Positions 1 through 64,000 of a DNA stretch of 64,000 nt are shown in pieces. Below the pieces are notes generated by a model. The model did no database searches. It was not told the DNA's origin and saw nothing but the letters and a program-made list of their open reading frames with translations. The stretch covers positions 86,244,001 through 86,308,000 of the forward strand of contig CM059432.1 of the NCBI GenBank assembly GCA_030390025.1. Reading direction: 5' to 3'. Every line of letters begins with the position of its first letter. Positions within the stretch are counted from its first letter, which is position 1. This DNA comes from Squalus acanthias. Taxonomy: Eukaryota. Position numbers and translations under genes: made by a program.

Positions 1-784
1 GTAGCACGTTCGATGTAGTCTACATGGATTTGACAAGGTCCCACATGGCAGATTAGTCAGAAAAGTAAAAGCCCATAGGATCCAAGGGAAAGTGACAAGT
101 TGGATCTAAAATTGGCTCAGTGGCAGGAAGCAATGGTGATGATCGACGGGTGTTTTTGTGACTGGAAGGCTGTTTCTAATGGGGTTCCACAGGGCTCAGT
201 ACTAGGTTGCTTGCTTTTTGTGGTATATATCAATGATTTAGACTATATTGTAGGGGGCATGATTAAGAAGTTTGCAGATGATACAAAAATTGGCCATGTG
301 GTTGATAGTGAGGAAAAAAGCTGTAGACTGCAGAAAGATATCAATGGGCTGGTCAGGTGAGCAGAAAAGTGGCAAATGGAATTCAATCTGGAGAAGTGTG
401 AGGTAATGCATTTGGGGAGGGCTAACAAGGCAAGGGAATACACAAAAGATGGTAGGAGACTGAGAAGTGTAGAGGAACAGAGGGATCTTGGAGTGCATGT
501 CCACAGATCCCTGAAGGTAGCAGTACAGGTAGATAAGGTGGTTAAGAAGGCATACGGGATACTTTCCTTTATTAGCTGAAGCATAGAATATAAGAGCAGG
601 GAAGTTATGCTTCAACTGTATAAAACCTAGTTTGGCCACAGCCTGAGTACGGCATACAGTTCTGGTCACCATATGACAGGAAAGATGTGATTGCACTAGA
701 GAGGGTACAGAGGAGATTTACGAGGATGTTGCCAGGACTGGAGAATTTTAGCTATGAGGAAAGATTGGATAAGCTGGAGTTATT
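1..784 (+). mobile_element. CR1-clade LINE, degraded RT region (interrupted at 784; 3' part resumes at 2464)
   Basis: ORF fragments [28 protein letters not shown]; sequence continues in register at 2464. Confidence 0.93.
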
Positions 785-2463
785 TAGGGACCAAAAAGGA
801 GACCTACGCATGTAGGCAGAGGGTATGGCTGAGGTACTAAATGAAGAACCAAGGAAGAAGATGCTGCCATAGACATAGTGAAGGAGGAGGTAGAGGAGAT
901 ACTGGATGGGATAAGAATGGATAAAGACGAGGTACTAGAAAGGCTGGCGGTACTTAAAGTAGATAAGTCACCAGGACCAGATGGGATGCATCCAAGGACA
1001 CGGAGGGAAGTGAAGGAAGAAATCGTGGAGGTACTGGCCATAATCTTCCAATCCTCCTTAGAAACGGGGGACTGGAGAATTGCAAATGTTACACCCTTGT
1101 TCAATAAAGGGTGTAAAGATAAACCCAGAAACTATAGGTCGGTCAGTTTAACCTCGGTAGTGGAGAAGCTTTTAGAAACAATAATCAGGGACAAAATTAA
1201 CAGTCACTTGGACAAGTGTGGATTAATTAAGGAAAGCCAGCCTGGATTTGTTAAAGGCAAATCGTGTTTAACTAACTTGATCGAGTTTTTTGATGAGGTA
1301 ACAGAAAGGGTTGATGAGGGCAATTCGGTTGATGTGGTGTACATGGATTTCCAAAAGGCATTCGACAAAATGCCACATAATAGACTTGCCAGCAAAGTTG
1401 AAGCCCATGGAATAAAAGGGACAGTGGCAGCATGAATACGAAATTGGCTAAGTGACAGGAAACAGAGAGTAGTGGTGAACGGTTGTTTTTCAGACTGGAG
1501 GAAGGTATACAGTGGTGTTCCCCAGGGGTCGGTTCTAGGACCACTGCTTTTCTTGATATATATTAATGACTTGGATGTGGGTGTACAGGGCACAATTTCA
1601 AAATTTGCAGATGACACAAAACTTGGAAGTATAGTGAACAGTGAGGAGGATAGTGATAGACTTCAAGAGGACATAGACAGGCTGGTGAAAAGTGTGAAGT
1701 GATACATTTTGGTAGAAAGAATGAGGAGAGGAAATACAAACTAAAGGGTACAATTCTAAAAGGGGTGCATGAACAGAGAGACCTTGGGGTATATGTGCAC
1801 AAATCATTGAAGGTGGCAGGGCAGTGAGAAAGCAGTTAAAAAAGCTTACGGGATCCTGGGCTTCATGAATAGAGGTATAGAGTACAAAAGCATGGAAATT
1901 ATGATGAACCTGTATAAAACACTGGTTCAGCTTCAACTGGAGTATTGTGTACAATTCTGAGCACCGCACTTTAGGAAGGATGTGAAGGTCTTAGAGAGGG
2001 TGCAGAAAAGATTTCCGAGAATGATTCCAGGGATGATGTACTTCAGTTATGTGGATAGACTGGAGAAGCTGAGGTTGTTCTCCTTAGAGCAGAGAAGATT
2101 GAGAGGAGATCGTGAGGGGTCTGGACAGAGTAGATAGAGAGAAACTGTTCCCATTGGCAGAAAGGTCGAGAACCAGAGGACACAGATGTAAGGTGATTGG
2201 CAAAAGAACCAAAGGCGACATAAGAAAAAACTTCGTTATGCAGCGAGTGGTTAGGATCTGGAATGCACTGTCTGAAAGGGTGGTGGAGGCAGACTCAATT
2301 ACGGCTTTCAAAAGGGAGTTGGATAAGTACCTGAAAGAAAAAAATTTGCAGGGCTACAGAGAAAGGGCGGGGATGTGGGACTAGCTGAGGTACTCTTGCA
2401 AGGAGCCGGCGCGGGCTCGATGGGCCGAATGGCCTTCTTCCGTGCTGTAACCCTTCTATGATT
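785..2463 (+). mobile_element. 5'-truncated CR1 LINE nested in another CR1
   Basis: [37 protein letters not shown]; 3' tail TTCTATGATT; flanks join to give the host CR1. Confidence 0.92.
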
Positions 2464-2858
2464 CTCTTTGGAACAGAGGAGGCTGAGGGGAGACTTAATT
2501 GAGGTGTATAAAATTATGAGGGGCCTAGATAGAGTGGATAGGAAGGACCTATTTCCCTTAGCAGAGAGGTCAATAACCAGGGGGCATAAATTTAAAGTAA
2601 TTGGTAGAAGAATTAGAGGGAAGTTGAGGAAATAAAATTTCACTCAGAGGGTGGTGGGAGTCTGGAACTCACTTCTTGAAAGAGTGGTAAAGGCAGAAAC
2701 CCTCAATGCGTTCAGAAAGTACTTGGATATGCATTTGAAGTGCCGTAACCTACAGGGCTACGGACCAAGAGCTGGAAAGTGGGATTAGGCTGGATAACTC
2801 TTTTTTGGCCAATGGGTTGAATGCCCTCCTTCTGTGCCGTAAATTTCTATGTTTCTAT
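2464..2858 (+). mobile_element. 3' end of the host CR1 LINE
   Basis: RRLRGDLIEVYKI-like coding, CR1 3'UTR and TTTCTATGTTTCTAT tail. Confidence 0.9.
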
Positions 2859-2859
2859 C

Positions 2860-5000
2860 AACTGCCATCTGGCCAGGCACTGGTGGAGGAGCACAAAATA
2901 GAAGAGCACCAAAGCACTGATGCTGAAGACAGCACCGTCACTCGATTTCACACTCGCAGCCACCAGCTCAGATATTGACACACCACGTAGTTTAGAGGAT
3001 AAGTTAGAGGCGGGATCGGCACATGGTGAGTATTGGGCATGAGTGGCCTGTGGCCAGGGCAGAGGGAAAGGGTAGCCCAGGCGCCAGCTCCCCAGAGCGC
3101 AAAGTCGCATACGAGTTCTGCTGCAGAGGACTCAGATGAGGACTTCGATGGAGCGGCATACAGAAGAACGCTGATGGGTATGTACATTTAAATGCTTGGT
3201 GCATTGGCAGACCTGCCAGAAAGCCTGAGTGCAATTTCAAGAAGCATGAGGAGTCTGGCACCCATCTTGCACAGGGCCATGTGCAGAGCTTGGAGCCCAT
3301 GATTTCCAGCATGGAAGTGATGGGCAACTCCATTAGCGCACTTGTGGACCCAGCGTCTGATGGCCGATGTCTCAGCTTCTATTGCAGCACAAGCCACCCA
3401 ACATCTGAGTGCTGCAGCGAAAGCTCAAAGTTCTGTCATACAACCTCAGACTGCTCGCGTGCAGGCTCAGCTTGCTGCCATGCAAGCTCAGACTGCTGCC
3501 ATTGTGGCTAGGTTTACCAATGTGGAAAGGGACTTTCAGGGTGTCACAGCAGTCCAGCAATCTGTCCTCCAACAGATTACTAGGAATGCTGAGGTGCTGC
3601 CCCAGACGGGTGGCAGTGGCTCCGTGGAGCACGAAACTGCTGTCTTCTAACAGGATGACAACATTCGTCCTCCCACCATTGCCACTCCACCAGTGCCCTT
3701 GCTGTTGCCTGTCAGCCAGCCAGCCCAGACTGCTGCTGCCCATGCCAAGGTGGTGCAGTCTGAAGCCGGGCCTTCTAGGCCCAGAGCTGCTTGAGGTCAT
3801 CCTGCAAGGCCATCTGCAATCTCCCCCACTGAAAGTCAGCAGCCTTCCACCAGCCATGCTGCAGCCACTGGGGTACCACTTCATAGGATCACTAGGACAG
3901 GCAAAGGCACACTGAAGACAGGCACTAAGGGAATGCACAAGGGTGACTAGTTGACTTTGTTTGATTATATTGGATGGATTGATGGATAAAGTTGGATTAG
4001 AATGTTTCTTTTGTGGTGGCTTTTATTTCAGCATTGTGGCCAAGATGGTCAGTAACAGAGGGAAGGTAAGGTGTGGGACCAATGATCGCTTTAACAGGCT
4101 GCACGGGCCATTCAAATTCCTGCGTATGCACATTTTTTCTATTTAAAAGCTGGTGTGCTGGCTGCGCTAGAGCTCCAGACAGCTTAACAGGGACATTGCG
4201 TGGGACTATTGTTGAATAGGGAATTGGGGTTGCGTTCACTGGTACCGCAGTTGGATGTGAGGCTGCAGGTCTGGTTGCAAGAGCTAGCAGTGTTCTGTGA
4301 GCACCTCCTTCGTAAAGCACAGACGCCTCACACACTGTTCCTAGATCAGGCTGAGCTAAGAGAATTGCTCTCGGAAGACCCTAGGTGGGAAAGGCCTCCT
4401 GCTGAGAGCCCTTCTCCCCCTCCTCCTCCTCCCTCTGTAAGCAACTTGTCCTCTTCTGCGTTGCCTATGCTCCAGCTCCCTGTCATGCTGCAGGCCAAGG
4501 GGGGTGACAACTACAGCACCCATGACTGGGAGCAAGTGGTCTGGCCAGAACCCTTGAAGTCAGAACCAAGGCCTTCTCCACTTGCAGCACCGCTCCCTGT
4601 CACCTCACCAACTTTAAACGACTCTGGAAACCACCAAACACTTCCACAAACTTAAACAGAGCCAGTAGAAATTAATCAGCAACTAACCTGAGATTGGTTG
4701 CTGATCCCTTTAAATATCGTTGATGGGGGGTCCTTGCTGCTGCTGAACACATGTTCAGCTGTGCGAGGTTAAGACAGGGTGTAAGCTCCAGCGTTCAGGA
4801 CGAAAATGGCAGTGCTGGCGTCAAATCAGTGTTGCACGCTAATTGACGTCACGATCTGCCTACCCAACATACTTCCGGCACACGCTCCTAACACCCGGCG
4901 TACCACCCGCACCAAAATGACGTCCGGCGTGGCCCACACCAGAAGTGTGCGCAGATGCCATTTTCGAGACAAAATGATGCCCGTAGCGCCAAAAAGCCCA
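2860..5000. mobile_element. Degraded Harbinger: Myb-gene last exon remnant (+, ~2860-3950) and transposase 5' remnant (-, ~4230-4520)
   Basis: QQSVLQQITRNAEVLP matches QQSVLRQIAPDAEVLP of the intact copy; minus strand reads RRPFPPRVFREQF...RRLCFTKEVLTE..LLQPDLQP with stops; ends not resolved. Confidence 0.8.
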
Positions 5001-5198
5001 TGGGGTTTAGGTGAGAACAGGATCAAGTTCAGCTGTGATTCCTCCAGAGTTAAGTGGCATGCTGACATTGACCATCCAGGCTTAAGATGAAGAATGGCCA
5101 TTTGGGTGAGGTACCAGAGGACTTCCACTGGCAGTGCAATTATAACCCAGCTAGAGTCGGTACCTACGCTCCCCATATGCCTCAGAGGTAAAGCCATT

Positions 5199-6520
5199 GA
5201 CTCTGATAGTTACGGGGAGGCGGGAAGGGAGGAGTTCTAGACGGGAAACCCGGAAGTACGGGTTTCCCGGATGTCATGCTGAAATTAACAGCAGGACGCA
5301 TTTTACATTTTTTCACCAGATTTCCCTGATTGGCAGGCTGCCTGCCTGTCGGGCGGGAAAGCCTGCGGAACATGGCCGCAGCCGGGCAGCAGAGTAGGGA
5401 GCGAGAGATTGTGGGGATGGGGGCTCGTGTTCGGGGTCGGGGGGGAAAGAGTGATCATGGTCAGGGGGAAGAGATCGTAGTTGGGAGGGAGAAGAGATAG
5501 GGTGGGGGGGTAGTTCGTGGTCAGGAGTGGGGGGAAGAGATCATGGTCGGGGGAAGGGATCGTGGTCGGGAGTGGGGGGAAGAGATCGTGGTCGGGAGGG
5601 AGAAGAGATCGGGGTGAGGGGTAGATCGTGGTCAGGAGTGGGGGGAAGAGATCGTGGTCGGGGGAAGGGATCGTAGTCGGGAGGGAGAAGAGATCGGGGT
5701 GGGGGGTAGATCGTGGTCGGGAGTGGGGGGAAGAGATCATGGTCGGGGTAAGGGATCGTGGTCGGGAGTGGGGGGAAGAGATCGTGGTCGGGAGGGAGAA
5801 GAGATCGGGGTGGGGGGTAGATCGTGGTGGGGAGTGGGGGGAAGAGATCATGGTCATGGGGGTAAAGAGATCGTAGACAGGAGGGAGATGGGGGTGTTGG
5901 AGCGATCGTGGTCGTGAGGTGAGATGCGGGGAGGGGTCGGATAGATCATGGTCAGGGTGGGAAAGAGATCGTGGTCGAGGTGGGAAAAGATCGTGGAGTT
6001 CAGGTGAGATGGAGGGTCAGAGATTGTGGGAGATCCCGGGGGGGGGATCGGGGGATATCGCGGGGAGTCGGAGGTCGGGGGAGCGATCGGGGTGGTTGGA
6101 GATAACTGGGGTCGGGGGCCAGAGATCATGGAGGTGGGGGCAGCCGATCACAGGGAGGGGAGCAGGTAAGCTTGTTGCGCCTGGAGGAAACACTCCTGCT
6201 CCTCCTTACCCACAAGCAGTACTGTAAATACACCTACCTTATGGATCCAGCCCTTCTTGCCTCCTTTTACCTGCCAGGTTTCCCGAGAAACCCAGTCGAA
6301 ATGGGTAAAAAATAAAAAGCCTATAAAAATGGAAGCATGCAGCCTCCTTAAAATCTTTTACCAACCGACCCACCTCCTGAGAATGGATTGATTGCCCGCA
6401 CCATGACCTGCCTCAATTAGAACCAGAAGTGGGCGGGATTGAGGTGGGTCTGAAATTTTTTCAATTTTAAATTCTCACCTGCACCCAACTCACCCGTTCT
6501 TGGGAGTTAATATTACCCCC
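5199..6520. mobile_element. Non-autonomous Harbinger-like element with internal G-rich minisatellite
   Basis: Right end AATATTACCCCC; ATT/AAT flanks; homologous in reverse orientation to 60856-61714. Confidence 0.65.
5430..6150. repeat. G-rich minisatellite (GGGGAAGAGATCGTGGTCGGGA-like units)
   Basis: Dozens of degenerate ~17-24 bp units visible. Confidence 0.9.
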
Positions 6521-6577
6521 AATTATCTCAACCCTACCGACAAGGAAAATTCGATCCCTAGTCTGTTGTGAGTTAAC

Positions 6578-8075
6578 TGTAAGATTCTCAAAATTCACAG
6601 ATCCCCCAAAACTCGAAGACAAACCCTAAGGAAAAGATTTGGGACTCTTTTTCTAACTATTTCAGGGTGGTGAAATGCATTGGGCCTAACCGAAGGACAT
6701 GTTAGAGCAAAAACCAAGATTTGGTATCTTAAAAGACATATCTGGACTTGTAAGGGAGAAAAGGCTGTAAAGGAAGGTGGGTTCAACCTCTGTAAAGACA
6801 GTTTGGGTATTGGAGTTAATGGAAACTGTCTGGGGAACCGCATGACCTCGCTGGGAGTTAAATCGGCCCCTATCAGACATTAACATCCTAACAATTAAAC
6901 CCGAGGAAAAACAGTCTCCACCCAAATTTACAGAGCCCATCAAAACATGCATAAAACAGATCACTTCGGCCTACTCTATAGAAATCCCAGGCCCAGTCAA
7001 GAAACTCAAAACTTGGGAACAATCAACCACAATTAAGTGGCAGATCGACAGGATGGAGCCATCCCGAAACCACTTCACACATTAACAAACAAGTTACCGT
7101 TAACGAGCCTGCCAAAATCTAACAATGACCGGGATCTGATTTGGCGCGCAGATAAGAAGCTTCAATTAGTATAATTGAAGGCCCGTTCTCAACCTGGGAA
7201 GAAGAAAGAAGGACAAGTTCATCCACGGAGGCATTCACCGCAACACAGTTCTCCAGCACCACCGTTCAACGTTCCGTGTCCAGCCAGGAGGTCGACAGCC
7301 CGAAAACCAGACCATTCAACAAAGGAGGCCAACAGCTCCCGAAGTAGGCCGACACGTGGAAGAAACCAGAGCGACCGCCTCAGTGACCATCGGACACCTC
7401 GCGGCAACAAGGGTCTCATGAAAACAACCAACCGAACATCACCACCAATATTGGGCCACCGCGACCAAAGAAAACCAACTCGGAGAAAAACCGAAGATCC
7501 GCAAAGTTTCCACTCTACAATCTACTCCTGACTTACCCCTGGGTAAGATTTTCCCCAAAAGACTCTAAACCCTACTTCTAAACCAAAGAAAAGTGGCTAC
7601 TCACCTGATAGATCCAATACGCACCCTACCGCATCAGCGGACTCGCGAAGACTGACCAGCTACGCAGTTGAAGTCCTCTACCGCGTACAGGGTACGGCAG
7701 ACACCAACCAACATATAGAGCGAACCCCAAAACCGCGAACCAGCCCAACTGTCAAGGATTCTGGTGAGTATCATCCCTGGTCCTCTAGAGTCCAACCTAG
7801 CTAGGGAAGTGGGATTGGGAGGGGTGAAGTATTCTTCTAATGTTATTTCCCTCGTTTGTACCGAAGTGTTCCCCACTTTATTAGAGTGTTAAGAGTGTTT
7901 GTGTTGTGTTTTACTCTCTTGAATAAAGATCAAAGTTCTTGCATCAAAACCAGTTGTCTGTTGCACTTTTGTCACAACCCCCAAATAAGTCCAAGTTCTA
8001 GAACCAAGGGAGTGGGAGCGATTCGAACCGCTCAGAAGTCAGAGGTGAAGCTGACACAAACCACCACCCCCTACA
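6578..8075 (+). mobile_element. Solo LTR (1498 bp)
   Basis: TGTA...TACA termini; 4-bp TSD TAAC (6574-6577, 8076-8079); AATAAA at 7922; splits an older SINE. Confidence 0.88.
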
Positions 8076-8529
8076 TAACCATGGCAGTGATAAGGGTGAT
8101 ATACTTGGCCAAATCGCCCCTGGGTTGGAAAATCATCTAAAGATTGCCTGTCCACCAACCCCTGTTGGATGTGTGTGAACAACAGGTAATGACAGCATCA
8201 GGCTTGGCTGTGATACCTTCCATTGCCATGTAGCTTGCCAACACTTTCCGTTAAGGTTCACATGTGAATTATAACCCTTTGGGCGAGGTACTCAAGGGAG
8301 TTAATGCTTTCAGAGGAGGAAAACAAAAAAATTCAGCACTTTTTCTTTAAAAAAATTTTTTTTACTGCCGTTCCTGTGGAGTAGAAGTGCTCCTCCCAAC
8401 TCCACAGCTCAGTCCTCCTGCATCTCCTCCATGTATTAGAGCTTGTGATGCTCCCTGAGCTCAGTGCAAATCCTCAGTCTCCATTCCCCTTGTTCCTCAT
8501 TTGCCCACCAGTGGAAACAATTTTTTTTT

Positions 8530-8960
8530 TTATTCGTTCACGGAATGTGAGCGTCACTGACAAGGCCAGCATTTATTACCCATCCCTACTTGCCCTAGAG
8601 AAGGTGGTGGTGAGCCACCTTCTTGAACCGCTGCAGTGATACTTCTTTGTAGCAGTTTGGTACTAACCATTTCAGAGGGCAATTAAGAATCAACCACATT
8701 GCTGTGGGTCTGGAGTCATATATAGACCAGACAAGGATGGCAGATTTCCTTCCCTAAAGGGCAATTTATGAACCAGATGGGTTTTTATGACCATCCAGTA
8801 GTTTCATGGTCACCATTACTGATACTAGCTTTTTATTCCAGATTTATTTAATTAAGTGAATTTAAATTCCCCAGCTGCCATCGTGGGATTTAGAACTCAT
8901 GTCTCCAGATCACTAGTCCTCTGGATTACTAGTCCAGTAACATAACCACTATGCTACTGT
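8530..8960 (-). mobile_element. tRNA-derived SINE with LINE-derived 3' tail
   Basis: tRNA-like head at ~8880-8960 on the minus strand; tail shared with the LINE 3' ends at 21800-22030 and 48545-49200. Confidence 0.65.
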
Positions 8961-9359
8961 TCACTGTTTACCCACAGTCAGGTCACCAGGCTTAGTCACC
9001 TCTTTACTAGGTGTTTTTCTCTCGGCGCTGCTCCCACTCACCACGTTGCTGCTGCTGCTGCTACTCCCGGCTCTCCAGGAGATGCTGGACCCTATGCCCA
9101 CCCACCCCACCCCGCCTTCCCCCCCCACCCCAATCTAAGTCTCCCCAGCCCTGCATCTCTCCATGCTCCTTCTCTCTCTCTCCCCTCTCCCCTTCACCTT
9201 CCAGTCACTCCGAAGTGAACGCAGATTCTCTGTGCCTGCGGAGGGGAGGGGCGTCATCACGGAGCGGGTGCTGCCGGTGCACGAAGTTTAAAAGCTGCCA
9301 TTCTCCCAGGCTGTAAGAAGTAGCGCCCGGGAGATTCATGCCCCATTTTGGGATACATG

Positions 9360-9446
9360 GCAACACTAAGCGCAGCACACTGCAGGCCAGATTAATCTGT
9401 GTCACACACCGGATCCAGCCTGCAGACCGTATGTTTGACACCCCTG
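9360..9446 (-). mobile_element. hAT-like MITE terminus
   Basis: Reverse complement begins CAGGGGTGTCAAACATACGG, typical of Charlie-type ends; other end not found. Confidence 0.45.
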
Positions 9447-10582
9447 ATCTACAGCCCTATTAAGAAGAGCACTCCAAGTTTCCACTACCCTTTGTATAAA
9501 AAAGTGCTTCCCGCGAGAACTGCCTTCCTGTCCTTTACCTCCTGAATATGCACTTCAAGTACACGGTGATCAAAACAGATTGAGAGCCTTGGATGCCTGC
9601 ATTTTCCAGAGATATTGCACAGTAAACCACTGTCCTATTTTCCATAAGCAAATGCCTTCTTAATGCTCTTATGCAATTCAGACTCATTATTGCATCTCGT
9701 GCTAGACTGGGCATTGTAGCACACAATTTACTGAAACCAACAATATTGGGAGTCAACAGAGTAGCCTTCATTTTCTTTTTGGAACCCAGTTAACCCCCCC
9801 AAAAGTGCAGCACCAATTTTTAGGCTGCAATGAAGTACCATCAAGATGCAGCCTAGTATTTGGTTAACTTTTTTCTAATTGGTCTAATTGTTAGCCCAAA
9901 TCCTTTTTTGTCTCCACCTTCACAATTGGATACCCCTTCATCATGTGCATATTTACTGTTTCTTGTTCCAATATACATTACCTTGTATATATCTGTATTG
10001 AAATTCATGCTCCAATACCTAACTAAGCTATTTAATTGGATCCAGGTCTTTTTGAATGCTATTGTTCGGGGGCAATTTTCTCAGCCCCGAGGAGACGGTT
10101 TGGAGGCGGGAAAGGCGGGAAAATCGCAAAAAAGGAGTGCGGGTTTGGAACCCGCCTCCGCGCAATTTTGCCAGTGCCGTTTTTGCAGGGTGGGAAACGG
10201 TCCCGCCTCCAGCAGGCCAGTGAGGTTGTTAAGAGCCTTAAATGGTCGTTAAGGGCCTCTCTAATCCTATTTTGAGAGGCCCTCGTTATTTTTCGACATT
10301 TTCAGCGTGTTCCATGACCCTCCTAAATCACGCCAGCTAAACCTGGCGGGTTGACAAGTGTGTGGCCTCCTCACAGCTGCAGCTCCACCATTAAATCGGA
10401 GCTTTCATCAGGGATTAGTTGCAGGTGGCAGAACTTTGCTTTAAAAGGTCTTTCAGCACTTTTAGCAGGCCTTCCGAAGTCGGAGGTGCTGCAGCTTCTA
10501 TCTAGCAACTGTGGGACCTCCTTGGAAGACCATGTCCCCGCTTGGAATGAGCGCTTCCCCAACGGAGGCATCTGCAAACAGC

Positions 10583-11713
10583 ATGGGAACCATTCATTTC
10601 CTTTCACCATGGACCTCAGATTCGGATCAGGAGCATCCACAACAGCAGCAGAACCAGGCAGCTCAGCAGCAACAGCAGCAGGATCCCCAACCTTCTGCTC
10701 AGCCACCTGATGCTACACAGGGCAGAAGCCGCCAGCGCATCGAGGCACCTCGCCGCAGGAGATACCCCCAACAGAGGGTTTATAGACAGAGGATGAGCTA
10801 CCTCAAAATGAGTGAGTAGCAGTGCCAAAGGAGGCTGAGACTTTCGCGAGAGGTTGTCCGAGAAATCTGCGGACTGCTGCAGCAAGACCTGGTGCCCAGA
10901 GGAATGCGTGGACACCCCTTACCAGTGGCTGTCAAAGTCACCACCGCACTCAACATTTTTGCCTCAGGCTCCTTCCAGGGATCATCAGCAGACATCAGCG
11001 GCATCTCCCAGTCTGCCGCCCACAGTTGCATCACGCAGGTTACCGATGCCCTTTTCGCAAAGGCGCACAATTACATCCAGTTCTCAAGGGATCAAGCAAG
11101 TATAACCGCGCGTTCGGTTGGCTTTGCAAATATGGCAGGCTTGCCAATGGTGCAGGGCGTCATAGACTGCACACATGTGGCCCTTAGGGCACCCCATCAC
11201 AACCACAAGGGCTTCCACTCCCTCAACGTACAGCTGGTGTGTAACCACAAGAAGGAGTTTTTGCATGTTTGCGCCAAGTTCTGTGGTAGTTGCAATGACT
11301 CTTTCATCCTGCGGCACTCTAGTGTTCCTCTGCTTTTCAATCCACCAAACCAACTTAACGGATGGCTCCTTGGTGACAAAGGCTACCCCCTGAAGAAGTG
11401 GCTAATGATGCCAATCAGGAGGCCAGCTAACGAGGCTGAAGAGTGCTACGCCAGCCACACTTCGACCAGGTCCATCATCGAGCAAACCATTGGGTTGTTG
11501 AAGATGCGCTTTCGATGCCTTGACCGATCAGGTGGAGCCCTGCAGTATACACCATACAGGGTCTCCAGAATGGTCGTGCTCTGCTGTGCACTGCACAACA
11601 TGGCACAGCGTCGTGGCTTGCAGCTTCCTGATGAGGAAGTGGCTCAGTTCCAGGCCTCCTCAGATGAGGATGAGGATGAGGAGGAGGAGGAGGATGAGGA
11701 GGCTGAGGATTAG
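10583..11713 (+). pseudogene. Harbinger/HARBI1-like DDE transposase pseudogene
   Basis: GVIDCTH, NDSFI, LGDKGY, IEQTIG, LHN motifs; in-frame TAG at 10817-10819 and small deletions relative to the intact copy. Confidence 0.9.
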
Positions 11714-12029
11714 GAGGAGGAGGAGGAGGAGGAGCAGGAGGAGGAGGAGGACCGAGCGCCGATCTATCGACCAGCAGCAGCGGCAGCACGCAAGCACATG
11801 GCTGCCCGTGATGCAAGGGATGCACTTATTCTGGCCAGATTTGCATAGGTTGCCCATGTTGGCACATGCCCTTGGCTCCATCTTAAGACATCATAGACAA
11901 TGGACATGACTCTCTGGCCTCCTTTCACTCTGGCCACCAACCTGACAACGCAAGTGTCGCGGAGCCCGCAATGTGGAGCTGCCTAAGGCGCAAGAACAGA
12001 TGCCATCACGCCAACATTTTGCCATCAAA

Positions 12030-12275
12030 TCATTTTAATGCTTTCCAACAGGGATGGCATTTCATCAATACACATAAACATTCACCCAATCTGCACACAG
12101 ATCTGGAGGTTATATCCCTTGCCAGCTGGACCCACACAGCCTTGGTTTCTTTGGGAGGCCTCTTCCTCCCAGATGAGGGAAAGAGCACCTCCCTGCTAGC
12201 CCTCACTCCCTCAACCAACATTTGCAGCGCTTCATCCGAGAACCTCGGGGAGGCCCTTACCTTGGAATTGGACAT
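12030..12275 (-). pseudogene. Truncated Myb/SANT-like gene of Harbinger A
   Basis: PRFSDEALQMLVEGV...VLFP...W..LA trihelix N-terminus; breaks off before the third helix. Confidence 0.8.
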
Positions 12276-13439
12276 AGTGGTTTCTCAAAATATGTTACAG
12301 GTGGTGCAGCATTGACAGAAATCCAGTGGAATGATCCAAGGCAGCAAGCAGCCCTTAAATCAGGCTGGAAAAGTGATGTCAGCAGAGGCGAGTTTCAGTC
12401 CCAAAACACTAATTGACCAAGGGCAACCCATACCTCTGAAATCAACTGGTCAATCAGGGGAAAATCGCAATTTTTTCAAACCGATCAGTGGAGGCGGGTT
12501 TGGAACCCACCCAAACCGAAACCTGCCTCCAACCCGCCTCCAGTGGGAAAATCGACCCCTTCATCCTTATATTTGTTACTTGACCACGTAGCTTAGTATC
12601 ACAAGCAAATTTTATTTACTGTGCTATAATTACTGTAATAATAGAAAAAGTAAAATTGTTTGAGTCATTTATGAATACAATTAGCAATACAGGGCTCAGA
12701 TGGGGGAATTCAGTAGTCACAAACCTCCAGACAGAGCTTCTTTTGCTATTTATTGTCACCTTCTGCTTCCAATTACCAATCCACTTTTCTTTGTTTTTGA
12801 ACTGCAATTGTTCTCAGTTACAACACACAGTCATATATTTATACATGTGTACTTTTAAAGAATACAGAATGATAGGGAGTGACCCTTGCATAGAAGTTTA
12901 CAAAAGGCAAAGGTACTGGGTCTGATAAGTGGTGTTGGGATTTAGGTATGATGCTGGTAGATAGGTACAAACAGCAACTTCCAATGCACTGAATTATGGA
13001 GTGTTGTATTTGCTCGAGCTGTTGGACTCTAACTTCTCAGAGAAGTTCACACAGTCAGATCACATTTGAGTTCAGTAGCTCTATACTGGATTTTTGTTTA
13101 TGTTACTTCAGGTGCAAATTTGGTGTGTCTAGAATCTGGATTATAATACTGGGAGTTCCAATCATCGTTCATGATGTCACTGAAGGTGTCATTTTGCCAT
13201 ATAAGATTATAAACTCCCATCAGCGAGAACAGCAGAGAAATGCTTGCTTTTAAATGACATTCCTCTGTCCGCTATTTTATCGCGGACTCTAACCTATTAT
13301 TTTTTATGGGTTACCATCTGCATTAAAATAGCAGCAAGAAAATGTTACATAAGCACACTAAGCATTAATCTGCTAATATTAACAATAATTTCTAGCCTAA
13401 AATGTCTTGGCATAAAACATGGGAAAAGATCTCCCATTG

Positions 13440-13815
13440 GTTCAGCTGCTTATTCAGAACAGGAAGATCCAACATTCAATCCATGGTCTTTGTTGAATTA
13501 GTTGATCTGAATTTGGATGGCATAGAGCCATTAAAATTGGTCTCTTTAGCCGTGGGTTAGAGAGGGAGAAAAATCAACCAGGGTTTCTGCTCCTGATCAC
13601 GTTTCAGAGACCTCTGCAGGAAATGTACGTTTGGATGCCAAGTAAAGATAGGATTGGACTCTACTGAAATGCCCCCATAGTAGAATTGCCTGCCACCATT
13701 CATGGTCTAGGTTCACTGAAGAAGAATAGCCACTTGGGTGCAGTATCGAAGGGCAACCACTGAGTCATACCTCAGCAAAGAAGTCAATTGCTTAGGAGTT
13801 GGGAGGAAACAATTG
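13440..13815 (+). mobile_element. Old SINE-like repeat (other copies ~5010-5165, 6545-6577 + 8080-8320, 58880-59080 minus)
   Basis: Shared GAAGAATRGCCAYTTGGGYGMRGTA and TTAGYTGATCT blocks; degenerate B-box-like head. Confidence 0.6.
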
Positions 13816-14219
13816 GCAGAAAAGGGGGAATAAATAAAACACAGAAATAAGAAACCACTGGTAAGTACCAGTAATTATTATGCATATATAGTCAAGACCA
13901 ATTTTAAGGACCATCAATATGACCCGAAGTTCATTCAAAATTTTAGCAGTACTTATCCTTATTTCTTAGTATTTGATGAAAACTTTATTTAATTAACACT
14001 ACACTCTTTCATCACCTGCTGTAGCCTTGGAACCTAATAATTTTGCTGAGTTTTTCACCTATCTTCTCCCTCCCTTACCACCCTCTTGAAGCTCAACTCA
14101 TCCATGACGAACACATCCTGTTCCCTGGATCCATTCCCTATTCACTACTGACAAGTAAACTTCCCTTTCTGGGCCCCAAGCCTAGTTCCCTGCCCGGAGA
14201 CACCACTCTAACTCTTTCA

Positions 14220-15905
14220 AAGTTGCTGTCATAACTCCTACTTCAAAAATACCATCCTCAGCCTATTTCCAATTTCCCTTTCCTCTCTAGGTCTTTGCCT
14301 CCCAGCTCCATGCCTACTTCTCCTGAAACTCTGTGTTTAAATCTTTCCAGTCTTCCCTAGACAAAGTTATGAATGACATCCTGTATAACTGTAATCGTGG
14401 TATATTATCCTTCCTCGTCCTTTCAGCAATATTCAATACAGTTCACTATGTCATTCTCCTCCAGTGCCTCTTCTCTGCCATCCAGCTCCATGGGACTATC
14501 CTTTCATTCCTACCTATTTGAATGCAATTTGTGCATCACGGTGGCATAGTGGTTAGCACTGGTGCTTCACAGCGCCAGGGACCCGGGTTCGAATCTGACC
14601 TCGGGTGACTGTCTGTGTGGCGTTTGCACATTCTCCCCGTGTCTGCGTGGGTTTCCTCCGGGTGCTCCGGTTTCCTCCCACAGTCCAAAAATGTGCGGGT
14701 TAGGTTGATTTGGCTATGATAAATTGACCCTTAGTGTTAGGGGGGGATTAAATATGTGGGGTTACGGGGGTAGGGTGGGATATGTGTACTGTGGGGATTA
14801 AAGCAGGGGACAGGGTACTGGATTTGGATGATCAGCCATGATCGTATTGAATGGTGGAGCAGGCTCGAATGGCCTACTCCTGCTCCTAGATTCTATGTTT
14901 ATGTTTCTATCTCCAGCAGTGGCTTCTCTTCCCTCCCTTTACACCGTCACCTTGAAGGATCTTTCCTCATCTCCCTCCTCTTCCTTATCTACATGCTGTT
15001 CCTTGGCAGTATTATCCATAAGCATGGTGGTAGCTTTCATCTGTATGCTGGTAATATCTAGCTCTACCTCTTCACCACTCCAGCTCTGCCTCTCCACCAC
15101 TTTTCTTGACCCCTTAGTTGTCTCCATCAGACTGCCTCTCCAAAATCAAATCTTGGACAAGTCGCAACTTCCTCCAGTTCAACATCAGGGATACTGAAAC
15201 CATAAATTCTGCTCCCCAGCCATTAATTCCATACCCCTCCCCAGCCACTTCTTCAGGCTTAACCAAACTGTTTATAATCTTGATAACCTGTTCCATCCTG
15301 AACTGAACTTTAAACCCCACATCCCATCTATCTACAAGAATGTTTACTTCCGCCTCTGCAATATTGCCTAGCTCCACCCCTACCTCAGCTGAAATCCTCC
15401 AATCTGCCTTTGTCACTTCCAGACTTTTCTACTCCAACCCTCATCTTGCTGGCCTCCTATCTTCCAACCTCCAATCTGTCCAATACACTGCTGCATGTAT
15501 TCTATTCCACATTAAGTCCCATTCATCTAGCACCTCCATGTTGGCCAATTTACACTGGCCAGACCCTGAAGCATTCCTCCATGGCCCTGCCCTGATCGAC
15601 CTCATTTCCTGCAGCCCTATACCCCTCCTTAAAGCTGCAGTCCTCCGATTCCAGAATGCTGAACATCTACCACTGGCAGCAGCACTTTTGATCACTTTGG
15701 TGAACTCCAAACTAAAACCTTCCTTCCTCTCCATCTTTCACTTCTCCTTTAAAATCCTCAAAAAACAGTTTTGACCAAACTTTCGATTGCTCTCCTAATC
15801 TCTTCCTTCTTGGCTCAACACTTGCTTTCCTTACGTGCATTTGTAAAGCACTTTGGGGAACTTTTTCCATTAAAGGTACTATATAAATGCAAACTATTGT
15901 TGTTG
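14220..15905 (+). mobile_element. Degraded L2-like LINE (RT and 3' tail), interrupted by the HE1-type SINE
   Basis: AFVTSRL.YSN..LAGL-like coding; L2-type tail TAAAGGTACTATATAAATGCAAA..TTGTTG. Confidence 0.75.
14533..14908 (+). mobile_element. HE1-type V-SINE (tRNA head, V domain, CR1-derived tail)
   Basis: A box TGGCATAGTGG, B box GGGTTCGAATC, V-domain GGGTTTCCTCCGGGTGCTCCGGTTTCCTCCCAC, CR1-type tail. Confidence 0.9.
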
Positions 15906-16125
15906 AAATTGCTTTAATTATTTGTGTTACAAAATAGAAGGAATGCACAAACATCTATTTTACCGTGTGTGGGTTGTTGCAAAACTTCTGCTATCTTGAT
16001 GTGACATCTTTTCTCTTGCATCATTAAGAAGGATGTCTTCACACCCCTAATAAATGGCATATTTAGTTGTTGAGTTTGTGTTCAGTTTAAAATCTAATTT
16101 GAAATTTTACCATAGTAATACTTAC

Positions 16126-16177
16126 CCTATTGCAAAATACGAAGAGTTTGGACACTTCATTTTCCTCATTTGTGGCT
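16126..16177 (-). CDS. Candidate internal exon of an unidentified host gene
   Basis: T-rich acceptor ending TTTAG, donor AGG|GTAAGT; open in two frames (ATNEENEVSKLFVFCNR or PQMRKMKCPNSSYFAI). Confidence 0.45.
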
Positions 16178-17685
16178 CTAAAAAAAGATGGTATCATTTT
16201 TTTCCAATACAGTTTCAAATCTAGTAAAATATTTTCAGAAAGGATGTTTTACTTGTTTATATTCCTATATTGGTGTGAAATAAGACTCCACTATTGCAAG
16301 TTCCACTTACTCAGAGAGAAAGTAATGTACACAGTAGAAGTTCTGTATTAGGGTATTACCCACAGCAAACCAGTTTCCTTTATTTATTAATTCCTATTAA
16401 GCAAAGACTGTTTAGAAATTAAGTGTAAGGACAATAATATTACATGCAAGTATCTAAGAGGGTATTATACAGGACTACTGAACATTCATGGCACACCAAT
16501 AACATAATAAAGTTATGCAAAATCTACTCATACAATCTATATTTCATTAGTTTCTTAAACAAAATCAGCATTTATCAAAGTATGAGCAGTTAGTTAAAAC
16601 CATCCTAAGAAAATAGTAATTCCTTTAATTTAGTTATACCAATTGGTTCAATAATAGTCCAGTTTCAGCACAGGTTAATACATACTATAAAACACAACAC
16701 TAGTGTAAAACCTTTCTATTAACTTGTATGCCATTCAAATATATTTGAAAAGGGAAGAAAAAGTGCTTCAGTAAATTTTCTAGAGGTAACTGTACTGCAA
16801 TTTTCATAAAATGTAATTATTAATACTATCAAAGTTACACATACTTTAATTTAATTAAAGATGTGCATATATTTTAATAAATCACCATTAACATTTGCCA
16901 CTTTATTGAGAACAGTTCCTTCAGATCTGCTTGAATAAAATGAAGGAATGATCATTTTGAGCTGTTGATGAAATTCTGAGACCAAGGTAGGAATATGTTT
17001 GAATAATGTATGGATCATTGACCATTGTACCATCATAAACCTGTTTGGCCAACAATGCTTCAAGTTCACTGAACAGGTTTCAGGAGGTAACAGAAAGTTA
17101 TTTCTATGGAAGATTGCTATTAATTGGCAAGACCCAAAAGTTTAAAGGGTTGGTGAAAGGGTCTACGAAATATTGGGGTAAAAATTCAGTTGGTTGCGCC
17201 TCCCGTTAGCGCCTTAAGAGGGCGCTAATGGGGCGCAAAGCCGCTAACGCCCGGGCGCAGCGATGTTTGCGCCGCTCGGGAACTTAACTAGAGATTGTGC
17301 GGCGGCGCTAAAACTTACCGCTGCGACCACCTGCGCGCGCAGATTGTGACGTCATTCCATGGTGCAACGCCCTTGTGGCGCCCCGGAGCGGAAATTGAGT
17401 GGCGCCCCCTGCCTTACCGCCTGGCGCTTCCAACGACCGGAAGACTGGAACGCTATCAATCGCTGTGGGGCTGGGGGGGGCGCTATTTAAAGGGGGCCTC
17501 TTCCTGTCTTTTTCTGTGGTCGACATTTTTGCACCACTCGTTCTGAGAGAGAGAGAGAGATTCGGAGAGAGAGAAAGAGAGACTTCTACATTGACTCAAC
17601 GCTTTGTGAGGTAGTTTTGCCTATTGATCCTAACTTTGCTGCTACTTTAGTTGCTGTCCTTCATTACTTTGCTTGCAAAGAGAAT

Positions 17686-18837
17686 ATGGGGGCTGCACTG
17701 ATTGGGGGCGTCGTCCTGCTCCAGCTGAATCGGAGGATACAGAGACGCAGAGAGAGAGTGGCAATGATGGCCAGACGGAGGAGGGCCATCAGGCGTATGT
17801 ACAGGAGAGCTTACCCTCCCAGGGTATATCGTGAACAGCTCTCCTACATCCATATGTCCGAGGAGCTGTGTTTGCGAAGGCTGCGATTCAGCAAGGAGGT
17901 GGTCACTGAGCTCTGCCACCTGCTGCAGCCAGATCTGCAGCCTCAACTGAGGTCCAGGACGTCTCTGTCGGTGGCAGTGAAGGTCACAGTGGCTTTGAAC
18001 TTTTACGCTACTGGCTCATTTCAAGCTGCTGCTGGGGACCTCGCCAATATCTCCCAGTTCGCGGTGCATTGCTGCATCCGGCAGGTCACAAATGCCCTCT
18101 TCAAAAGGAGACGAGAGTTCATCTCTTTCCCCATGACCCCAGACAAGCAGCGTGACCGCGCTCTGGGCTTTGCGAGGGTAGCGGGCTTCCCCATGGTGCA
18201 GGGCGCCATTGACTGCACGCATGTGGCTTTGCGTGCTCCGCATGAGAATGCTGAGGAATTCAGGAACAGAAAGGGGTTCCATTCCTTGAATGTCCAGTTG
18301 GTCTGTGACCACAGACAGCTGATACTCGCTGTCAATGCCCAGTATCCTGGCAGCTGCCACGATGCTTTTATCCTGCGCCAGACTACTGTGGCAGAACTTT
18401 TCGAGGCACCGCATCAGCCAGTTGGTTGGCTTCTCGGGGACAAGGGGTATGCATTGAGCACCTGGCTGATGACACCGCTCCGTACGCCCAACACCCCTGC
18501 TGAGCTGCGGTACAATGAGAGCCATCAAGCTACCAGGAACATTATTGAGCGCACAATCGGCGTGCTGAAGCAACGGTTCCGCTGTCTGGACCATTCTGGA
18601 GGAGCCCTGCAGTACTCGCCTGAGCGAGTATCGAACTTCGTAGTCGTGTGCTGCATGTTGCATAACATGGCAATCCTCAGGACCCAGCCAATGCCACCAG
18701 GCCTTGGAGCACCACCAGAGGAGGAGGAGGAAGAGGAGGAGGACGATGATCATCAGCAGCACCAAGGCGGGAGGGCGGCCCACAATGGTCAAACTGCAAG
18801 GGCCGTCCGTCAACGGCTAATAGCAAGCCGCTTCTAG
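17686..18837 (+). CDS. Harbinger DDE transposase (HARBI1-like), 383 aa
   Basis: Uninterrupted ORF from ATG 17686; GAIDCTH, HDAFI, GDKGY, IERTIGVLKQRF, LHN motifs. Confidence 0.95.
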   Translation: MGAALIGGVVLLQLNRRIQRRRERVAMMARRRRAIRRMYRRAYPPRVYREQLSYIHMSEELCLRRLRFSKEVVTELCHLLQPDLQPQLRSRTSLSVAVKVTVALNFYATGSFQAAAGDLANISQFAVHCCIRQVTNALFKRRREFISFPMTPDKQRDRALGFARVAGFPMVQGAIDCTHVALRAPHENAEEFRNRKGFHSLNVQLVCDHRQLILAVNAQYPGSCHDAFILRQTTVAELFEAPHQPVGWLLGDKGYALSTWLMTPLRTPNTPAELRYNESHQATRNIIERTIGVLKQRFRCLDHSGGALQYSPERVSNFVVVCCMLHNMAILRTQPMPPGLGAPPEEEEEEEEDDDHQQHQGGRAAHNGQTARAVRQRLIASRF

Positions 18838-19131
18838 GGCCCCTGCCATTGCTAACAACATTAATGAACCCAGCACGCAACCCCTAAGCCGGCCAAGGCA
18901 CCAATAATTCCAACCACCAACCATGTATATTTTGAATACAGAAACTTATTTATTTTACAAACTCTGTGTGTGTCAATTCCTCATGACAAACTCATAGAAA
19001 TAAACACAAAAAAACAGTCAATAACATAACTGGTTCTCACAACCTGGAGATAATGTCCAAAACACTAAACAAAAGTTGGACCATGAACCTCGACCTTTAA
19101 TAAAAAAATGACCAGCATTTTGTCACACCTC

Positions 19132-21008
19132 CTACTTTTTGCCCTTCGAGGGTGATCTCCTTCCCTTGCGCACTTCCCCCCTTCTAACCCTACTGCTCCT
19201 CCGTAATGGGACCTCAGTGGCTGCAGCAAGGCTGGTGGAAGGCTGCTGCTCGTCAGACCCTGACACTGCAGATGCCCCTGAAGGACGGCCTCGACCAGTT
19301 CTGGGCCTGGAGGGCCCGGCTGCAGACTGCACCAACTCTGCATGGGCGGCAGCAGTCTGTCCTACAGGCGGTGGCAAGTGCAGTGGAGAAGTGACAGTGT
19401 TGGCAGCAGGAATGCTGTCATCGTGAGAGAGGACAGCAACTCCCTGCTCGCCCGACACACTGGCACTCCCACGGGGCAGCACTTCAGCATCCGGAGCAAT
19501 CTGCCGGAGAACAGATTGCTGGCCTGCTGCGGCGCGGTGACAGCCCCGGGGACATGTGCACGAACCATCGAGGTTGGCAGCAGTCTGTGCTCGCGTGGCC
19601 TCAATCTGAGTCTGTATGAGAGCAGTCAGAGATGGGATCACGGCAGCCAGTGACTGAATTGCAGCACTAAGCGTTAGTGTGGCATCCGCCTGTGCTACAG
19701 CGAAGTGCTCCACACTCCTTGCCAGTGACTCAATGCATTCGGGCACCCTTCCCACTGCACCCATGAGCTCAGTGTGCATGCCCACCGCCTGGGTGTTCAT
19801 TTCTGCGATCAGCCGCTCCTCCTCTGCGTCCATTGCAGTAGGAGTGTCTGGCATACTCTCCCTCTGGGGAGAAGGCCCCCGTTCTTCCCTACCCCCCCCA
19901 TGGCGTTGCTGCAGCCCGCTGGGTCCTGGAGCTTCACCCTCATCAGACCCTTCCCCCCTGCTCCCCTCCAGGGAAGGCGTGTTCCCAGTGTGGGCATGGG
20001 CTTCCTCGGGAGAGGGTGGCACTGATGCTCTGGCTTCCTCTTCCTCCTCAGCTGCAGCATCACTCCCAGTGGCAGCTTCAGGGCCCGTCTCCTCAGCTGG
20101 TGAATCACCATCTGAAAGCAGGGAGGTACAAGAGTGGCTTTAGCGTGAGGACAGGGTGGCAGTAAGGGAGGAATAAGTGCAGCGAGTTAGCAAGTTGGAT
20201 TGAAAGTGTCAAAGGCTGGTGTTGTGAGGGACAAGTGGAAGGACAGAGGACAAAAAGGTGATGACCTTACCATTGCTGTCCAGAACGGGGTCGGCGTCTC
20301 CAGTGGCGACGGGACCGATCACCCGGCTTGCCACGATCATGTGGACGCGTTCCTCAAGATCGCTGAGGGGTTGCAGCTGAGGCCGCCCTCCACCTGTCCG
20401 TTGCTGCTGTCTCCGATTATGCGCCAGCTTGGCCTGTAAGAAAAAGGACAGCATCTGAGTAAATATACAGCCATGGTCTTGCCTGATGTGCCTCCCATAG
20501 GTGAATAGCCCTTACTGTATACAGCCATGGTCTTGCCTGATGTGCCTCCCATAGGTGAATAGCCCTTACTGTATGCAGCCATGGTCTTGCCTGATGTGCC
20601 TCCCATAGGTGAATAGCCCTTACTGTATGCAAAGTGTGGAATGTGTGTGTGTGTTTGATGAAAGGGCCATAGGTGTTGGATGAGTGTTGTGCATTGGGGT
20701 TTTAAGACCCTCTGGCCATAGAGTGAGGTTGAGATGGAGGGATGGAGAGGTATTGAGAAAAAGCCACTCACCCTGACGACCCGAGTGAGGTCGTTGAACT
20801 TTTTGCGGCATTGAGTATGGGTCCTGGGCACCATGCTCCTGGAGGAGACGCTCTGAGCCACCTCCCTCCACACTCTTCTGAACTCGTGTGGCAAAGGCCT
20901 CCTGCCACTCTCAGGGAAGAGCATACATCTTCTGCGCTCCACCGCGCCAACCAGAGCATCCAAGGCCCGCTCGGTGAAGCGATGAGCGCGTTCTCTCACC
21001 CTCTCCAT
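19132..21008 (-). CDS. Harbinger Myb/SANT-like DNA-binding protein, 3 exons (21008-20772, 20433-20271, 20111-19132), 459 aa
   Basis: RFTERALDALV..W.EVA..RT..QCRKKFNDL trihelix; GT-AG introns (phase 0 and 1) join to 1380 nt in one frame ending TAG. Confidence 0.9.
20467..20628. repeat. 3 x 54-bp tandem repeat in Myb intron 1
   Basis: Unit RCAGCCATGGTCTTGCCTGATGTGCCTCCCATAGGTGAATAGCCCTTACTGTAT, near identical copies. Confidence 0.97.
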
Positions 21009-21385
21009 GCTTGGCAGCAAAATGGATTCACAGGTCTCTCCAGGCCGAGATTCAAGGCTGCAATGAGCAGGGTGTGGCTGGGGAGCAAGTTGGCCCCCCC
21101 CGCTTTAAGAAGTGGCCGGCGCCAGTGTGTCTGTGTTCCCTCGCTAACTGGCAGCAGCTGTGCTGCGCTCGCGCGCTGAGTTAGCGCCTCACTCCTTGGC
21201 CTTTGCGCCTTAAGACAGGTGTGCAGCGCCTGATTTAGCGCTCCACTCACCTCCCGGGGCGGTAAAAGTGAAGTTTCCAGTCAGTGCCGATAATTAGCGC
21301 CAGGCGCTAATATTTGCGTCCAGACGATATTTGCGCCCCAAATGGGGCGCGACCTAATTTTTACCCCATTGTGTTTAAATCTCAA

Positions 21386-21431
21386 GGGGGAAAAATTCAT
21401 TTGCTTTGCACCTCCCATTAGCGCCCTAAGA
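21386..21431. mobile_element. Solitary Harbinger family-B terminus
   Basis: GGGGGAAAAATTCATTTGCTTTGCACCTCCCATTAGCGCCCTAAGA matches the ends at 17175 and 39270. Confidence 0.8.
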
Positions 21432-21799
21432 TACAGGACCACATAACAATATCATTCTTCCCTCCAAGAAAAGATATGGATGAAAACTGGCAGGACGTAA
21501 CAGTGACAGACGTAAAAAGTGGGAAAAAGATAAAGCATAAATTTTTTTTAAATGTATTCATGCACAAGACAAACATTCTCCCGCCTCCATTTTTCAGACA
21601 TTCTTTGTTGATAATTGTTACAATTCATGCTATTCCCAATAATGTTTACACATGCTCACAACAAAATTCAGCTTCCATAGGTAAGCCCATGCTTTCCTTG
21701 AACCGAAGCATGACCTTATGGGTAAATATCTGGAGCAGTGTCACAAGACAAAGAATTAACCTTTCTACCTTTGGAGTACGCACCAGAAATAATAAGATC

Positions 21800-22030
21800 T
21801 AGCATGGGAACACCATCACCTCCAAGTTCCCCTTCAAGTCACACACCATCTTGACTTGGAATGATATCGCTGTTCTTTCATTGTCGCTGGAACTCCCTAC
21901 CTAACAACACTGTGGGAGTACCTTCCCCACATGGACAGCAGCAGTTCAAGAAAATGGCTCACCACCACCTTCTCAAGAGCAACTAAAGATGGGCAATATA
22001 TGCTGACCTTACTCGCGACACCCATAATCC
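21800..22030 (+). mobile_element. LINE 3' end (L2/CR1-group)
   Basis: Homologous to the 3' part of 48545-49200. Confidence 0.7.
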
Positions 22031-22041
22031 CAATAATTAAT

Positions 22042-22786
22042 GGCCCAAAAATTCGGCTGAATACGGGAGAGTATGAACTGTGCACTCTCGCGTATTCAGT
22101 CCCGAAGTGCCGGTTTCCTGCATGCACTGCGCATGCGCGGGAAACCGGCACTTCGGGTATGGCGAAGGGGGCGGTTCTTAAGTGAACCGCGTGCGCACTA
22201 CAGGCTGCGCGCATGCAGCGCACTTAGGTTTTTTTTCAGGTTTCAACGCGAAGGTAAGTATGGAAGATTTTACACGTGAAGAAAGGAGGCGTAAGACCCC
22301 CTTTTAACAAGGTAAGTAGTTAATTAAGTATTATTTTACATTTTTTTCAACAGGTTTATCTTTTTTAGAGACTTTAAAGAAATATAAGTTTATTTTTATA
22401 ACTTTTAAAAAATTTAAATTTTTGTTTAAAGTGGTTAATTTATTTAACTATAGTTATTTTATTAATGTGATAGGTTTTTAAAAAAATTTATTTGAGGTTT
22501 AGCTGTTCTTTTGGGGGCAATTTGTATTCATAGTTTTGACAGTTCTCCTGTCAAAGCTATGAATGAAAGATGGTGTGCTGCCATTGGCTCTCCATGCCCC
22601 ACGTGATCCCAGAGGTCGCATCGAACTAACTGCGCCTCTGGGACACGCACACACTGCGCGCTGGCACCAGGGAGAGGCCCAGGAGCTGAAGTTCGTGTGG
22701 GCCCGAAACACAACGGCCGGCGCGGAGTGTGATATCGCGGGGGATCCTTACCCCCGCGGCAAGACTCCGAGTCAAATTTCTGGGCT
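22042..22786. mobile_element. Harbinger-type MITE
   Basis: TIRs GGCCCAAAAATT / AATTTCTGGGCT, TSD AAT. Confidence 0.8.
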
Positions 22787-24229
22787 AATATTTTTTTTAA
22801 AACAGCCTCATCAACTTGTCCTGCCACCTTCGAAGATTTATGTATGTGAACCCCCAGGTCTCTTTGTTCCTGCACCCTTTAACATTGTACTATTTAGTTT
22901 ATATGGAACATTCATTATGGCTCCTGTGCTGGTGGCTCCCTAGGGTGCTCCTTTGCTGTGCAACTCTATCCTTGGCCATCCGTTGCCCTTTCTCCCCCAA
23001 TCTCCTTTCTTCCACTGTTTAAGTTCCCCTGGCTCTAATAGTGTGCGCATTTTAGCCCTAACTACAAGTTAACTGCTCGTTTAAAGTTATCTGGGCCAAC
23101 TGCCCATCCCCCGGCCATGCCTGCTCTTTGTTTTCCTCAGTGACACTGGATTTTTGATCAAATTTGGCTTCCAAATTCTTGGACTTCTCTGGACATCAAG
23201 ACTTATGCTTCTGCACTGGACTACACCGTAAAACTCATCTGCTGTGTCTCTGATCTGCTATTCAGTTACTTAAATTTTAAAGTAACTTTGTCTAGTCTAC
23301 AGCTCATCGCCCACTGCTGCTGTTACCTGTTGAGCATATGACTGTCCTACTGGTTTTTTCAGCTTCGGCTAGTCTGATTCCTGGCCAGAAATTCACTCTC
23401 CTGGACCGAAGTCCATTTCACCGCTGCCTCTGGATCTTATGGTGACCTCCAACTTCGCCACCATTTTACTGCTCCGTGATCGATTCTGCACAGGTCCTGG
23501 TTCTTCATTTCCACGGAAATACCTCCAGCAGTGCATCCTCCAATACTCTACCCTTCAAGTAGCTTCTAGACTCACTCGTCCTCCACACCTGTCTCTGAAC
23601 AGTTTGTCACTACTCCAAGCTGACTCCACCCTACCTGCATCAACTTTTTCCCACCACGGGACCTCTGACTTTAACTCTGGACTCCCTCCTGTTGTCTTCT
23701 CACTAATCCCCTTTCACTACCAGGACATATCTATCCTAATCTTGCTATGCAACCAGGCCTATGTAACTTGAGTTTCCCTGTGTCTATTCGCGTGTGCATT
23801 TTGGCCGCCCATCACTTCTACTTCCCATTCCCACCCCTTTTTTCTTCTTTTCTCTTTTCCCCTTCTAGACCCCTCTCTCCTGCCATGCCTCCTTTCATTT
23901 CTCCCCTCTCAAGTACTCTGTCCTCCCAAATCCCTCCCCTAACCCTTCAGCACTCCTCAACCATCCTACTCTCCTGCTGCTATCCCAGGCTTGACACCCT
24001 CTGAAATAAGCCTACAGCTTCCTTATGTGCCTCTGTTGCCATCCTCCAAAGGGCCCATCAAGGCACTTGTCGCTGCCTCCTTACGAGCAGCAACCCCAAC
24101 TGCCCCAACCTATTCTCTTGCCAACCTTCCTGCCCAGCGCGCCCGCTGGGGGCTAATCTTTCCTACCTCCTTCACGTCCCACTCACCCCTCCCAATGCTA
24201 ACCCTGCCAGCTAATACCGCCCCATTCCG

Positions 24230-24690
24230 CATCTCCCCCCAGAACACCCGTTCACTTGTAAAAAAGTGCCTTGCCATCCACAAGCTTATTGTGGATGATT
24301 GCATCGACATCATGGCCTTGACGGAAACCTGGCTGAAGGGTGATGACACCTTCCCCCTAATTGAAGCCACCCCAACCTGGTTATATTTTCCACCACTTGC
24401 CCCGGTGTGGTTCTTATCACCAAATCACACACGGTCTGTCCCTCCACTCCTCTGGCAACTTCTCCTCCTTTGAACATCACACCCTGTTCCACCATTCTCG
24501 CCTCTCATTTAAAATCCTCGTTCTTTACCGACCACCCAAGTACCACGCCAAATTTCTCAGCCAGATATCTACACTGCATTCCTCCCTCAGACTCTGTACC
24601 GAACGACTTCTCATCCTCGGTGATTTCAACCTCCATCTCAACTCATCATACTCTCTCTCCTCTGAGTTTATTGCTCTCCTATCCTCCCTT
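24230..24690 (+). mobile_element. L2-like LINE APE endonuclease fragment (5' region probably extends to ~23000)
   Basis: NTRSL..K, ALTETWL, LYRPPK, ILGDFNLH motifs. Confidence 0.82.
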
Positions 24691-24691
24691 A

Positions 24692-26580
24692 ATAAGAACA
24701 TAAGAACATAAGAAATAAGAACATAAGAAGAACATAAGAAATAAGAGCAGGAGTAGGCCATACGGCCCCTCGAGCCTGCTCCGCCATTCAATAAGATCAT
24801 GGCTGATCATCGACCTCAACTCCACTTTCCTGCCCGATCTCCATAACCCTTGATTCCCCTAGAGTCCAAAAATCTATCTATCTCAGCCTTGAATATACTC
24901 AAAGACTCAGCATTCAAAGATTCACAACCCTCTGAGTGAAGAAATTCCTCCTCATCTGTCTTAAATGGCCTACCCCTTATCCTGAGACTATGCCCCCTAG
25001 TTCTAGACACTCCAGCCAGGGGAAAACAACCTCTCAGCATCTACCCTGTCAATCCCCTTCAGAATCTTGTATGTTTCAATGAGATCACCTCTCATTCTTC
25101 TAAACTCCAGAGAGTATAATAGGCCCATTCTGCACAATCTCTCATCATAGGACAGCCCTCTCACCCCAGGAATCAATCTAGTGAACCTTCGTTGCACCGC
25201 CTCCAAGGAAAGTATATCCTTCCTTAGATAAGGAGACCAAAACTGTGCACAGTACTCCAGGTGTGGTCTCACCAAGGCGCTGTACAATTGTAGTAAGACT
25301 TCCTTACTCTTATACTCTAACCTCCTTGCAAAAAAGGCCAACATGCCATTTGCCTTCCTTATTGCTTGCTGTACCTGCATGCTAGCTTTCTGTGTTTCTT
25401 GCACGAGGACACCCAAATCTCTCTGAATACCAACATTTGAAAGTTTCTCACCATTTAAAAAATATTCTGTTTTTCTATTTTTCCTACCAAAGTGAATAAC
25501 CTCACATTTCCCTACATTATACTCCATCTGCCACCTTACTGCCCACTCACTTAGTCTATCTATATCCCTTTGCAGACTCTTTGGGGGTGATTTTGCCAAT
25601 GGGGACGTGATGGAGGCGGGACTGCTGCTTGTCGGGTTTTAGTCCCACCTCCATCGACGTCCGGCCAACCCACGCTATTTTCCCTTGATTGACCTTGTTA
25701 AGCCCGCCAATTAAGGGAAAGCCGGTTACTGGTGACGTCAGCGAGCTTTTGACAGATGAAATGTCAGCATTTGACAGCTCTGTGAAGCTGTCAAACACTG
25801 ACAATCTGTCTTCTAAGTTGAGACCTGGGACACAGGCTTACTTAGAGTTCTCTCCTGAGCAGAAAGCAGAAGGCTGATGCATTTGAGAATGCAGCGTCCA
25901 TTCTGCTTTCTCTGCTGGTGAGATAATGACTCCCGAGACCTGAAGGGTTGAAGCCTGGAGGAAGAAGCAATGGTAAGTAAAGCTTTTAAAACACTTAAGA
26001 CTCACCTCACACACTTGCACCCATCACTCACCTGCACATCGGACATCTCGGCCCCTCCGATCCCTGCAGACCCACGGCTCGCCTCGCTGACCCTGGCAAG
26101 GTTCGGAGCCATCGGGAAGCCCCCACTTTAGGTGGCAAAATAGGGATTATCCAAAAAACTGCCTGTTAATTGGCACTAATCTCCTTCCCGCCTCGAGGAG
26201 GTGGCTCCCAGCGCGGATTGGGTACCCGCCTCCTGGGAAGATGGCATGGAGGCGGGTTGGGAGCGGGTTGGGCACCCGCCCCCAGATTCTGCCATTTTTC
26301 CGGCAGTCCCGCCTCCATACCCGCCTCCCCAGGGCTGGCAAAATCGCCCCTTCTGTGTTCCCCTCACAGCTTACTGTCCCACCTAGCTTTGTATCATCAG
26401 CAAACTTGGATACATTACACTCGGTCCCTTCATCTAGGTCATTACTATAGATTGTAAATAGCTGAGGCCCCAACACTGATCCTTGTGGCACCCCACTAGT
26501 TACAGCCTGCCAAACTGAAAAAGATCCGTTTATCCTTACTTTCTGTTTTCTGTCCTCTATCCATGCTATTATATTACCCC
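24692..26580 (-). mobile_element. CR1 LINE 3' half, interrupted by MITE 25583-26351
   Basis: (ATAAGAAC)n tail; [27 protein letters not shown]. Confidence 0.92.
25583..26351. mobile_element. Harbinger MITE (family A-like)
   Basis: TIRs GGGGGTGATTTTGCC / GGCAAAATCGCCCCT; TSD TTT/TCT; homologous to 58038-58870. Confidence 0.88.
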
Positions 26581-26724
26581 CAATCCCATAGGAGCAGGAA
26601 TTATACCAATATGTGATCAGAGATGGCCTTATCTGTGATTGGAAGTATCGAGGCTACGTGAGATGGCAAGGTCAAGGGGATGGCTGTGAAATGGGAAGGG
26701 GAGTTCATATGGAGGGAGAGACAC

Positions 26725-27510
26725 TTTGGTAGGAAAAATAGAAAAGCAGAGTATTTTTTAAATGGTGAGTGATTGGGAAATATTTAATGTTCACAGGGAC
26801 ATGGGTGTCCTTGTACACGAATCACTGAAAGTTAACATGCAGGTACAGAAAGCAATTAGGAAAGCAAATGGTATGTTAGCCTTTATACAAGAGGATTTGA
26901 GTATGAGAGTAAATACGTCTTACTGCAATTATATAGGGTCCTGGTGAGACCACACCTGGAGTATTGTGTACAGTTTTGGTCTCCTTACCTAAGGAAGGAT
27001 ATACTTGCCATAGAGGGAATGCAACGAAGGTTCACCAGACTGGTTCCTGGGATGGGGGGATTGTCCTATGAGGAGAGATTGAGTAGACTCGGCCTATATT
27101 CTTTTGAGTTTAGAAGAATGAGAGGTGATCTCATTGAAACATACAAAATTCTTACAGGGCTTGACAGGGTAGATGCAGGGAGGATGTTTCCCCAGGCTGG
27201 GGAGTCTAGAACCAGGGGTCACAGTCTCAGAATAAGGGGTCGGCCATTTAGGACTGAGATGAGGAGAAATTTCTTCACTCAAGGGGTGGTGAATCTTTGG
27301 AATTCTCTACCCCAGAGGGCTGTGGAGGCTTAGTCGTTGAGTATATTGATGACAGAGATCGATAGATTTTTGGATATTAAGGGAATCAAGGGATATGGGA
27401 TAGTGCAGGAAAGTGGAGATGAGGTAGAAGATCAGCCATGATCTTATTGAATGGCGGAGCAGGCTCAAAGGGCCAAATGGCCTACTCTTGCTCCTATTTC
27501 TTAAGTTCTT
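26725..27510 (+). mobile_element. CR1 LINE 3' portion
   Basis: RPHLEYCVQFWSP, RRMRGDLIETYKI and CR1 tail. Confidence 0.92.
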
Positions 27511-28124
27511 ATAATGCCTACCGGTTCAGTCGTGCCAAGGAGACAAGGGTCTCATCAAAACATTCAGAGGGATGTGTGGACAGTGCAGTATCAGCATCTG
27601 CAAACTATTGATAAAATTGAAGTACCGGACTGTCCAAAATGTTGTAGGTCTTCTCCACTTCCGTAAGAACACAAAAGACATACACAATAGGAAGTAATCT
27701 CTGTCGTGTCTCCTGACATTTCTGTGCAACAAAGTGGGCAGCGTAATTCATTAATCAAATTGCACACTTCAACTTTAGTATTCTCTCCTTAACAAACGTC
27801 TCTAAGTAACTCGACGCAGCCTCAGACGGCTCATCCGTCCCCGTCAAATCGGGAATCAATTTCTCACTGTCGGCCATATCACTTAGTTTCTTTTGGACAG
27901 CTTCTCTCACAAGCACCATTATGGTTACTATTACTATTGGAAGAGGCTAAAGTTCCTCCACTCCCATCTTGTCGCAAAACGGTTTCCTACCCCCGACATT
28001 AGGTTGCGATCCTTCACTGTCCAGAGTGTTTGAACCAGGGTCTTGCTGTATTCGTCAGATTTGTCATAAATCCAACCCCGATACCTTATGGGTGGTGACG
28101 AGATTCTTTATTGAGGTGCTCAAA

Positions 28125-28475
28125 CCAAGTTGATGCTGAGAGACTGTTTCCCCTGACTGGAGAGTCTAGAACTCGGGGTCATAGTCTCAGAATAAAGGTC
28201 AGCCATTTAGGACTGAGATGAGGAGAAATTTCTTCACTCAAAGAGTTGTGAATCTTTGTAATTCTCTACCCCAGAGGGCTGTGGATACTCATCCATTGCG
28301 AATACGCAAGACTGAGATTGATAGATTTTTGGGTACTAAGGGAATCAAGGGATATGGGGTTATGCGGGAAAGTGGAGTTGATGTAGGAGATCAGCCATGA
28401 TCTTACTGAATGGCAGAGCAGGCTTGATGGGCCATATGGCCTATTCCTGTCCTATTTCTTATGTTCTTATGTTCT
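28125..28475 (+). mobile_element. CR1 LINE 3' end
   Basis: RRNFFTQRVVNL.NSLP; (TTCTTATG)n tail. Confidence 0.9.
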
Positions 28476-29689
28476 AAATTAAGACAATTACAATGCTCGG
28501 GCGATAGTTATAAGAACAGAACAATATTATCCCGTTCCCTTCTTGAGTAGAGTCGTTACCCAACCAATATTTTCTTCTCCTCTGTAGCTTTACCTCTACT
28601 ACTGACCTCTTACAATCACATGTACCTATAGTGGTCTAGTAATCGGTACCAGCCTGACCCTTGTGCCTGGAACTTCAAAATCTGAAGTTGTTTTACCAAC
28701 ATAAGAAGGTCAGGGAAGATAAGGTCAGTCCATCCATTGATTCTGGAGGTGATTTTCTGGTATTTGCCTGGGCACTATGTTATTCTGTATCCAGGAGCTA
28801 ACCATTCCAGGGCAGTGGTATGTTTATCTATTCCTCCACAGTGCTGGTGTATAGTTAGCCACATAGCAAGTTTTAAGTTATTGTTGGCTTTCTCAGATCA
28901 CCGGAAGCAGCATTTTTCGTGTGGGGTCTGAACAGTGGGAAGGTTCAAAGAGGAGCAGGACCAATTTGTTAAAAGAAGTTTCACATTGGAGCTCCACCAA
29001 TCTGTCGCTCAGGAAGGAAGGATGACAAAATGGTGATATATCTCAAGTTAAGTTGTGTATGACTTGAAGGTGACGGTGTTTCCACCACATTGCTGCTCAT
29101 CCTTCTCGGTAGTAGAGGCTGCAGGGGAAGACTGTGCTGTCGAAGTAAGCTTGGTGAGTTGATACAGTGCGTCCTGTAGATTGTACTTTCTACAGTCACG
29201 TTGCACTGGTGATGGAGGGGGTGGATATCGAGGCCAGTGGCAGGTGCACCAATCAAATAAAGTACAATTTAAATGTATGCCCTGAAGTATGGGACTGCAT
29301 GAGGTGCAATGAAGGAATTGTAAGGATGTGTAAGGCTTGGCATAGGTGAGCAGTGAATGTGGAACAGGTGGAGAAGCAATATTTTGTGGCATGATTGTTT
29401 TGGGCTAATCTGCAAGTACATGCTACTGTTGGGTAGCCTCATCTTTTCAGGTTCTTTAAAGTATGGTATGCGTATTGTACAGTAACCCAGAGGACAAAGT
29501 TCAAGTCCCACCATGGAAATTTGTGAAATTTTATTTAATAAAATCTGGTAATTTGTGGGCATCAGAAAAAAAATACCATTAAAAATCCAACTGGTTCACT
29601 ACGGTCCTTTGGGGATACGAACCTGCCACCCCTACTCAGCCTGGAATACAAAGGACCTATGTTCCCTGTAACGTGCACGGGTAGGCAGC

Positions 29690-30270
29690 CACACAGTGAT
29701 CTGTAAGCTCCCGCGCACTTAAATTCACAGGCTGCGCAGTGAGCTCGAGACCTGGAGCAGTGGGATGGGCCCAGCCCAACGAGCGGGAAAAAAACAGTGC
29801 CCTAAACAAAGATGGCGGCCCTATGCGTCCCATAAAGCAGAACTCCCACCCGCATTAAGTTGGCGTCACCCGTGCCCCAGGCAAAGATGGCAGCGTTGCT
29901 CTATCAACAAAGCAGCAGGATCCCCGCCCCGTATAAATATGGCAGCACTCTTGCTCTGGACAGCAAAAGCGGCTCTGGCGCTCCGCACAAAGATGGCTGC
30001 AGGGCCTTTTCCGTCAGGTGGTTTGACGCCATTAAGGTTGCCTTCCCAGAAGTGACGCCTGGTGAGTTGGAGTCGAGCGTCCGGAGGGCAGCAGCTGGAG
30101 GTCCGGTTACCATGGGAGCGAGCGGCGAGGGGAGCAGCCCGGTCGGAGGCCTGCGGGAGCCCGAGCAGCCCAGCATGGTAAGGAGGAGGCTACGGACCCA
30201 CCCGCTGGCAGCACACTTCCTGTCACGTGCGCTCCACGTTAGCGCAGCTCCGCCCGGCACTGGGTGAGCA
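29690..30270 (+). promoter_or_regulatory. CpG-island-like promoter with four YY1-type AAKATGGC motifs
   Basis: CpG-dense non-repeat sequence; motifs at ~29809, 29884, 29936, 29990; splice donors at 30062, 30178, 30264. Confidence 0.6.
30112..30177 (+). CDS. Candidate first coding exon (MGASGEGSSPVGGLREPEQPSM, or only the final ATG)
   Basis: Kozak-like ACCATGG; ATG|GTAAGG donor. Confidence 0.45.
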
Positions 30271-31220
30271 ATGGACTGTCCCAGCTTAAGTCCTGCAAAT
30301 GTTTAGCTGTGCTGTATAGTATTCTGTCTTTGCTTCTGGTCCTGTAAAGTATGGAGCCATCTGGACAGTAGTTTAATCTTTAGAAAGTATTCTAGAGTTG
30401 TGAATAATTTCTGCCTTCCGAGATATAGTGCAGATCCTACATGAGATACAGTGGATATCCTACAGAAGGTGTAATGCAGATCCTGCAGGAGATATAGTGG
30501 GTATCCTACAGGTTCTTCAGTAAGTGATTTACCATGATCGGGGTTAACTGTTAGAACTGAGCTGCTATAACTCAGTGTGGCAGAGAGTAAAAGATGCTGC
30601 TTCTCAGTTCATAAGAGAAGCAGTCTCCTTATGGAAACTGTTGCCAAGCCATTTACATGATGATAAAGTTTTGAAAACCTGAACTTTAACACCTGCATCA
30701 TCTTAATTAACACAGAGTTATGCTGCACCTACCAGGCCCAGCCCAGGCCGCTCCAGACCCTGGGGGTGAAGGGGTATCTCTGGGTACCGGGGGTGAGTTG
30801 GAATATATTTATTTTTAGCTTAACTTTAAAAAAATAATGATCCTGCTCTCTAGACAGTGAGGGGAAGAAATTCGGAATCGCCCCGTTTGGGCGCAATTAT
30901 CAGCTGGGCGCAAAGTTTAGCGCCTGGCGCAAATTATTGCCTCCAACTGCAAACTTGGCTTCTATCGCCCCTGGAGGTGATTGGAGCGCTAAATCAGGTG
31001 CTGCACACCTCTCTTAAGGCGCTAACGCCGAGGAGCGAGGCGCTAACTCAGAGCGCTGGCGAAGCTCAGGTGATGTCAGTTAGCAATGGAACACAGACAC
31101 ACTGGCGCCGGCCAGTTCTTAAAGGAGAGGGTTGATCTTGCTCTCCAGCCACACCCTGCTCATTGCAGCCTTGAATCTCAGCCTGGACAGACCTCAACTT
31201 CAAATCTGCTGCAAGGAACA

Positions 31221-32937
31221 ATGGAGAGGGTCAGGGAACGAGCTCAGCGCCCGGGCCTTGGTGGCTCTGGTTGGTGCAGTGGAGCGCCGAAGACCAATAC
31301 CCTACCCACAGTGTGGCAGGAGGCCATTGCCCCGCGATTATAGAAGAGTGTGGAGGGAGGTGGCTCAGCACGTCTCCTCCAGGAGCATGGTGCCCAGGAC
31401 CCACACACAATGTCGGAAGAAGTTTAATGACCTCACTCGGGTGGTCAGGGTGAGTGGCTGCTTTTCAATACCTCTCCATCCCTCCATCTCAACCTCACTC
31501 TGTGGCCAGAGGGTGTAAAAACCCCAAATGCCCAACACTCATCCCAGACCTATGGTCATCTAATAAAACACACACGCACATTCCACACCTTGCATACATT
31601 AAGGGCTATTCAACTATGGGAGGCACATCAGGCAAGCACATGGCTGCACATTTAGTCAGACGCCGTCCTTTTTCTTGCAGGCCAAGCTATCTCATAACAG
31701 GCGGCAGCAGTAATGGACGGCTAGAGGGCCGCCTCAGCTGCAGACCCTCAGCGATTTGGAGGCGCGTTTCAAACCAGGTGATAAGTCCCGTGGCCGCTGG
31801 AGAGGTTGACCCCCCTTGGGCACAGCAATGGTAAGTTCATCAGCTTTCTCTCCTCTCATTCCACTTGTCCCTCACAAAACCAGTCTTTTACACTTTCAAT
31901 CCAACTTACTAAATCGCTCCAGTCCTTGCTCCCCTGTCCTGACGCTAAAGCCACTCTTGTACCTCCCTGCTTTCAGATGGTGAACCACCAGCTGAGGAGC
32001 CTGGCCCTCAACCAACCAGTGGGAGTGACGCCGCAGGTGAGGAGGAAGAGGAAGCTGAGCCTCAGCACCAGCGTCTCCCGAGGGAGCCCATGCCCACACT
32101 GGGACCACGTCTTCCCTGGAGGGGAGCAGGGGGGAAGGGTCTGATGAGGGTGAAACTCTGGGATCCAGCGGGCTGTAGCAACGCCATGGGGGTAGGGAAG
32201 CTCGGGGGCCATCTCCCTGGAGGGAGAGTAGGCCAGCGAGTCCTGCTGCACTGGACGGAGAGGAGGAGCGGCTCATCGCGGAAATGAACACCCAGGTGGT
32301 GAACATGCACACTCAGCTCATGGGTGCAATGGGAAGGGTGCCCGAAAGCATTGATGGACTGGCAAGGAGTGTGCAGCACAGGCCGATGCAACGCAAGGGC
32401 TTAGTGCTGCAATTCAGTCACTGGCTGCAGTGATCCAATCTCAGACTGCTCTCATGCAGACTCAGATTGAGGTCACGCAAGCACTGACTGCTGCCATCGT
32501 CGCTGGTTCGGCCACATTGCCCCGGGGTTCTCACGGCGCCGCAACAGGCCAGCAATCTGTGCTCGAGCAGATTGCTCCGGATGCTGAGGTGCTGCCCCGT
32601 GGGAGTGCCAGTGTGTCGGTCGAGCAGGGAGGCGCTGTCCTCTCTCAGGATGACAGCATTCCTGCTCCCACCACTGTCATTTCCCCATTCCACTTGTCAC
32701 CGCCAGCAACACAGCCAGCCCAGACTGCTGCCGCCCATGCAGAGTTGGTGCAGTCTGCATTCGGGGCCTCCAGGCCCAGAGCTGGTCAAGGGCGTCCTTC
32801 AAGGGCATCTGTAGTCTCAGCATCTGACATTCAGCAGCCTTGCTGCAGCCACTGGGGCCCCATTACGGAGGAGCAGGAGGGTGGGAAGGGGAGAAGTGCG
32901 CAAGGGATGGAGATCACCCTCGAAGGGCAAAAAGTAG
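31221..32937 (+). pseudogene. Myb/SANT-like gene pseudogene (3 exons)
   Basis: WREVAQHVSSRSMVPRTHTQCRKKFNDLTRVVR; same intron positions as the intact copy; frameshifts. Confidence 0.88.
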
Positions 32938-33248
32938 GAGGTCTAAAGAAATGGTGGGAATGTTTTTATTAAAGGCCGAGGTTCGTCTGATAACTTTTGT
33001 TTAGTGTTTTGGCCATTATCTCCAGCTTGTGAGAACCAGTTATGTTAATTAATGATTTGTGGTGTTTGTTTCTATTAGTTTGTCATGAATAAATGGCACA
33101 CACAGAGTTTGTTAAATAAAAAAGTTGTTGTATTCAAAATGTACATGTTTGGCCCTTGTATCATTGCTGCTTTGGCCGGCTATAGGTGTTGCGGGTTGCT
33201 TTCCATGATGTTGTTCTCCATGCCAGAAGCCATCTTCTGAGCAGGGGC

Positions 33249-34380
33249 CTAGAAGCGGCTTGTTATCAGCCGTTGACGGACAGCCCTTGCAGTTTCAACA
33301 TTGTGGGTCTCCCTCCCGCCTTGGTGCTGCTGCTGATCATCCTCCTCCTCCAGTGGTGCACCAATCCCTGGTGGCATTGGCTGAGTCCTCAGGATTGCCA
33401 AGTTGTGGAGCATGCAGCATCCAACTATGAAGAGGGAGACTCGCTCAGGAGAGTACTGCAGGGCTCCTCCTGAGTGGTCCAGACAGCGGAACCGTTGCTT
33501 GAGCATGCCGATCGTCTGCTCAATTATGTTCCTGGTGGTGATATGGCTCTCATTATACCGCAGTTCGGCAGGGGTGTTGGGGTTACGGATCGGTGTCATC
33601 AGCCAGGTGCAGAGTGGATAACCCTTGTCCCCGAGGAGCCATCCACTTAGCTGATGCGATGCCTGGAAAAGGTCGGCACACCAGTCTGGCGCAGGATGAA
33701 AGCATCGTGGTTGCTGCCAGGATAGCGGGCATTGACGGCGAGTATGAGCTGTCTGTGGTCACAGACCAACTGAACATTTAAGGAGTGGTAGCCCTTGCGG
33801 TTTCGGAAAACCTCTGCATTTTCATGCGGTGCCCGCAATGCCAAATGTGTGCATCAATGGCGCCCTACACCATGGGGAAGCCGGCTATCCTAGCAAAGCC
33901 ACATGCGCGTTCATTCTGTTTGGCCAGGGTCATGGGGAAAGAGATGTACTGGCGTCTCCTTTTATAGAAGCCATTTGTCACCTCCCGGATACAGCAATGG
34001 ACAGCGAACTGGTAGATATTGGCGATGTCCCCAGTAGCTGCTTGAAAGGAGCCGGTGGCATAAAATTTCAGAGCCACTGTCACCTTCACTGCCACTGACA
34101 GAGACGTCCTGGTCCTCAGTTGAGGCTGCAGATCTGGTTACAGCAGGTGGCAGAGCTCAGTGACCACCTCCTTGCTGAAGCGCAGCCTGTGCAAACACTG
34201 CTCCTCAGACAAATGAATGTAGGAGAATTGTTCCCGGAATACCCTGGGAGGGTAAGGTCTCCTGTGCAGATGCTTGTTGGCCCTGCTCCCTCTGGCCATG
34301 TTTTGGCACTCTCTCTCTGCGTCTCTGATGCCTCTGATTCTGAAGGTGCAGGACGACGCCCCGAATCAGTGCAGCCCCCA
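33249..34380 (-). pseudogene. Harbinger transposase pseudogene
   Basis: [45 protein letters not shown] in broken frames. Confidence 0.9.
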
Positions 34381-35365
34381 GTCTCTTCTAAATCGATGCA
34401 AGGAAGGTCAAATCAAAAAGAACCTGCAAAGTGCTGCTCAGTAGCAAAACTCCTTCATACAGTGTTGAATCTCTCCAGAAGTCTCTCTCGCTCTCGCAGA
34501 ATCTCTCTCTCTCTCTCAGAATGCGTGGTGCAAAAATGTCTCCCACAAAAAAAGGCAGGAAGAGGGCGCCTTTAAATAGCGCTCCCCCAGCCCCTTCCCG
34601 ACTGCAAAACGTTCCCCTCAACCTGCTGTTGCTAGCGGCAGGCGGAAAGGAAGGGGGCGCCACTCAATATCCGGTCCGGGGCGCTACTGGGGCGTTGCAC
34701 ACTCGACTGATGTCACGATCTGCGGGCGCAGGAGATTGTGGCGGTAGAGTTTAGCGCCGCCGCAAAATCTCTGGTCAATTTCGCGAGCAGCGCAAACTTC
34801 ACCGTGCCCGGGCGCTACTTGCTTTGCTAACTGGAGGCGCAAAGCAACCGAATTTCTCCCCGAGTGTCTTTGTGAACCTCTTCAGGCAAAACTTTTTTTT
34901 TATGTTTCACATTTCAATGCATGCGGTGTAATGCAGACAAAGATGAGTTGTGGATGTGTAACCCAAGAAGACGGTCCTGAACTGGAAATGTTGATGTGAA
35001 TGAGTGTCTGTTTAAAGCCGAACAATACCAAGGCAGGAGGAGGAGGGAAGCACTTTTTAATCTTAAATTAGGTGGCAGTTCTACAAGAGCTTTTGCTCCC
35101 ATGTGAAGTGGTTTTGGGTGCACTTCAATGAAAACGTGGTGGTATAACCAAAAAGATAATTGAGGGTAATAATAAAGGCATGAGGCAAGAGTCTCATAGG
35201 TGTTTATGTTTGCACTGAGTGCACATTAACTCCAGCTTTAGTTTCTCACCACCTCCCAACAAATGTTGGAAACAAAGTTATTGCTAATGTCTGGTGTACT
35301 AATGAGAATACTTAACAGAACAATTCATTTGGTTCATCAAGTGTTTTCCTTCCACCAACAATATC

Positions 35366-35501
35366 CAGTCTGACGAAGGGTCATCGACCTGAAACATTAA
35401 TTCTGTTTCTCTCTCCACAGATGCTGACTGACCTGCTGAGTATTTCCAGCATTTTCTGTTTTTATTTCAGATTTCCAGTATCTGTAGTATTTTGCTTTTG
35501 T
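35366..35501 (+). mobile_element. Penelope-like element terminal fragment carrying a minimal hammerhead ribozyme core
   Basis: CTGACGA-AGGGTCATCGACCT-GAAAC at 35370-35395; 12-bp direct repeat AATATCCAGTCT at 35360 and 35502. Confidence 0.7.
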
Positions 35502-35561
35502 AATATCCAGTCTATTTGTTTTTGGGATGAGACATTAAATCTGCTCCTGTGGTTCAGATGG

Positions 35562-36010
35562 ATTAATAAGCAACAGCCAGCATGGATTTGTTAAAGGCAA
35601 ATTGTGTCTGACTAACCTGATTGAGTTCTTTGATGCAGTAACAGAGAGGGTTGATGAAGGTAGTGTAGTAGATGTATATATGGACTTTCAAAAGGCATTT
35701 GATGAAGTACCACATAACAGACTTATTTGGAAAATAGAAGCATATAGTATTAAAGGGACGGTGGTAGCTTGGGTACATAATTGGCTACGGGATAGTAGTG
35801 GCTGAGAGTAGTGGTGAACGGATGTTTTTCTGACTGGAGAGAAGTATACAGACGGGTCCCCCAGGGGTCGGTATTAGGACCATTGCTTTACTTGTTATAT
35901 ATAAATGACCTGGACTTGGGTATAGGGAGTACAATTTTGAAGTTTGCAGATGATACAAAACTTGGCAATGTAGTAAATAGTGAGCAGGATAGTAACAGAG
36001 TAGAGGTAGA
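35562..36010 (+). mobile_element. CR1 RT fragment
   Basis: [32 protein letters not shown]. Confidence 0.9.
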
Positions 36011-36477
36011 ATAGGATGTGTAAGACTCTGTCCAGAATGTATACTGAAGTGAGGTTCCCTCTCACTAAACCTCCAGACCTTGACATAATGGCCATCTTGA
36101 TGGTTTGAATGATAATCAATTTAACCTGATGTTTCCTGACTGAATTTACAAAGGAATAGGAGATGACCTGGACAATTTCAGATAGTTAATGTGACCTTGC
36201 TAATAGTTGCTAATGTGTTAGCTTTGGTGCCTCCATTGTTTTGGCCAATCTGCTATTAACACCTCACATGGGATGTTGCTGGCCCGTCTGCTTCGTCCTA
36301 CTCCACCATTGTCCCTACTAATCTCCAATATTAGCATATCCTAAATTAGCATACACTAATGTGGTTTATAAAGCAAAAAAGAGAAACTGATTTTATGATT
36401 TTTAAGAGTTTGTCTGATTGTCTCATGATTTGCGATGGTGGGGTGGCAATATGGCATTACTGTATATATGCTTTGAT

Positions 36478-36549
36478 GTGGTTGTTGTTGTAAAAGTTGT
36501 TGTTGTTGAAAAAGTTGCTGTTGTTGTTGTAAAAGTTGTTGTTGTTGTT
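36478..36549. repeat. Compound (GTT)n microsatellite interrupted by AAAA
   Basis: Direct reading. Confidence 0.9.
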
Positions 36550-36929
36550 ATAAATTTGTCCACGGACAAAAAGGTTGCACTCAAAGGAGTCCGTGGCCCG
36601 CTCAGTACAAAAAAAATTTAGAGGGAACATTGCAAAGGACTCTAGTCCCACAGTACATGGTTGACTTCCAATAATTAGGGTCACCCACTACCCAAGAACA
36701 ATTTTTTTTAATGTTGCGTCGCCCACATCTGTTCCTGAATACTGTACACTGGTATGATGCATTGTTATCTTTTGGGAGGTTGCCCTGGACAATAAATAGA
36801 TCCTCACGCCCACTTTATGCAGCATGTTTACTTTGTCAGCCATCAGACAGGGTCAATGGTTGTTCTAGTGCATCACTTGTCCACAGACTTAAAATTGCTT
36901 TTTATCTATCACTTCTTCCATTTCTGCAG

Positions 36930-36970
36930 GCTGAAAAAATATTCCCCCTCTCCTATGCAACCACTTATCT
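36930..36970 (+). CDS. Candidate internal exon (AEKIFPLSYATTYL in phase 0)
   Basis: Long pyrimidine tract TTCTTCCATTTCTGCAG and GTAAGT donor; phase compatible with the exon ending at 30177. Confidence 0.45.
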
Positions 36971-37099
36971 GTAAGTCCCTGCATGTTCGATGTTTTCATG
37001 CTTTTCAGACCTGGAGGCTGCTTTCGGGCATTCGGTCGTCTTCTTGATGACATTAGCTGGCAAGTTCTCGGTGAACTAGCACACACAAGGAGACCACGT

Positions 37100-38545
37100 G
37101 TAGGTTGTCATCAGCTAATCCTTAACCGGATAAAACTGGCTTTAGAAGCCGCCCTCACAAACAAGCAGGCGGGCTTCAGAGAGGGAAAAAGCTGCTCTGA
37201 CTAGGTCCTTGCACTCACTACCAACATTGAGGCAAGGTTCTAGAAGCAGCTGAAGACTCGGCATACGACACGGTCTGGCATGAAAGTCTGCTACTGAAGC
37301 ATTCAATAATCATCCAATACCGCAAGACCCTCAGGCTTATCAACACCCTAACAAGCAACCGTAAGTTCTGCGTCTATCTTAGTGACAAGACCAGCCGAAC
37401 ACAGATGCTCAACAACGGTCTGCCACAGGGGACGGTGCTTGCACCGGCCTTTTTCAACACCTATAAGGCGGACATGCCCTGCACCAAATCCTGGAAGTTC
37501 GCATATGCCGATGACATAGCACTGCTGACGCAGGCATCAACGCTAGAAGAAACAAGTAGGATGCTAACAAGTGATCTGGACCTACTGGAACGCTACTTTC
37601 GGATCTGGCGCCTCCACACCAATCCAGAGAAAACAGTTGTGTTGACGTTCTATCTGAACAACAACTCCGCCGCGAAAGAAGTCAACGTTTCATTCTGCGG
37701 AAGGTGACTTATCCATGAACTGCACCCAAAATACCAGGACTCTCACCTATCGGCCTCATCTCACCAATACCGGCCAAAAAGTAAAAGCCAGGGTGAACCT
37801 GGTCTGGAAACTCGCTGGAACGTCATGGAGGAGCACAGCCAGAACTTCGCACCACAACAGTGGCCCTAGTCTACTCTGCTGCAGAATACTGCTTTGCCTC
37901 ATGGTTCTGCAGTCGCCACACAAAGACTGTGGACATGCAGCTAAACGCCGCCATGAGGACGGTGTCAGGGATGCACAAGTCCACTCCAACTGAATGGCTC
38001 CCAGTGCTGTCCCACATTGCCGTGCTTGCCATTCGCCACGACGCCACCGTGCTCCGTGAGATGGAAAAGATCATGAGCAACACCGACCTTCCCATTCACG
38101 AAGACTTGAAAAACCCACCATGAAAGCACTTAAAATCACGCCGGCCATTCTGGGAAACAGCAGCCAATATTCACGCAGCTGGTATCGACCCATTATCCAG
38201 ATGGATGGAATCGTGGGACGCATGCAACATAAAGAACCAACACCTCATCACTAACCCAACAGCAGAGGTCCCTGGCTTCGACCTCCCTCAAAGACAGTGG
38301 ACAGCGCTCAACCAAATCCGCACAGGGCATGGACAATGCGGCCACCTGCTCCACAAGTGGCAGATGAGTGATGACCCAAAGTGCGGCTGTGGCCAGGAGT
38401 CTCAGACCATGGAACACATCACATCAACCTGCCCACTAAGAACTGTTGCGGGAGGCACCTCATTTCTCCACTCGGCATCTCAGGAGGCCATCGAGTGGAT
38501 AGCCCTACTAGACATCCCATTATAAGCTTTTCCCGTCATACGAAA
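37100..38545 (+). mobile_element. 5'-truncated Vingi/Ingi-clade LINE (RT plus C-terminal CCHC), degraded
   Basis: QAGFREGKSC, NGLPQGTVLAP, AYADDIAL, ALVYSAAEYC, PGFDLP..QW..LN.IRTG.G.C, CGCG..QTMEH...C; CATACGAAA end. Confidence 0.8.
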
Positions 38546-38548
38546 CAA

Positions 38549-39270
38549 GGGGGAAAAATTGAGTCGCACCCAAAAAAATTAGCGCCCCCGCGGCCGAAAT
38601 TCACCGGTAGCGCACCAAGAGGGAAGCGGGGTGCTACTAGAAGCGCTCCACCTCCCTCTTGGGGCGCTGCGAGTGAATATCGTGGTGCTACATGCCGCAG
38701 CGCCACGAGATGCGGCATGTCGCGCCGCGGTACTGCAGGCCTTCCTCCCCCTCTTAAAGGGGAGGGGCCTAGTGCAGCACAACCTGGGACCCAGCTGGGC
38801 CACCAGGGATCAGATTGCTGGCAAAAGAGCCCGGCACTCAAGAGAAGTGCCGGGCTCACAGAGCGCAGCCGGCACTCCGCGGGGGCTGCAGAAGAGGCCG
38901 GGGACGGCAGAGGGGGCAGGTGCTGGCAGGCGGCCAGCAACAAAAATGGCTGCCTGGCACCTTCCCTTTAATTAGCACCGCCCCGGCCGCAGGTAGGCCC
39001 CCCCTGACCCCGTCGGACATAGCGTCCGGCGGTAATCAGGGGTTGCTGCCGAAGATCGCAGCCGGGGCACGAATTGGGCACTGCACACAGCGATGACGTC
39101 ATCACCGGCGGCGCAGCACCACGGGGCGCTAACGGTTGCCGCCGCTAACTTCCCGCTGAATTTCGCAGGAGGTGTTGACAGCGCCGCGCCCAGGCGCGAG
39201 TTGCTTTGTGCTCCGTTAACGCCCTCTTAGGGCGCTAACGGGAGGTGCAAAGCAACCGAATTTTTAGGCC
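38549..39270. mobile_element. Harbinger MITE (family B)
   Basis: TIRs GGGGGAAAAATT / AATTTTTAGGCC; TSD CAA; subtermini match 17175 and 34861. Confidence 0.9.
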
Positions 39271-39379
39271 CAAGTCCCTACGTCCCTTTATATATTTCTC
39301 AGCAGCCCTCAAGATTGAGGACTGTTCAGTCACACTGAGTCAATGTGCACAGAGAGCATATTCTAACAATTTAAATCAT

Positions 39380-40326
39380 TGAATCATAGAATCATAGGAT
39401 GGTTACAGCATGGAAGAAGGTCATTCGGCCTGTCGAGCCGTGCCGGCTCTCTGCAAGATCACTTCAGCTTGTCCCACACCCCCGCCCTTTCCCTGTAGCC
39501 CTGCAAATTTTTTTCCTTCAGGTACTTATCCAACTCCCTTTTGAAAGCTGTGATTGAGTCTGCCTCCACCACCCTTTCAGGCATTGCATTCCAGATCCTA
39601 ACCACTCGCTGAGTAAAAAAGTTTTTCCTCATGTCGCCTTTGGTTCTTCTGCGTATCACCTTAAATCTGTGTCCTCTGGTTCTTGACCCTTCTGCCAATG
39701 GGAACAGTTTCTCTCTATCTACTCTGTCCAGACCCCTCATGATTTTGAACACCTCTATCAAATCTCCTCTCAATCTTCTCTGCTCTAAGGAGAACAATCC
39801 CAGCTTCTCCAGTCTATCCACGTACCTGAAGTCCCTCATTCCTGGAATCATTCTCATAAATCTTTTCTACACCCTTTCTAAGGCCTTCACATCCTTCCTA
39901 AAGTGTGGTGCCCAGAATTGGACACAATACTCCAGTTGAGGCCGAACCAGTGTTTTATACAGGTTCATCATAATTTCCGCGCTTTTGTACTCTATACCTC
40001 TATTCATAAAGCCCAGGATCCCATATGCTTTTTTAACTGCTTTCTCAACCTGCCCTGCCGCCTTCATCGATTTGTGCACATATACTCCAAGGTCTCTCTG
40101 CTCATGCACCTCCTTTAGGATTGTACCCTCCAATTTATATTTCCTCTCTTCATTCTTTCTACCAAAATGTATCACTTCACACTTTGCTGTGTTAAATTTC
40201 ATCTGTCACGTGTCTGCCATTCCACCAGCCTGTCTATGTCTTCTTCAAGTCTATCACTATCCTCCTCACTGTTCACTATACTTCCAAGTTTAGTGTCATC
40301 TGCAAATTTTGAAATTGTGCCCTGTA
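39380..40326 (-). mobile_element. CR1 LINE 3' part (host; resumes 45945-46170)
   Basis: (CATAGAAT)n tail; RPQLEYCVQFWAP. Confidence 0.92.
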
Positions 40327-40972
40327 TGTAAGAATATAAGAACATAAGAAATAGGTGCAGGAGTAGGCCACTCGGCCCCTTGAGCCTGCTCCGCCATTTA
40401 ATGAGATCATGGCTGATCCGATTTTGGCCTCAACTCCACTTTCCTGCCTGTTCCCCATAACCCTTGACTCCCGGTTGCTCAAAAAATCTGTCTATCTCAA
40501 CCTTGAATATATTCAATGACTCAACTTCCACATCTCTCTGGGGTAAAGAATCCAAAGATTCACGACCCTCTGAGAAAAGAAATTCCTCCTCATCTTCGTC
40601 TTAAATGGGCGACCCCTTATTCTGAGACTATGCCCCCTTGTTCTAGATTCCCCCATGAGGGGAAACATCCTCTCAGCATCTACCCTGTCAAGTCCCCTCT
40701 TTTACTCTATCCCCCTTGAAATAAAGGCCAGCATTCCATTTGCCTTCCTAATTACTTGCTGCACCTGCATGTTAACTTTTTGTGTTTCATGTTCGAAGAC
40801 ACCCAAATCCCTCTGTACCGCCACATTCTGTAGTCTTTCTCCATTTAAATAATATTTTTCTTTTCTATTCTTCCTACCAAAGTGGATAACTTCACATTTT
40901 CCCACATTATACTCCATCTGCCAAATTCTTGCCCACTCACCTAATCTATCTATATCCCTTTGCAGACTCTTT

Positions 40973-41768
40973 GGGCTGGATTTTCACAGCCCCGAGGAGG
41001 CGGGTATGGAGGCAGGTGTGGAGGCGGGACTGCCGGTAAAGTAGCAGAAAGTGGGGGCAGATGGCAAACCCGCCCCCATCCTGCCTGCGTGCCCTTTTGC
41101 CAGGAGGCGGGAAGATGTGTTGCTTCGGGTCCCGTCTCCTGGAGGCGGGAAAGGGATTAAATCCTTTTAACTGCCTGTTAAACTGGCAGGTACTTCTGCG
41201 AAATTCAGCGGGAGGTTAGTGGTGGAGGTAACCGTTAGCGCCCCGCAGTGCTGCGCCGCCGGCGATGACGTCATCGGCGTGCGCAGCGCCCTGCTCGCGT
41301 CCCGGCCTCGATCTTCGGTAGCGCCCCCTGACTTAACGCTGGACGCTATGTCCGACGGGGTCGGGGGGCCTACCTGCGGCCGAGGCGGCGCTTTTTAAAG
41401 ATGAGGTGCCGGGCGGCCATTTTTGTTGCTGGCCACTTGCCAGCACCTGCCTCCGCTGCCGTCCCTGGCCTCCTTACCCGCCCCCCCCGCGGAGTGCTGG
41501 CTGCGATCCGTGAGCAGGTGGCCCAGTTGGGCCCTGGTCGTGCTGTGCAAGGCCCCTCCCCTTTAAGAAGGGGAGGAAGGCCTGCAGTACCGCGGCACAT
41601 AGTGCCGCGATATTTCCTCACAGCACTCCAAGAGGGAGGCGGGGCGCTTCTAGTAACGCCCCGCTTCCCTCTTGGGGCGCTACCACTCAATTTCGGCCGC
41701 GGGGGCGCTAAAAGTAGTGCCCCGGCAAAGTTAGCGCCCCAAAGGGGGCGCAAATCAATTTCTCCCCC
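40973..41768. mobile_element. Composite of a family-A MITE end (40973-~41195) and a family-B MITE (~41198-41768)
   Basis: Left part matches the reverse complement of the 26351 end; right part is the reverse complement of 38549-39170. Confidence 0.82.
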
Positions 41769-43025
41769 TATATTTCTTGCTCGTTTACTCTCATAAGCTA
41801 TTTTCTCCCTCTTGATTATTTTTTTAGTCATCCTTTGCTGGTTTCTAAAATTTTCCCAAACTTCTGGCCTACCACTAATCTTTGCAACATTGTATGCCTT
41901 GTCTTTCAATTTGATACCATCCTTAACTTCCTTAGTTAGCCATGGTTGGTTCATCCTTCTCTTCGAGTCTTTCTTTCTCACTGAAATATATCTTTGTTGA
42001 GAGTCATGAAATATCTCTTTAAATGTCTGCCACTGCTTTTCTACCGTCTTACCTTCTAATCTATTTCCCCAGTCCACTTTAGCCAACTCTTTCCTCATAC
42101 CTTTGTAATTGCCTTTATTTAAGTTTAATACTCTAGTTTCAGACCCAAGTTTCTCACCTTCAAACTGAATGTGGAATTCAATCATGTTATGATCACTCTT
42201 CCCTAGAGGATCCTTTACTATGAGATCATTAATTAATCCTGTTTCATTACACATTATCAGTTCTAAAATAGCCTGTTCCCTGGTCGGTTCCACAATGTAT
42301 TGTTCCAAGAAACTGTCCCGAATACACTCTGTGAACTCGTCCTCAAGGCTGCTTTTGCCAATTTGATTTGTCCAATCTATATGAAGATTAAAATCACCCA
42401 CGATTATTGCAGTACCTTTCTTACAAGCCTTCATTATTTCATGATTTATACTCTGTCCTATAGTGTAGCTACTGTTAGGGGCCCTATAGACTACTCCCAC
42501 CAGTGCCTTCTTTCCCTTACTATTTCTTACCTCCACCCAAATTGATTCTGCATCTGGAACTTCCGAGTCAAGATCATTTCTCACTATTGTACTGATCTCA
42601 TCCTTTATTAACAGAGCTACCCCACCTCCTTTTCTTTCTGTCTATCCTTCCGAAATGTCAAATACCCTGAATATTCAGTTCTCAGCCTTGGTCACATTGC
42701 AACCATGTCTCTGTAATGGCTATTAGGTCATACCCATTCATTTCTATTTGTGCCGTAAATTCATCTATCTTGTTACAAATGCTGTGTGCATTCAGATAAA
42801 GAGCCTTTAATTTTGTCTTTTTATCATTTTTCCCTACTCTGACCTTATTGGCTGGTGCACTCTTATGTTTGTACGCTCTGTCCCTTCCTGTCACAGTCTG
42901 GTTTTCATTGCCCATATCGCTACCCTGCACTATTGCCCTGTCCTTTCTCTTTAACTTTCTAAATTTCCCCTCACTTGTACCCTTCCCCCCCCCCCACTAT
43001 TTAGTTTAAAGCCGTATCTACAGCC

Positions 43026-43958
43026 CTAGTTATTCGATTCGCCAGGACACTGGTCCCAGCATGGTTCAAGTGAAGGCCTGTCCCAACGGAACAGCTTCCT
43101 CTTTCCCCAGTACTGGTGCCAGTGCCCCATGAATCGAAACCCATTTCTCCCACACCAATCCTTGAGCCACGCATTCAACTCTCTGATCTTATTGTCCCTA
43201 TGCCAATTTGCTCGTGGCTCAGGTAGTAATCCAAAGATTATTACCTTTGTGGTTCTGCTTTTTAATTTAGACCCTAGCTGCTCATACTCCCTCAGCAGAA
43301 CCTCTTTCTTAGTCTTACCTATGTCGTTGGTACCTACGTGGACCACGACAACTGGATCCTCCCCCTCCCACTCCAAGTTCCTCTCCAGCCCCGAGGAGAT
43401 GTCCTTAACCCTGGAACCGGGCAGGCAACACAGCCTTCGGGGCTCCAGCTCTCGGCTGCAGAGAACAGTATCTATCCCCCTAACTATACTGTCTCCTACC
43501 ACTACAACACTCCTTTTTACACCCCCCACTTGAATGGCCCTCTGTACCACGGTGCCGTGGTCAGTTTGCTCATCCTCCCTGCAGTCCCTGCTCTCATCCA
43601 CACAGGTTGCAAGAACCTCGTAACTGTTGGACAAGTGCAAGGGATGAGGCTCCTCCAATGCTACCTCCTGGATCTCCATACCTGCCTCACTCGCAGTCAC
43701 ACACTCTTGTCCCTGACCACGGGCCAAATCTGAAGTATTTACCCTAAGGGGTGTGACTGCCTCCTGGAACAAAGTGTCCAGGTAACTTTCTCCCTCCCTG
43801 ATGTATCGCAATGTCCGCAGCTCGGACTCCAACTCATCAACTCTGAGCCGAAGTTCCTCGAGCTGCACACACTTACTGCAGATGTAGTCGTTTTGGATCA
43901 CACTGGTGTCCACCAGCTCCCACATGCTACAGCTGCAACACATCACCTGCCTTGCCAT
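43026..43958 (-). CDS. CR1 ORF1 protein (zinc finger, coiled coil, SGNH/GDSL esterase-like), C-terminus probably frameshifted
   Basis: CxxCxMW..CxxC, LRLRVDELESEL, VVGDSIVRG, LPGSRV, HVGTND. Confidence 0.88.
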   Translation of the reverse strand: MARQVMCCSCSMWELVDTSVIQNDYICSKCVQLEELRLRVDELESELRTLRYIREGESYLDTLFQEAVTPLRVNTSDLARGQGQECVTASEAGMEIQEVALEEPHPLHLSNSYEVLATCVDESRDCREDEQTDHGTVVQRAIQVGGVKRSVVVVGDSIVRGIDTVLCSRELEPRRLCCLPGSRVKDISSGLERNLEWEGEDPVVVVHVGTNDIGKTKKEVLLREYEQLGSKLKSRTTKVIIFGLLPEPRANWHRDNKIRELNAWLKDWCGRNGFRFMGHWHQYWGKRKLFRWDRPSLEPCWDQCPGESNN

Positions 43959-44292
43959 CTCTATTGTATTTTATTTAATTAATTACGTCAATATCAATCA
44001 ATTGGCTATTTATAGTTTTAATCTAGGTAAACTAGGTAATAACCTTGTTTAATTTATTAAATTTATTAAAATAAGTTTAGTTAGTTGTAACTTTAGTTAT
44101 ATGCTATATATCTTTACTGTAACCTAGCCCTCAGTCCTAAGAGAAAAGAAATACTCACCATCAATCACCTACCTGCTTACCTGTGATGTCACACTTTGAT
44201 TTTTTTTTTGTTATTGAATTGGAGCCTCACTGCTCCTCCCCCGCTGGATCTGCTTTCAGCCTCCTCTCGCTCCTCTTTATTCTGCTCCCGCT

Positions 44293-45923
44293 TGTAAAGT
44301 TTCGCAATTATCGCGATTCGAAATAACATAAGAGAGGCAGATTCGTTTGATCAGTTTTATTAAACGAAATGCTGTCCTGATAATAAAGGACACAGAAGCC
44401 TGTAAAATGGCCGCCGCGCATCGTGGCAGAAGCTTCCAGAAATACAGTGGGCAGACAAGATGGCGTCGAATAAACATTCAATATAAGATTGGATCATACT
44501 CGATAAACACTGATAAAGACAGGATGCAACCTGTTTGCATTTGTGACAATAGCAAAGATATAAGTGCTGGAATCGTTTTCCATGCACAAGTAAGGACCAT
44601 TGTACTGGGCAATCGAAGGCCCATCCAGACACATCAATACACAAATACCCCCACGGCTCTACAATGAGAGAGACATCGACGGGTGATTAAGCAAGTATTC
44701 GGGGGCCCCCAAAACCAGTCAGGGAGGACGATTCATACAATCCTGGCTGGGTCAACAATGGGGAAAACATTAACGGGTAGTTGGCCAGTTTCAGGTGCTA
44801 CCGAAACCCGTTAAAGAGAAGAATCGCCCCATGCTGGGAGTTTTGAGCGCCAATATTACACAAAGGACAAACATTAAGATTTGAGCGGGAGATAAGGGAA
44901 CACAGCACTATAACTATAGTGAACAAATGTCCATCGCTCTCTTATTCTCTTATTCTGATCCTCGGGTATCGCTCTGCTGGACGAGCAGCCTTCTGTGTTT
45001 CTCTGGACTTTGTTGACTCTTGACTTTTAGCCGTACTGGTCGGTTATTCGAATGTTGGGTGGAGCTCAATCGGAACGAGCCGCCCCGACAAGGGCAAGTG
45101 ACCGGGTGCACCATCCCGAGTGTCGGTAAACGGTGTCTGGACCCGGAGGCCCGAAGAGACGAGACGAGACGAGAAGAAGAGGAGAAGAATCCACGTGCCG
45201 CCACGGTCAGTAAACCCCGACCGCGCCCGAAAATATAATAAAGAACTTTTCATTGAAGTCTACCGACAACCGGTGTCGAGCACAGGAAGACTCTTCTTTG
45301 AATTTTACAAACGTTTCCGAGTCCTACCGAGTTCTTCATGACAACAGAGAGTCTGGCCTGCTTGTCGCAGCAGCAAAAGTAAACAAGTGGGGTACAGAGA
45401 CCCTTCCAACCACGTGACAGTCAGGCGCTGCAGCGAAACGAGCCGAGTGCCTCACTTTAAAATTCTCGAAGTAACACGAGTGGTGAGCATGTTTCGCGAT
45501 CCTACAAATCTAGACGTAGTGTAGGTATTGTTAAGGGAGGGTGGTTATTAAGGTTAAAGTATAATGTGTTCCCCTTTTTACGATGTGCCGTGCGTTCTTC
45601 ATTTCCATAGACCAAGCTTTATGAATGTATGTATACTTGTACTCTCGTTAATTTGCGCCTATGACATGTACTTCATGATTTTGGACGCTATGCAATAAAG
45701 ATTTCCATTTCGTACTATTCAACCGGGTCTATTTGAGTTTTCTCTGCATTACTGCTCCCTGCACCTAAGTCCAGTGTTAGAACCGTAAGGGCGAGTGGGT
45801 CGAACCACTCACAGGTGCTTATTGCAAAAAGGCTGGCCGGAGACCAGAGCAAGCAATAGTATTAGGCAACGAAGGCCTAACCTCGTACCAGCACCGTCTG
45901 AGACACAGGCACAAACCCTTACA
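44293..45923 (+). mobile_element. Solo LTR (1631 bp) inserted in the CR1 5'UTR
   Basis: TGTAA...TTACA termini; 4-bp TSD CGCT; AATAAA at 45694. Confidence 0.88.
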
Positions 45924-47454
45924 CGCTGCCGCTCCAGTTCCGCCCAAGACTATCACTATCCTCCTCACTGTTCACTTTACTTCCAAGTTTTGTGTCATCT
46001 GCAAATTTTGAAATTGTGCCCTGTACACCCACATCCAAGTCATTAATATATATCAAGAAAAGCAGTGGTGCTTGAACCGACCCCTGAGGAACACCACTGT
46101 ATACCTTCCTCCAGTCCGAAAAACAACCGTTCACCACTACTCTCTGTTTCCTGTCACTCAGCCAATTTCATATTGACTTGATCTTGCTGACAGGGGCAAG
46201 GCTAGGTCAGTATACGGGAGCAAGGGTTCCACCGTTACTGTGACAAGCTTTAATGCCAATATTTCACAGGGTGATTTTACCCAAACGACTGCAATTTTGT
46301 TTGTATAAATATTGTTTTCCTTATAACGTTTCTTTTTCTTTTTCCTGATTTCTTTTCTTCACATTTTGCACGGAAATCTCAGGTCAATCATAAATCACAT
46401 TTCATACTGCTACAAGATGAGTAGTAATTTATGTTTATCTTGAGAAGGATTATAGTAGTTATGTCATCTAAATTTCAGTTTTGTCTGTCACCAAAAGATT
46501 ATAACAAATAATCTCGAGTATTAGAGTACAGAGATGGCTTTATAGTATTGAAATTACATTCCTCAATTAAATTATCCCTCACTACCCTGGCTGCAGCTAG
46601 GATCCTGATCATGAAAAGCAAACTGAGGTAGCTTTGTCATTTCCATGGTGCACAATGTCCAGTTAGAAAGTTCCACCATGAAGCCATGCTGTATGAAAAT
46701 ATGAAAAATCCACAGTATAAGTGCACAGAATTGCCTGTTCAAAAACGGAGAATTGCCTTTTTGGATAGCCTGCAACTGATATATGCAAATTAGGTCAGGA
46801 CACTTGTTAAATTGTTTAATTACATTGCTCAACCTGTTGTCCCATTTCTGCAGAAACACAGGAGTGGCAAGTGTAGGAACATGCACAAGTGGCAGCAAAA
46901 AATGGCCTGGCGGTTGAGAACTGATTTCAATGCCAGATTGAGAGCAGCAAGACTGGATGAGATGGGAAGCATTAGTTTTTAAGGCAGGGACTTTTGATAA
47001 TGGGCTGAAACAACAATGGGGCATCCACAGCAGGGCCCAAGCAGGAGCAGCCATACAGGATAAAAAATAACAGGAAGGAAGGCAAAATGGTTGTAGCAAG
47101 ATCATTATTCACATAAAATAGCAGTAAAGAGAATAAAACAGAGGGAAGGAAGCAAGATTAAACACAAATATTTAAAAAGTTTCAAATTAATTTTAAAAGT
47201 CACTTACCCAAGAAGGAAAAAAACAAAAACAAGATGGCGACTGAACTGGAAGACAACTCAACTCAGAAATTTCTTCCACAGCCTCCTGATTTCCATTATA
47301 AATGCAGACACAGAAATTTAAAATGGGGAAAAGTTGACACAAAAAGTATGACAAAAATCTGACAACAGGAAGTCAAATGGTGCAAACAGGAAGCATGCAC
47401 AGATGCAACATTTTCAATATATACCTTGATTTTTATATTGCTAGTCACAGGAAT

Positions 47455-47790
47455 ATAAGACAGGAGTAGGCCATTCAGCCCCTCGAGCCTGTTTTGCCAT
47501 TCAATTAGATCGTGGCTGATCTGTATCTTAATTCCATTTACCTACCTTGGTTCGTAACCTTTAATACCCTTGCCTAAAACAAATCTATCCTTTTAAATAA
47601 TTTTTTGTACCTATCCACTAATTTTTAGTGATTTCTGCACATGGACCGCTAAATCTCTCTGCTCCTCCACAGTTCCTAGCTTCCCACCATTTAGAAAATA
47701 CTCTGACCTATCTTTCTTAGGTCCAAAGTGGACGACCTCACACTTCCTCACATTAAACTCCATCTACCGCAGTTTTGTCAATCTCCTGTG
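47455..47790 (-). mobile_element. CR1 3' fragments
   Basis: CR1 3'UTR and remnant of FNVRKCEV coding. Confidence 0.75.
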
Positions 47791-48544
47791 GTGTTGCACA
47801 CATTAAGTCACAGAAAATGAGCTCGCTCTTACCCCTGTCTCTGCTGTCTTTGTGATGCTGCTTTTTTTCTGTCTCTTCTCTTCTGTTTATGTCCCTCTTT
47901 ATCTTTCTCTTCTGCTTCTCTCTCATCTCTTTTTCTTTTCAGGAAGCAACATGGTGTGGTGTAGTGTAGTGTAGGGAAAAGAGCCACCAATGATTGCAGA
48001 CTACCTTTAGGATGGGGGTTGCAGGTAAAATATATCCTTTCATGGCTCCTATCTTATCCCTTCCCTTAAAAGCTCATACTTCCTTCCTACTCTTCACTTC
48101 CGTTGCGTCCCCTACCCCTTCACCTCAGCCCTGTATCATATCCTTCTTCTTGCCCTGCTGTCACGCAGCTCACCCTTAACCCTCCATCCATCTTCCCCAT
48201 TCAAAGTCACTTCCCCCAAGGGCAGGTGGCAAGAGGCGTCCTTAGCAACCGGTTTTCATCCTCCCATTCTGTCCATTGTTATTCATTTCCCTCAGTAATA
48301 TGCCGTATAAAATTCAATTAAAAAAAAAACTCTCCTCCTCTTAGTCTGCCTTATAGATGTTAGGAATTAGCAATTACCTTTTTTTTTAACAAAGCATAGA
48401 TGAGATAATGAATTTCCTCCAAAACTTAAGTTATTTTGAAAATTGAATATTTGCTTAAAGAAAGACATTTTTTTCTCGTACACTTTCTGAAGTGTATAGA
48501 ACATACAGTGCACTGTTGTTTTTACTATTTCTCTCAGAAACTAT

Positions 48545-49200
48545 TTCTGACCAGAAACTTAACCAGACCAACCACATAAATACCGTGGCTACAAGAGCAA
48601 GTCAGAGGCTAGATATTCTGCAGCGAGTGTCTTACCTCCTAACTCCCCAAAGCCTTTTCATCGTCTACAAGGCACAAGTCAGGAGTGACATGGAATACTC
48701 TCCACTTGCCTGAATGAGTGCAGCTCCAACCACACTCAAGAAGTTCGACACCATCCAGGACAAAGCAGCCTGCTTGATTGGCACCCCATCCACCACCTTA
48801 AACATTCACTCCCTCCACCACCGGCGTACCGTGGCTGCAGTGTGTACCATCTACAAGATGCACTGCAGCAACTCCCCAAGGCTTCTTGAGCAGTAACTCC
48901 CAAACCCGCAACCTCTACCACCTAGAAGGGCAAGGACAGCAGGTGCATGGAAACACCATCACCTCCAAGTTCCCCATCAAGTGACACAGCATCCTGACTT
49001 GGAAATATATCGTCGTTCCTTCATCGTCGCTGGGTCAGAATCCTTGAACTCCCTCCCTAACAGCACTGTGGAAGTACCTTCACCACACGGACTGCAGCAG
49101 TTCAAGAAGGTGGCTCACCACTACCTTCTCAAGGGCAATTAGCGGTGGGCAATAAATGCTGGCCTTGCCAGCGATGCCCACATCCCAGGAACGAATAAAA
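48545..49200 (+). mobile_element. L2/CR1-group LINE 3' portion
   Basis: YKAQVRS.MEYSPLA, HSLHHRRTVAA. Confidence 0.82.
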
Positions 49201-49585
49201 AAAATACTAGCTGATCCACCATGATGCTGCATATAGGGAGTTAATATCAAGTGCAGGAGGAGGCAGGAGGACTGACTGACTGCTAAGCAAGGAAAAAAGG
49301 AAGGAAACATTGGTTAACCGGATTTGGGGGGGGGGGGGGGGGCATTACAATATTTGGAGCCAAATTATTACAATAAAGTGCTGCAACATTGCTAAAGATT
49401 AATTTAATGAGGAAATCATTTGCTGGAACGAAACTGTGTCAATTTTGTTGCAAGTAGTATTACAGGATGCAGTAGATATTCAGAAGATCATGTACAATAT
49501 GAATGCTGTCAATTAAGAGCATACACCACCACCTCCAGAGCTTAGTGAATCTGCAGACATATGTCATGAACTGGTTACAGATTAT

Positions 49586-51231
49586 GGGCTAAAAATTTGG
49601 GGGCTTTACGCCACCTGTTACCGGCAAAAAATAGCGGAAAGAGGGCAGCCACCGCTCTTTCACTAGCTGGTGGCGGATCCCGCAGCATCCTTCATTTTCC
49701 CAGACCCAGCAACGCTGCCAGTAAGATCCATCGCCCTGCAAATTAAAATGAGGGCGAGATGACTTCAGTCGGCGTGCAACGCCGACTTAACGCCACCACA
49801 GCGAACTTGGACCTTAGCAATGGGTGCTAAGCTCACCATGCAAACCCAGCATGCAGCAGACTCACAGAGGTGATGTCAGCACCTCTTAAAGGGACACACA
49901 CATCTTTCAGGTAAGTTTGCATTTAAGCTTTTGAACTGGGCTTTTTTGATTTTATTGAAGTAGTGGCTTGCTGCAATAGATGTTAAAAGTTTTTTAAGTG
50001 CGTAGGGAGTGCCTTTACCTATCCTACTGATGTTATGCAGTGCTACCCCAGTGGTTGCAACATGGCTGGTGGAAGGCTGCTGACTTTCAATGGGGGACAT
50101 TGCAAATGGCCTTGCTGGTTGACCTTGAGGAGCTGGTGGCTGGGAGTGTCAAATCGAGTGATGATGGTGTTTCTTCTTCTTCACTCTCCTCTCCCTGTTC
50201 TTGGCCAACCACTGGCTGGGCAGGCTGCATTTCTTGGGTGTGTGAAATGAAGAAGGCACAAGAGTGGATTGTGGTGATGGGAGGGCGGGAAAGCAAGAGA
50301 TGCATGCGAGAAGGAGGATAACATATGAGGATACCAGCATCCTGTATCCTTTCTGCCCTGCTGCTGGCCAAGGGCTCAGCTATGCCCCTGCCAAGAATGG
50401 CCTGCACCGTCTCCTCCAAAGGGGTGAGGTGAGGATAGGAATGGGAGATGTGCCTCGTGTTGTTGGTAGATGATTGCGGGGGAGGGGGCGGTCATGCATT
50501 GAGCAGTGTGAGGCTAGTGGTGCAATTGGTAGGAGATGGTTTCTGAAGATGCATTCACTGACCTTGATCAGTGGCCTGAGATCATGAAGCTTCTTTGGGC
50601 ACTGGAGCCAGGTGGTGGGGACGATAATGCTGGCAGTGATGGCCTCTGCGATCGTTCTTTCTGGAGGGCCTCCTGGCCTCTGTGGGTAGAGGACTTCTCT
50701 TGCAGTGTTGATCCCCTGCACAAAGCTGGAGTGTTGCGTGCGAGACCCTGGGTGCCCCTTCCCTGGCTTGCTGAGCCATTTGTGTTAGTGCTGAAGCAGT
50801 TTTTCCATTTTTTGAGGTTCGGAAGGGAATTCAGCTTTAAGAGCTGAAGACTCCTATTTGGGACTTCTTTTTAATGTTAATTTTTTTTTAAAGGCAGTAA
50901 GGGCTGAAAACTGCATTTTTTCACTTCTTTTGTATTTTTATTAGTTCTGAAGGCATTGCCCTTTTAATTTCCCACAATGCCCAGTGAACTGCATTGCCTC
51001 GCTTCCAGAGGCTGTTGGAATATCGAACACCGCTCCTGACAGGAACTTCGACTCCCATGCCTGCACTAACTCCACTAGGAGGGCGTTACATGGTAAGTTA
51101 GTGCTGGGCTAAAAAATTTTAGCCCCCAGCGCGAATTTTTCTCCAGTAGCTCTTCATCCATTTTTAGCGGCCGTTAACCCGAGGCGGCAGTGACACCGGC
51201 AACTCTCATGGCAGCCACAATTTTCTCCCCC
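49586..51231. mobile_element. Deleted Harbinger derivative with decayed Myb gene (- strand, ~50780-50010)
   Basis: TIRs GGGCTAAAAATT / AATTTTCTCCCCC; TSD TAT; REVLYP..W.QCPKKLHDL remnant; homology to 2860-2990. Confidence 0.8.
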
Positions 51232-51384
51232 TATGTGCGCTATCATCTTGCACTACAATTGGTGTCAGTTGATGCTGCAGTTACAACAATCGGTTATCTA
51301 CAACCCATGCTGGTTTGAACAGATCACCATGGCATTCACAAATGTTATGTAGAATACAACACACCTAAACCATTCAGTGATTTC

Positions 51385-54300
51385 TCGTAGAATGATACAG
51401 CACAGAAGGAGGGCGTTTGGCCCATCGTACATGAGCCAACTCTTTGAAAGAGCTATCCAATTAGCCCCACTCCCCTGTTCTTTCTCCATAGCCCAGCAAT
51501 TTTTCCTTTTCAGTTATTTATCCAATTCCCTTTGGAAAGTTATTATTGTATCTGATTCCACCACCCTTTCAAGCAGTGCATTCCAGATCATAACTCGCTG
51601 TGCAAATTTTCTTTCCTCAGGACGCCTCTGGTTCTTTTGCCAATTACCTTAAATCTGTGTCCTCTGATAACTGACCCTTCGGCCATTGGAAACAGTTTCT
51701 CCTTATTTACTCTATCAAAACCCTTCAAGATTTGGACACCTCCATCAAAGCTCCCCTTAACCTTCTCAGCTCCAAGAAGAACAAGCCCGGTTTCTCTACT
51801 CCCTCCACATAACTGAAGTCTTTCATCCCTGGTACAGTTCTAGTAAATTCCTCTGCACCTTGACATCCTTCCTAAAATGTGGTGCCCAGATTGGCCACAA
51901 TACTTCAGCTGGGGTCTAACCATACTGCCATTCCTCATTCTTCCTACCAAAATGAATCACTTTACACTTCTTTGCATTAAATTTCATCTGCCATGTGTCT
52001 GCCCATTTCACCAGTCAGTCTATATCCTCCTGAAGTCTGTTACTATCCCCTCACTGTTTACTACATTTCTAAGCTTTGTGTCATCTGCAAACTTTGAAAT
52101 TATGCCCTGTGTACCCAAGTCCAGGTCATTAATATATATCAAAAAGAGCAGTGGTCCTAATACCAACCCCTGGTGAACGCCACTGTATACTTCCCTCCAG
52201 CCTGAAAAACAACCGTTCACTACTCCCTGCTTTCTGTCCCTTAGCCAATTTCATATACACGCAGCCACTGCCCCTTTAATCTCATGGGCTTCAATTTTGC
52301 GAACAAGTCCATTATGTGATACTTTATCAAACGCCTTTTGAAAGTCCATATACACATCAACCGCACTACCCTCACCTTTACTTCATCAAAGAACTCAAGT
52401 TAGTCAAACACGATTTGACTTTAACAAATCTGTGCTGTCTTTCATTTATTAACCCATATTTTTCCAAGTGCCAATTAATTTTATCCCAGATTAATGTCTC
52501 TAAAAGTTTTCCCACCACCCACGTTGGGCTGAATGGCCTGTAATTGTCAGGTTTATCCCTCTCTCCTTTTTTGAACAGGAGTGTAACATTTGCAATCCTC
52601 CAGTCCTCTGGCACCACTCCCATATCTAAGGAGGATTGGCATATTGTGGCCAGAGTCTCCGCAATTTCCACCCTTACTTCCCTCAGTAATTTAGGATGCA
52701 TCCCATCCAGACCGGGTGACTTTTCTACTTTGAGCACTGCCAACCTTTTAAGAACCTCCTCTTTACCTATTTTTATCCTATCCAATTTCTCTCCTACCTC
52801 TCCTCCTTTACTGTGACATTGGCAGCATCCTCTTCTTTCATGAACACTGATGCAAAGTACTCATTTAGTACCTCAGCCATGCCCTCTGCCTCCATAAGAT
52901 TTCTTTTTTGGTCTCTAATTGGCCCCACCCTTCTACTATTTATATGTTTATAAAAGACTTTTGGGTTCCCTTTTATATTACCCGCTAATCTATTCTCATA
53001 TACTCTCTTTACCCCTCTTATTTCCTTTTCAGTTCTCCCCGTACTTTTTGTATTTAGCTTGGTTCTCTACCGAATTATGAACCTGTCATTTATTATAAGC
53101 TTCCTTTTTCTGTTTCATTGTAATCTATATATCTTTAATCATCCAGGGAACTCTAGTTGTGGATGGCCTTCCTTCGTGGGAATGTTTCTAGCCTGTACCC
53201 AAACCATCTCCTTTTTGAAGGCCTCCCATTGCTAATTTACTGTTTTACCTGTCAATTTCCAATCCACCTAGTCCAAATCCCTTTTCAACTTTACTGAAAT
53301 TAGCCCTCCTCCAGTTGAATATTTTCACATTTGATTTTTCCTTTTCCATAACTAAACCTAATGATATTGCGATCACTGTTTCCCAAATGCTCTCCCACTG
53401 AAACATGCTCCACTTGCCCCACTTCATTCCCCAGAACTAGATCCAGCACTGCTTCCTTCCTCATTGGGCTGGAAACATACTGATCACGAAAGTTCTCTTG
53501 TACATATTTCAGGAATTCCTACCCTGTTTGCCCTTTAGACTGTTATTTTAAAAATCTATATTAGGATAATTGCAGTCCCCTATTATCACTAATCTGCAGT
53601 TCTTGCATCTTTCTGTAATTTGCCTGCAAATTTGCTCCTCTATCTCCTTCCCGCTACTTGGTGGCCTATAGTATACACCCAGCAATGTATTAGCTCCTCC
53701 ATTGTTCCTTAATTCTAAACAAATAGATTCTGTCTTTGAACCCTCAAGTGCATCATCTCTTTCTAGTGCTGTAACAGCATCTTTATCAATACTGCCACTC
53801 CCCCAACCCCTCCTCGTTTTCCTTCTCTATCTTTCCTTAATACATTGTAGCCAGCAATATTAAGTGCCCATTCTTCCAACTGTTTCAGACAGTTCTCCGT
53901 TACTGCCACTATATCATAATCTCATGCGGCTACTTGTGTCTGCAGCTCACCAACCTTATTTACCACGCTCCGTGCATTTATGCACCTGCACTCTAAACCC
54001 ATCTTAGTCTGCCTCTCATTCCCCCCTGTCTATTCCCTCCTATTTCTGAATTACTCTTTATTCTAATGCTGTTTGTCTCTCCCAGTCCTCTCTAATGCTT
54101 CATTGGTGCCTCTCCCCCTGCCAAATTAGTTTAAACCCTCCCCCACAGCACTAGTTAACCTCCCTGCGAGGACATTAGTCCCAGCCCTGTTGAGGTGCAA
54201 CCCGTCAATCTTGTATAGGTCCCTCCTGCCCCAGAACTGGTCCCAATGCCCTAGGAATCTGAAGCCCTCCCTCCTGCACATTTTTCCAGCCACGCGTTAT

Positions 54301-54420
54301 CCTGTCTTATCTTACTGTTCCTGTACTCATTACCACATGGCACTGGGAGTAATCCAGAGATTATTACCCTTGAGGTCCTGCTCTTTAACTCCCTCCCTCA
54401 CTCCTGAAACTCTGTTGGAC
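51385..54420 (-). mobile_element. Long degraded CR1 LINE (RT, APE, end of ORF1)
   Basis: KSPGLDGMHP, WRIANVT, FADDTK; collinear with the 40327-45944 copy. Confidence 0.88.
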
Positions 54421-55084
54421 CTCAACCCTTTTCATATGCTCATCACCTTGCCACACTGACTGGTGTCAACAGCAAATATTCTATTATTATACATCAACTA
54501 TTCTCCTACATCATTTATGTCGAGTATGAACACCAAAAAGATCCCAGCTCAACTCTATTAGTCACTGTCCCCGAACAGAGCTTTTTTGCCAATGCACTCT
54601 AGCTTCAGTCAACTCACTTCAATCTAGCTGGGGAGTTTATTTCACCAAACTCAACCTTCTTCAATACCTTTTAATCCAAGTAAATTGCTGGACAGCTCTC
54701 GCACACCAATTTCCTTATCTCCTCAAAAGAATCACAGTACATCTTTGAGGCACGACTTGCTGCTTTTAAATCCACTTCAACTCTTAAGGCCACTGCATTC
54801 TTTTAATGAACGCTGATAACATCCTCTAGCATTTTCCCTATTAGGCTAACTAGTCTCTAGCTTTCAGGCTAATGTCTCATTTCATTTTTTGAATTTCAGG
54901 ATGACTTTTGCTATTCTGTATCTCAGGAATACTGTATACTTAAAGAGTATGGACACCTGGCTTAAAGAGCATCATATAACTAAATATTTCAGAGACTGCT
55001 ACAATTACATCCTGGCGGGTGAACAAGAAAAGCTCTGAATCCACATCTACCTATGTTTTTTACGTGGGCCATGTGCTCTTTTGA

Positions 55085-56235
55085 AAACGGGATTGGTGTT
55101 GGGATTTTTGCTCTTTACTATTTTTATTAATGACCTGGATGTAGGTGTTGGGGGCACAATCTTCAAATTTGCAGATGATACTAAGATCTGTGCGAGTGTC
55201 AGGACTGTAGACAATGCTGGTCTGCTTCAGGCAGATCTTAATGTGTTGGGAGATTGGGCTCATGACTGGCAAATGATGTATAACTTGGATAAGTGCAACG
55301 TTATGCATATGGGCAGGCAAATGCTCAACATTCATACACCTTTCAGGGAAAAGCATTGAAGGTGGAGATAGAAAGAGATTTGGGCATTCTAGTGCATATG
55401 TCTTTAAAGGTACATGAGGAATGCCGTGAAGCGATAGCTAGAGCAAATAGGGTGTTGGGGTGTATCCATAGGACAATTGAGAAGACAAGGCATACTATTT
55501 TATCCTTGTACAAGATCTTAATCAGGCCACACTTGGAACACTGAGTCCAGTTTTGGTCTCCTCGCATGGTGGGTGATATTGAGGCTTTAGAAAGGGTACA
55601 GAGGAGGGCCACTAGACTAATTCCCAGTTTAAAGCATCAAAGTTATCAAGATAGGCTAAAAGAGTTGGGACTCTACACTTTAGAGAAGTGTAGGCTTAGA
55701 GGTGATCTGATTGAGGGTTATAAGATAATGAAGGGAATAGATTGCGTTCCAGTTGACAGTTTGTTCCAATTAAATAGGTTAGGGAGGACCAGGGGTCACA
55801 AATTTAAGTTATAGAAGGCCAGATCTAGGTTAGATGTCAGGAGGTGGTTCTTTTCCCAGAAAATAGTGGACAGACTGCTATCTAGTGCGATGGATGCTGA
55901 TTCGCTGAATTCCTTCAAGCAAGAGCTGGACCTGTTTATGGCTGAGGCGGAGATCACCTCTTACAGAAGGTAGGTACTGCAGGGAATTCAGGGGCAGTGT
56001 GATCTCCTGGACTAGTTTTGATCGCCTGGATGGATTGAAGAAGAATTTCCCAGATTTTATTCCCCAAATTGGCCTCGGTTTTTTGTCTATTTTTTTTGCC
56101 TCTCCCAGGAGATCACATGATTTTGGGTGGGATGGAAAGTATATATTATGATACACAAGGTATCGCAATTGTGTGGGACAGGTTCGGTGGACCAGAGGGT
56201 CTTTACCAGTCTGTCGTTGTTCGTATGTTCATATG
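55085..56235 (+). mobile_element. CR1 LINE 3' portion of a distinct subfamily with long 3'UTR
   Basis: FADDTK, RPHLEH, LERVQRRATRLIP, RLRGDLI; TTCGTATGTTCATATG tail. Confidence 0.88.
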
Positions 56236-58037
56236 TAAACATTGGGAATTCCAATGTAAAAATATCCAAACTTACCAGTCAGTCACTATTCCTCATAATG
56301 CCATCAGGTGGTGCTTTGATAGGATTTCCAATGTTAACCTGAAAAGTGGCTCGTCATAGCTCCCTATCTCACCATAATGTGGAGCTGTATTATATTTTCC
56401 CTGCAAATCACTTACAATGATTTTTGAAAAAAACAATTGTCTGCCATTTTTCCGTTCAGTGACTGAAATTTCCAATGTTAAAAATAAGGTGAACACAAAA
56501 TAAAAACATATTTCACAATAACATGATTATATTTGTCCACTGGATAGTCTTTTGTGTCTTTTAATGTCTTCATTAAACCTTTTACTTCAAGGCCTCCACT
56601 GTCCCAAAAGCCTGAGTTTTGACTTCATAGAGTAGAAAGCCTTGCTCCCAAATAGCACCTGAAAAATGCATTAACAGAGGAAAAGCGGGTGCTAATTCTT
56701 TGCCCCTGTTCCTGATTACACAGAACCCAAACTTCCTCTATGGATTTTCTGGTTGCTGCACCTGAAAAGAGCTCAATAATGTAAATTATATGAAAATGAA
56801 TGTTAGATGGCTCTACAAACAGATATCCCAATTAAAAAGCCTGCAGAACTGCTTCTTAAACTGCCATTTAGGTGCTGTCAATCTTAAGGGACAGACTGCT
56901 ATTATAAGATCTTTATTTTTGGCTTCTTAAACTAAAAAATTGGTTTGGGTGTGACAGTACTTGTACAAGCTCTGGGTCCCACTGGAGAACCCTTCCGATG
57001 CACTCCACACTAATAATTCCCAGGGAAGCGCATCAGCTAATATTTTTGCCGTGAGCTGCGATTCTGTAAGCTGAATGAAGATTATGTAGTTTGAGCAAGC
57101 GCAGTGTACCCATTTTCCCAGCTTTATCAATACTCTTCAGTCAGATGAATTACTGGAATATTTTTCTTTACTTTCAAGCAGTTTCTGCTCAGTTATGCAT
57201 CAAATAGTTTTGAAGAAAAGCTAGAGGATGAATTTCAAAAGCTTTATTAGGCAAAGTTTAGATTGATTTTTTTTAAAACAGACACAAACAAATGACAATG
57301 TATTGATTAGATTTTGGTCACAGCTTTTGTTTTCTATATTCTACAAATTGAAGCATGAGAGAGAGCCTTTTCTCATGTTTTTGAAAAATGAACTAAAGAG
57401 TTGAATGTTAAAGCAAGCAAAAGCCTCTAATCATCTAATCTATGCCTTGTTGACAGAAATGTAAACATTCTAATTGCTGACACTGAAGACAGAGACAAAG
57501 GGAGAGGCAGACAAAGAGAGAGAATTTTTCCTTATCCTAATTTAAATTCTTAATTAAAAAATCAAGTTGGATTTTGAAAGTAGTAAAGCCCCTTTGGTGG
57601 GAAACAGATAGGAGAGGAGGAAGATAGGTTTAGGGGGAGGGGCCTCTGTCCTCTCGCCACCTGGCCTTGGGGTAAGCAAGTGGGAGTGGGAGGGAGGTGG
57701 TTTAAGGGTGATGTGACAACGGAGCGGGTGGCGGGGAGGGGTAAGTAGGAAGAACAGACTGTCAAAGACTAGAAAGTTACACAAATTAAATAGCAACTTT
57801 TATTGTAAAACAAGTACAAATGTCAGTATAATTACCTTCAGTATAATCCGAGGTTAGCATAATACAGTAATACGTTAATACTTAAAAAACTTATATGTCT
57901 ATGGAATGCCACGGTAATTGTTTTTCTTAAAGGAATTTTCTCCTCTTCCCTCTTGAAAATATTGATTCCTTGCACAGGCAATACATATCCTCTGGTATCT
58001 CCCAAAAAGTCATTCTTTATGTTACTCTTGACACCAG

Positions 58038-58870
58038 GGGTGCGATTTTGTGACTGGGGGCGCGTTGGAGGCGGGACTGCTGCTTGTCGAGTCGATGTCC
58101 CGCCTCCATTGATTTGTGGCCAACCCACGCTATTTTCCCTTGATTGACCTTGTTAAGCCCGCCCAGCGGGCTTAGCAGGCCGATCAAGGGAAAACCGGTT
58201 GCAGAGCACGTCAACGTATGACGTTTCATCTGTCAAAAATTTTTGACAGATGAATTGTCATCGTTTGACAGCTCTGTGAAGCTGTCAAACAGTGACATTC
58301 TCTGCAGTTTGATGCAGTCTTGAATACAAGACCCCATCAAACTTCTTTCTTTAACAGAGTTGAGATGGTTGTTGCATCTGTGAATGTAACACCCACCTGT
58401 CAATTCCAATGCGGAGGTCCGAGACTCTCCACATACAAACCGACTGAAGCCTGCAGGAAGAAACAAAGGTAAGTACACTTTTAAAAACACTTTGCACTTA
58501 CTTGATACTCACCTCTACACTCTTGCACCCATCACTTACCTTCACACCACACTTTTGCAACCCCCCCGACCCCCGCAGATCCAGTACTCACCTCGCTGAG
58601 CTGGCGTGTTTTGGAGCCTTCAGGAAGCCCGCACTTGTGAGGGCAAAAAGGGGATAATCCTATTTTCTGTCTGTTAACTACCTGTTAACAGGCAGTTAAT
58701 AGGCTTTAATCCCTTCCCGCCTCCAAGGAGACGGGACCCGGTGCGGGACGGCTACCCGCCTCCTGGGAAGAAACCATAGGGACGGGTTGGGCACCCGCCC
58801 CCAAATTCTGCCATTTTCCCGGCAGTCCCGCCTCCATACCCGCCTCCCCAGGGCTGGCAAAATCGACCCC
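58038..58870. mobile_element. Harbinger MITE (family A-like)
   Basis: TIRs GGGTGCGATTTTG / CAAAATCGACCCC; TSD CAG/CAA; homologous to 25583-26351. Confidence 0.88.
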
Positions 58871-60855
58871 CAAGTGTGAGCAGGCTACTCAACCAGAAGG
58901 AAATCACATCAGAGCCTGATGCTGTCCATACACACTTGCTTACAAAGGGGTTGCTGGATAATATTCAGTAGTAGGGGATTCTGGTTGATTTCTCCTTCCC
59001 AATCCAGGAACACCGAGTCCAACTGTAGCCATTCCCTTTCCTTCCCTTCCCCCTTTACTACTACCTCAGTTGAGATCAGCTAATTCAACACACATAAAGT
59101 TTTGCACGTGGAACTTACATGGTTTGTATGGCTCAGTACTCACTGGATAAGTTTGCTGAGTCATCAAGTGAGCCTGGCACATAATTTTGTGCACTAATGT
59201 AACAGTATGTGCTAAATAGACATGTATTGTCTTTTTATGCAATGTTATCAATATATCTGCTATTTTAGCAATAAGAGTGTATTAAAATGTCAATTTATTA
59301 TATTTACAGATTTACAAAGTATTGCCTGCCTCTACCTCAGCCACAGGAAAATTGGAATCTGACCTCAGAAGCCTCACCTTTAGATGACTCAAGAAAGCTT
59401 TGAATGGTAACATGAGGGCACAACTTGGAGGAGGTCTGTTTTCCCACCAGAGTTATGACCTTCCAGTCATTCTCCTCTCCCAACGGTGCCCAATCCAATT
59501 GCATGTCAGCATGTATCTGGCCATTACCACACTACAACACTCTCCTACATATGGTTCATGAATCAGATGGTCACCCTCCAACAGGCTTTATGACCATGAT
59601 GAAGATCTTGACGTCTTGGGATTGGTGTGATTTATTACTGCAGACCTTCCAGTTTGTACAGTGTGCTCCAGAAAGGACCCTGTGGAATATCCATATTAAA
59701 TGAAGGATCTTCGAATTACTTGGCAGCACAGTATGGATGACATGGACCATGTCCTTTGGGTAATATATCTTCTGTGTCAGATCTTGGTTCTTTTGTCCAA
59801 GGATTTGAGGGACCTTGTGTCTTTACATCGTCCTTTAGGAATATACCAGCAGAGCAGGATAAGGATGTCTCCTCTGTGAATTCATGGAGGACTCCGTTCC
59901 ATTAAAGATATTATGCTAAACAAGCACTGCAAATGTAGGTCTTTTTGCAGACACCAGAATGGACAAAAAATAATTTATATAGTTGGGTGTATTGGAGGAA
60001 TATGGGCATAGGGCCTTATTCATATGAATTAATAACTTTGCACACAGCCATCGGCAAGCTGATCAAGGTCAACACTAAGGACACTGCTTTGAAAGACTTG
60101 TACTGAATGGAAAGACTTAAAAAATATATATATACTTTACACATAAAAAAATATATACTTTACACTTGATTTCTGAAACTTTGCAGAAGTATATATTTTC
60201 CCTCTTGGAATAGATGAAACTGCTGGGTGATCACGTTCTCAAAGTGCTTTTATTCGACATCTCAGGACATATGGGGAGCCTTATACTGTATTGAGTTTTT
60301 ATTTTGCCACCCATTTGAGGTAATTAATTCATTCCCTACAATCCTGTAGCACTTGTAACATTTTGGAAATATTATTTACTTCTTCAGCATCGAGTCAAGA
60401 TAAACTCCTTTGGAGAAAACCAAATATTTAGATACTATCTTCTACTGTACAGAGAGTGCTGAGAGGAATTAGGATAGAGGCAATCAGGAACAAATTTATC
60501 TTTCTTAGAGAGAGGGCTAACATAATAACTGTGCATTGTGAATATACTATATGTAGTAACAGCAAGTTTATCGTAGTCCTGTGCATTGTGGACTCATTCA
60601 AGGTAACAGCAGATGTTCTACTACATACGAGTATAGAGCGCAGTTATGGTGTTCAGCTGGTAACCTGGTCTGTGCAGTTTGGGCCACTGCTCTAACTAGG
60701 TAAATCCAAGTAAATTAATCGTAGTTACTTATAAACTGCTGAGCATAATCAAAGGGCAGTTGTAATTGCTTGTAAATTTCAAGCTCCAGATCAATGATCG
60801 ACTTTCATTCTCTTTTTAAATTAAAGTAATTGTTTTGCATCTGTAATGACATCGC

Positions 60856-61714
60856 GGGGGTGGAGGGGGGGGGGGATTTTAATCCTCCCGCCACAACGGG
60901 CGGGAGAAGGTTGAGCGGGGTTAAATCATCAAATATGTGGAAACCCGACCCCAACCCACCGCGAGCACACCTACTTCCGTTTTAACCACGGTGGGTTCAG
61001 GAGCGTCTGAGTAGCCAGCTCTGGAGAGGCGGGTCCGTGATTAAAATATGTTAATGAGACTCCTTTCCTCGGAATTTGGCAGCCATTTGAATTTAATGGC
61101 TGCAGGCTGGGTTTCCCAGAACTCAGGAAACCCGGCAGCTAAAGGGGGGCGGGAGCAGCCGGAGCAAGCAGGTAAGTGCTTTTTATAGAGCACTGCTTGT
61201 GGGCCACGAGGAGCAGGAGAAGATTCCCAGCAAATCTTTTGCTGCGATCGACCGCCCCCATCCACCACCAGCCCCCGCAACCCGCGATCTCTCCTGAAAC
61301 ACACCTCCCGATTGCCAGTCCAATATCCCCCCACCAACCCCGCGATCTTTGCCGGACCCCCCTCCCTCCCGATTGCAAGTCCGATACCCCAACCCCGCAA
61401 TCTTTGCTGGTTCCCCCTTCCTCTGATTGCCGGTCCAATACCCCCCACCAACCTCGCAATCTTTGGTACACTCCCCTCCCCACCCCCCACCCCCACCAAC
61501 TCCATGATCTTTGCCAATCCCCCCTTCTACAAATAGCTTTCTCGCTTGGCAGACAGCCACCCTCTCAACTGGCAGCTGCTGGGTGGGAAAGAAAGTAAAA
61601 AAATTGATAACAAGGCGCTGTCATTTAATTTGGCAGGACCTCCATGTTCCCGGCATTTCCAGTTTCCCCCCGTAAACACCCGCCCCCCACTCACTCCCCA
61701 TAAATATCGGGGCC
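60856..61714. mobile_element. Non-autonomous Harbinger-like element with internal C-rich degenerate repeat
   Basis: Right end AAATATCGGGGCC then CTG GTGTGT; left end blurred by poly-G; reverse homologue of 5199-6520. Confidence 0.65.
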
Positions 61715-61756
61715 CTGGTGTGTGACTGACACTTGCTAAACACAAATATATCTCAG

Positions 61757-64000
61757 AATCATAGAATGGTTACAGCACAGAAGGAGGCCATTCAGCCAGT
61801 CGAGCCCGTGCTGGCTCTCTGCAAGTCCCACTCCCCCGCCCTTTTCCTGTAGCCCTGCAAATGTTTTTCATTTAGGTATTTATCTAATTCCCTTTTGAAA
61901 GCAACTATTGAATCTGCCTCCACCGCCCTTTCAGGCAGTGCATTCCAGATCATAACTACTCGCTGCGTAAAAAAGTTTTTCGTCATGTCGCCTTTGGTTC
62001 TTCTGCCAATCACCTTAAATTTGTGTCATAGAAACATAGAAAAATAGAAAATAGGAGCAGGAGTAGGCCATTCGGCCCTTCGAGCCTGCTCCGCCATTCA
62101 ATATGATCATGGCTGATCCTCTATCGCAATACCATATTCCCGCTCTCTCCCCATACCCCTTGATGCCTTTTGTGTCTAGAAATCTATCTATCTCCTTCTT
62201 AAATATATTCAGTGACTTGGCCTCCACAGCCTTCCGTGGTAGAGAATTCTACAGGTTCACCACCCTCTGAGTGAAGAAATTTCTCATCTCAGTCCTAAAT
62301 GTCCTACCCCTTATCCTGAGACTGTGACCCCTCGTTCTAGACCCCCCCAGCCAGGGGAAACATCCTCCCTGCATCCAGTCTGTCTAGCCCTGTCAGAATT
62401 TTATATGTTTCAATGAGATCCCCTCTCATTCTTCTAAACTCTAGTGAATACAGGCCTAGTCGACACAATCTCTCCTCATACGACAGTCCTGCCATCCCAG
62501 GAATCAGTCTGGTGAAACTTCGCTGCACTCCCTCTATGGCAAGTATATCCTTTCTTAGGTAAGGAGACCAAAACTGTATACAGTACTCCAGGTGTGGTCT
62601 CACCAAGGCCCTGTATAACTGTAGTAAGACATCCTTGCTCCTGTACTCAAATCCTCTTGCAATGAAGGCCAACATACCATTTGCCTTCCTAACTGCTTGC
62701 TGCACCTGCATGTTTGCTTTCAGTGACTGGTGTACAAGGACACCCAGGTCCCTTTGTACATCAACATTTCCCAATCTATCACCATTTAAATAATACTCTA
62801 CCTTTCTGTTTTTCCTACCGAAGTGGATAACTTCACAATTATCCACGTTATACTGCATCAGCCATGTATTTGCCACTCACTCAACTTGTCTAAATCGCCT
62901 TTTTGCATCCTCCTCCCAACTCACAATCCCACCTAGTTTCGTGTCGTCAGCAAACTTGGAAATATTACATTTGGTTCCCTCATCCAAATCATTGATATAT
63001 ATTGTGAATAGCTGGGGCCCAAGCACTGATCCCTGCGGTACCCCACTAGTCAATGCCTGCCACCCCGAAAAAGACCCGTTTATTCCTACTCTCTCTTTCC
63101 TGTCAGTTAACAAATTTTCAATTCATGCCAGTATATTACCCCCAATCCCATGTGCTTTAATTTTGCACACTAACCTCTTATGTGGGACTTTATCAAAGGC
63201 CTTCTGAAAATCCAAATACACCACATCCACTGGTTCTCCCTTATCTATTCTACCAGTTACAGACTCAAAAAACTCCAGTAGGTTTGTCAAACACGATTTC
63301 CCTTTCATAAATCCATGTTGACTTTGTCTAATCCCGTTAATATTTTCTAAGTGTCCTGTTATCACATCCTTTATAATAGACTCGAGCATTTTCCCTACTA
63401 CTGATGTTAGGCTAACCGGTCTGTAGTTCCGTGTTTTCTCTCTCCCTCCTTTTTTAATTAGTGGGGTTACATTTGCCACCCTCCAATCTGCAGGAACTGT
63501 TCCATAATCTATAGAATTTTGGAAGATGATAACCAATGCATCCACTATTTCCATGGCTACCTCTTTTAGTACTCTGGGATGCAGATTATCAGGCCCTGGG
63601 GATTTATCAGCTTTCAGTCCCATTAATTTCTCCAGCACTATTTTTTTAATAATACTAATTTCCTTTAATTCCTCCTTCTCACTAGACCCTTGGTTCCCTA
63701 GCATTTCTGGGAAGTGATTTGTGTCCTCTTCTGTGAAGACAGAACCAAAGTATTTGTTTAATTGCTCTGCCATTTCCTTGTTCCCCGTTATAAATTCTCC
63801 TGTTTCTGACTGTAAGGGACCTACATTTGTCTTCACTAATCTTTTTCGTTTTACATACTTAATCTTTTTCTTTTTACATACTTGTCCTCTGGTTCTCGAC
63901 CCATCTGCCAATGGGAACAGTTTCTCTCTATCTACTCTATCTAGGCCCGTCATGATTTTGAACACCTCTATCAAATCTCCTCTCAACCTTCTCTGCTCTA
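61757..64000 (-). mobile_element. Nested CR1s: host 61757-62027 and 63883-64000, inserted copy 62028-63882
   Basis: Two tails; full RT motif set in the insert; host resumes at TGTCCTCTGG. Confidence 0.92.

Follow-up and report, generated by a model that had tools for sequence, protein, structure and literature searches.

At positions 17175 to 21367 of a 64,000-nucleotide stretch of Squalus acanthias DNA, the whole of which is called the window here, an initial annotation recognised an apparently intact two-gene Harbinger transposon and proposed that this copy may be competent as it stands. The question raised by this locus is whether such an unbroken native copy is a working source of its family or has kept its reading frames for lack of time to lose them. 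We lean towards the latter, namely a structurally complete two-gene Harbinger that is a young copy of a massive expansion, and that is likely intact because there was too little time to decay rather than because it was selected or is a current source.

Ends of the element and its relatives in the window

The element, its parts and the related sequences are listed by position.

17172..17174: left target-site duplication (TSD), ATT, from the sequence
17175..21367, plus strand: full-length two-gene Harbinger element, 4193 bp, delimited by TIRs, TSD, a contig depth step and the alignment with copy 2
17175..17186, plus strand: left TIR, 12 bp, begins with GGGG
17187..17475: subterminal region of the left end in which WWGCGCC motifs recur, predicted Myb binding sites
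17484..17491, plus strand: TATA-like word upstream of the transposase, putative promoter, present in copy 2 too
17686..18837, plus strand: transposase ORF, 383 aa, Pfam DDE_Tnp_4
18949..19004: convergent 3' region with AATAAA on both strands (minus 18949-18954, plus 18999-19004), presumably for polyadenylation
19132..20111, minus strand: Myb exon 3, 980 nt, low-complexity linker and basic, putatively NLS-like C-terminal tail
20112..20270, minus strand: intron 2, GT-AG, 159 nt
20271..20433, minus strand: Myb exon 2, 163 nt
20434..20771, minus strand: intron 1, GT-AG, 338 nt; copy 2 retains both splice signals
20464..20631: three near-identical tandem copies of a 54-bp unit within intron 1
20772..21008, minus strand: Myb/SANT exon 1 of 79 codons, with the tri-helix domain
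21067..21355: subterminal region of the right end, containing WWGCGCC motifs, predicted Myb binding sites
21356..21367, minus strand: right TIR, 12 bp
21368..21370: right TSD, ATT, from the sequence
21386..21431, plus strand: remnant (46 bp) from the end of a related Harbinger, 18 bp past the right TIR
30861..34862, minus strand: copy 2, likewise full-length, with 80% identity (gaps counted); both genes carry frameshifts and stops
38550..39271, minus strand: old MITE, its termini related (82% to the left end of the element across 89 bp), its TIRs imperfect and its duplication likely AAG
41190..41768, plus strand: second old MITE, of which one terminus is clear (72% to the right end of the element across 65 bp) and the left boundary is approximate

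The perfect 12-bp TIRs and the ATT duplication reported by the initial annotation are both present, the termini (17175-17186 and 21356-21367) agreeing at 12/12 bases and ATT flanking the element on both sides. A 12-bp inverted repeat combined with a 3-bp direct repeat is not rare, since 4 such pairs occur in the window and 0-3 in each of 40 block-shuffled windows, and TIRs plus TSD were therefore rejected as sufficient proof of the ends. Independent confirmation comes from the summed contig depth in run X2, which jumps from 19-25 over the left flank to 1.7 million for the bin containing the left TIR, from loose ends at 17175 in three X9 contigs and from copy 2, which aligns to the element end to end. 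The WWGCGCC motif, chosen by eye, occurs 7 times in 17175-17475 against 0.6 expected (reached by 0/300 shuffles) and 5 times in 21067-21367, again against 0.6 expected, which suggests candidate Myb binding sites. Directly after the right ATT stands GTGTTT, which agrees at 5/6 with the right half-site in the target consensus of Harbinger3_DR, and the left half-site agrees with this consensus at 2/6 (PMC3016246).

Harbinger-related sequence makes up about 20% of the window, with rough boundaries. The TSDs of three sites in the window read ATT (the element), about TCA (copy 2) and AAG (one MITE), the last two being decayed. The proposal that the element may mobilise the MITEs of this window found little support: although they share terminal motifs with it, they are only 79.5% alike and have imperfect TIRs, so that they are old relatives rather than evident current clients. 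The good preservation of CpGs noted by the initial annotation proved a weak point, and CpG retention was rejected as a marker of youth, as the observed/expected ratio is 0.57 in the element, 0.51 in both the frameshifted copy 2 and an older transposase remnant, and 0.46 window-wide.

The two genes and their history of selection

The transposase is unbroken over its 383 aa (17686-18837, no internal stop), as had been claimed, and the acidic catalytic motifs are in place as the triad D176, D252 and E288, together with D226 of the HD motif. Pfam assigns it to DDE_Tnp_4 (PF13359, E 5e-40), and DDE is the commonest state at the triad sites, being found in 51/119 homologs spanning all three. An AlphaFold model (mean pLDDT 87.4) has as its top structural matches piggyBac (Z 9.9, rmsd 5.1, 233 aligned), Tn5 (Z 9.1, rmsd 5.9, 235 aligned) and ISCth4 (Z 8.6, rmsd 4.3, 205 aligned), and by this model the protein has the DDE fold. 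Foldseek returned zero matches to the model at E 0.001 or better, and the exact transposase sequence is absent from a collection of 15 billion proteins. A candidate 5' leader donor and acceptor near 17605-17685 are not retained in copy 2, in which the transposase start codon reads CTG.

The convergent three-exon Myb/SANT gene is likewise upheld by prediction, GT-AG splicing yielding 459 aa with one terminal stop. The exon 1 product matches Myb_DNA-bind_5 (PF13873, E 1.4e-8) and, as a query, found 1 match among 146 candidates; the predicted spliced protein aligns gap-free over the exon 1-2 junction with shark model P0008 (109 aa, 47%). Exon 3 has no Pfam match, 8000 scored candidates included no homolog of it at E 1e-5, and its frame was assigned from the open frame itself and from a single-frame tblastn match of residues 208-457 to an older remnant (36%). 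Contigs of X9, a run guessed to be RNA, contain no GT-AG joint among the 15 listed of 39 joints, and X9 contig 31 continues from exon 1 into intron 1; these contigs record presence only and have no bearing on splicing.

By analogy with Ping/Pong and Harbinger3_DR, the repeated GCGCC motifs beside the TIRs would be bound by the spliced Myb/SANT protein, which would carry the DDE transposase into the nucleus and to the element ends. The transposase would then excise the element and integrate it into a 3-bp target, a GTGTTT-like half-site being preferred, and deletion derivatives would be moved by it in trans.

Whether this particular copy could do so is about evenly balanced in our judgement. 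It may only look intact, private substitutions or mis-splicing having already crippled it, which we consider unlikely. Residues that point in this direction are Myb H41 and M111 (family majority Arg), I299 and transposase Q219. Moreover, 4/5 near-private coding changes alter an amino acid, one of them inside the Myb domain, further private damage may lie beyond the 40 listed of 211 variant rows, and the tandem expansion of intron 1 is missing from copy 2, which has one unit left and is 108 bp shorter there. Transposase position 219 is, however, free to vary in 25 homologs and is Gln in one of them, Myb position 41 aligns to differing residues in P0008 and P0121, and no residue of the catalytic triad is lost. 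Of the departures from conserved columns, most (Q51, I55, S93, S95, T233, A236, H303 and T333) are common to copy 2 and are thus family traits; those not common to it are Y39, M57, L61, L119 and A256.

The pattern of substitutions agrees with our preferred reading of a young copy that has drifted since its insertion. Among transposase sites segregating in the family, 8/9 of those listed are silent (P 1e-4), and the mostly non-silent near-private changes are what neutral drift predicts, both counts coming from a filtered sample (40 listed of 211 variant rows). Compared with copy 2, the transposase has 87 non-synonymous differences against 121 expected and Myb residues 1-115 have 28 against 42, neither value being reached in 2000 context-preserving simulations (0/2000 each); without CpG sites the Myb figure becomes weaker (23 against 29.5, 27/2000), and exon 3 shows no purifying selection (85 observed, 81 expected). 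The coding history of the family has thus been under purifying selection. Under neutral decay both frames would stay open with a probability of 0.72 at 0.2% and of 0.19 at 1% divergence, so that intactness is expected from youth alone 19-72% of the time. Of the earlier proposal of an intact copy that may be naturally active, the two-gene anatomy and the freedom from obvious disabling lesions stand, and the family is young and huge, but intactness is no sign of activity, as youth suffices to explain it.

Size, age and spread of the family

Summed depth in X2 has a median of 604,000 over 17 interior bins and reaches 1.5-1.8 million at the ends. It exceeds the flank by a factor of about 10^4, and although this cannot be read as a copy number, the Harbinger family is extremely abundant in this shark genome. 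The ends are about 2.7 times deeper than the interior, which is consistent with many mobilised deletion derivatives. Divergence of the element from its own family is about 0.2-1%, as estimated from sequence comparison: 7 of the 8 listed pieces of run X8 differ from it at 36/3560 bases (1.0%, leaving aside an overlapping piece of 194 nt that differs at 10), and near-private sites, at which at least 94% of the depth differs, are 7 of the 31 listed variant rows in the element (40 rows listed of 211), giving a lower bound of 0.17%. At the epaulette shark mutation rate, borrowed for this host, 0.2-1% corresponds to about 3-14 million generations.

These figures bear on the possibility that the family transposes in the germline today with this element as a working autonomous source, to which we assign little likelihood. 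The element lacks no cis or coding part, the family is very large with its ends deeper than its interior, one contig hints at a dimorphic site, and the strong silent bias of segregating transposase variants suggests several functional source lineages. Conversely, the at least 7 near-private differences, mostly amino-acid changing, argue that the exact sequence has left few or no daughters, and the same variant profile recurs under a second organism label (shares in labels A and B, rho 0.84 over 31 rows), so that the burst likely predates the split of A and B. The combined claim that the family is still transposing in the shark germline after growth to many thousands of copies, that the insertion is dimorphic and that the unmodified copy transposes in cells is doubtful.

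Taken by itself, dimorphism of the insertion is quite probable. X9 contig 32 (224 nt, depth 3.6, from another individual) matches exactly from 21574 down to 21368 and then continues, at the expected right TIR, into 26 unplaced letters, as an empty allele predicts; this hint is a single contig below depth 5, the leftover letters of which are not displayed. No empty-site joint is among the joints listed, all of depth at least 15, a level at which the X9 contig, and perhaps any from X2, would go unseen. The window's base at 20339 is missing from every X2 contig; this fits either absence of the copy from that animal or loss of rare variants in assembly, and is given no weight here. Dimorphism would say little on current activity, because a diversity of 0.002 and an Ne of about 710,000 in the epaulette shark (PMC10587355) imply that a dimorphic site in sharks can be about a million generations old.

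Spread by horizontal transfer among unrelated organisms is a further reading, which we regard as very improbable. Runs under eight organism labels, A to H, contain 0.40-0.85 of the element's words, X8 contigs (label C) are about 99% identical to it, and transfer of a marine Harbinger is documented (PMC8437027). Yet all 8 listed X8 pieces start and stop inside the element at a depth of 2-6, and overlapping pieces differ, as expected of assembled trace DNA from a very high-copy family. X8 also gives no cover on a shark-type repeat at 21802-22300, which is compatible with trace DNA, as the window's piece of this repeat is diverged (81% to another window copy). Furthermore, the transposase falls within a 17-row clade (100/99) with 15 named elasmobranch rows, bony-fish and amphibian rows lying apart, and no protein exceeds 71% identity among the 120 listed of 291 matches. 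In three runs of one study (X21-X23) the share of element words is 0.00, from which no conclusion on presence or absence is drawn.

Classification and comparison with known systems

With its DDE_Tnp_4 ORF carrying the DDE triad and its second gene carrying a Myb/SANT domain, the element belongs to the two-ORF Myb type within the PIF/Harbinger (PHIS) superfamily; short TIRs with an initial G or A, a length of about 4.1 kb and a 3-bp TSD are PHIS-type features as well (PMC4482050). Its ATT duplication departs from TWA of the PIF/Harbinger group sensu Han et al. 2015, in a comparison of only 3 sites of which 2 are decayed, and from CWG of the NuwaI group, in which the PHIS survey supplements place the zebrafish Harbinger families, though the half-site resembles that of Harbinger3_DR.

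By sequence, the closest relatives are elasmobranch. They are models named 'putative nuclease HARBI1', the best listed being P0001 of Pristiophorus japonicus (71% identical across 80% of the transposase, and in its clade); they are automatic annotations, many without the catalytic Glu, and the papers searched do not present them as a transposon family. This name, and several shark homolog groups that look domesticated, might suggest a domesticated host pair like HARBI1/NAIF1, which is hardly credible given the TIRs, the TSD, the decayed copy 2, the enormous family and the neutral look of the near-private changes. A HARBI1/NAIF1-type single copy without TIRs is ruled out, the element being TIR-bounded and multi-copy.

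A 2022 survey found no Harbinger in the elephant shark, suggested loss in cartilaginous fish and called for other species (PMC9179366); the present family shows that this superfamily is able to make up a large part of a shark genome. No paper devoted to such a family was found in the open literature, subscription papers, Repbase and Dfam lying outside the search; PMC4255032 does not mention Harbinger, and in the excerpted PHIS survey supplements Leucoraja and Callorhinchus are present in the genome list alone. Nor did the literature searched contain an assay of a native vertebrate Harbinger copy, for which an unbroken copy is a good candidate, making a transposition test cheap. If it were active, dimorphic and able to transpose in cells, it would be a vertebrate Harbinger that works in its native form, and it would offer a ready substrate to studies of the two-protein mechanism, for which the structure searches here gave no close solved structure.

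The biology of the element itself is of a known kind, and intact vertebrate Harbingers are already known from sea kraits (two-gene copies, PMC8437027) and the coelacanth. Harbinger-Snek of sea kraits (Laticauda), with 269 intact copies in L. colubrina and 1 in L. laticaudata, resembles it by description in its two genes, explosive expansion, many deletion derivatives and intact copies, its activity being suggested only; Snek arrived by horizontal transfer, whereas the shark element nests among elasmobranch homologs, and has RNA-seq reads on both genes, whereas the shark element is known here from DNA sequence (PMC8437027). The coelacanth Harbinger (Smith et al. 2012) likewise shows signs of ongoing accumulation in a slow-evolving vertebrate, but belongs to another lineage and was shown to be expressed in a transgenic mouse cell line (PMC5381603, PMC9179366). 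Zebrafish Harbinger3_DR (Sinzelle et al. 2008), which was shown to transpose (PMC2836001, PMC3016246), shares a transposase together with a Myb-like gene, both required, a 3-bp duplication and a similar right target half-site; compared by description, it is a reconstructed consensus with a CWG duplication, in contrast to a native element with ATT (PMC2836001, PMC3016246, PMC9392472). Rice Ping/Pong with mPing (PMC2836001) and C. inopinata Harbinger-1M (PMC13668399) share the two-protein design and MITE derivatives, and both ORFs being intact in a native copy is a trait of these naturally active systems that is found here too; natural transposition is directly evidenced there, but neither is a vertebrate element.

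Structure and coding capacity of the element

The anatomy proposed in the initial annotation, with two genes, terminal inverted repeats (TIRs), a target site duplication (TSD), open reading frame (ORF) lengths and splice sites, was confirmed throughout.

Features of the window
17175-21367: Harbinger element, 12 of 12 TIR bases matching, ATT on each side
Plus strand, in the element: transposase ORF, 383 aa, DDE_Tnp_4 (E 5e-40)
21008-20772, 20433-20271, 20111-19132, minus strand: Myb gene exons, GT-AG introns, spliced frame of 459 aa
20464-20631, inside Myb intron 1: three copies of a 54-bp unit, differing by 0-1 base
30861-34862, inverted: second full-length copy (copy 2), 9.5 kb from the element
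~3069-4750 and ~10500-12400: remnants of two older Harbingers (51% and 57% to the transposase), both retaining parts of the transposase and of the Myb gene
43026-43970 and 41370-42641, minus strand: long ORFs

Since TIR and TSD pairs of like size can occur by chance (0-3 per shuffled window, 40 shuffles), the element ends needed other support, and they have it. On the left, summed contig depth rises in a step and loose contig ends lie at 17175; copy 2, moreover, aligns with the element end to end. Preserved CpGs, remarked on in the initial annotation, do not discriminate, the observed/expected values being 0.57 in the element and 0.51 in the broken copy 2. The element inserted 18 bp from 21386-21431, where a related Harbinger has left an isolated end. 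A 14-bp inverted repeat pairs 17219-17232 with 21414-21427, with AAG on both sides.

The acidic triad of the transposase is D176, D252 and E288, and DDE is the commonest state among the homologs spanning all three sites (51 of 119). Its predicted structure (pLDDT 87.4) aligned best with the transposases of piggyBac (Z 9.9), Tn5 (Z 9.1) and ISCth4 (Z 8.6); a Foldseek search with this model returned no match at E 0.001. Eight departures from conserved columns are common to copy 2 and five are absent from it. The spliced Myb protein aligns gap-free with the shark model P0008 over the first exon junction (109 residues), and copy 2 retains the intron 1 splice signals. For exon 3, the protein database search gave no homolog (E 1e-5, 8000 scored candidates) and comparison with copy 2 gave no sign of purifying selection; its frame is suggested by two features of the sequence, its openness and a match to an older remnant.

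By analogy with the reconstructed zebrafish consensus Harbinger3_DR and the rice elements Ping and Pong (PMC2836001, PMC9392472), we infer every step of a mechanism in which the Myb protein would bind subterminal motifs, recruit the transposase and carry it into the nucleus; the transposase would cut out the element, precisely in most cases, and create a 3-bp duplication on inserting it. The right half-site GTGTTT has five of the six bases of the Harbinger3_DR consensus half (PMC3016246). The motif WWGCGCC, picked by eye, occurs 7 and 5 times at the element ends (0.6 expected), 4 and 6 times at those of copy 2, 8 times in one MITE of the window (1.06 expected) and 3 times in the other (1.19 expected; equalled in 37 of 300 shuffles). 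The initial annotation proposed that the element may mobilise these MITEs; as Ping and Pong cross-mobilise (PMC2836001), cross-mobilisation of the MITE family is by analogy plausible. Both copies in the window, which share 79.5% identity and have imperfect TIRs, are old.

Copy 2 carries frameshifts at ~17767, 18213 and 18390 (first-copy coordinates) and several Myb deletions, and its divergence is uneven: exon 2 and the 5' end stand at 23%, the introns and exon 3 at 11-12%, which hints at a mosaic history. The window is rich in CR1-like repeats; we take the 43026-43970 ORF to resemble CR1 ORF1 (esterase-like) and the 41370-42641 ORF the CR1 endonuclease. The latter frame is broken by one of the two MITEs. 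At ~22030-22300 lies a CpG-rich, partly palindromic, high-depth repeat, possibly another MITE family, preceded by a CR1/SINE-like tail.

Selection, family size and age

Transposase variants segregating across the family are 8 silent against 1 replacement (P 1e-4, among the variant rows shown), and compared with copy 2 the transposase and Myb domain carry fewer replacements than a context-preserving null, which together argue for selection on the source lineages. Near-private coding changes, at which at least 94% of family depth differs from the element, are 4 replacements against 1 silent (among the variant rows shown), a neutral pattern. With the indel rate taken against copy 2, the chance that both frames stay open is 0.72 at 0.2% and 0.19 at 1% divergence, and in so large a family chance will leave many copies open.

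Contigs of 4 of the 23 listed sequencing runs were compared with the window. In X2 (organism label A) summed depth, which overlapping short contigs raise and which is not copy number, was 19-25 in the left flank, with a median of 604,000 in the interior and 1.5-1.8 million at the element ends. We infer that copies of the family number in the thousands or tens of thousands, with additional end-only derivatives. X7 (label B) varies at the same sites, and its variants have similar shares (rho 0.84, 31 rows); if A and B are distinct species, the expansion therefore likely started before they diverged. The element differs by 1.0% from seven of the eight listed low-depth pieces of run X8, and at least 7 of its bases are near-private (0.17%, among 40 of 211 variant rows). 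At the epaulette shark mutation rate of 7e-10 per generation (PMC10587355), 0.2-1% divergence equals ~3-14 million generations, which shows, at this borrowed rate, that a "young" shark copy need not be jumping "now".

A possible empty allele is contig 32 of run X9 (224 nt, minus strand, depth 3.6), whose positions 1-198 span 21574 down to 21368, leaving 26 letters unmatched on the element side (oriented by reference to piece 1 in its table). At the right TIR a filled allele is expected to match and an empty one to mismatch at the first seven positions. The contig shares a 9-bp deletion with the X2 flank and therefore comes from the same locus. From this one contig, at depth 3.6, we consider the insertion rather likely to be dimorphic; at shark population sizes of about 710,000 (PMC10587355), even a very old insertion can still be dimorphic.

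Distribution among hosts

Runs under eight organism labels contain 0.40-0.85 of the element's words (0.42-0.46 in X8, X10 and X12-X17, from five other labels), a spread that horizontal transfer of the family could produce. In X8, the sole run outside A and B examined by contigs, depth is 2-6, every piece ends inside the element and overlapping pieces differ. The X8 signal is best explained by trace DNA from a repeat of very high copy number, and we regard horizontal transfer as very improbable. Such a shark repeat could act as a sensitive marker for trace shark DNA.

The closest relatives of the transposase are elasmobranch gene models, headed by P0001 of Pristiophorus japonicus (71%, among 120 of 291 matches listed). 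In a midpoint-rooted tree that comprised the query and 37 homologs, picked from the 120 for length and species spread, the query falls inside a starred 17-row clade with 15 named elasmobranch rows and one further row; five bony-fish rows and one amphibian row lie outside. These sequences point to a shark as the likely host and suggest that the lineage has resided in elasmobranchs for a long time. Elasmobranch "HARBI1-like" groups were also seen (P0011/P0013; P0027/P0029/P0071; P0042/P0044; P0004/P0005; P0006/P0017/P0020/P0016/P0012). Their conservation extends over orders of both sharks and rays, with short branches, and most members checked lack the catalytic Glu; cartilaginous fish likely carry several separate domesticated Harbinger transposase genes.

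Placement among known Harbingers

By the definitions in PMC4482050, the element belongs to PIF/Harbinger in the broad two-ORF sense, with a TSD outside the consensus of both the narrow TWA and the narrow CWG group. Among the papers listed by our searches of the openly available literature, none deals with a shark Harbinger family or with an assay of a native vertebrate copy. A teleost survey left cartilaginous fish an open question (PMC9179366). Among vertebrates, sea kraits are reported to carry intact Harbingers that belong to expanded families (PMC8437027) and coelacanth to show ongoing accumulation (PMC5381603); natural mobilisation is reported from a nematode (PMC13668399). The element is a genuine and clean copy of an already known type, ready for use in an assay.

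Follow-up and report, generated by a model that had tools for sequence, protein, structure and literature searches.

Two copies of a LINE, here termed host 1 and host 2, are interrupted by Harbinger-type DNA in a 64,000-nucleotide stretch of the Squalus acanthias genome (the window; Table 1). The hosts are assigned to CR1 by hallmarks that we take to characterize these elements, i.e. an esterase in ORF1, an APE endonuclease and a reverse transcriptase (RT) in ORF2, and a short tandem 3′ tail. Esterase and endonuclease domains are present in host 2 (Pfam Lipase_GDSL_2 and Exo_endo_phos_2), the RT is in host 1, and a tandem tail is found at 24700–24745. The RVT_1 match in host 1 (E 9e-7, 29.2 bits) is marginally below the Pfam scan cut-off of 29.6. 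The coincidence of two Harbinger-type ends at one CR1 base is real and is confirmed here.

Table 1. Harbinger-type elements of the window, the two interrupted CR1 copies and the target duplications of site 1 (positions are those of the window)
Feature	Position	Strand	Basis
Family-A Harbinger with transposase remnant (10820–11713), duplication TTC, outside CR1	10068–12559	+	Pfam DDE_Tnp_4, E 7e-31
Family-B Harbinger with two genes (448-aa frame for the transposase; Myb/SANT) and duplication ATT; motif source	17175–21367	+	
CR1 host 1, 3′ part (RT end to 3′ tail)	24716–25582	-	ORF 25003–25638; aligns with other CR1 copies
Left target duplication TTT of site 1, centre of near-palindrome GACTC-TTT-GTGT	25580–25582	.	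Letters of empty-site contigs
Complete family-A Harbinger-type MITE, 769 bp, 12-bp TIRs	25583–26351	+ (nominal strand)	Ends resemble the 58-kb copy and the 10-kb element
Right target duplication TCT of site 1, one change from TTT	26352–26354	.	Skip length in contigs
CR1 host 1, 5′ part, FADD motif of RT	26355–26590	-	Pfam RVT_1
Second family-B Harbinger, flanks GACAG / GTGTC; motif source	30861–34861	-	
CR1 host 2, 3′ part, ~250-bp internal deletion near 40697	40329–40972	-	Alignment to host 1
Family-A Harbinger end, other subfamily, opposite to site 1, truncated after ~220 bp	40973–41192	-	End alignments
Partial family-B Harbinger MITE, joined to the family-A end	41193–41768	.	464/542 identical to the MITE at 38549–39270
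CR1 host 2, 5′ part: ORF1 (esterase domain) and a 290-aa open frame for endonuclease and linker	41772–43970	-	Pfam
Family-A MITE, third copy, inserted outside CR1 at GACAC-CAG-GTGTG, with CAA as right duplication	58038–58870	+	

The transposases of the 10-kb family-A element and of family B (448 aa) are 58% identical. All eight nearest relatives looked up for the 448-aa protein are named putative nuclease HARBI1 and come from sharks and rays. Both family-B elements have a Myb_DNA-bind_5 domain (Pfam); the right junction of the one at 30861–34861 is parsed with a 2-bp deletion. A Myb/SANT-like frame in the 10-kb family-A element has been seen by eye only. Exact 3-bp duplications flank the elements at 10068, 17175 and 38549. 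The ends of the site-1 MITE resemble those of the 10068–12559 element (74% over 88 bp), which ties the MITEs to a Harbinger transposase. With these shared ends, short TIRs, a 3-bp duplication and Myb/SANT genes in the autonomous partners, the site-1 MITE is a non-autonomous member of the PHIS/Harbinger superfamily. The TWA duplication of PIF/Harbinger in the narrow sense is found in none of the ten central triplets (TTC, ATT, TTT, TGA, CAA, TAT, CAG, CAA, TAT, CTG). The window elements resemble NuwaI (PHIS) in TIRs that start with GGG, in having two ORFs (DDE and Myb/SANT genes), in a length of ~4.2 kb and in the animal host, but its defining CWG duplication occurs at only two of the ten sites and is missing at eight (PMC4482050).

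Site 1 has a complete insertion. The ORF at 25003–25638 reads KSLQRDIDRL... directly after the MITE end, and the CR1 reading picks up again at 26355. Public contigs were compared over 24760–26595 for four of 17 listed runs, at the level of contigs only; contig depth over this region is not copy number and is not used as such. In the four runs, 25, 14, 26 and 23 contigs span the empty site via a 772-base skip, i.e. the 769 bp of the MITE and the 3 bp of the duplication, and the empty site is common in all of them. Thirteen of the 15 joints listed (860 in all) jump over the MITE, and none of the 15 shows a strand change. Among the 24 loose contig ends listed, of 7938, none marks the junction in a way that would allow insertions to be counted. 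All four listed contigs that reach the site end at 25583 without entering the MITE, and one picks up at 26357. The contigs also include a CR1 type with GCCTC-TTT-GCATC at this position. The C at 26351 was considered as proof of the TIR end and rejected, as empty CR1 copies have the same letter.

The 3′ part of host 2 terminates at the same CR1 base as that of host 1, and the last 25 bases are identical in both hosts, in agreement with the original prediction that the same CR1 RT sequence precedes both insertions. When aligned in reverse complement, the far end of the site-1 MITE matches the end at 40973 in 135/186 columns (72.6%), as had also been predicted, compared with just 81/149 (54%) for the near end; the 40973 end therefore has the opposite orientation. 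The prediction of Harbinger MITEs at an identical base holds for the base, but not for the second element, which is not whole: site 2 is occupied by fused partial ends, a unit of 796 bp in which family A and family B join at ~41192. The family-B piece is without ~100–125 bp of one end and has the 3-bp flank TAT at 41769–41771. Site 2 has a single junction only and no matched target duplication of its own. Beyond the fused unit the CR1 sequence restarts ~0.95–1 kb upstream (in the 52-kb CR1 copy, the two corresponding points are 944 bp apart); host 2 is otherwise well preserved.

A target motif was derived from the other Harbinger ends of the window. A rule-based TIR scan gave 33 matches, of which 14 were kept, two were focal ends and were set aside, and 17 were dropped as internal to elements or CR1, as duplicates, or as both unpaired and unverified. 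The end at 51231 was shifted by one base and that at 34861 added by hand, which gives 15 non-focal half-sites, a set that mixes families and includes 61714, an end without a verified partner. These have a purine at -4 (15/15), A at -2 (13/15) and a pyrimidine at -1 (12/15). Zebrafish Harbinger3_DR and Harbinger3N_DR have a 15-bp palindromic target (PMC3016246, PMC2836001). Compared with the two half-sites published for Harbinger3_DR, the 15 half-sites agree at 41 of 60 bases, where 18.5 are expected and none of 100,000 random draws does as well; the five paired elements alone match at 27 of 40 vs. 12.4 expected. GACTC-TTT-GTGT itself agrees with the published 15-mer at eight of 12 flank bases (consensus as shown in PMC3016246). 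The flanks in the window match the ACAC/AGAC half-sites of Harbinger3_DR symmetrically, as for an extended palindromic target of that type.

Scored with the matrix of these half-sites, which is free of focal ends, the CR1 site ranks third to fourth of 1044 positions in host 1 and ninth to tenth of 3982 in the pooled CR1 pieces, and lies within the top 0.12–0.18% of window positions. Seven empty CR1 copies that belong to other sequence types score low at the homologous position (top 8–74%), and none has an insertion there. When each paired element is left out in turn, four of six fall in the top 0.15%; the other two, the 10-kb family-A element (top 23%) and the 38.5-kb element (top 14%), fit poorly and speak against the motif reading.

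Under uniform insertion, two insertions on one CR1 base have p = 0.00025–0.001 per pair, so that the coincidence exceeds uniform chance. The motif model raises this to 0.75–3.75% per pair, with a 0.16% chance that a single insertion lands on a particular base of this kind in the window, and both window copies with the exact GACTC-TTT-GTGT site are occupied; chance over many windows or a stronger specificity is therefore also needed. The recurrent target proposed earlier is plausible and has a known cause, as the site fits the palindromic target of vertebrate Harbinger elements, but the motif alone leaves the coincidence unlikely. The further idea that CR1 acts as a landing pad, with a preference of Harbinger for CR1 as a whole, is not supported within the window: three of 11 Harbinger sites are in CR1, which makes up 31.5% of non-Harbinger DNA (P(≥3) = 0.72).

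Targeting beyond the short motif, whereby family A would recognize a longer or structural feature of CR1 and the RT region would serve as a landing pad, is an unlikely but not negligible reading. Occupancy of both exact-site copies speaks for it, as do the location of two of the four family-A ends at the focal base, the low yield of the short motif (~1–4% per pair) and the identity of the hosts over the last 25 bases despite 84% overall. It is weakened by the two remaining family-A elements (10068 and 58038), which are outside CR1, by the absence of CR1 enrichment, by the empty sites common in all four runs and the contigs that end at 25583, and by other CR1 positions, which match or exceed the motif score of the focal site. 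Dada elements resemble the present case in that a DNA transposon occupies one set place within a repeated sequence. They are specific to small-RNA genes (PMC3706591, PMC8869645), while family A is also at unrelated sites, with two of its four ends or elements in the window away from the shared base and outside CR1.

It is improbable that site 2 is an aberrant transposase endpoint at a preferred site, either a chimera of a family-A left end and a family-B right end with loss of the target, or an adjacent deletion. The 796-bp unit does have left-type and right-type ends in proper polarity, its outer triplets TTT/TAT are alike at two of three positions, and the two transposases are related; however, the flanks are ~1 kb apart in CR1, a chimera has no second copy in the window, a 2/3 match in T-rich triplets is weak, and the same target preference would still be required.

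The two insertions appear to be independent, as originally predicted: the 40973 end falls in a different subfamily, and neither host is more similar to the other than to copies with an empty site. Over the terminal 92 bp, site 1 is 95.7% alike to the 58-kb copy and ~82% to the 40973 end, which has a different TIR and a 12-bp insertion. Within the first 100 columns, the 40973 end groups with the 10-kb element at four, with the 58-kb copy at one and with site 1 at none. Five columns at alignment positions 108–120 pair site 1 with site 2 and count against independence; they coincide with a 10-bp gap of the 58-kb copy. The hosts are identical at 230/275 and 276/318 positions (84–87%), compared with 81–85% between hosts and empty copies. 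Two of seven testable host-1 variants are shared by host 2, again counting against independence, and five are absent. A 203/277 match of the outer flanks of the two sites was set aside as an artefact of low gap costs; blastn gives no match. Least probable, by a little, is a copied composite of CR1 and MITE (retrotransposed in trans or duplicated), followed by inversion or replacement of the MITE in one of the copies: base and family are the same at both sites, host divergence (13–16%) is comparable to that of the MITE ends (~21%, 144/182 identical) and two variants are shared, but an unrelated copy is nearer to site 1 than the 40973 end is, the TIR, insertion and four columns shared with the 10-kb element set that end apart, five variants are missing from host 2, and the unmatched outer flanks argue against segmental duplication, though not against retrotransposition.

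The same-base insertions are thus quite probably explained by a base that lies in a short palindrome already known to be preferred by Harbinger, and not by an element that seeks LINEs. Two related family-A (PHIS) elements would have inserted independently by cut-and-paste. The transposase complex may read a symmetric target with a free 3-bp centre and half-sites R-N-A-Y, best ACAC, similar to that of zebrafish Harbinger3_DR. The near-palindrome would arise in one CR1 subfamily from the D-T-K-S codons just past the FADD motif of the RT. As the target is symmetric, either orientation would be accepted, and the high abundance of the CR1 subfamily would present this favourable site over and over; a genome-wide peak at this base may exist. 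Host 2 would then have lost ~1.6–1.7 kb between the family-A insertion and a family-B insertion ~1 kb away, which produced the fusion.

The mechanism is ordinary; the example is new. Compared with Harbinger3_DR by description and half-sites, the window shares the two-gene Harbinger with non-autonomous partners, the 3-bp duplication and the extended symmetric target, but differs in the free central triplet (CWG in 2/10). A close parallel is Stowaway in intron 4 of Triticeae beta-amylase, where separate lineages of MITEs reached one and the same base by independent insertion; that case concerns one gene across species and Tc1/mariner-type elements, and here paralogous LINE copies of one genome are involved (PMC1925063). 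No Harbinger hot spot in CR1 is reported in the titles and abstract openings of the literature searched, mostly outside subscription journals. Patterns of the MITE end and of the CR1 site had no match in the viral and metagenome contigs scanned. For proteins reading across the junctions, 6 of 617 and 4 of 5 candidates matched, and the five inspected (1/6 and 4/4) are LINE fragments without a MITE part.

Homing of a DNA transposon to a LINE would be shown only if occupancy of the site far exceeds that of motif-matched controls. There is a slim chance that family A reads a longer or more stringent target than that published, that the RT of this CR1 subfamily holds its best match, and that one LINE base takes a measurable share of insertions in both orientations. 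If so, the base would serve the DNA transposon as a safe sink, breaking the RT of a competing LINE, and neighbouring insertions would seed deletions, as in host 2. On the reading favoured here, the zebrafish target motif also extends to a cartilaginous-fish lineage, with the central triplet free. The window then gives a clean example that common descent does not follow from Harbinger MITEs sharing an insertion site in repeats, and this bears on presence/absence markers and on the dating of nested repeats in shark genomes.

The junctions at 25583 (site 1) and 40973 (site 2) follow the same CR1 sequence, as the original prediction held, and the two hosts are identical over the 25 bases leading up to the junction. 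Once reversed, the 40973 end aligns with the site-1 element's far end at 72.6% over 186 columns, against 54% for the near end; the two are in opposite orientations, also as proposed. The site-1 insertion point lies about 15 codons past the RT's FADD motif, on the minus strand. Empty copies of this site are common: public contigs span it with a 772-base skip (25, 14, 26 and 23 contigs in four runs), and the empty-site sequence between contig joints reads on as GTGTCC. Among the joints listed (15 of 860), 13 skip the MITE and none shows a strand change; all four of the listed contigs that reach site 1 end at 25583.

The claim that two MITEs share one base has to be modified. The site-1 element is whole, but site 2 is an incomplete MITE, an end of about 220 bp from the same family (A) joined near 41192 to a piece of a second Harbinger family (B) that ends at 41768. 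This piece is identical to the MITE at 38549–39270 at 464 of 542 positions. Past it, CR1 picks up again at the linker between endonuclease and RT, where a 290-aa frame is open, as is ORF1 further along; the CR1 resumption points flanking site 2 are 944 bp apart when placed on the 52-kb CR1 copy. Because the family-A end is fused to the family-B piece and CR1 resumes about 1 kb off, site 2 offers a single junction without a matched duplication. The simplest history would be two Harbinger elements entering a single CR1 at points about 1 kb from each other, followed by a deletion of about 1.6–1.7 kb between them.

Sites 1 and 2 are better read as independent insertions, as had been suggested, than as a copied composite. 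Over the terminal 92 bp, the site-1 element is 95.7% identical to the family-A copy at 58038–58870 and 82% to the 40973 end, which has a different TIR and a 12-bp insertion. Within alignment columns 1–100, the 40973 end groups with the 10-kb family-A element at four columns, with the 58-kb copy at one and with site 1 at none; five later columns pair it with site 1, and these are located at a gap in the 58-kb copy. The hosts are no closer to each other (84% and 87% in two segments) than host 1 is to two insertion-free CR1 copies (85% and 81%). Host 1 departs from the bulk of contigs at seven testable positions; host 2 agrees with the bulk at five of these and with host 1 at two. No blastn match joins the outer flanks of the two sites.

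A likely reason for the shared base is the target sequence. A rule-based TIR scan of the window gave 33 matches, of which 14 were kept, two (the focal ends) set aside and 17 dropped; one end was added by hand. In the resulting set of 15, a purine stands at –4 (15/15), A at –2 (13/15) and a pyrimidine at –1 (12/15) of the half-site, positions that were chosen post hoc, after inspection. Comparison with the zebrafish Harbinger3_DR, whose published 15-bp target is quoted as AAACACCWGGTCTTT (PMC3016246), was a test set beforehand: 41 of 60 bases agree where 18.5 are expected, and none of 100,000 random draws scored as high. The five paired elements alone match at 27/40 (expected 12.4). Extended target preferences are described as spanning 9 bp for plant elements and 15 bp for vertebrate ones (PMC2836001). 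With a matrix from the 15 non-focal ends, the CR1 site (GACTC-TTT-GTGT) ranks 3rd–4th of 1044 host-1 positions and 9th–10th of 3982 when CR1 pieces are pooled, and falls within the top 0.12–0.18% of the window under three settings; 8 of its 12 flank bases agree with the published 15-mer. The homologous position in seven empty CR1 copies, which have other sequence types, reaches only the top 8–74%; this set leaves out three rows (two non-CR1 matches and host 1), and near the scored position one copy has a frameshift and another a deletion. A symmetric target would account for both orientations.

Some results count against this motif reading, and perhaps the elements home to this CR1 base with a specificity beyond the short motif. 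The chance of two insertions on one CR1 base is 0.025–0.1% per pair if uniform and rises to just 0.75–3.75% with the matrix, and both window copies bearing the exact site are occupied. By leave-one-out, the motif fits poorly for two of the six paired elements, including one from family A. If about 150 scanned windows with 1–3 such pairs each are assumed, 1 to 17 coincidences are expected under the motif model and 0.04 to 0.4 under the uniform one, and therefore the picking of a striking case is able to close the gap. Such extra specificity seems improbable.

The window DNA is eukaryotic and rich in repeats, with delimited Harbinger-type elements summing to 16,345 bp. Judged by sequence, the MITEs and their coding relatives at 10068–12559 and 17175–21367 are PHIS/Harbinger elements. 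The MITE ends match those of the 10068–12559 element at 74% over 88 bp, and the transposase of the latter is 58% identical to that of the two-gene 17175–21367 element, which also has a Myb/SANT gene (Pfam). The eight nearest relatives looked up for the 448-aa transposase are all shark and ray proteins annotated "putative nuclease HARBI1", which points to a cartilaginous fish as the probable host. The narrow PIF/Harbinger and NuwaI groups are set by TWA and CWG duplications, respectively, as PMC4482050 presents them; the window elements have TWA in 0/10 and CWG in only 2/10, and thus are placed in neither. The 17175–21367 element looks young. The solo end beside it may stem from a local hop or from an insertion that was aborted, and the GC stretch at 22042–22330 is a possible further MITE family, with one putative end found and the partner end not located.

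Features of the window, with coordinates on the forward strand
Feature	Position	Description
Tandem repeat array	5396–6015	Degenerate; minus strand C-rich
Family-A element	10068–12559	2.5 kb; codes for DDE_Tnp_4 transposase remnant (Pfam)
Family-B Harbinger	17175–21367	Perfect 12-bp TIRs; exact ATT duplication; open 448-aa transposase frame; Myb/SANT gene on opposite strand
Internal repeat of the preceding	20464–20631	60 bp, 108-bp spacing
Solo family-B end	21386–21432	About 46 bp; only 18 bp beyond the 4.2-kb element
GC stretch	22042–22330	Rich in palindromes; opens with TIR-like 12-mer; contains GTAAGT motifs
Site-1 MITE, complete	25583–26351	769 bp; 12-bp TIRs; 3-bp duplication, TTT left, TCT right
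Splice-like stretches of family-A MITEs	25960–26010, 58460–58510	GTAAGT donor-like motifs, then branch- or acceptor-like stretch
Family-B MITE	38549–39270	Exactly at 3′ end of an RT-coding LINE, presumably RTE-like; CAA duplication; flanks fit motif poorly
Fused unit, site 2	40973–41768	Left-type end family A, right-type end family B; polarity proper
CR1 host 2	41772–43970	Open frames: 314-aa ORF1, 290-aa endonuclease-linker; RT core deleted; several stops in 3′ part; 3′ tail lodged in another CR1 copy (39388–40326)
Harbinger-like element, other family	49586–51231	TAT duplication
Harbinger-like element, other family	60869–61714	Left end blurred, within G run

We take the host LINEs to be CR1 on general hallmarks of the group and Pfam matches. 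CR1-like pieces total 15,023 bp, or 31.5% of the non-Harbinger DNA, and 3 of 11 Harbinger sites lie inside them, in line with that share (P of 3 or more = 0.72); the remaining two family-A elements are outside CR1. The idea of CR1 as a landing pad is thus unsupported in this window, and the original interpretation as a whole is partly supported. Scans of viral and metagenome contig collections and protein searches across the junctions gave nothing further, and a literature search of titles and abstract openings found none on a hot spot for Harbinger within CR1. Dada elements are marked by strict targeting of multicopy sequences (PMC3706591, PMC8869645); family A in the window is not so restricted. 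There is a precedent in Stowaway, for which distinct MITE lineages are reported as repeatedly inserted at one site (PMC1925063). Sites 1 and 2 are probably a fresh example of a known phenomenon, in which a sequence-preferring Harbinger meets its own motif in a very abundant repeat.
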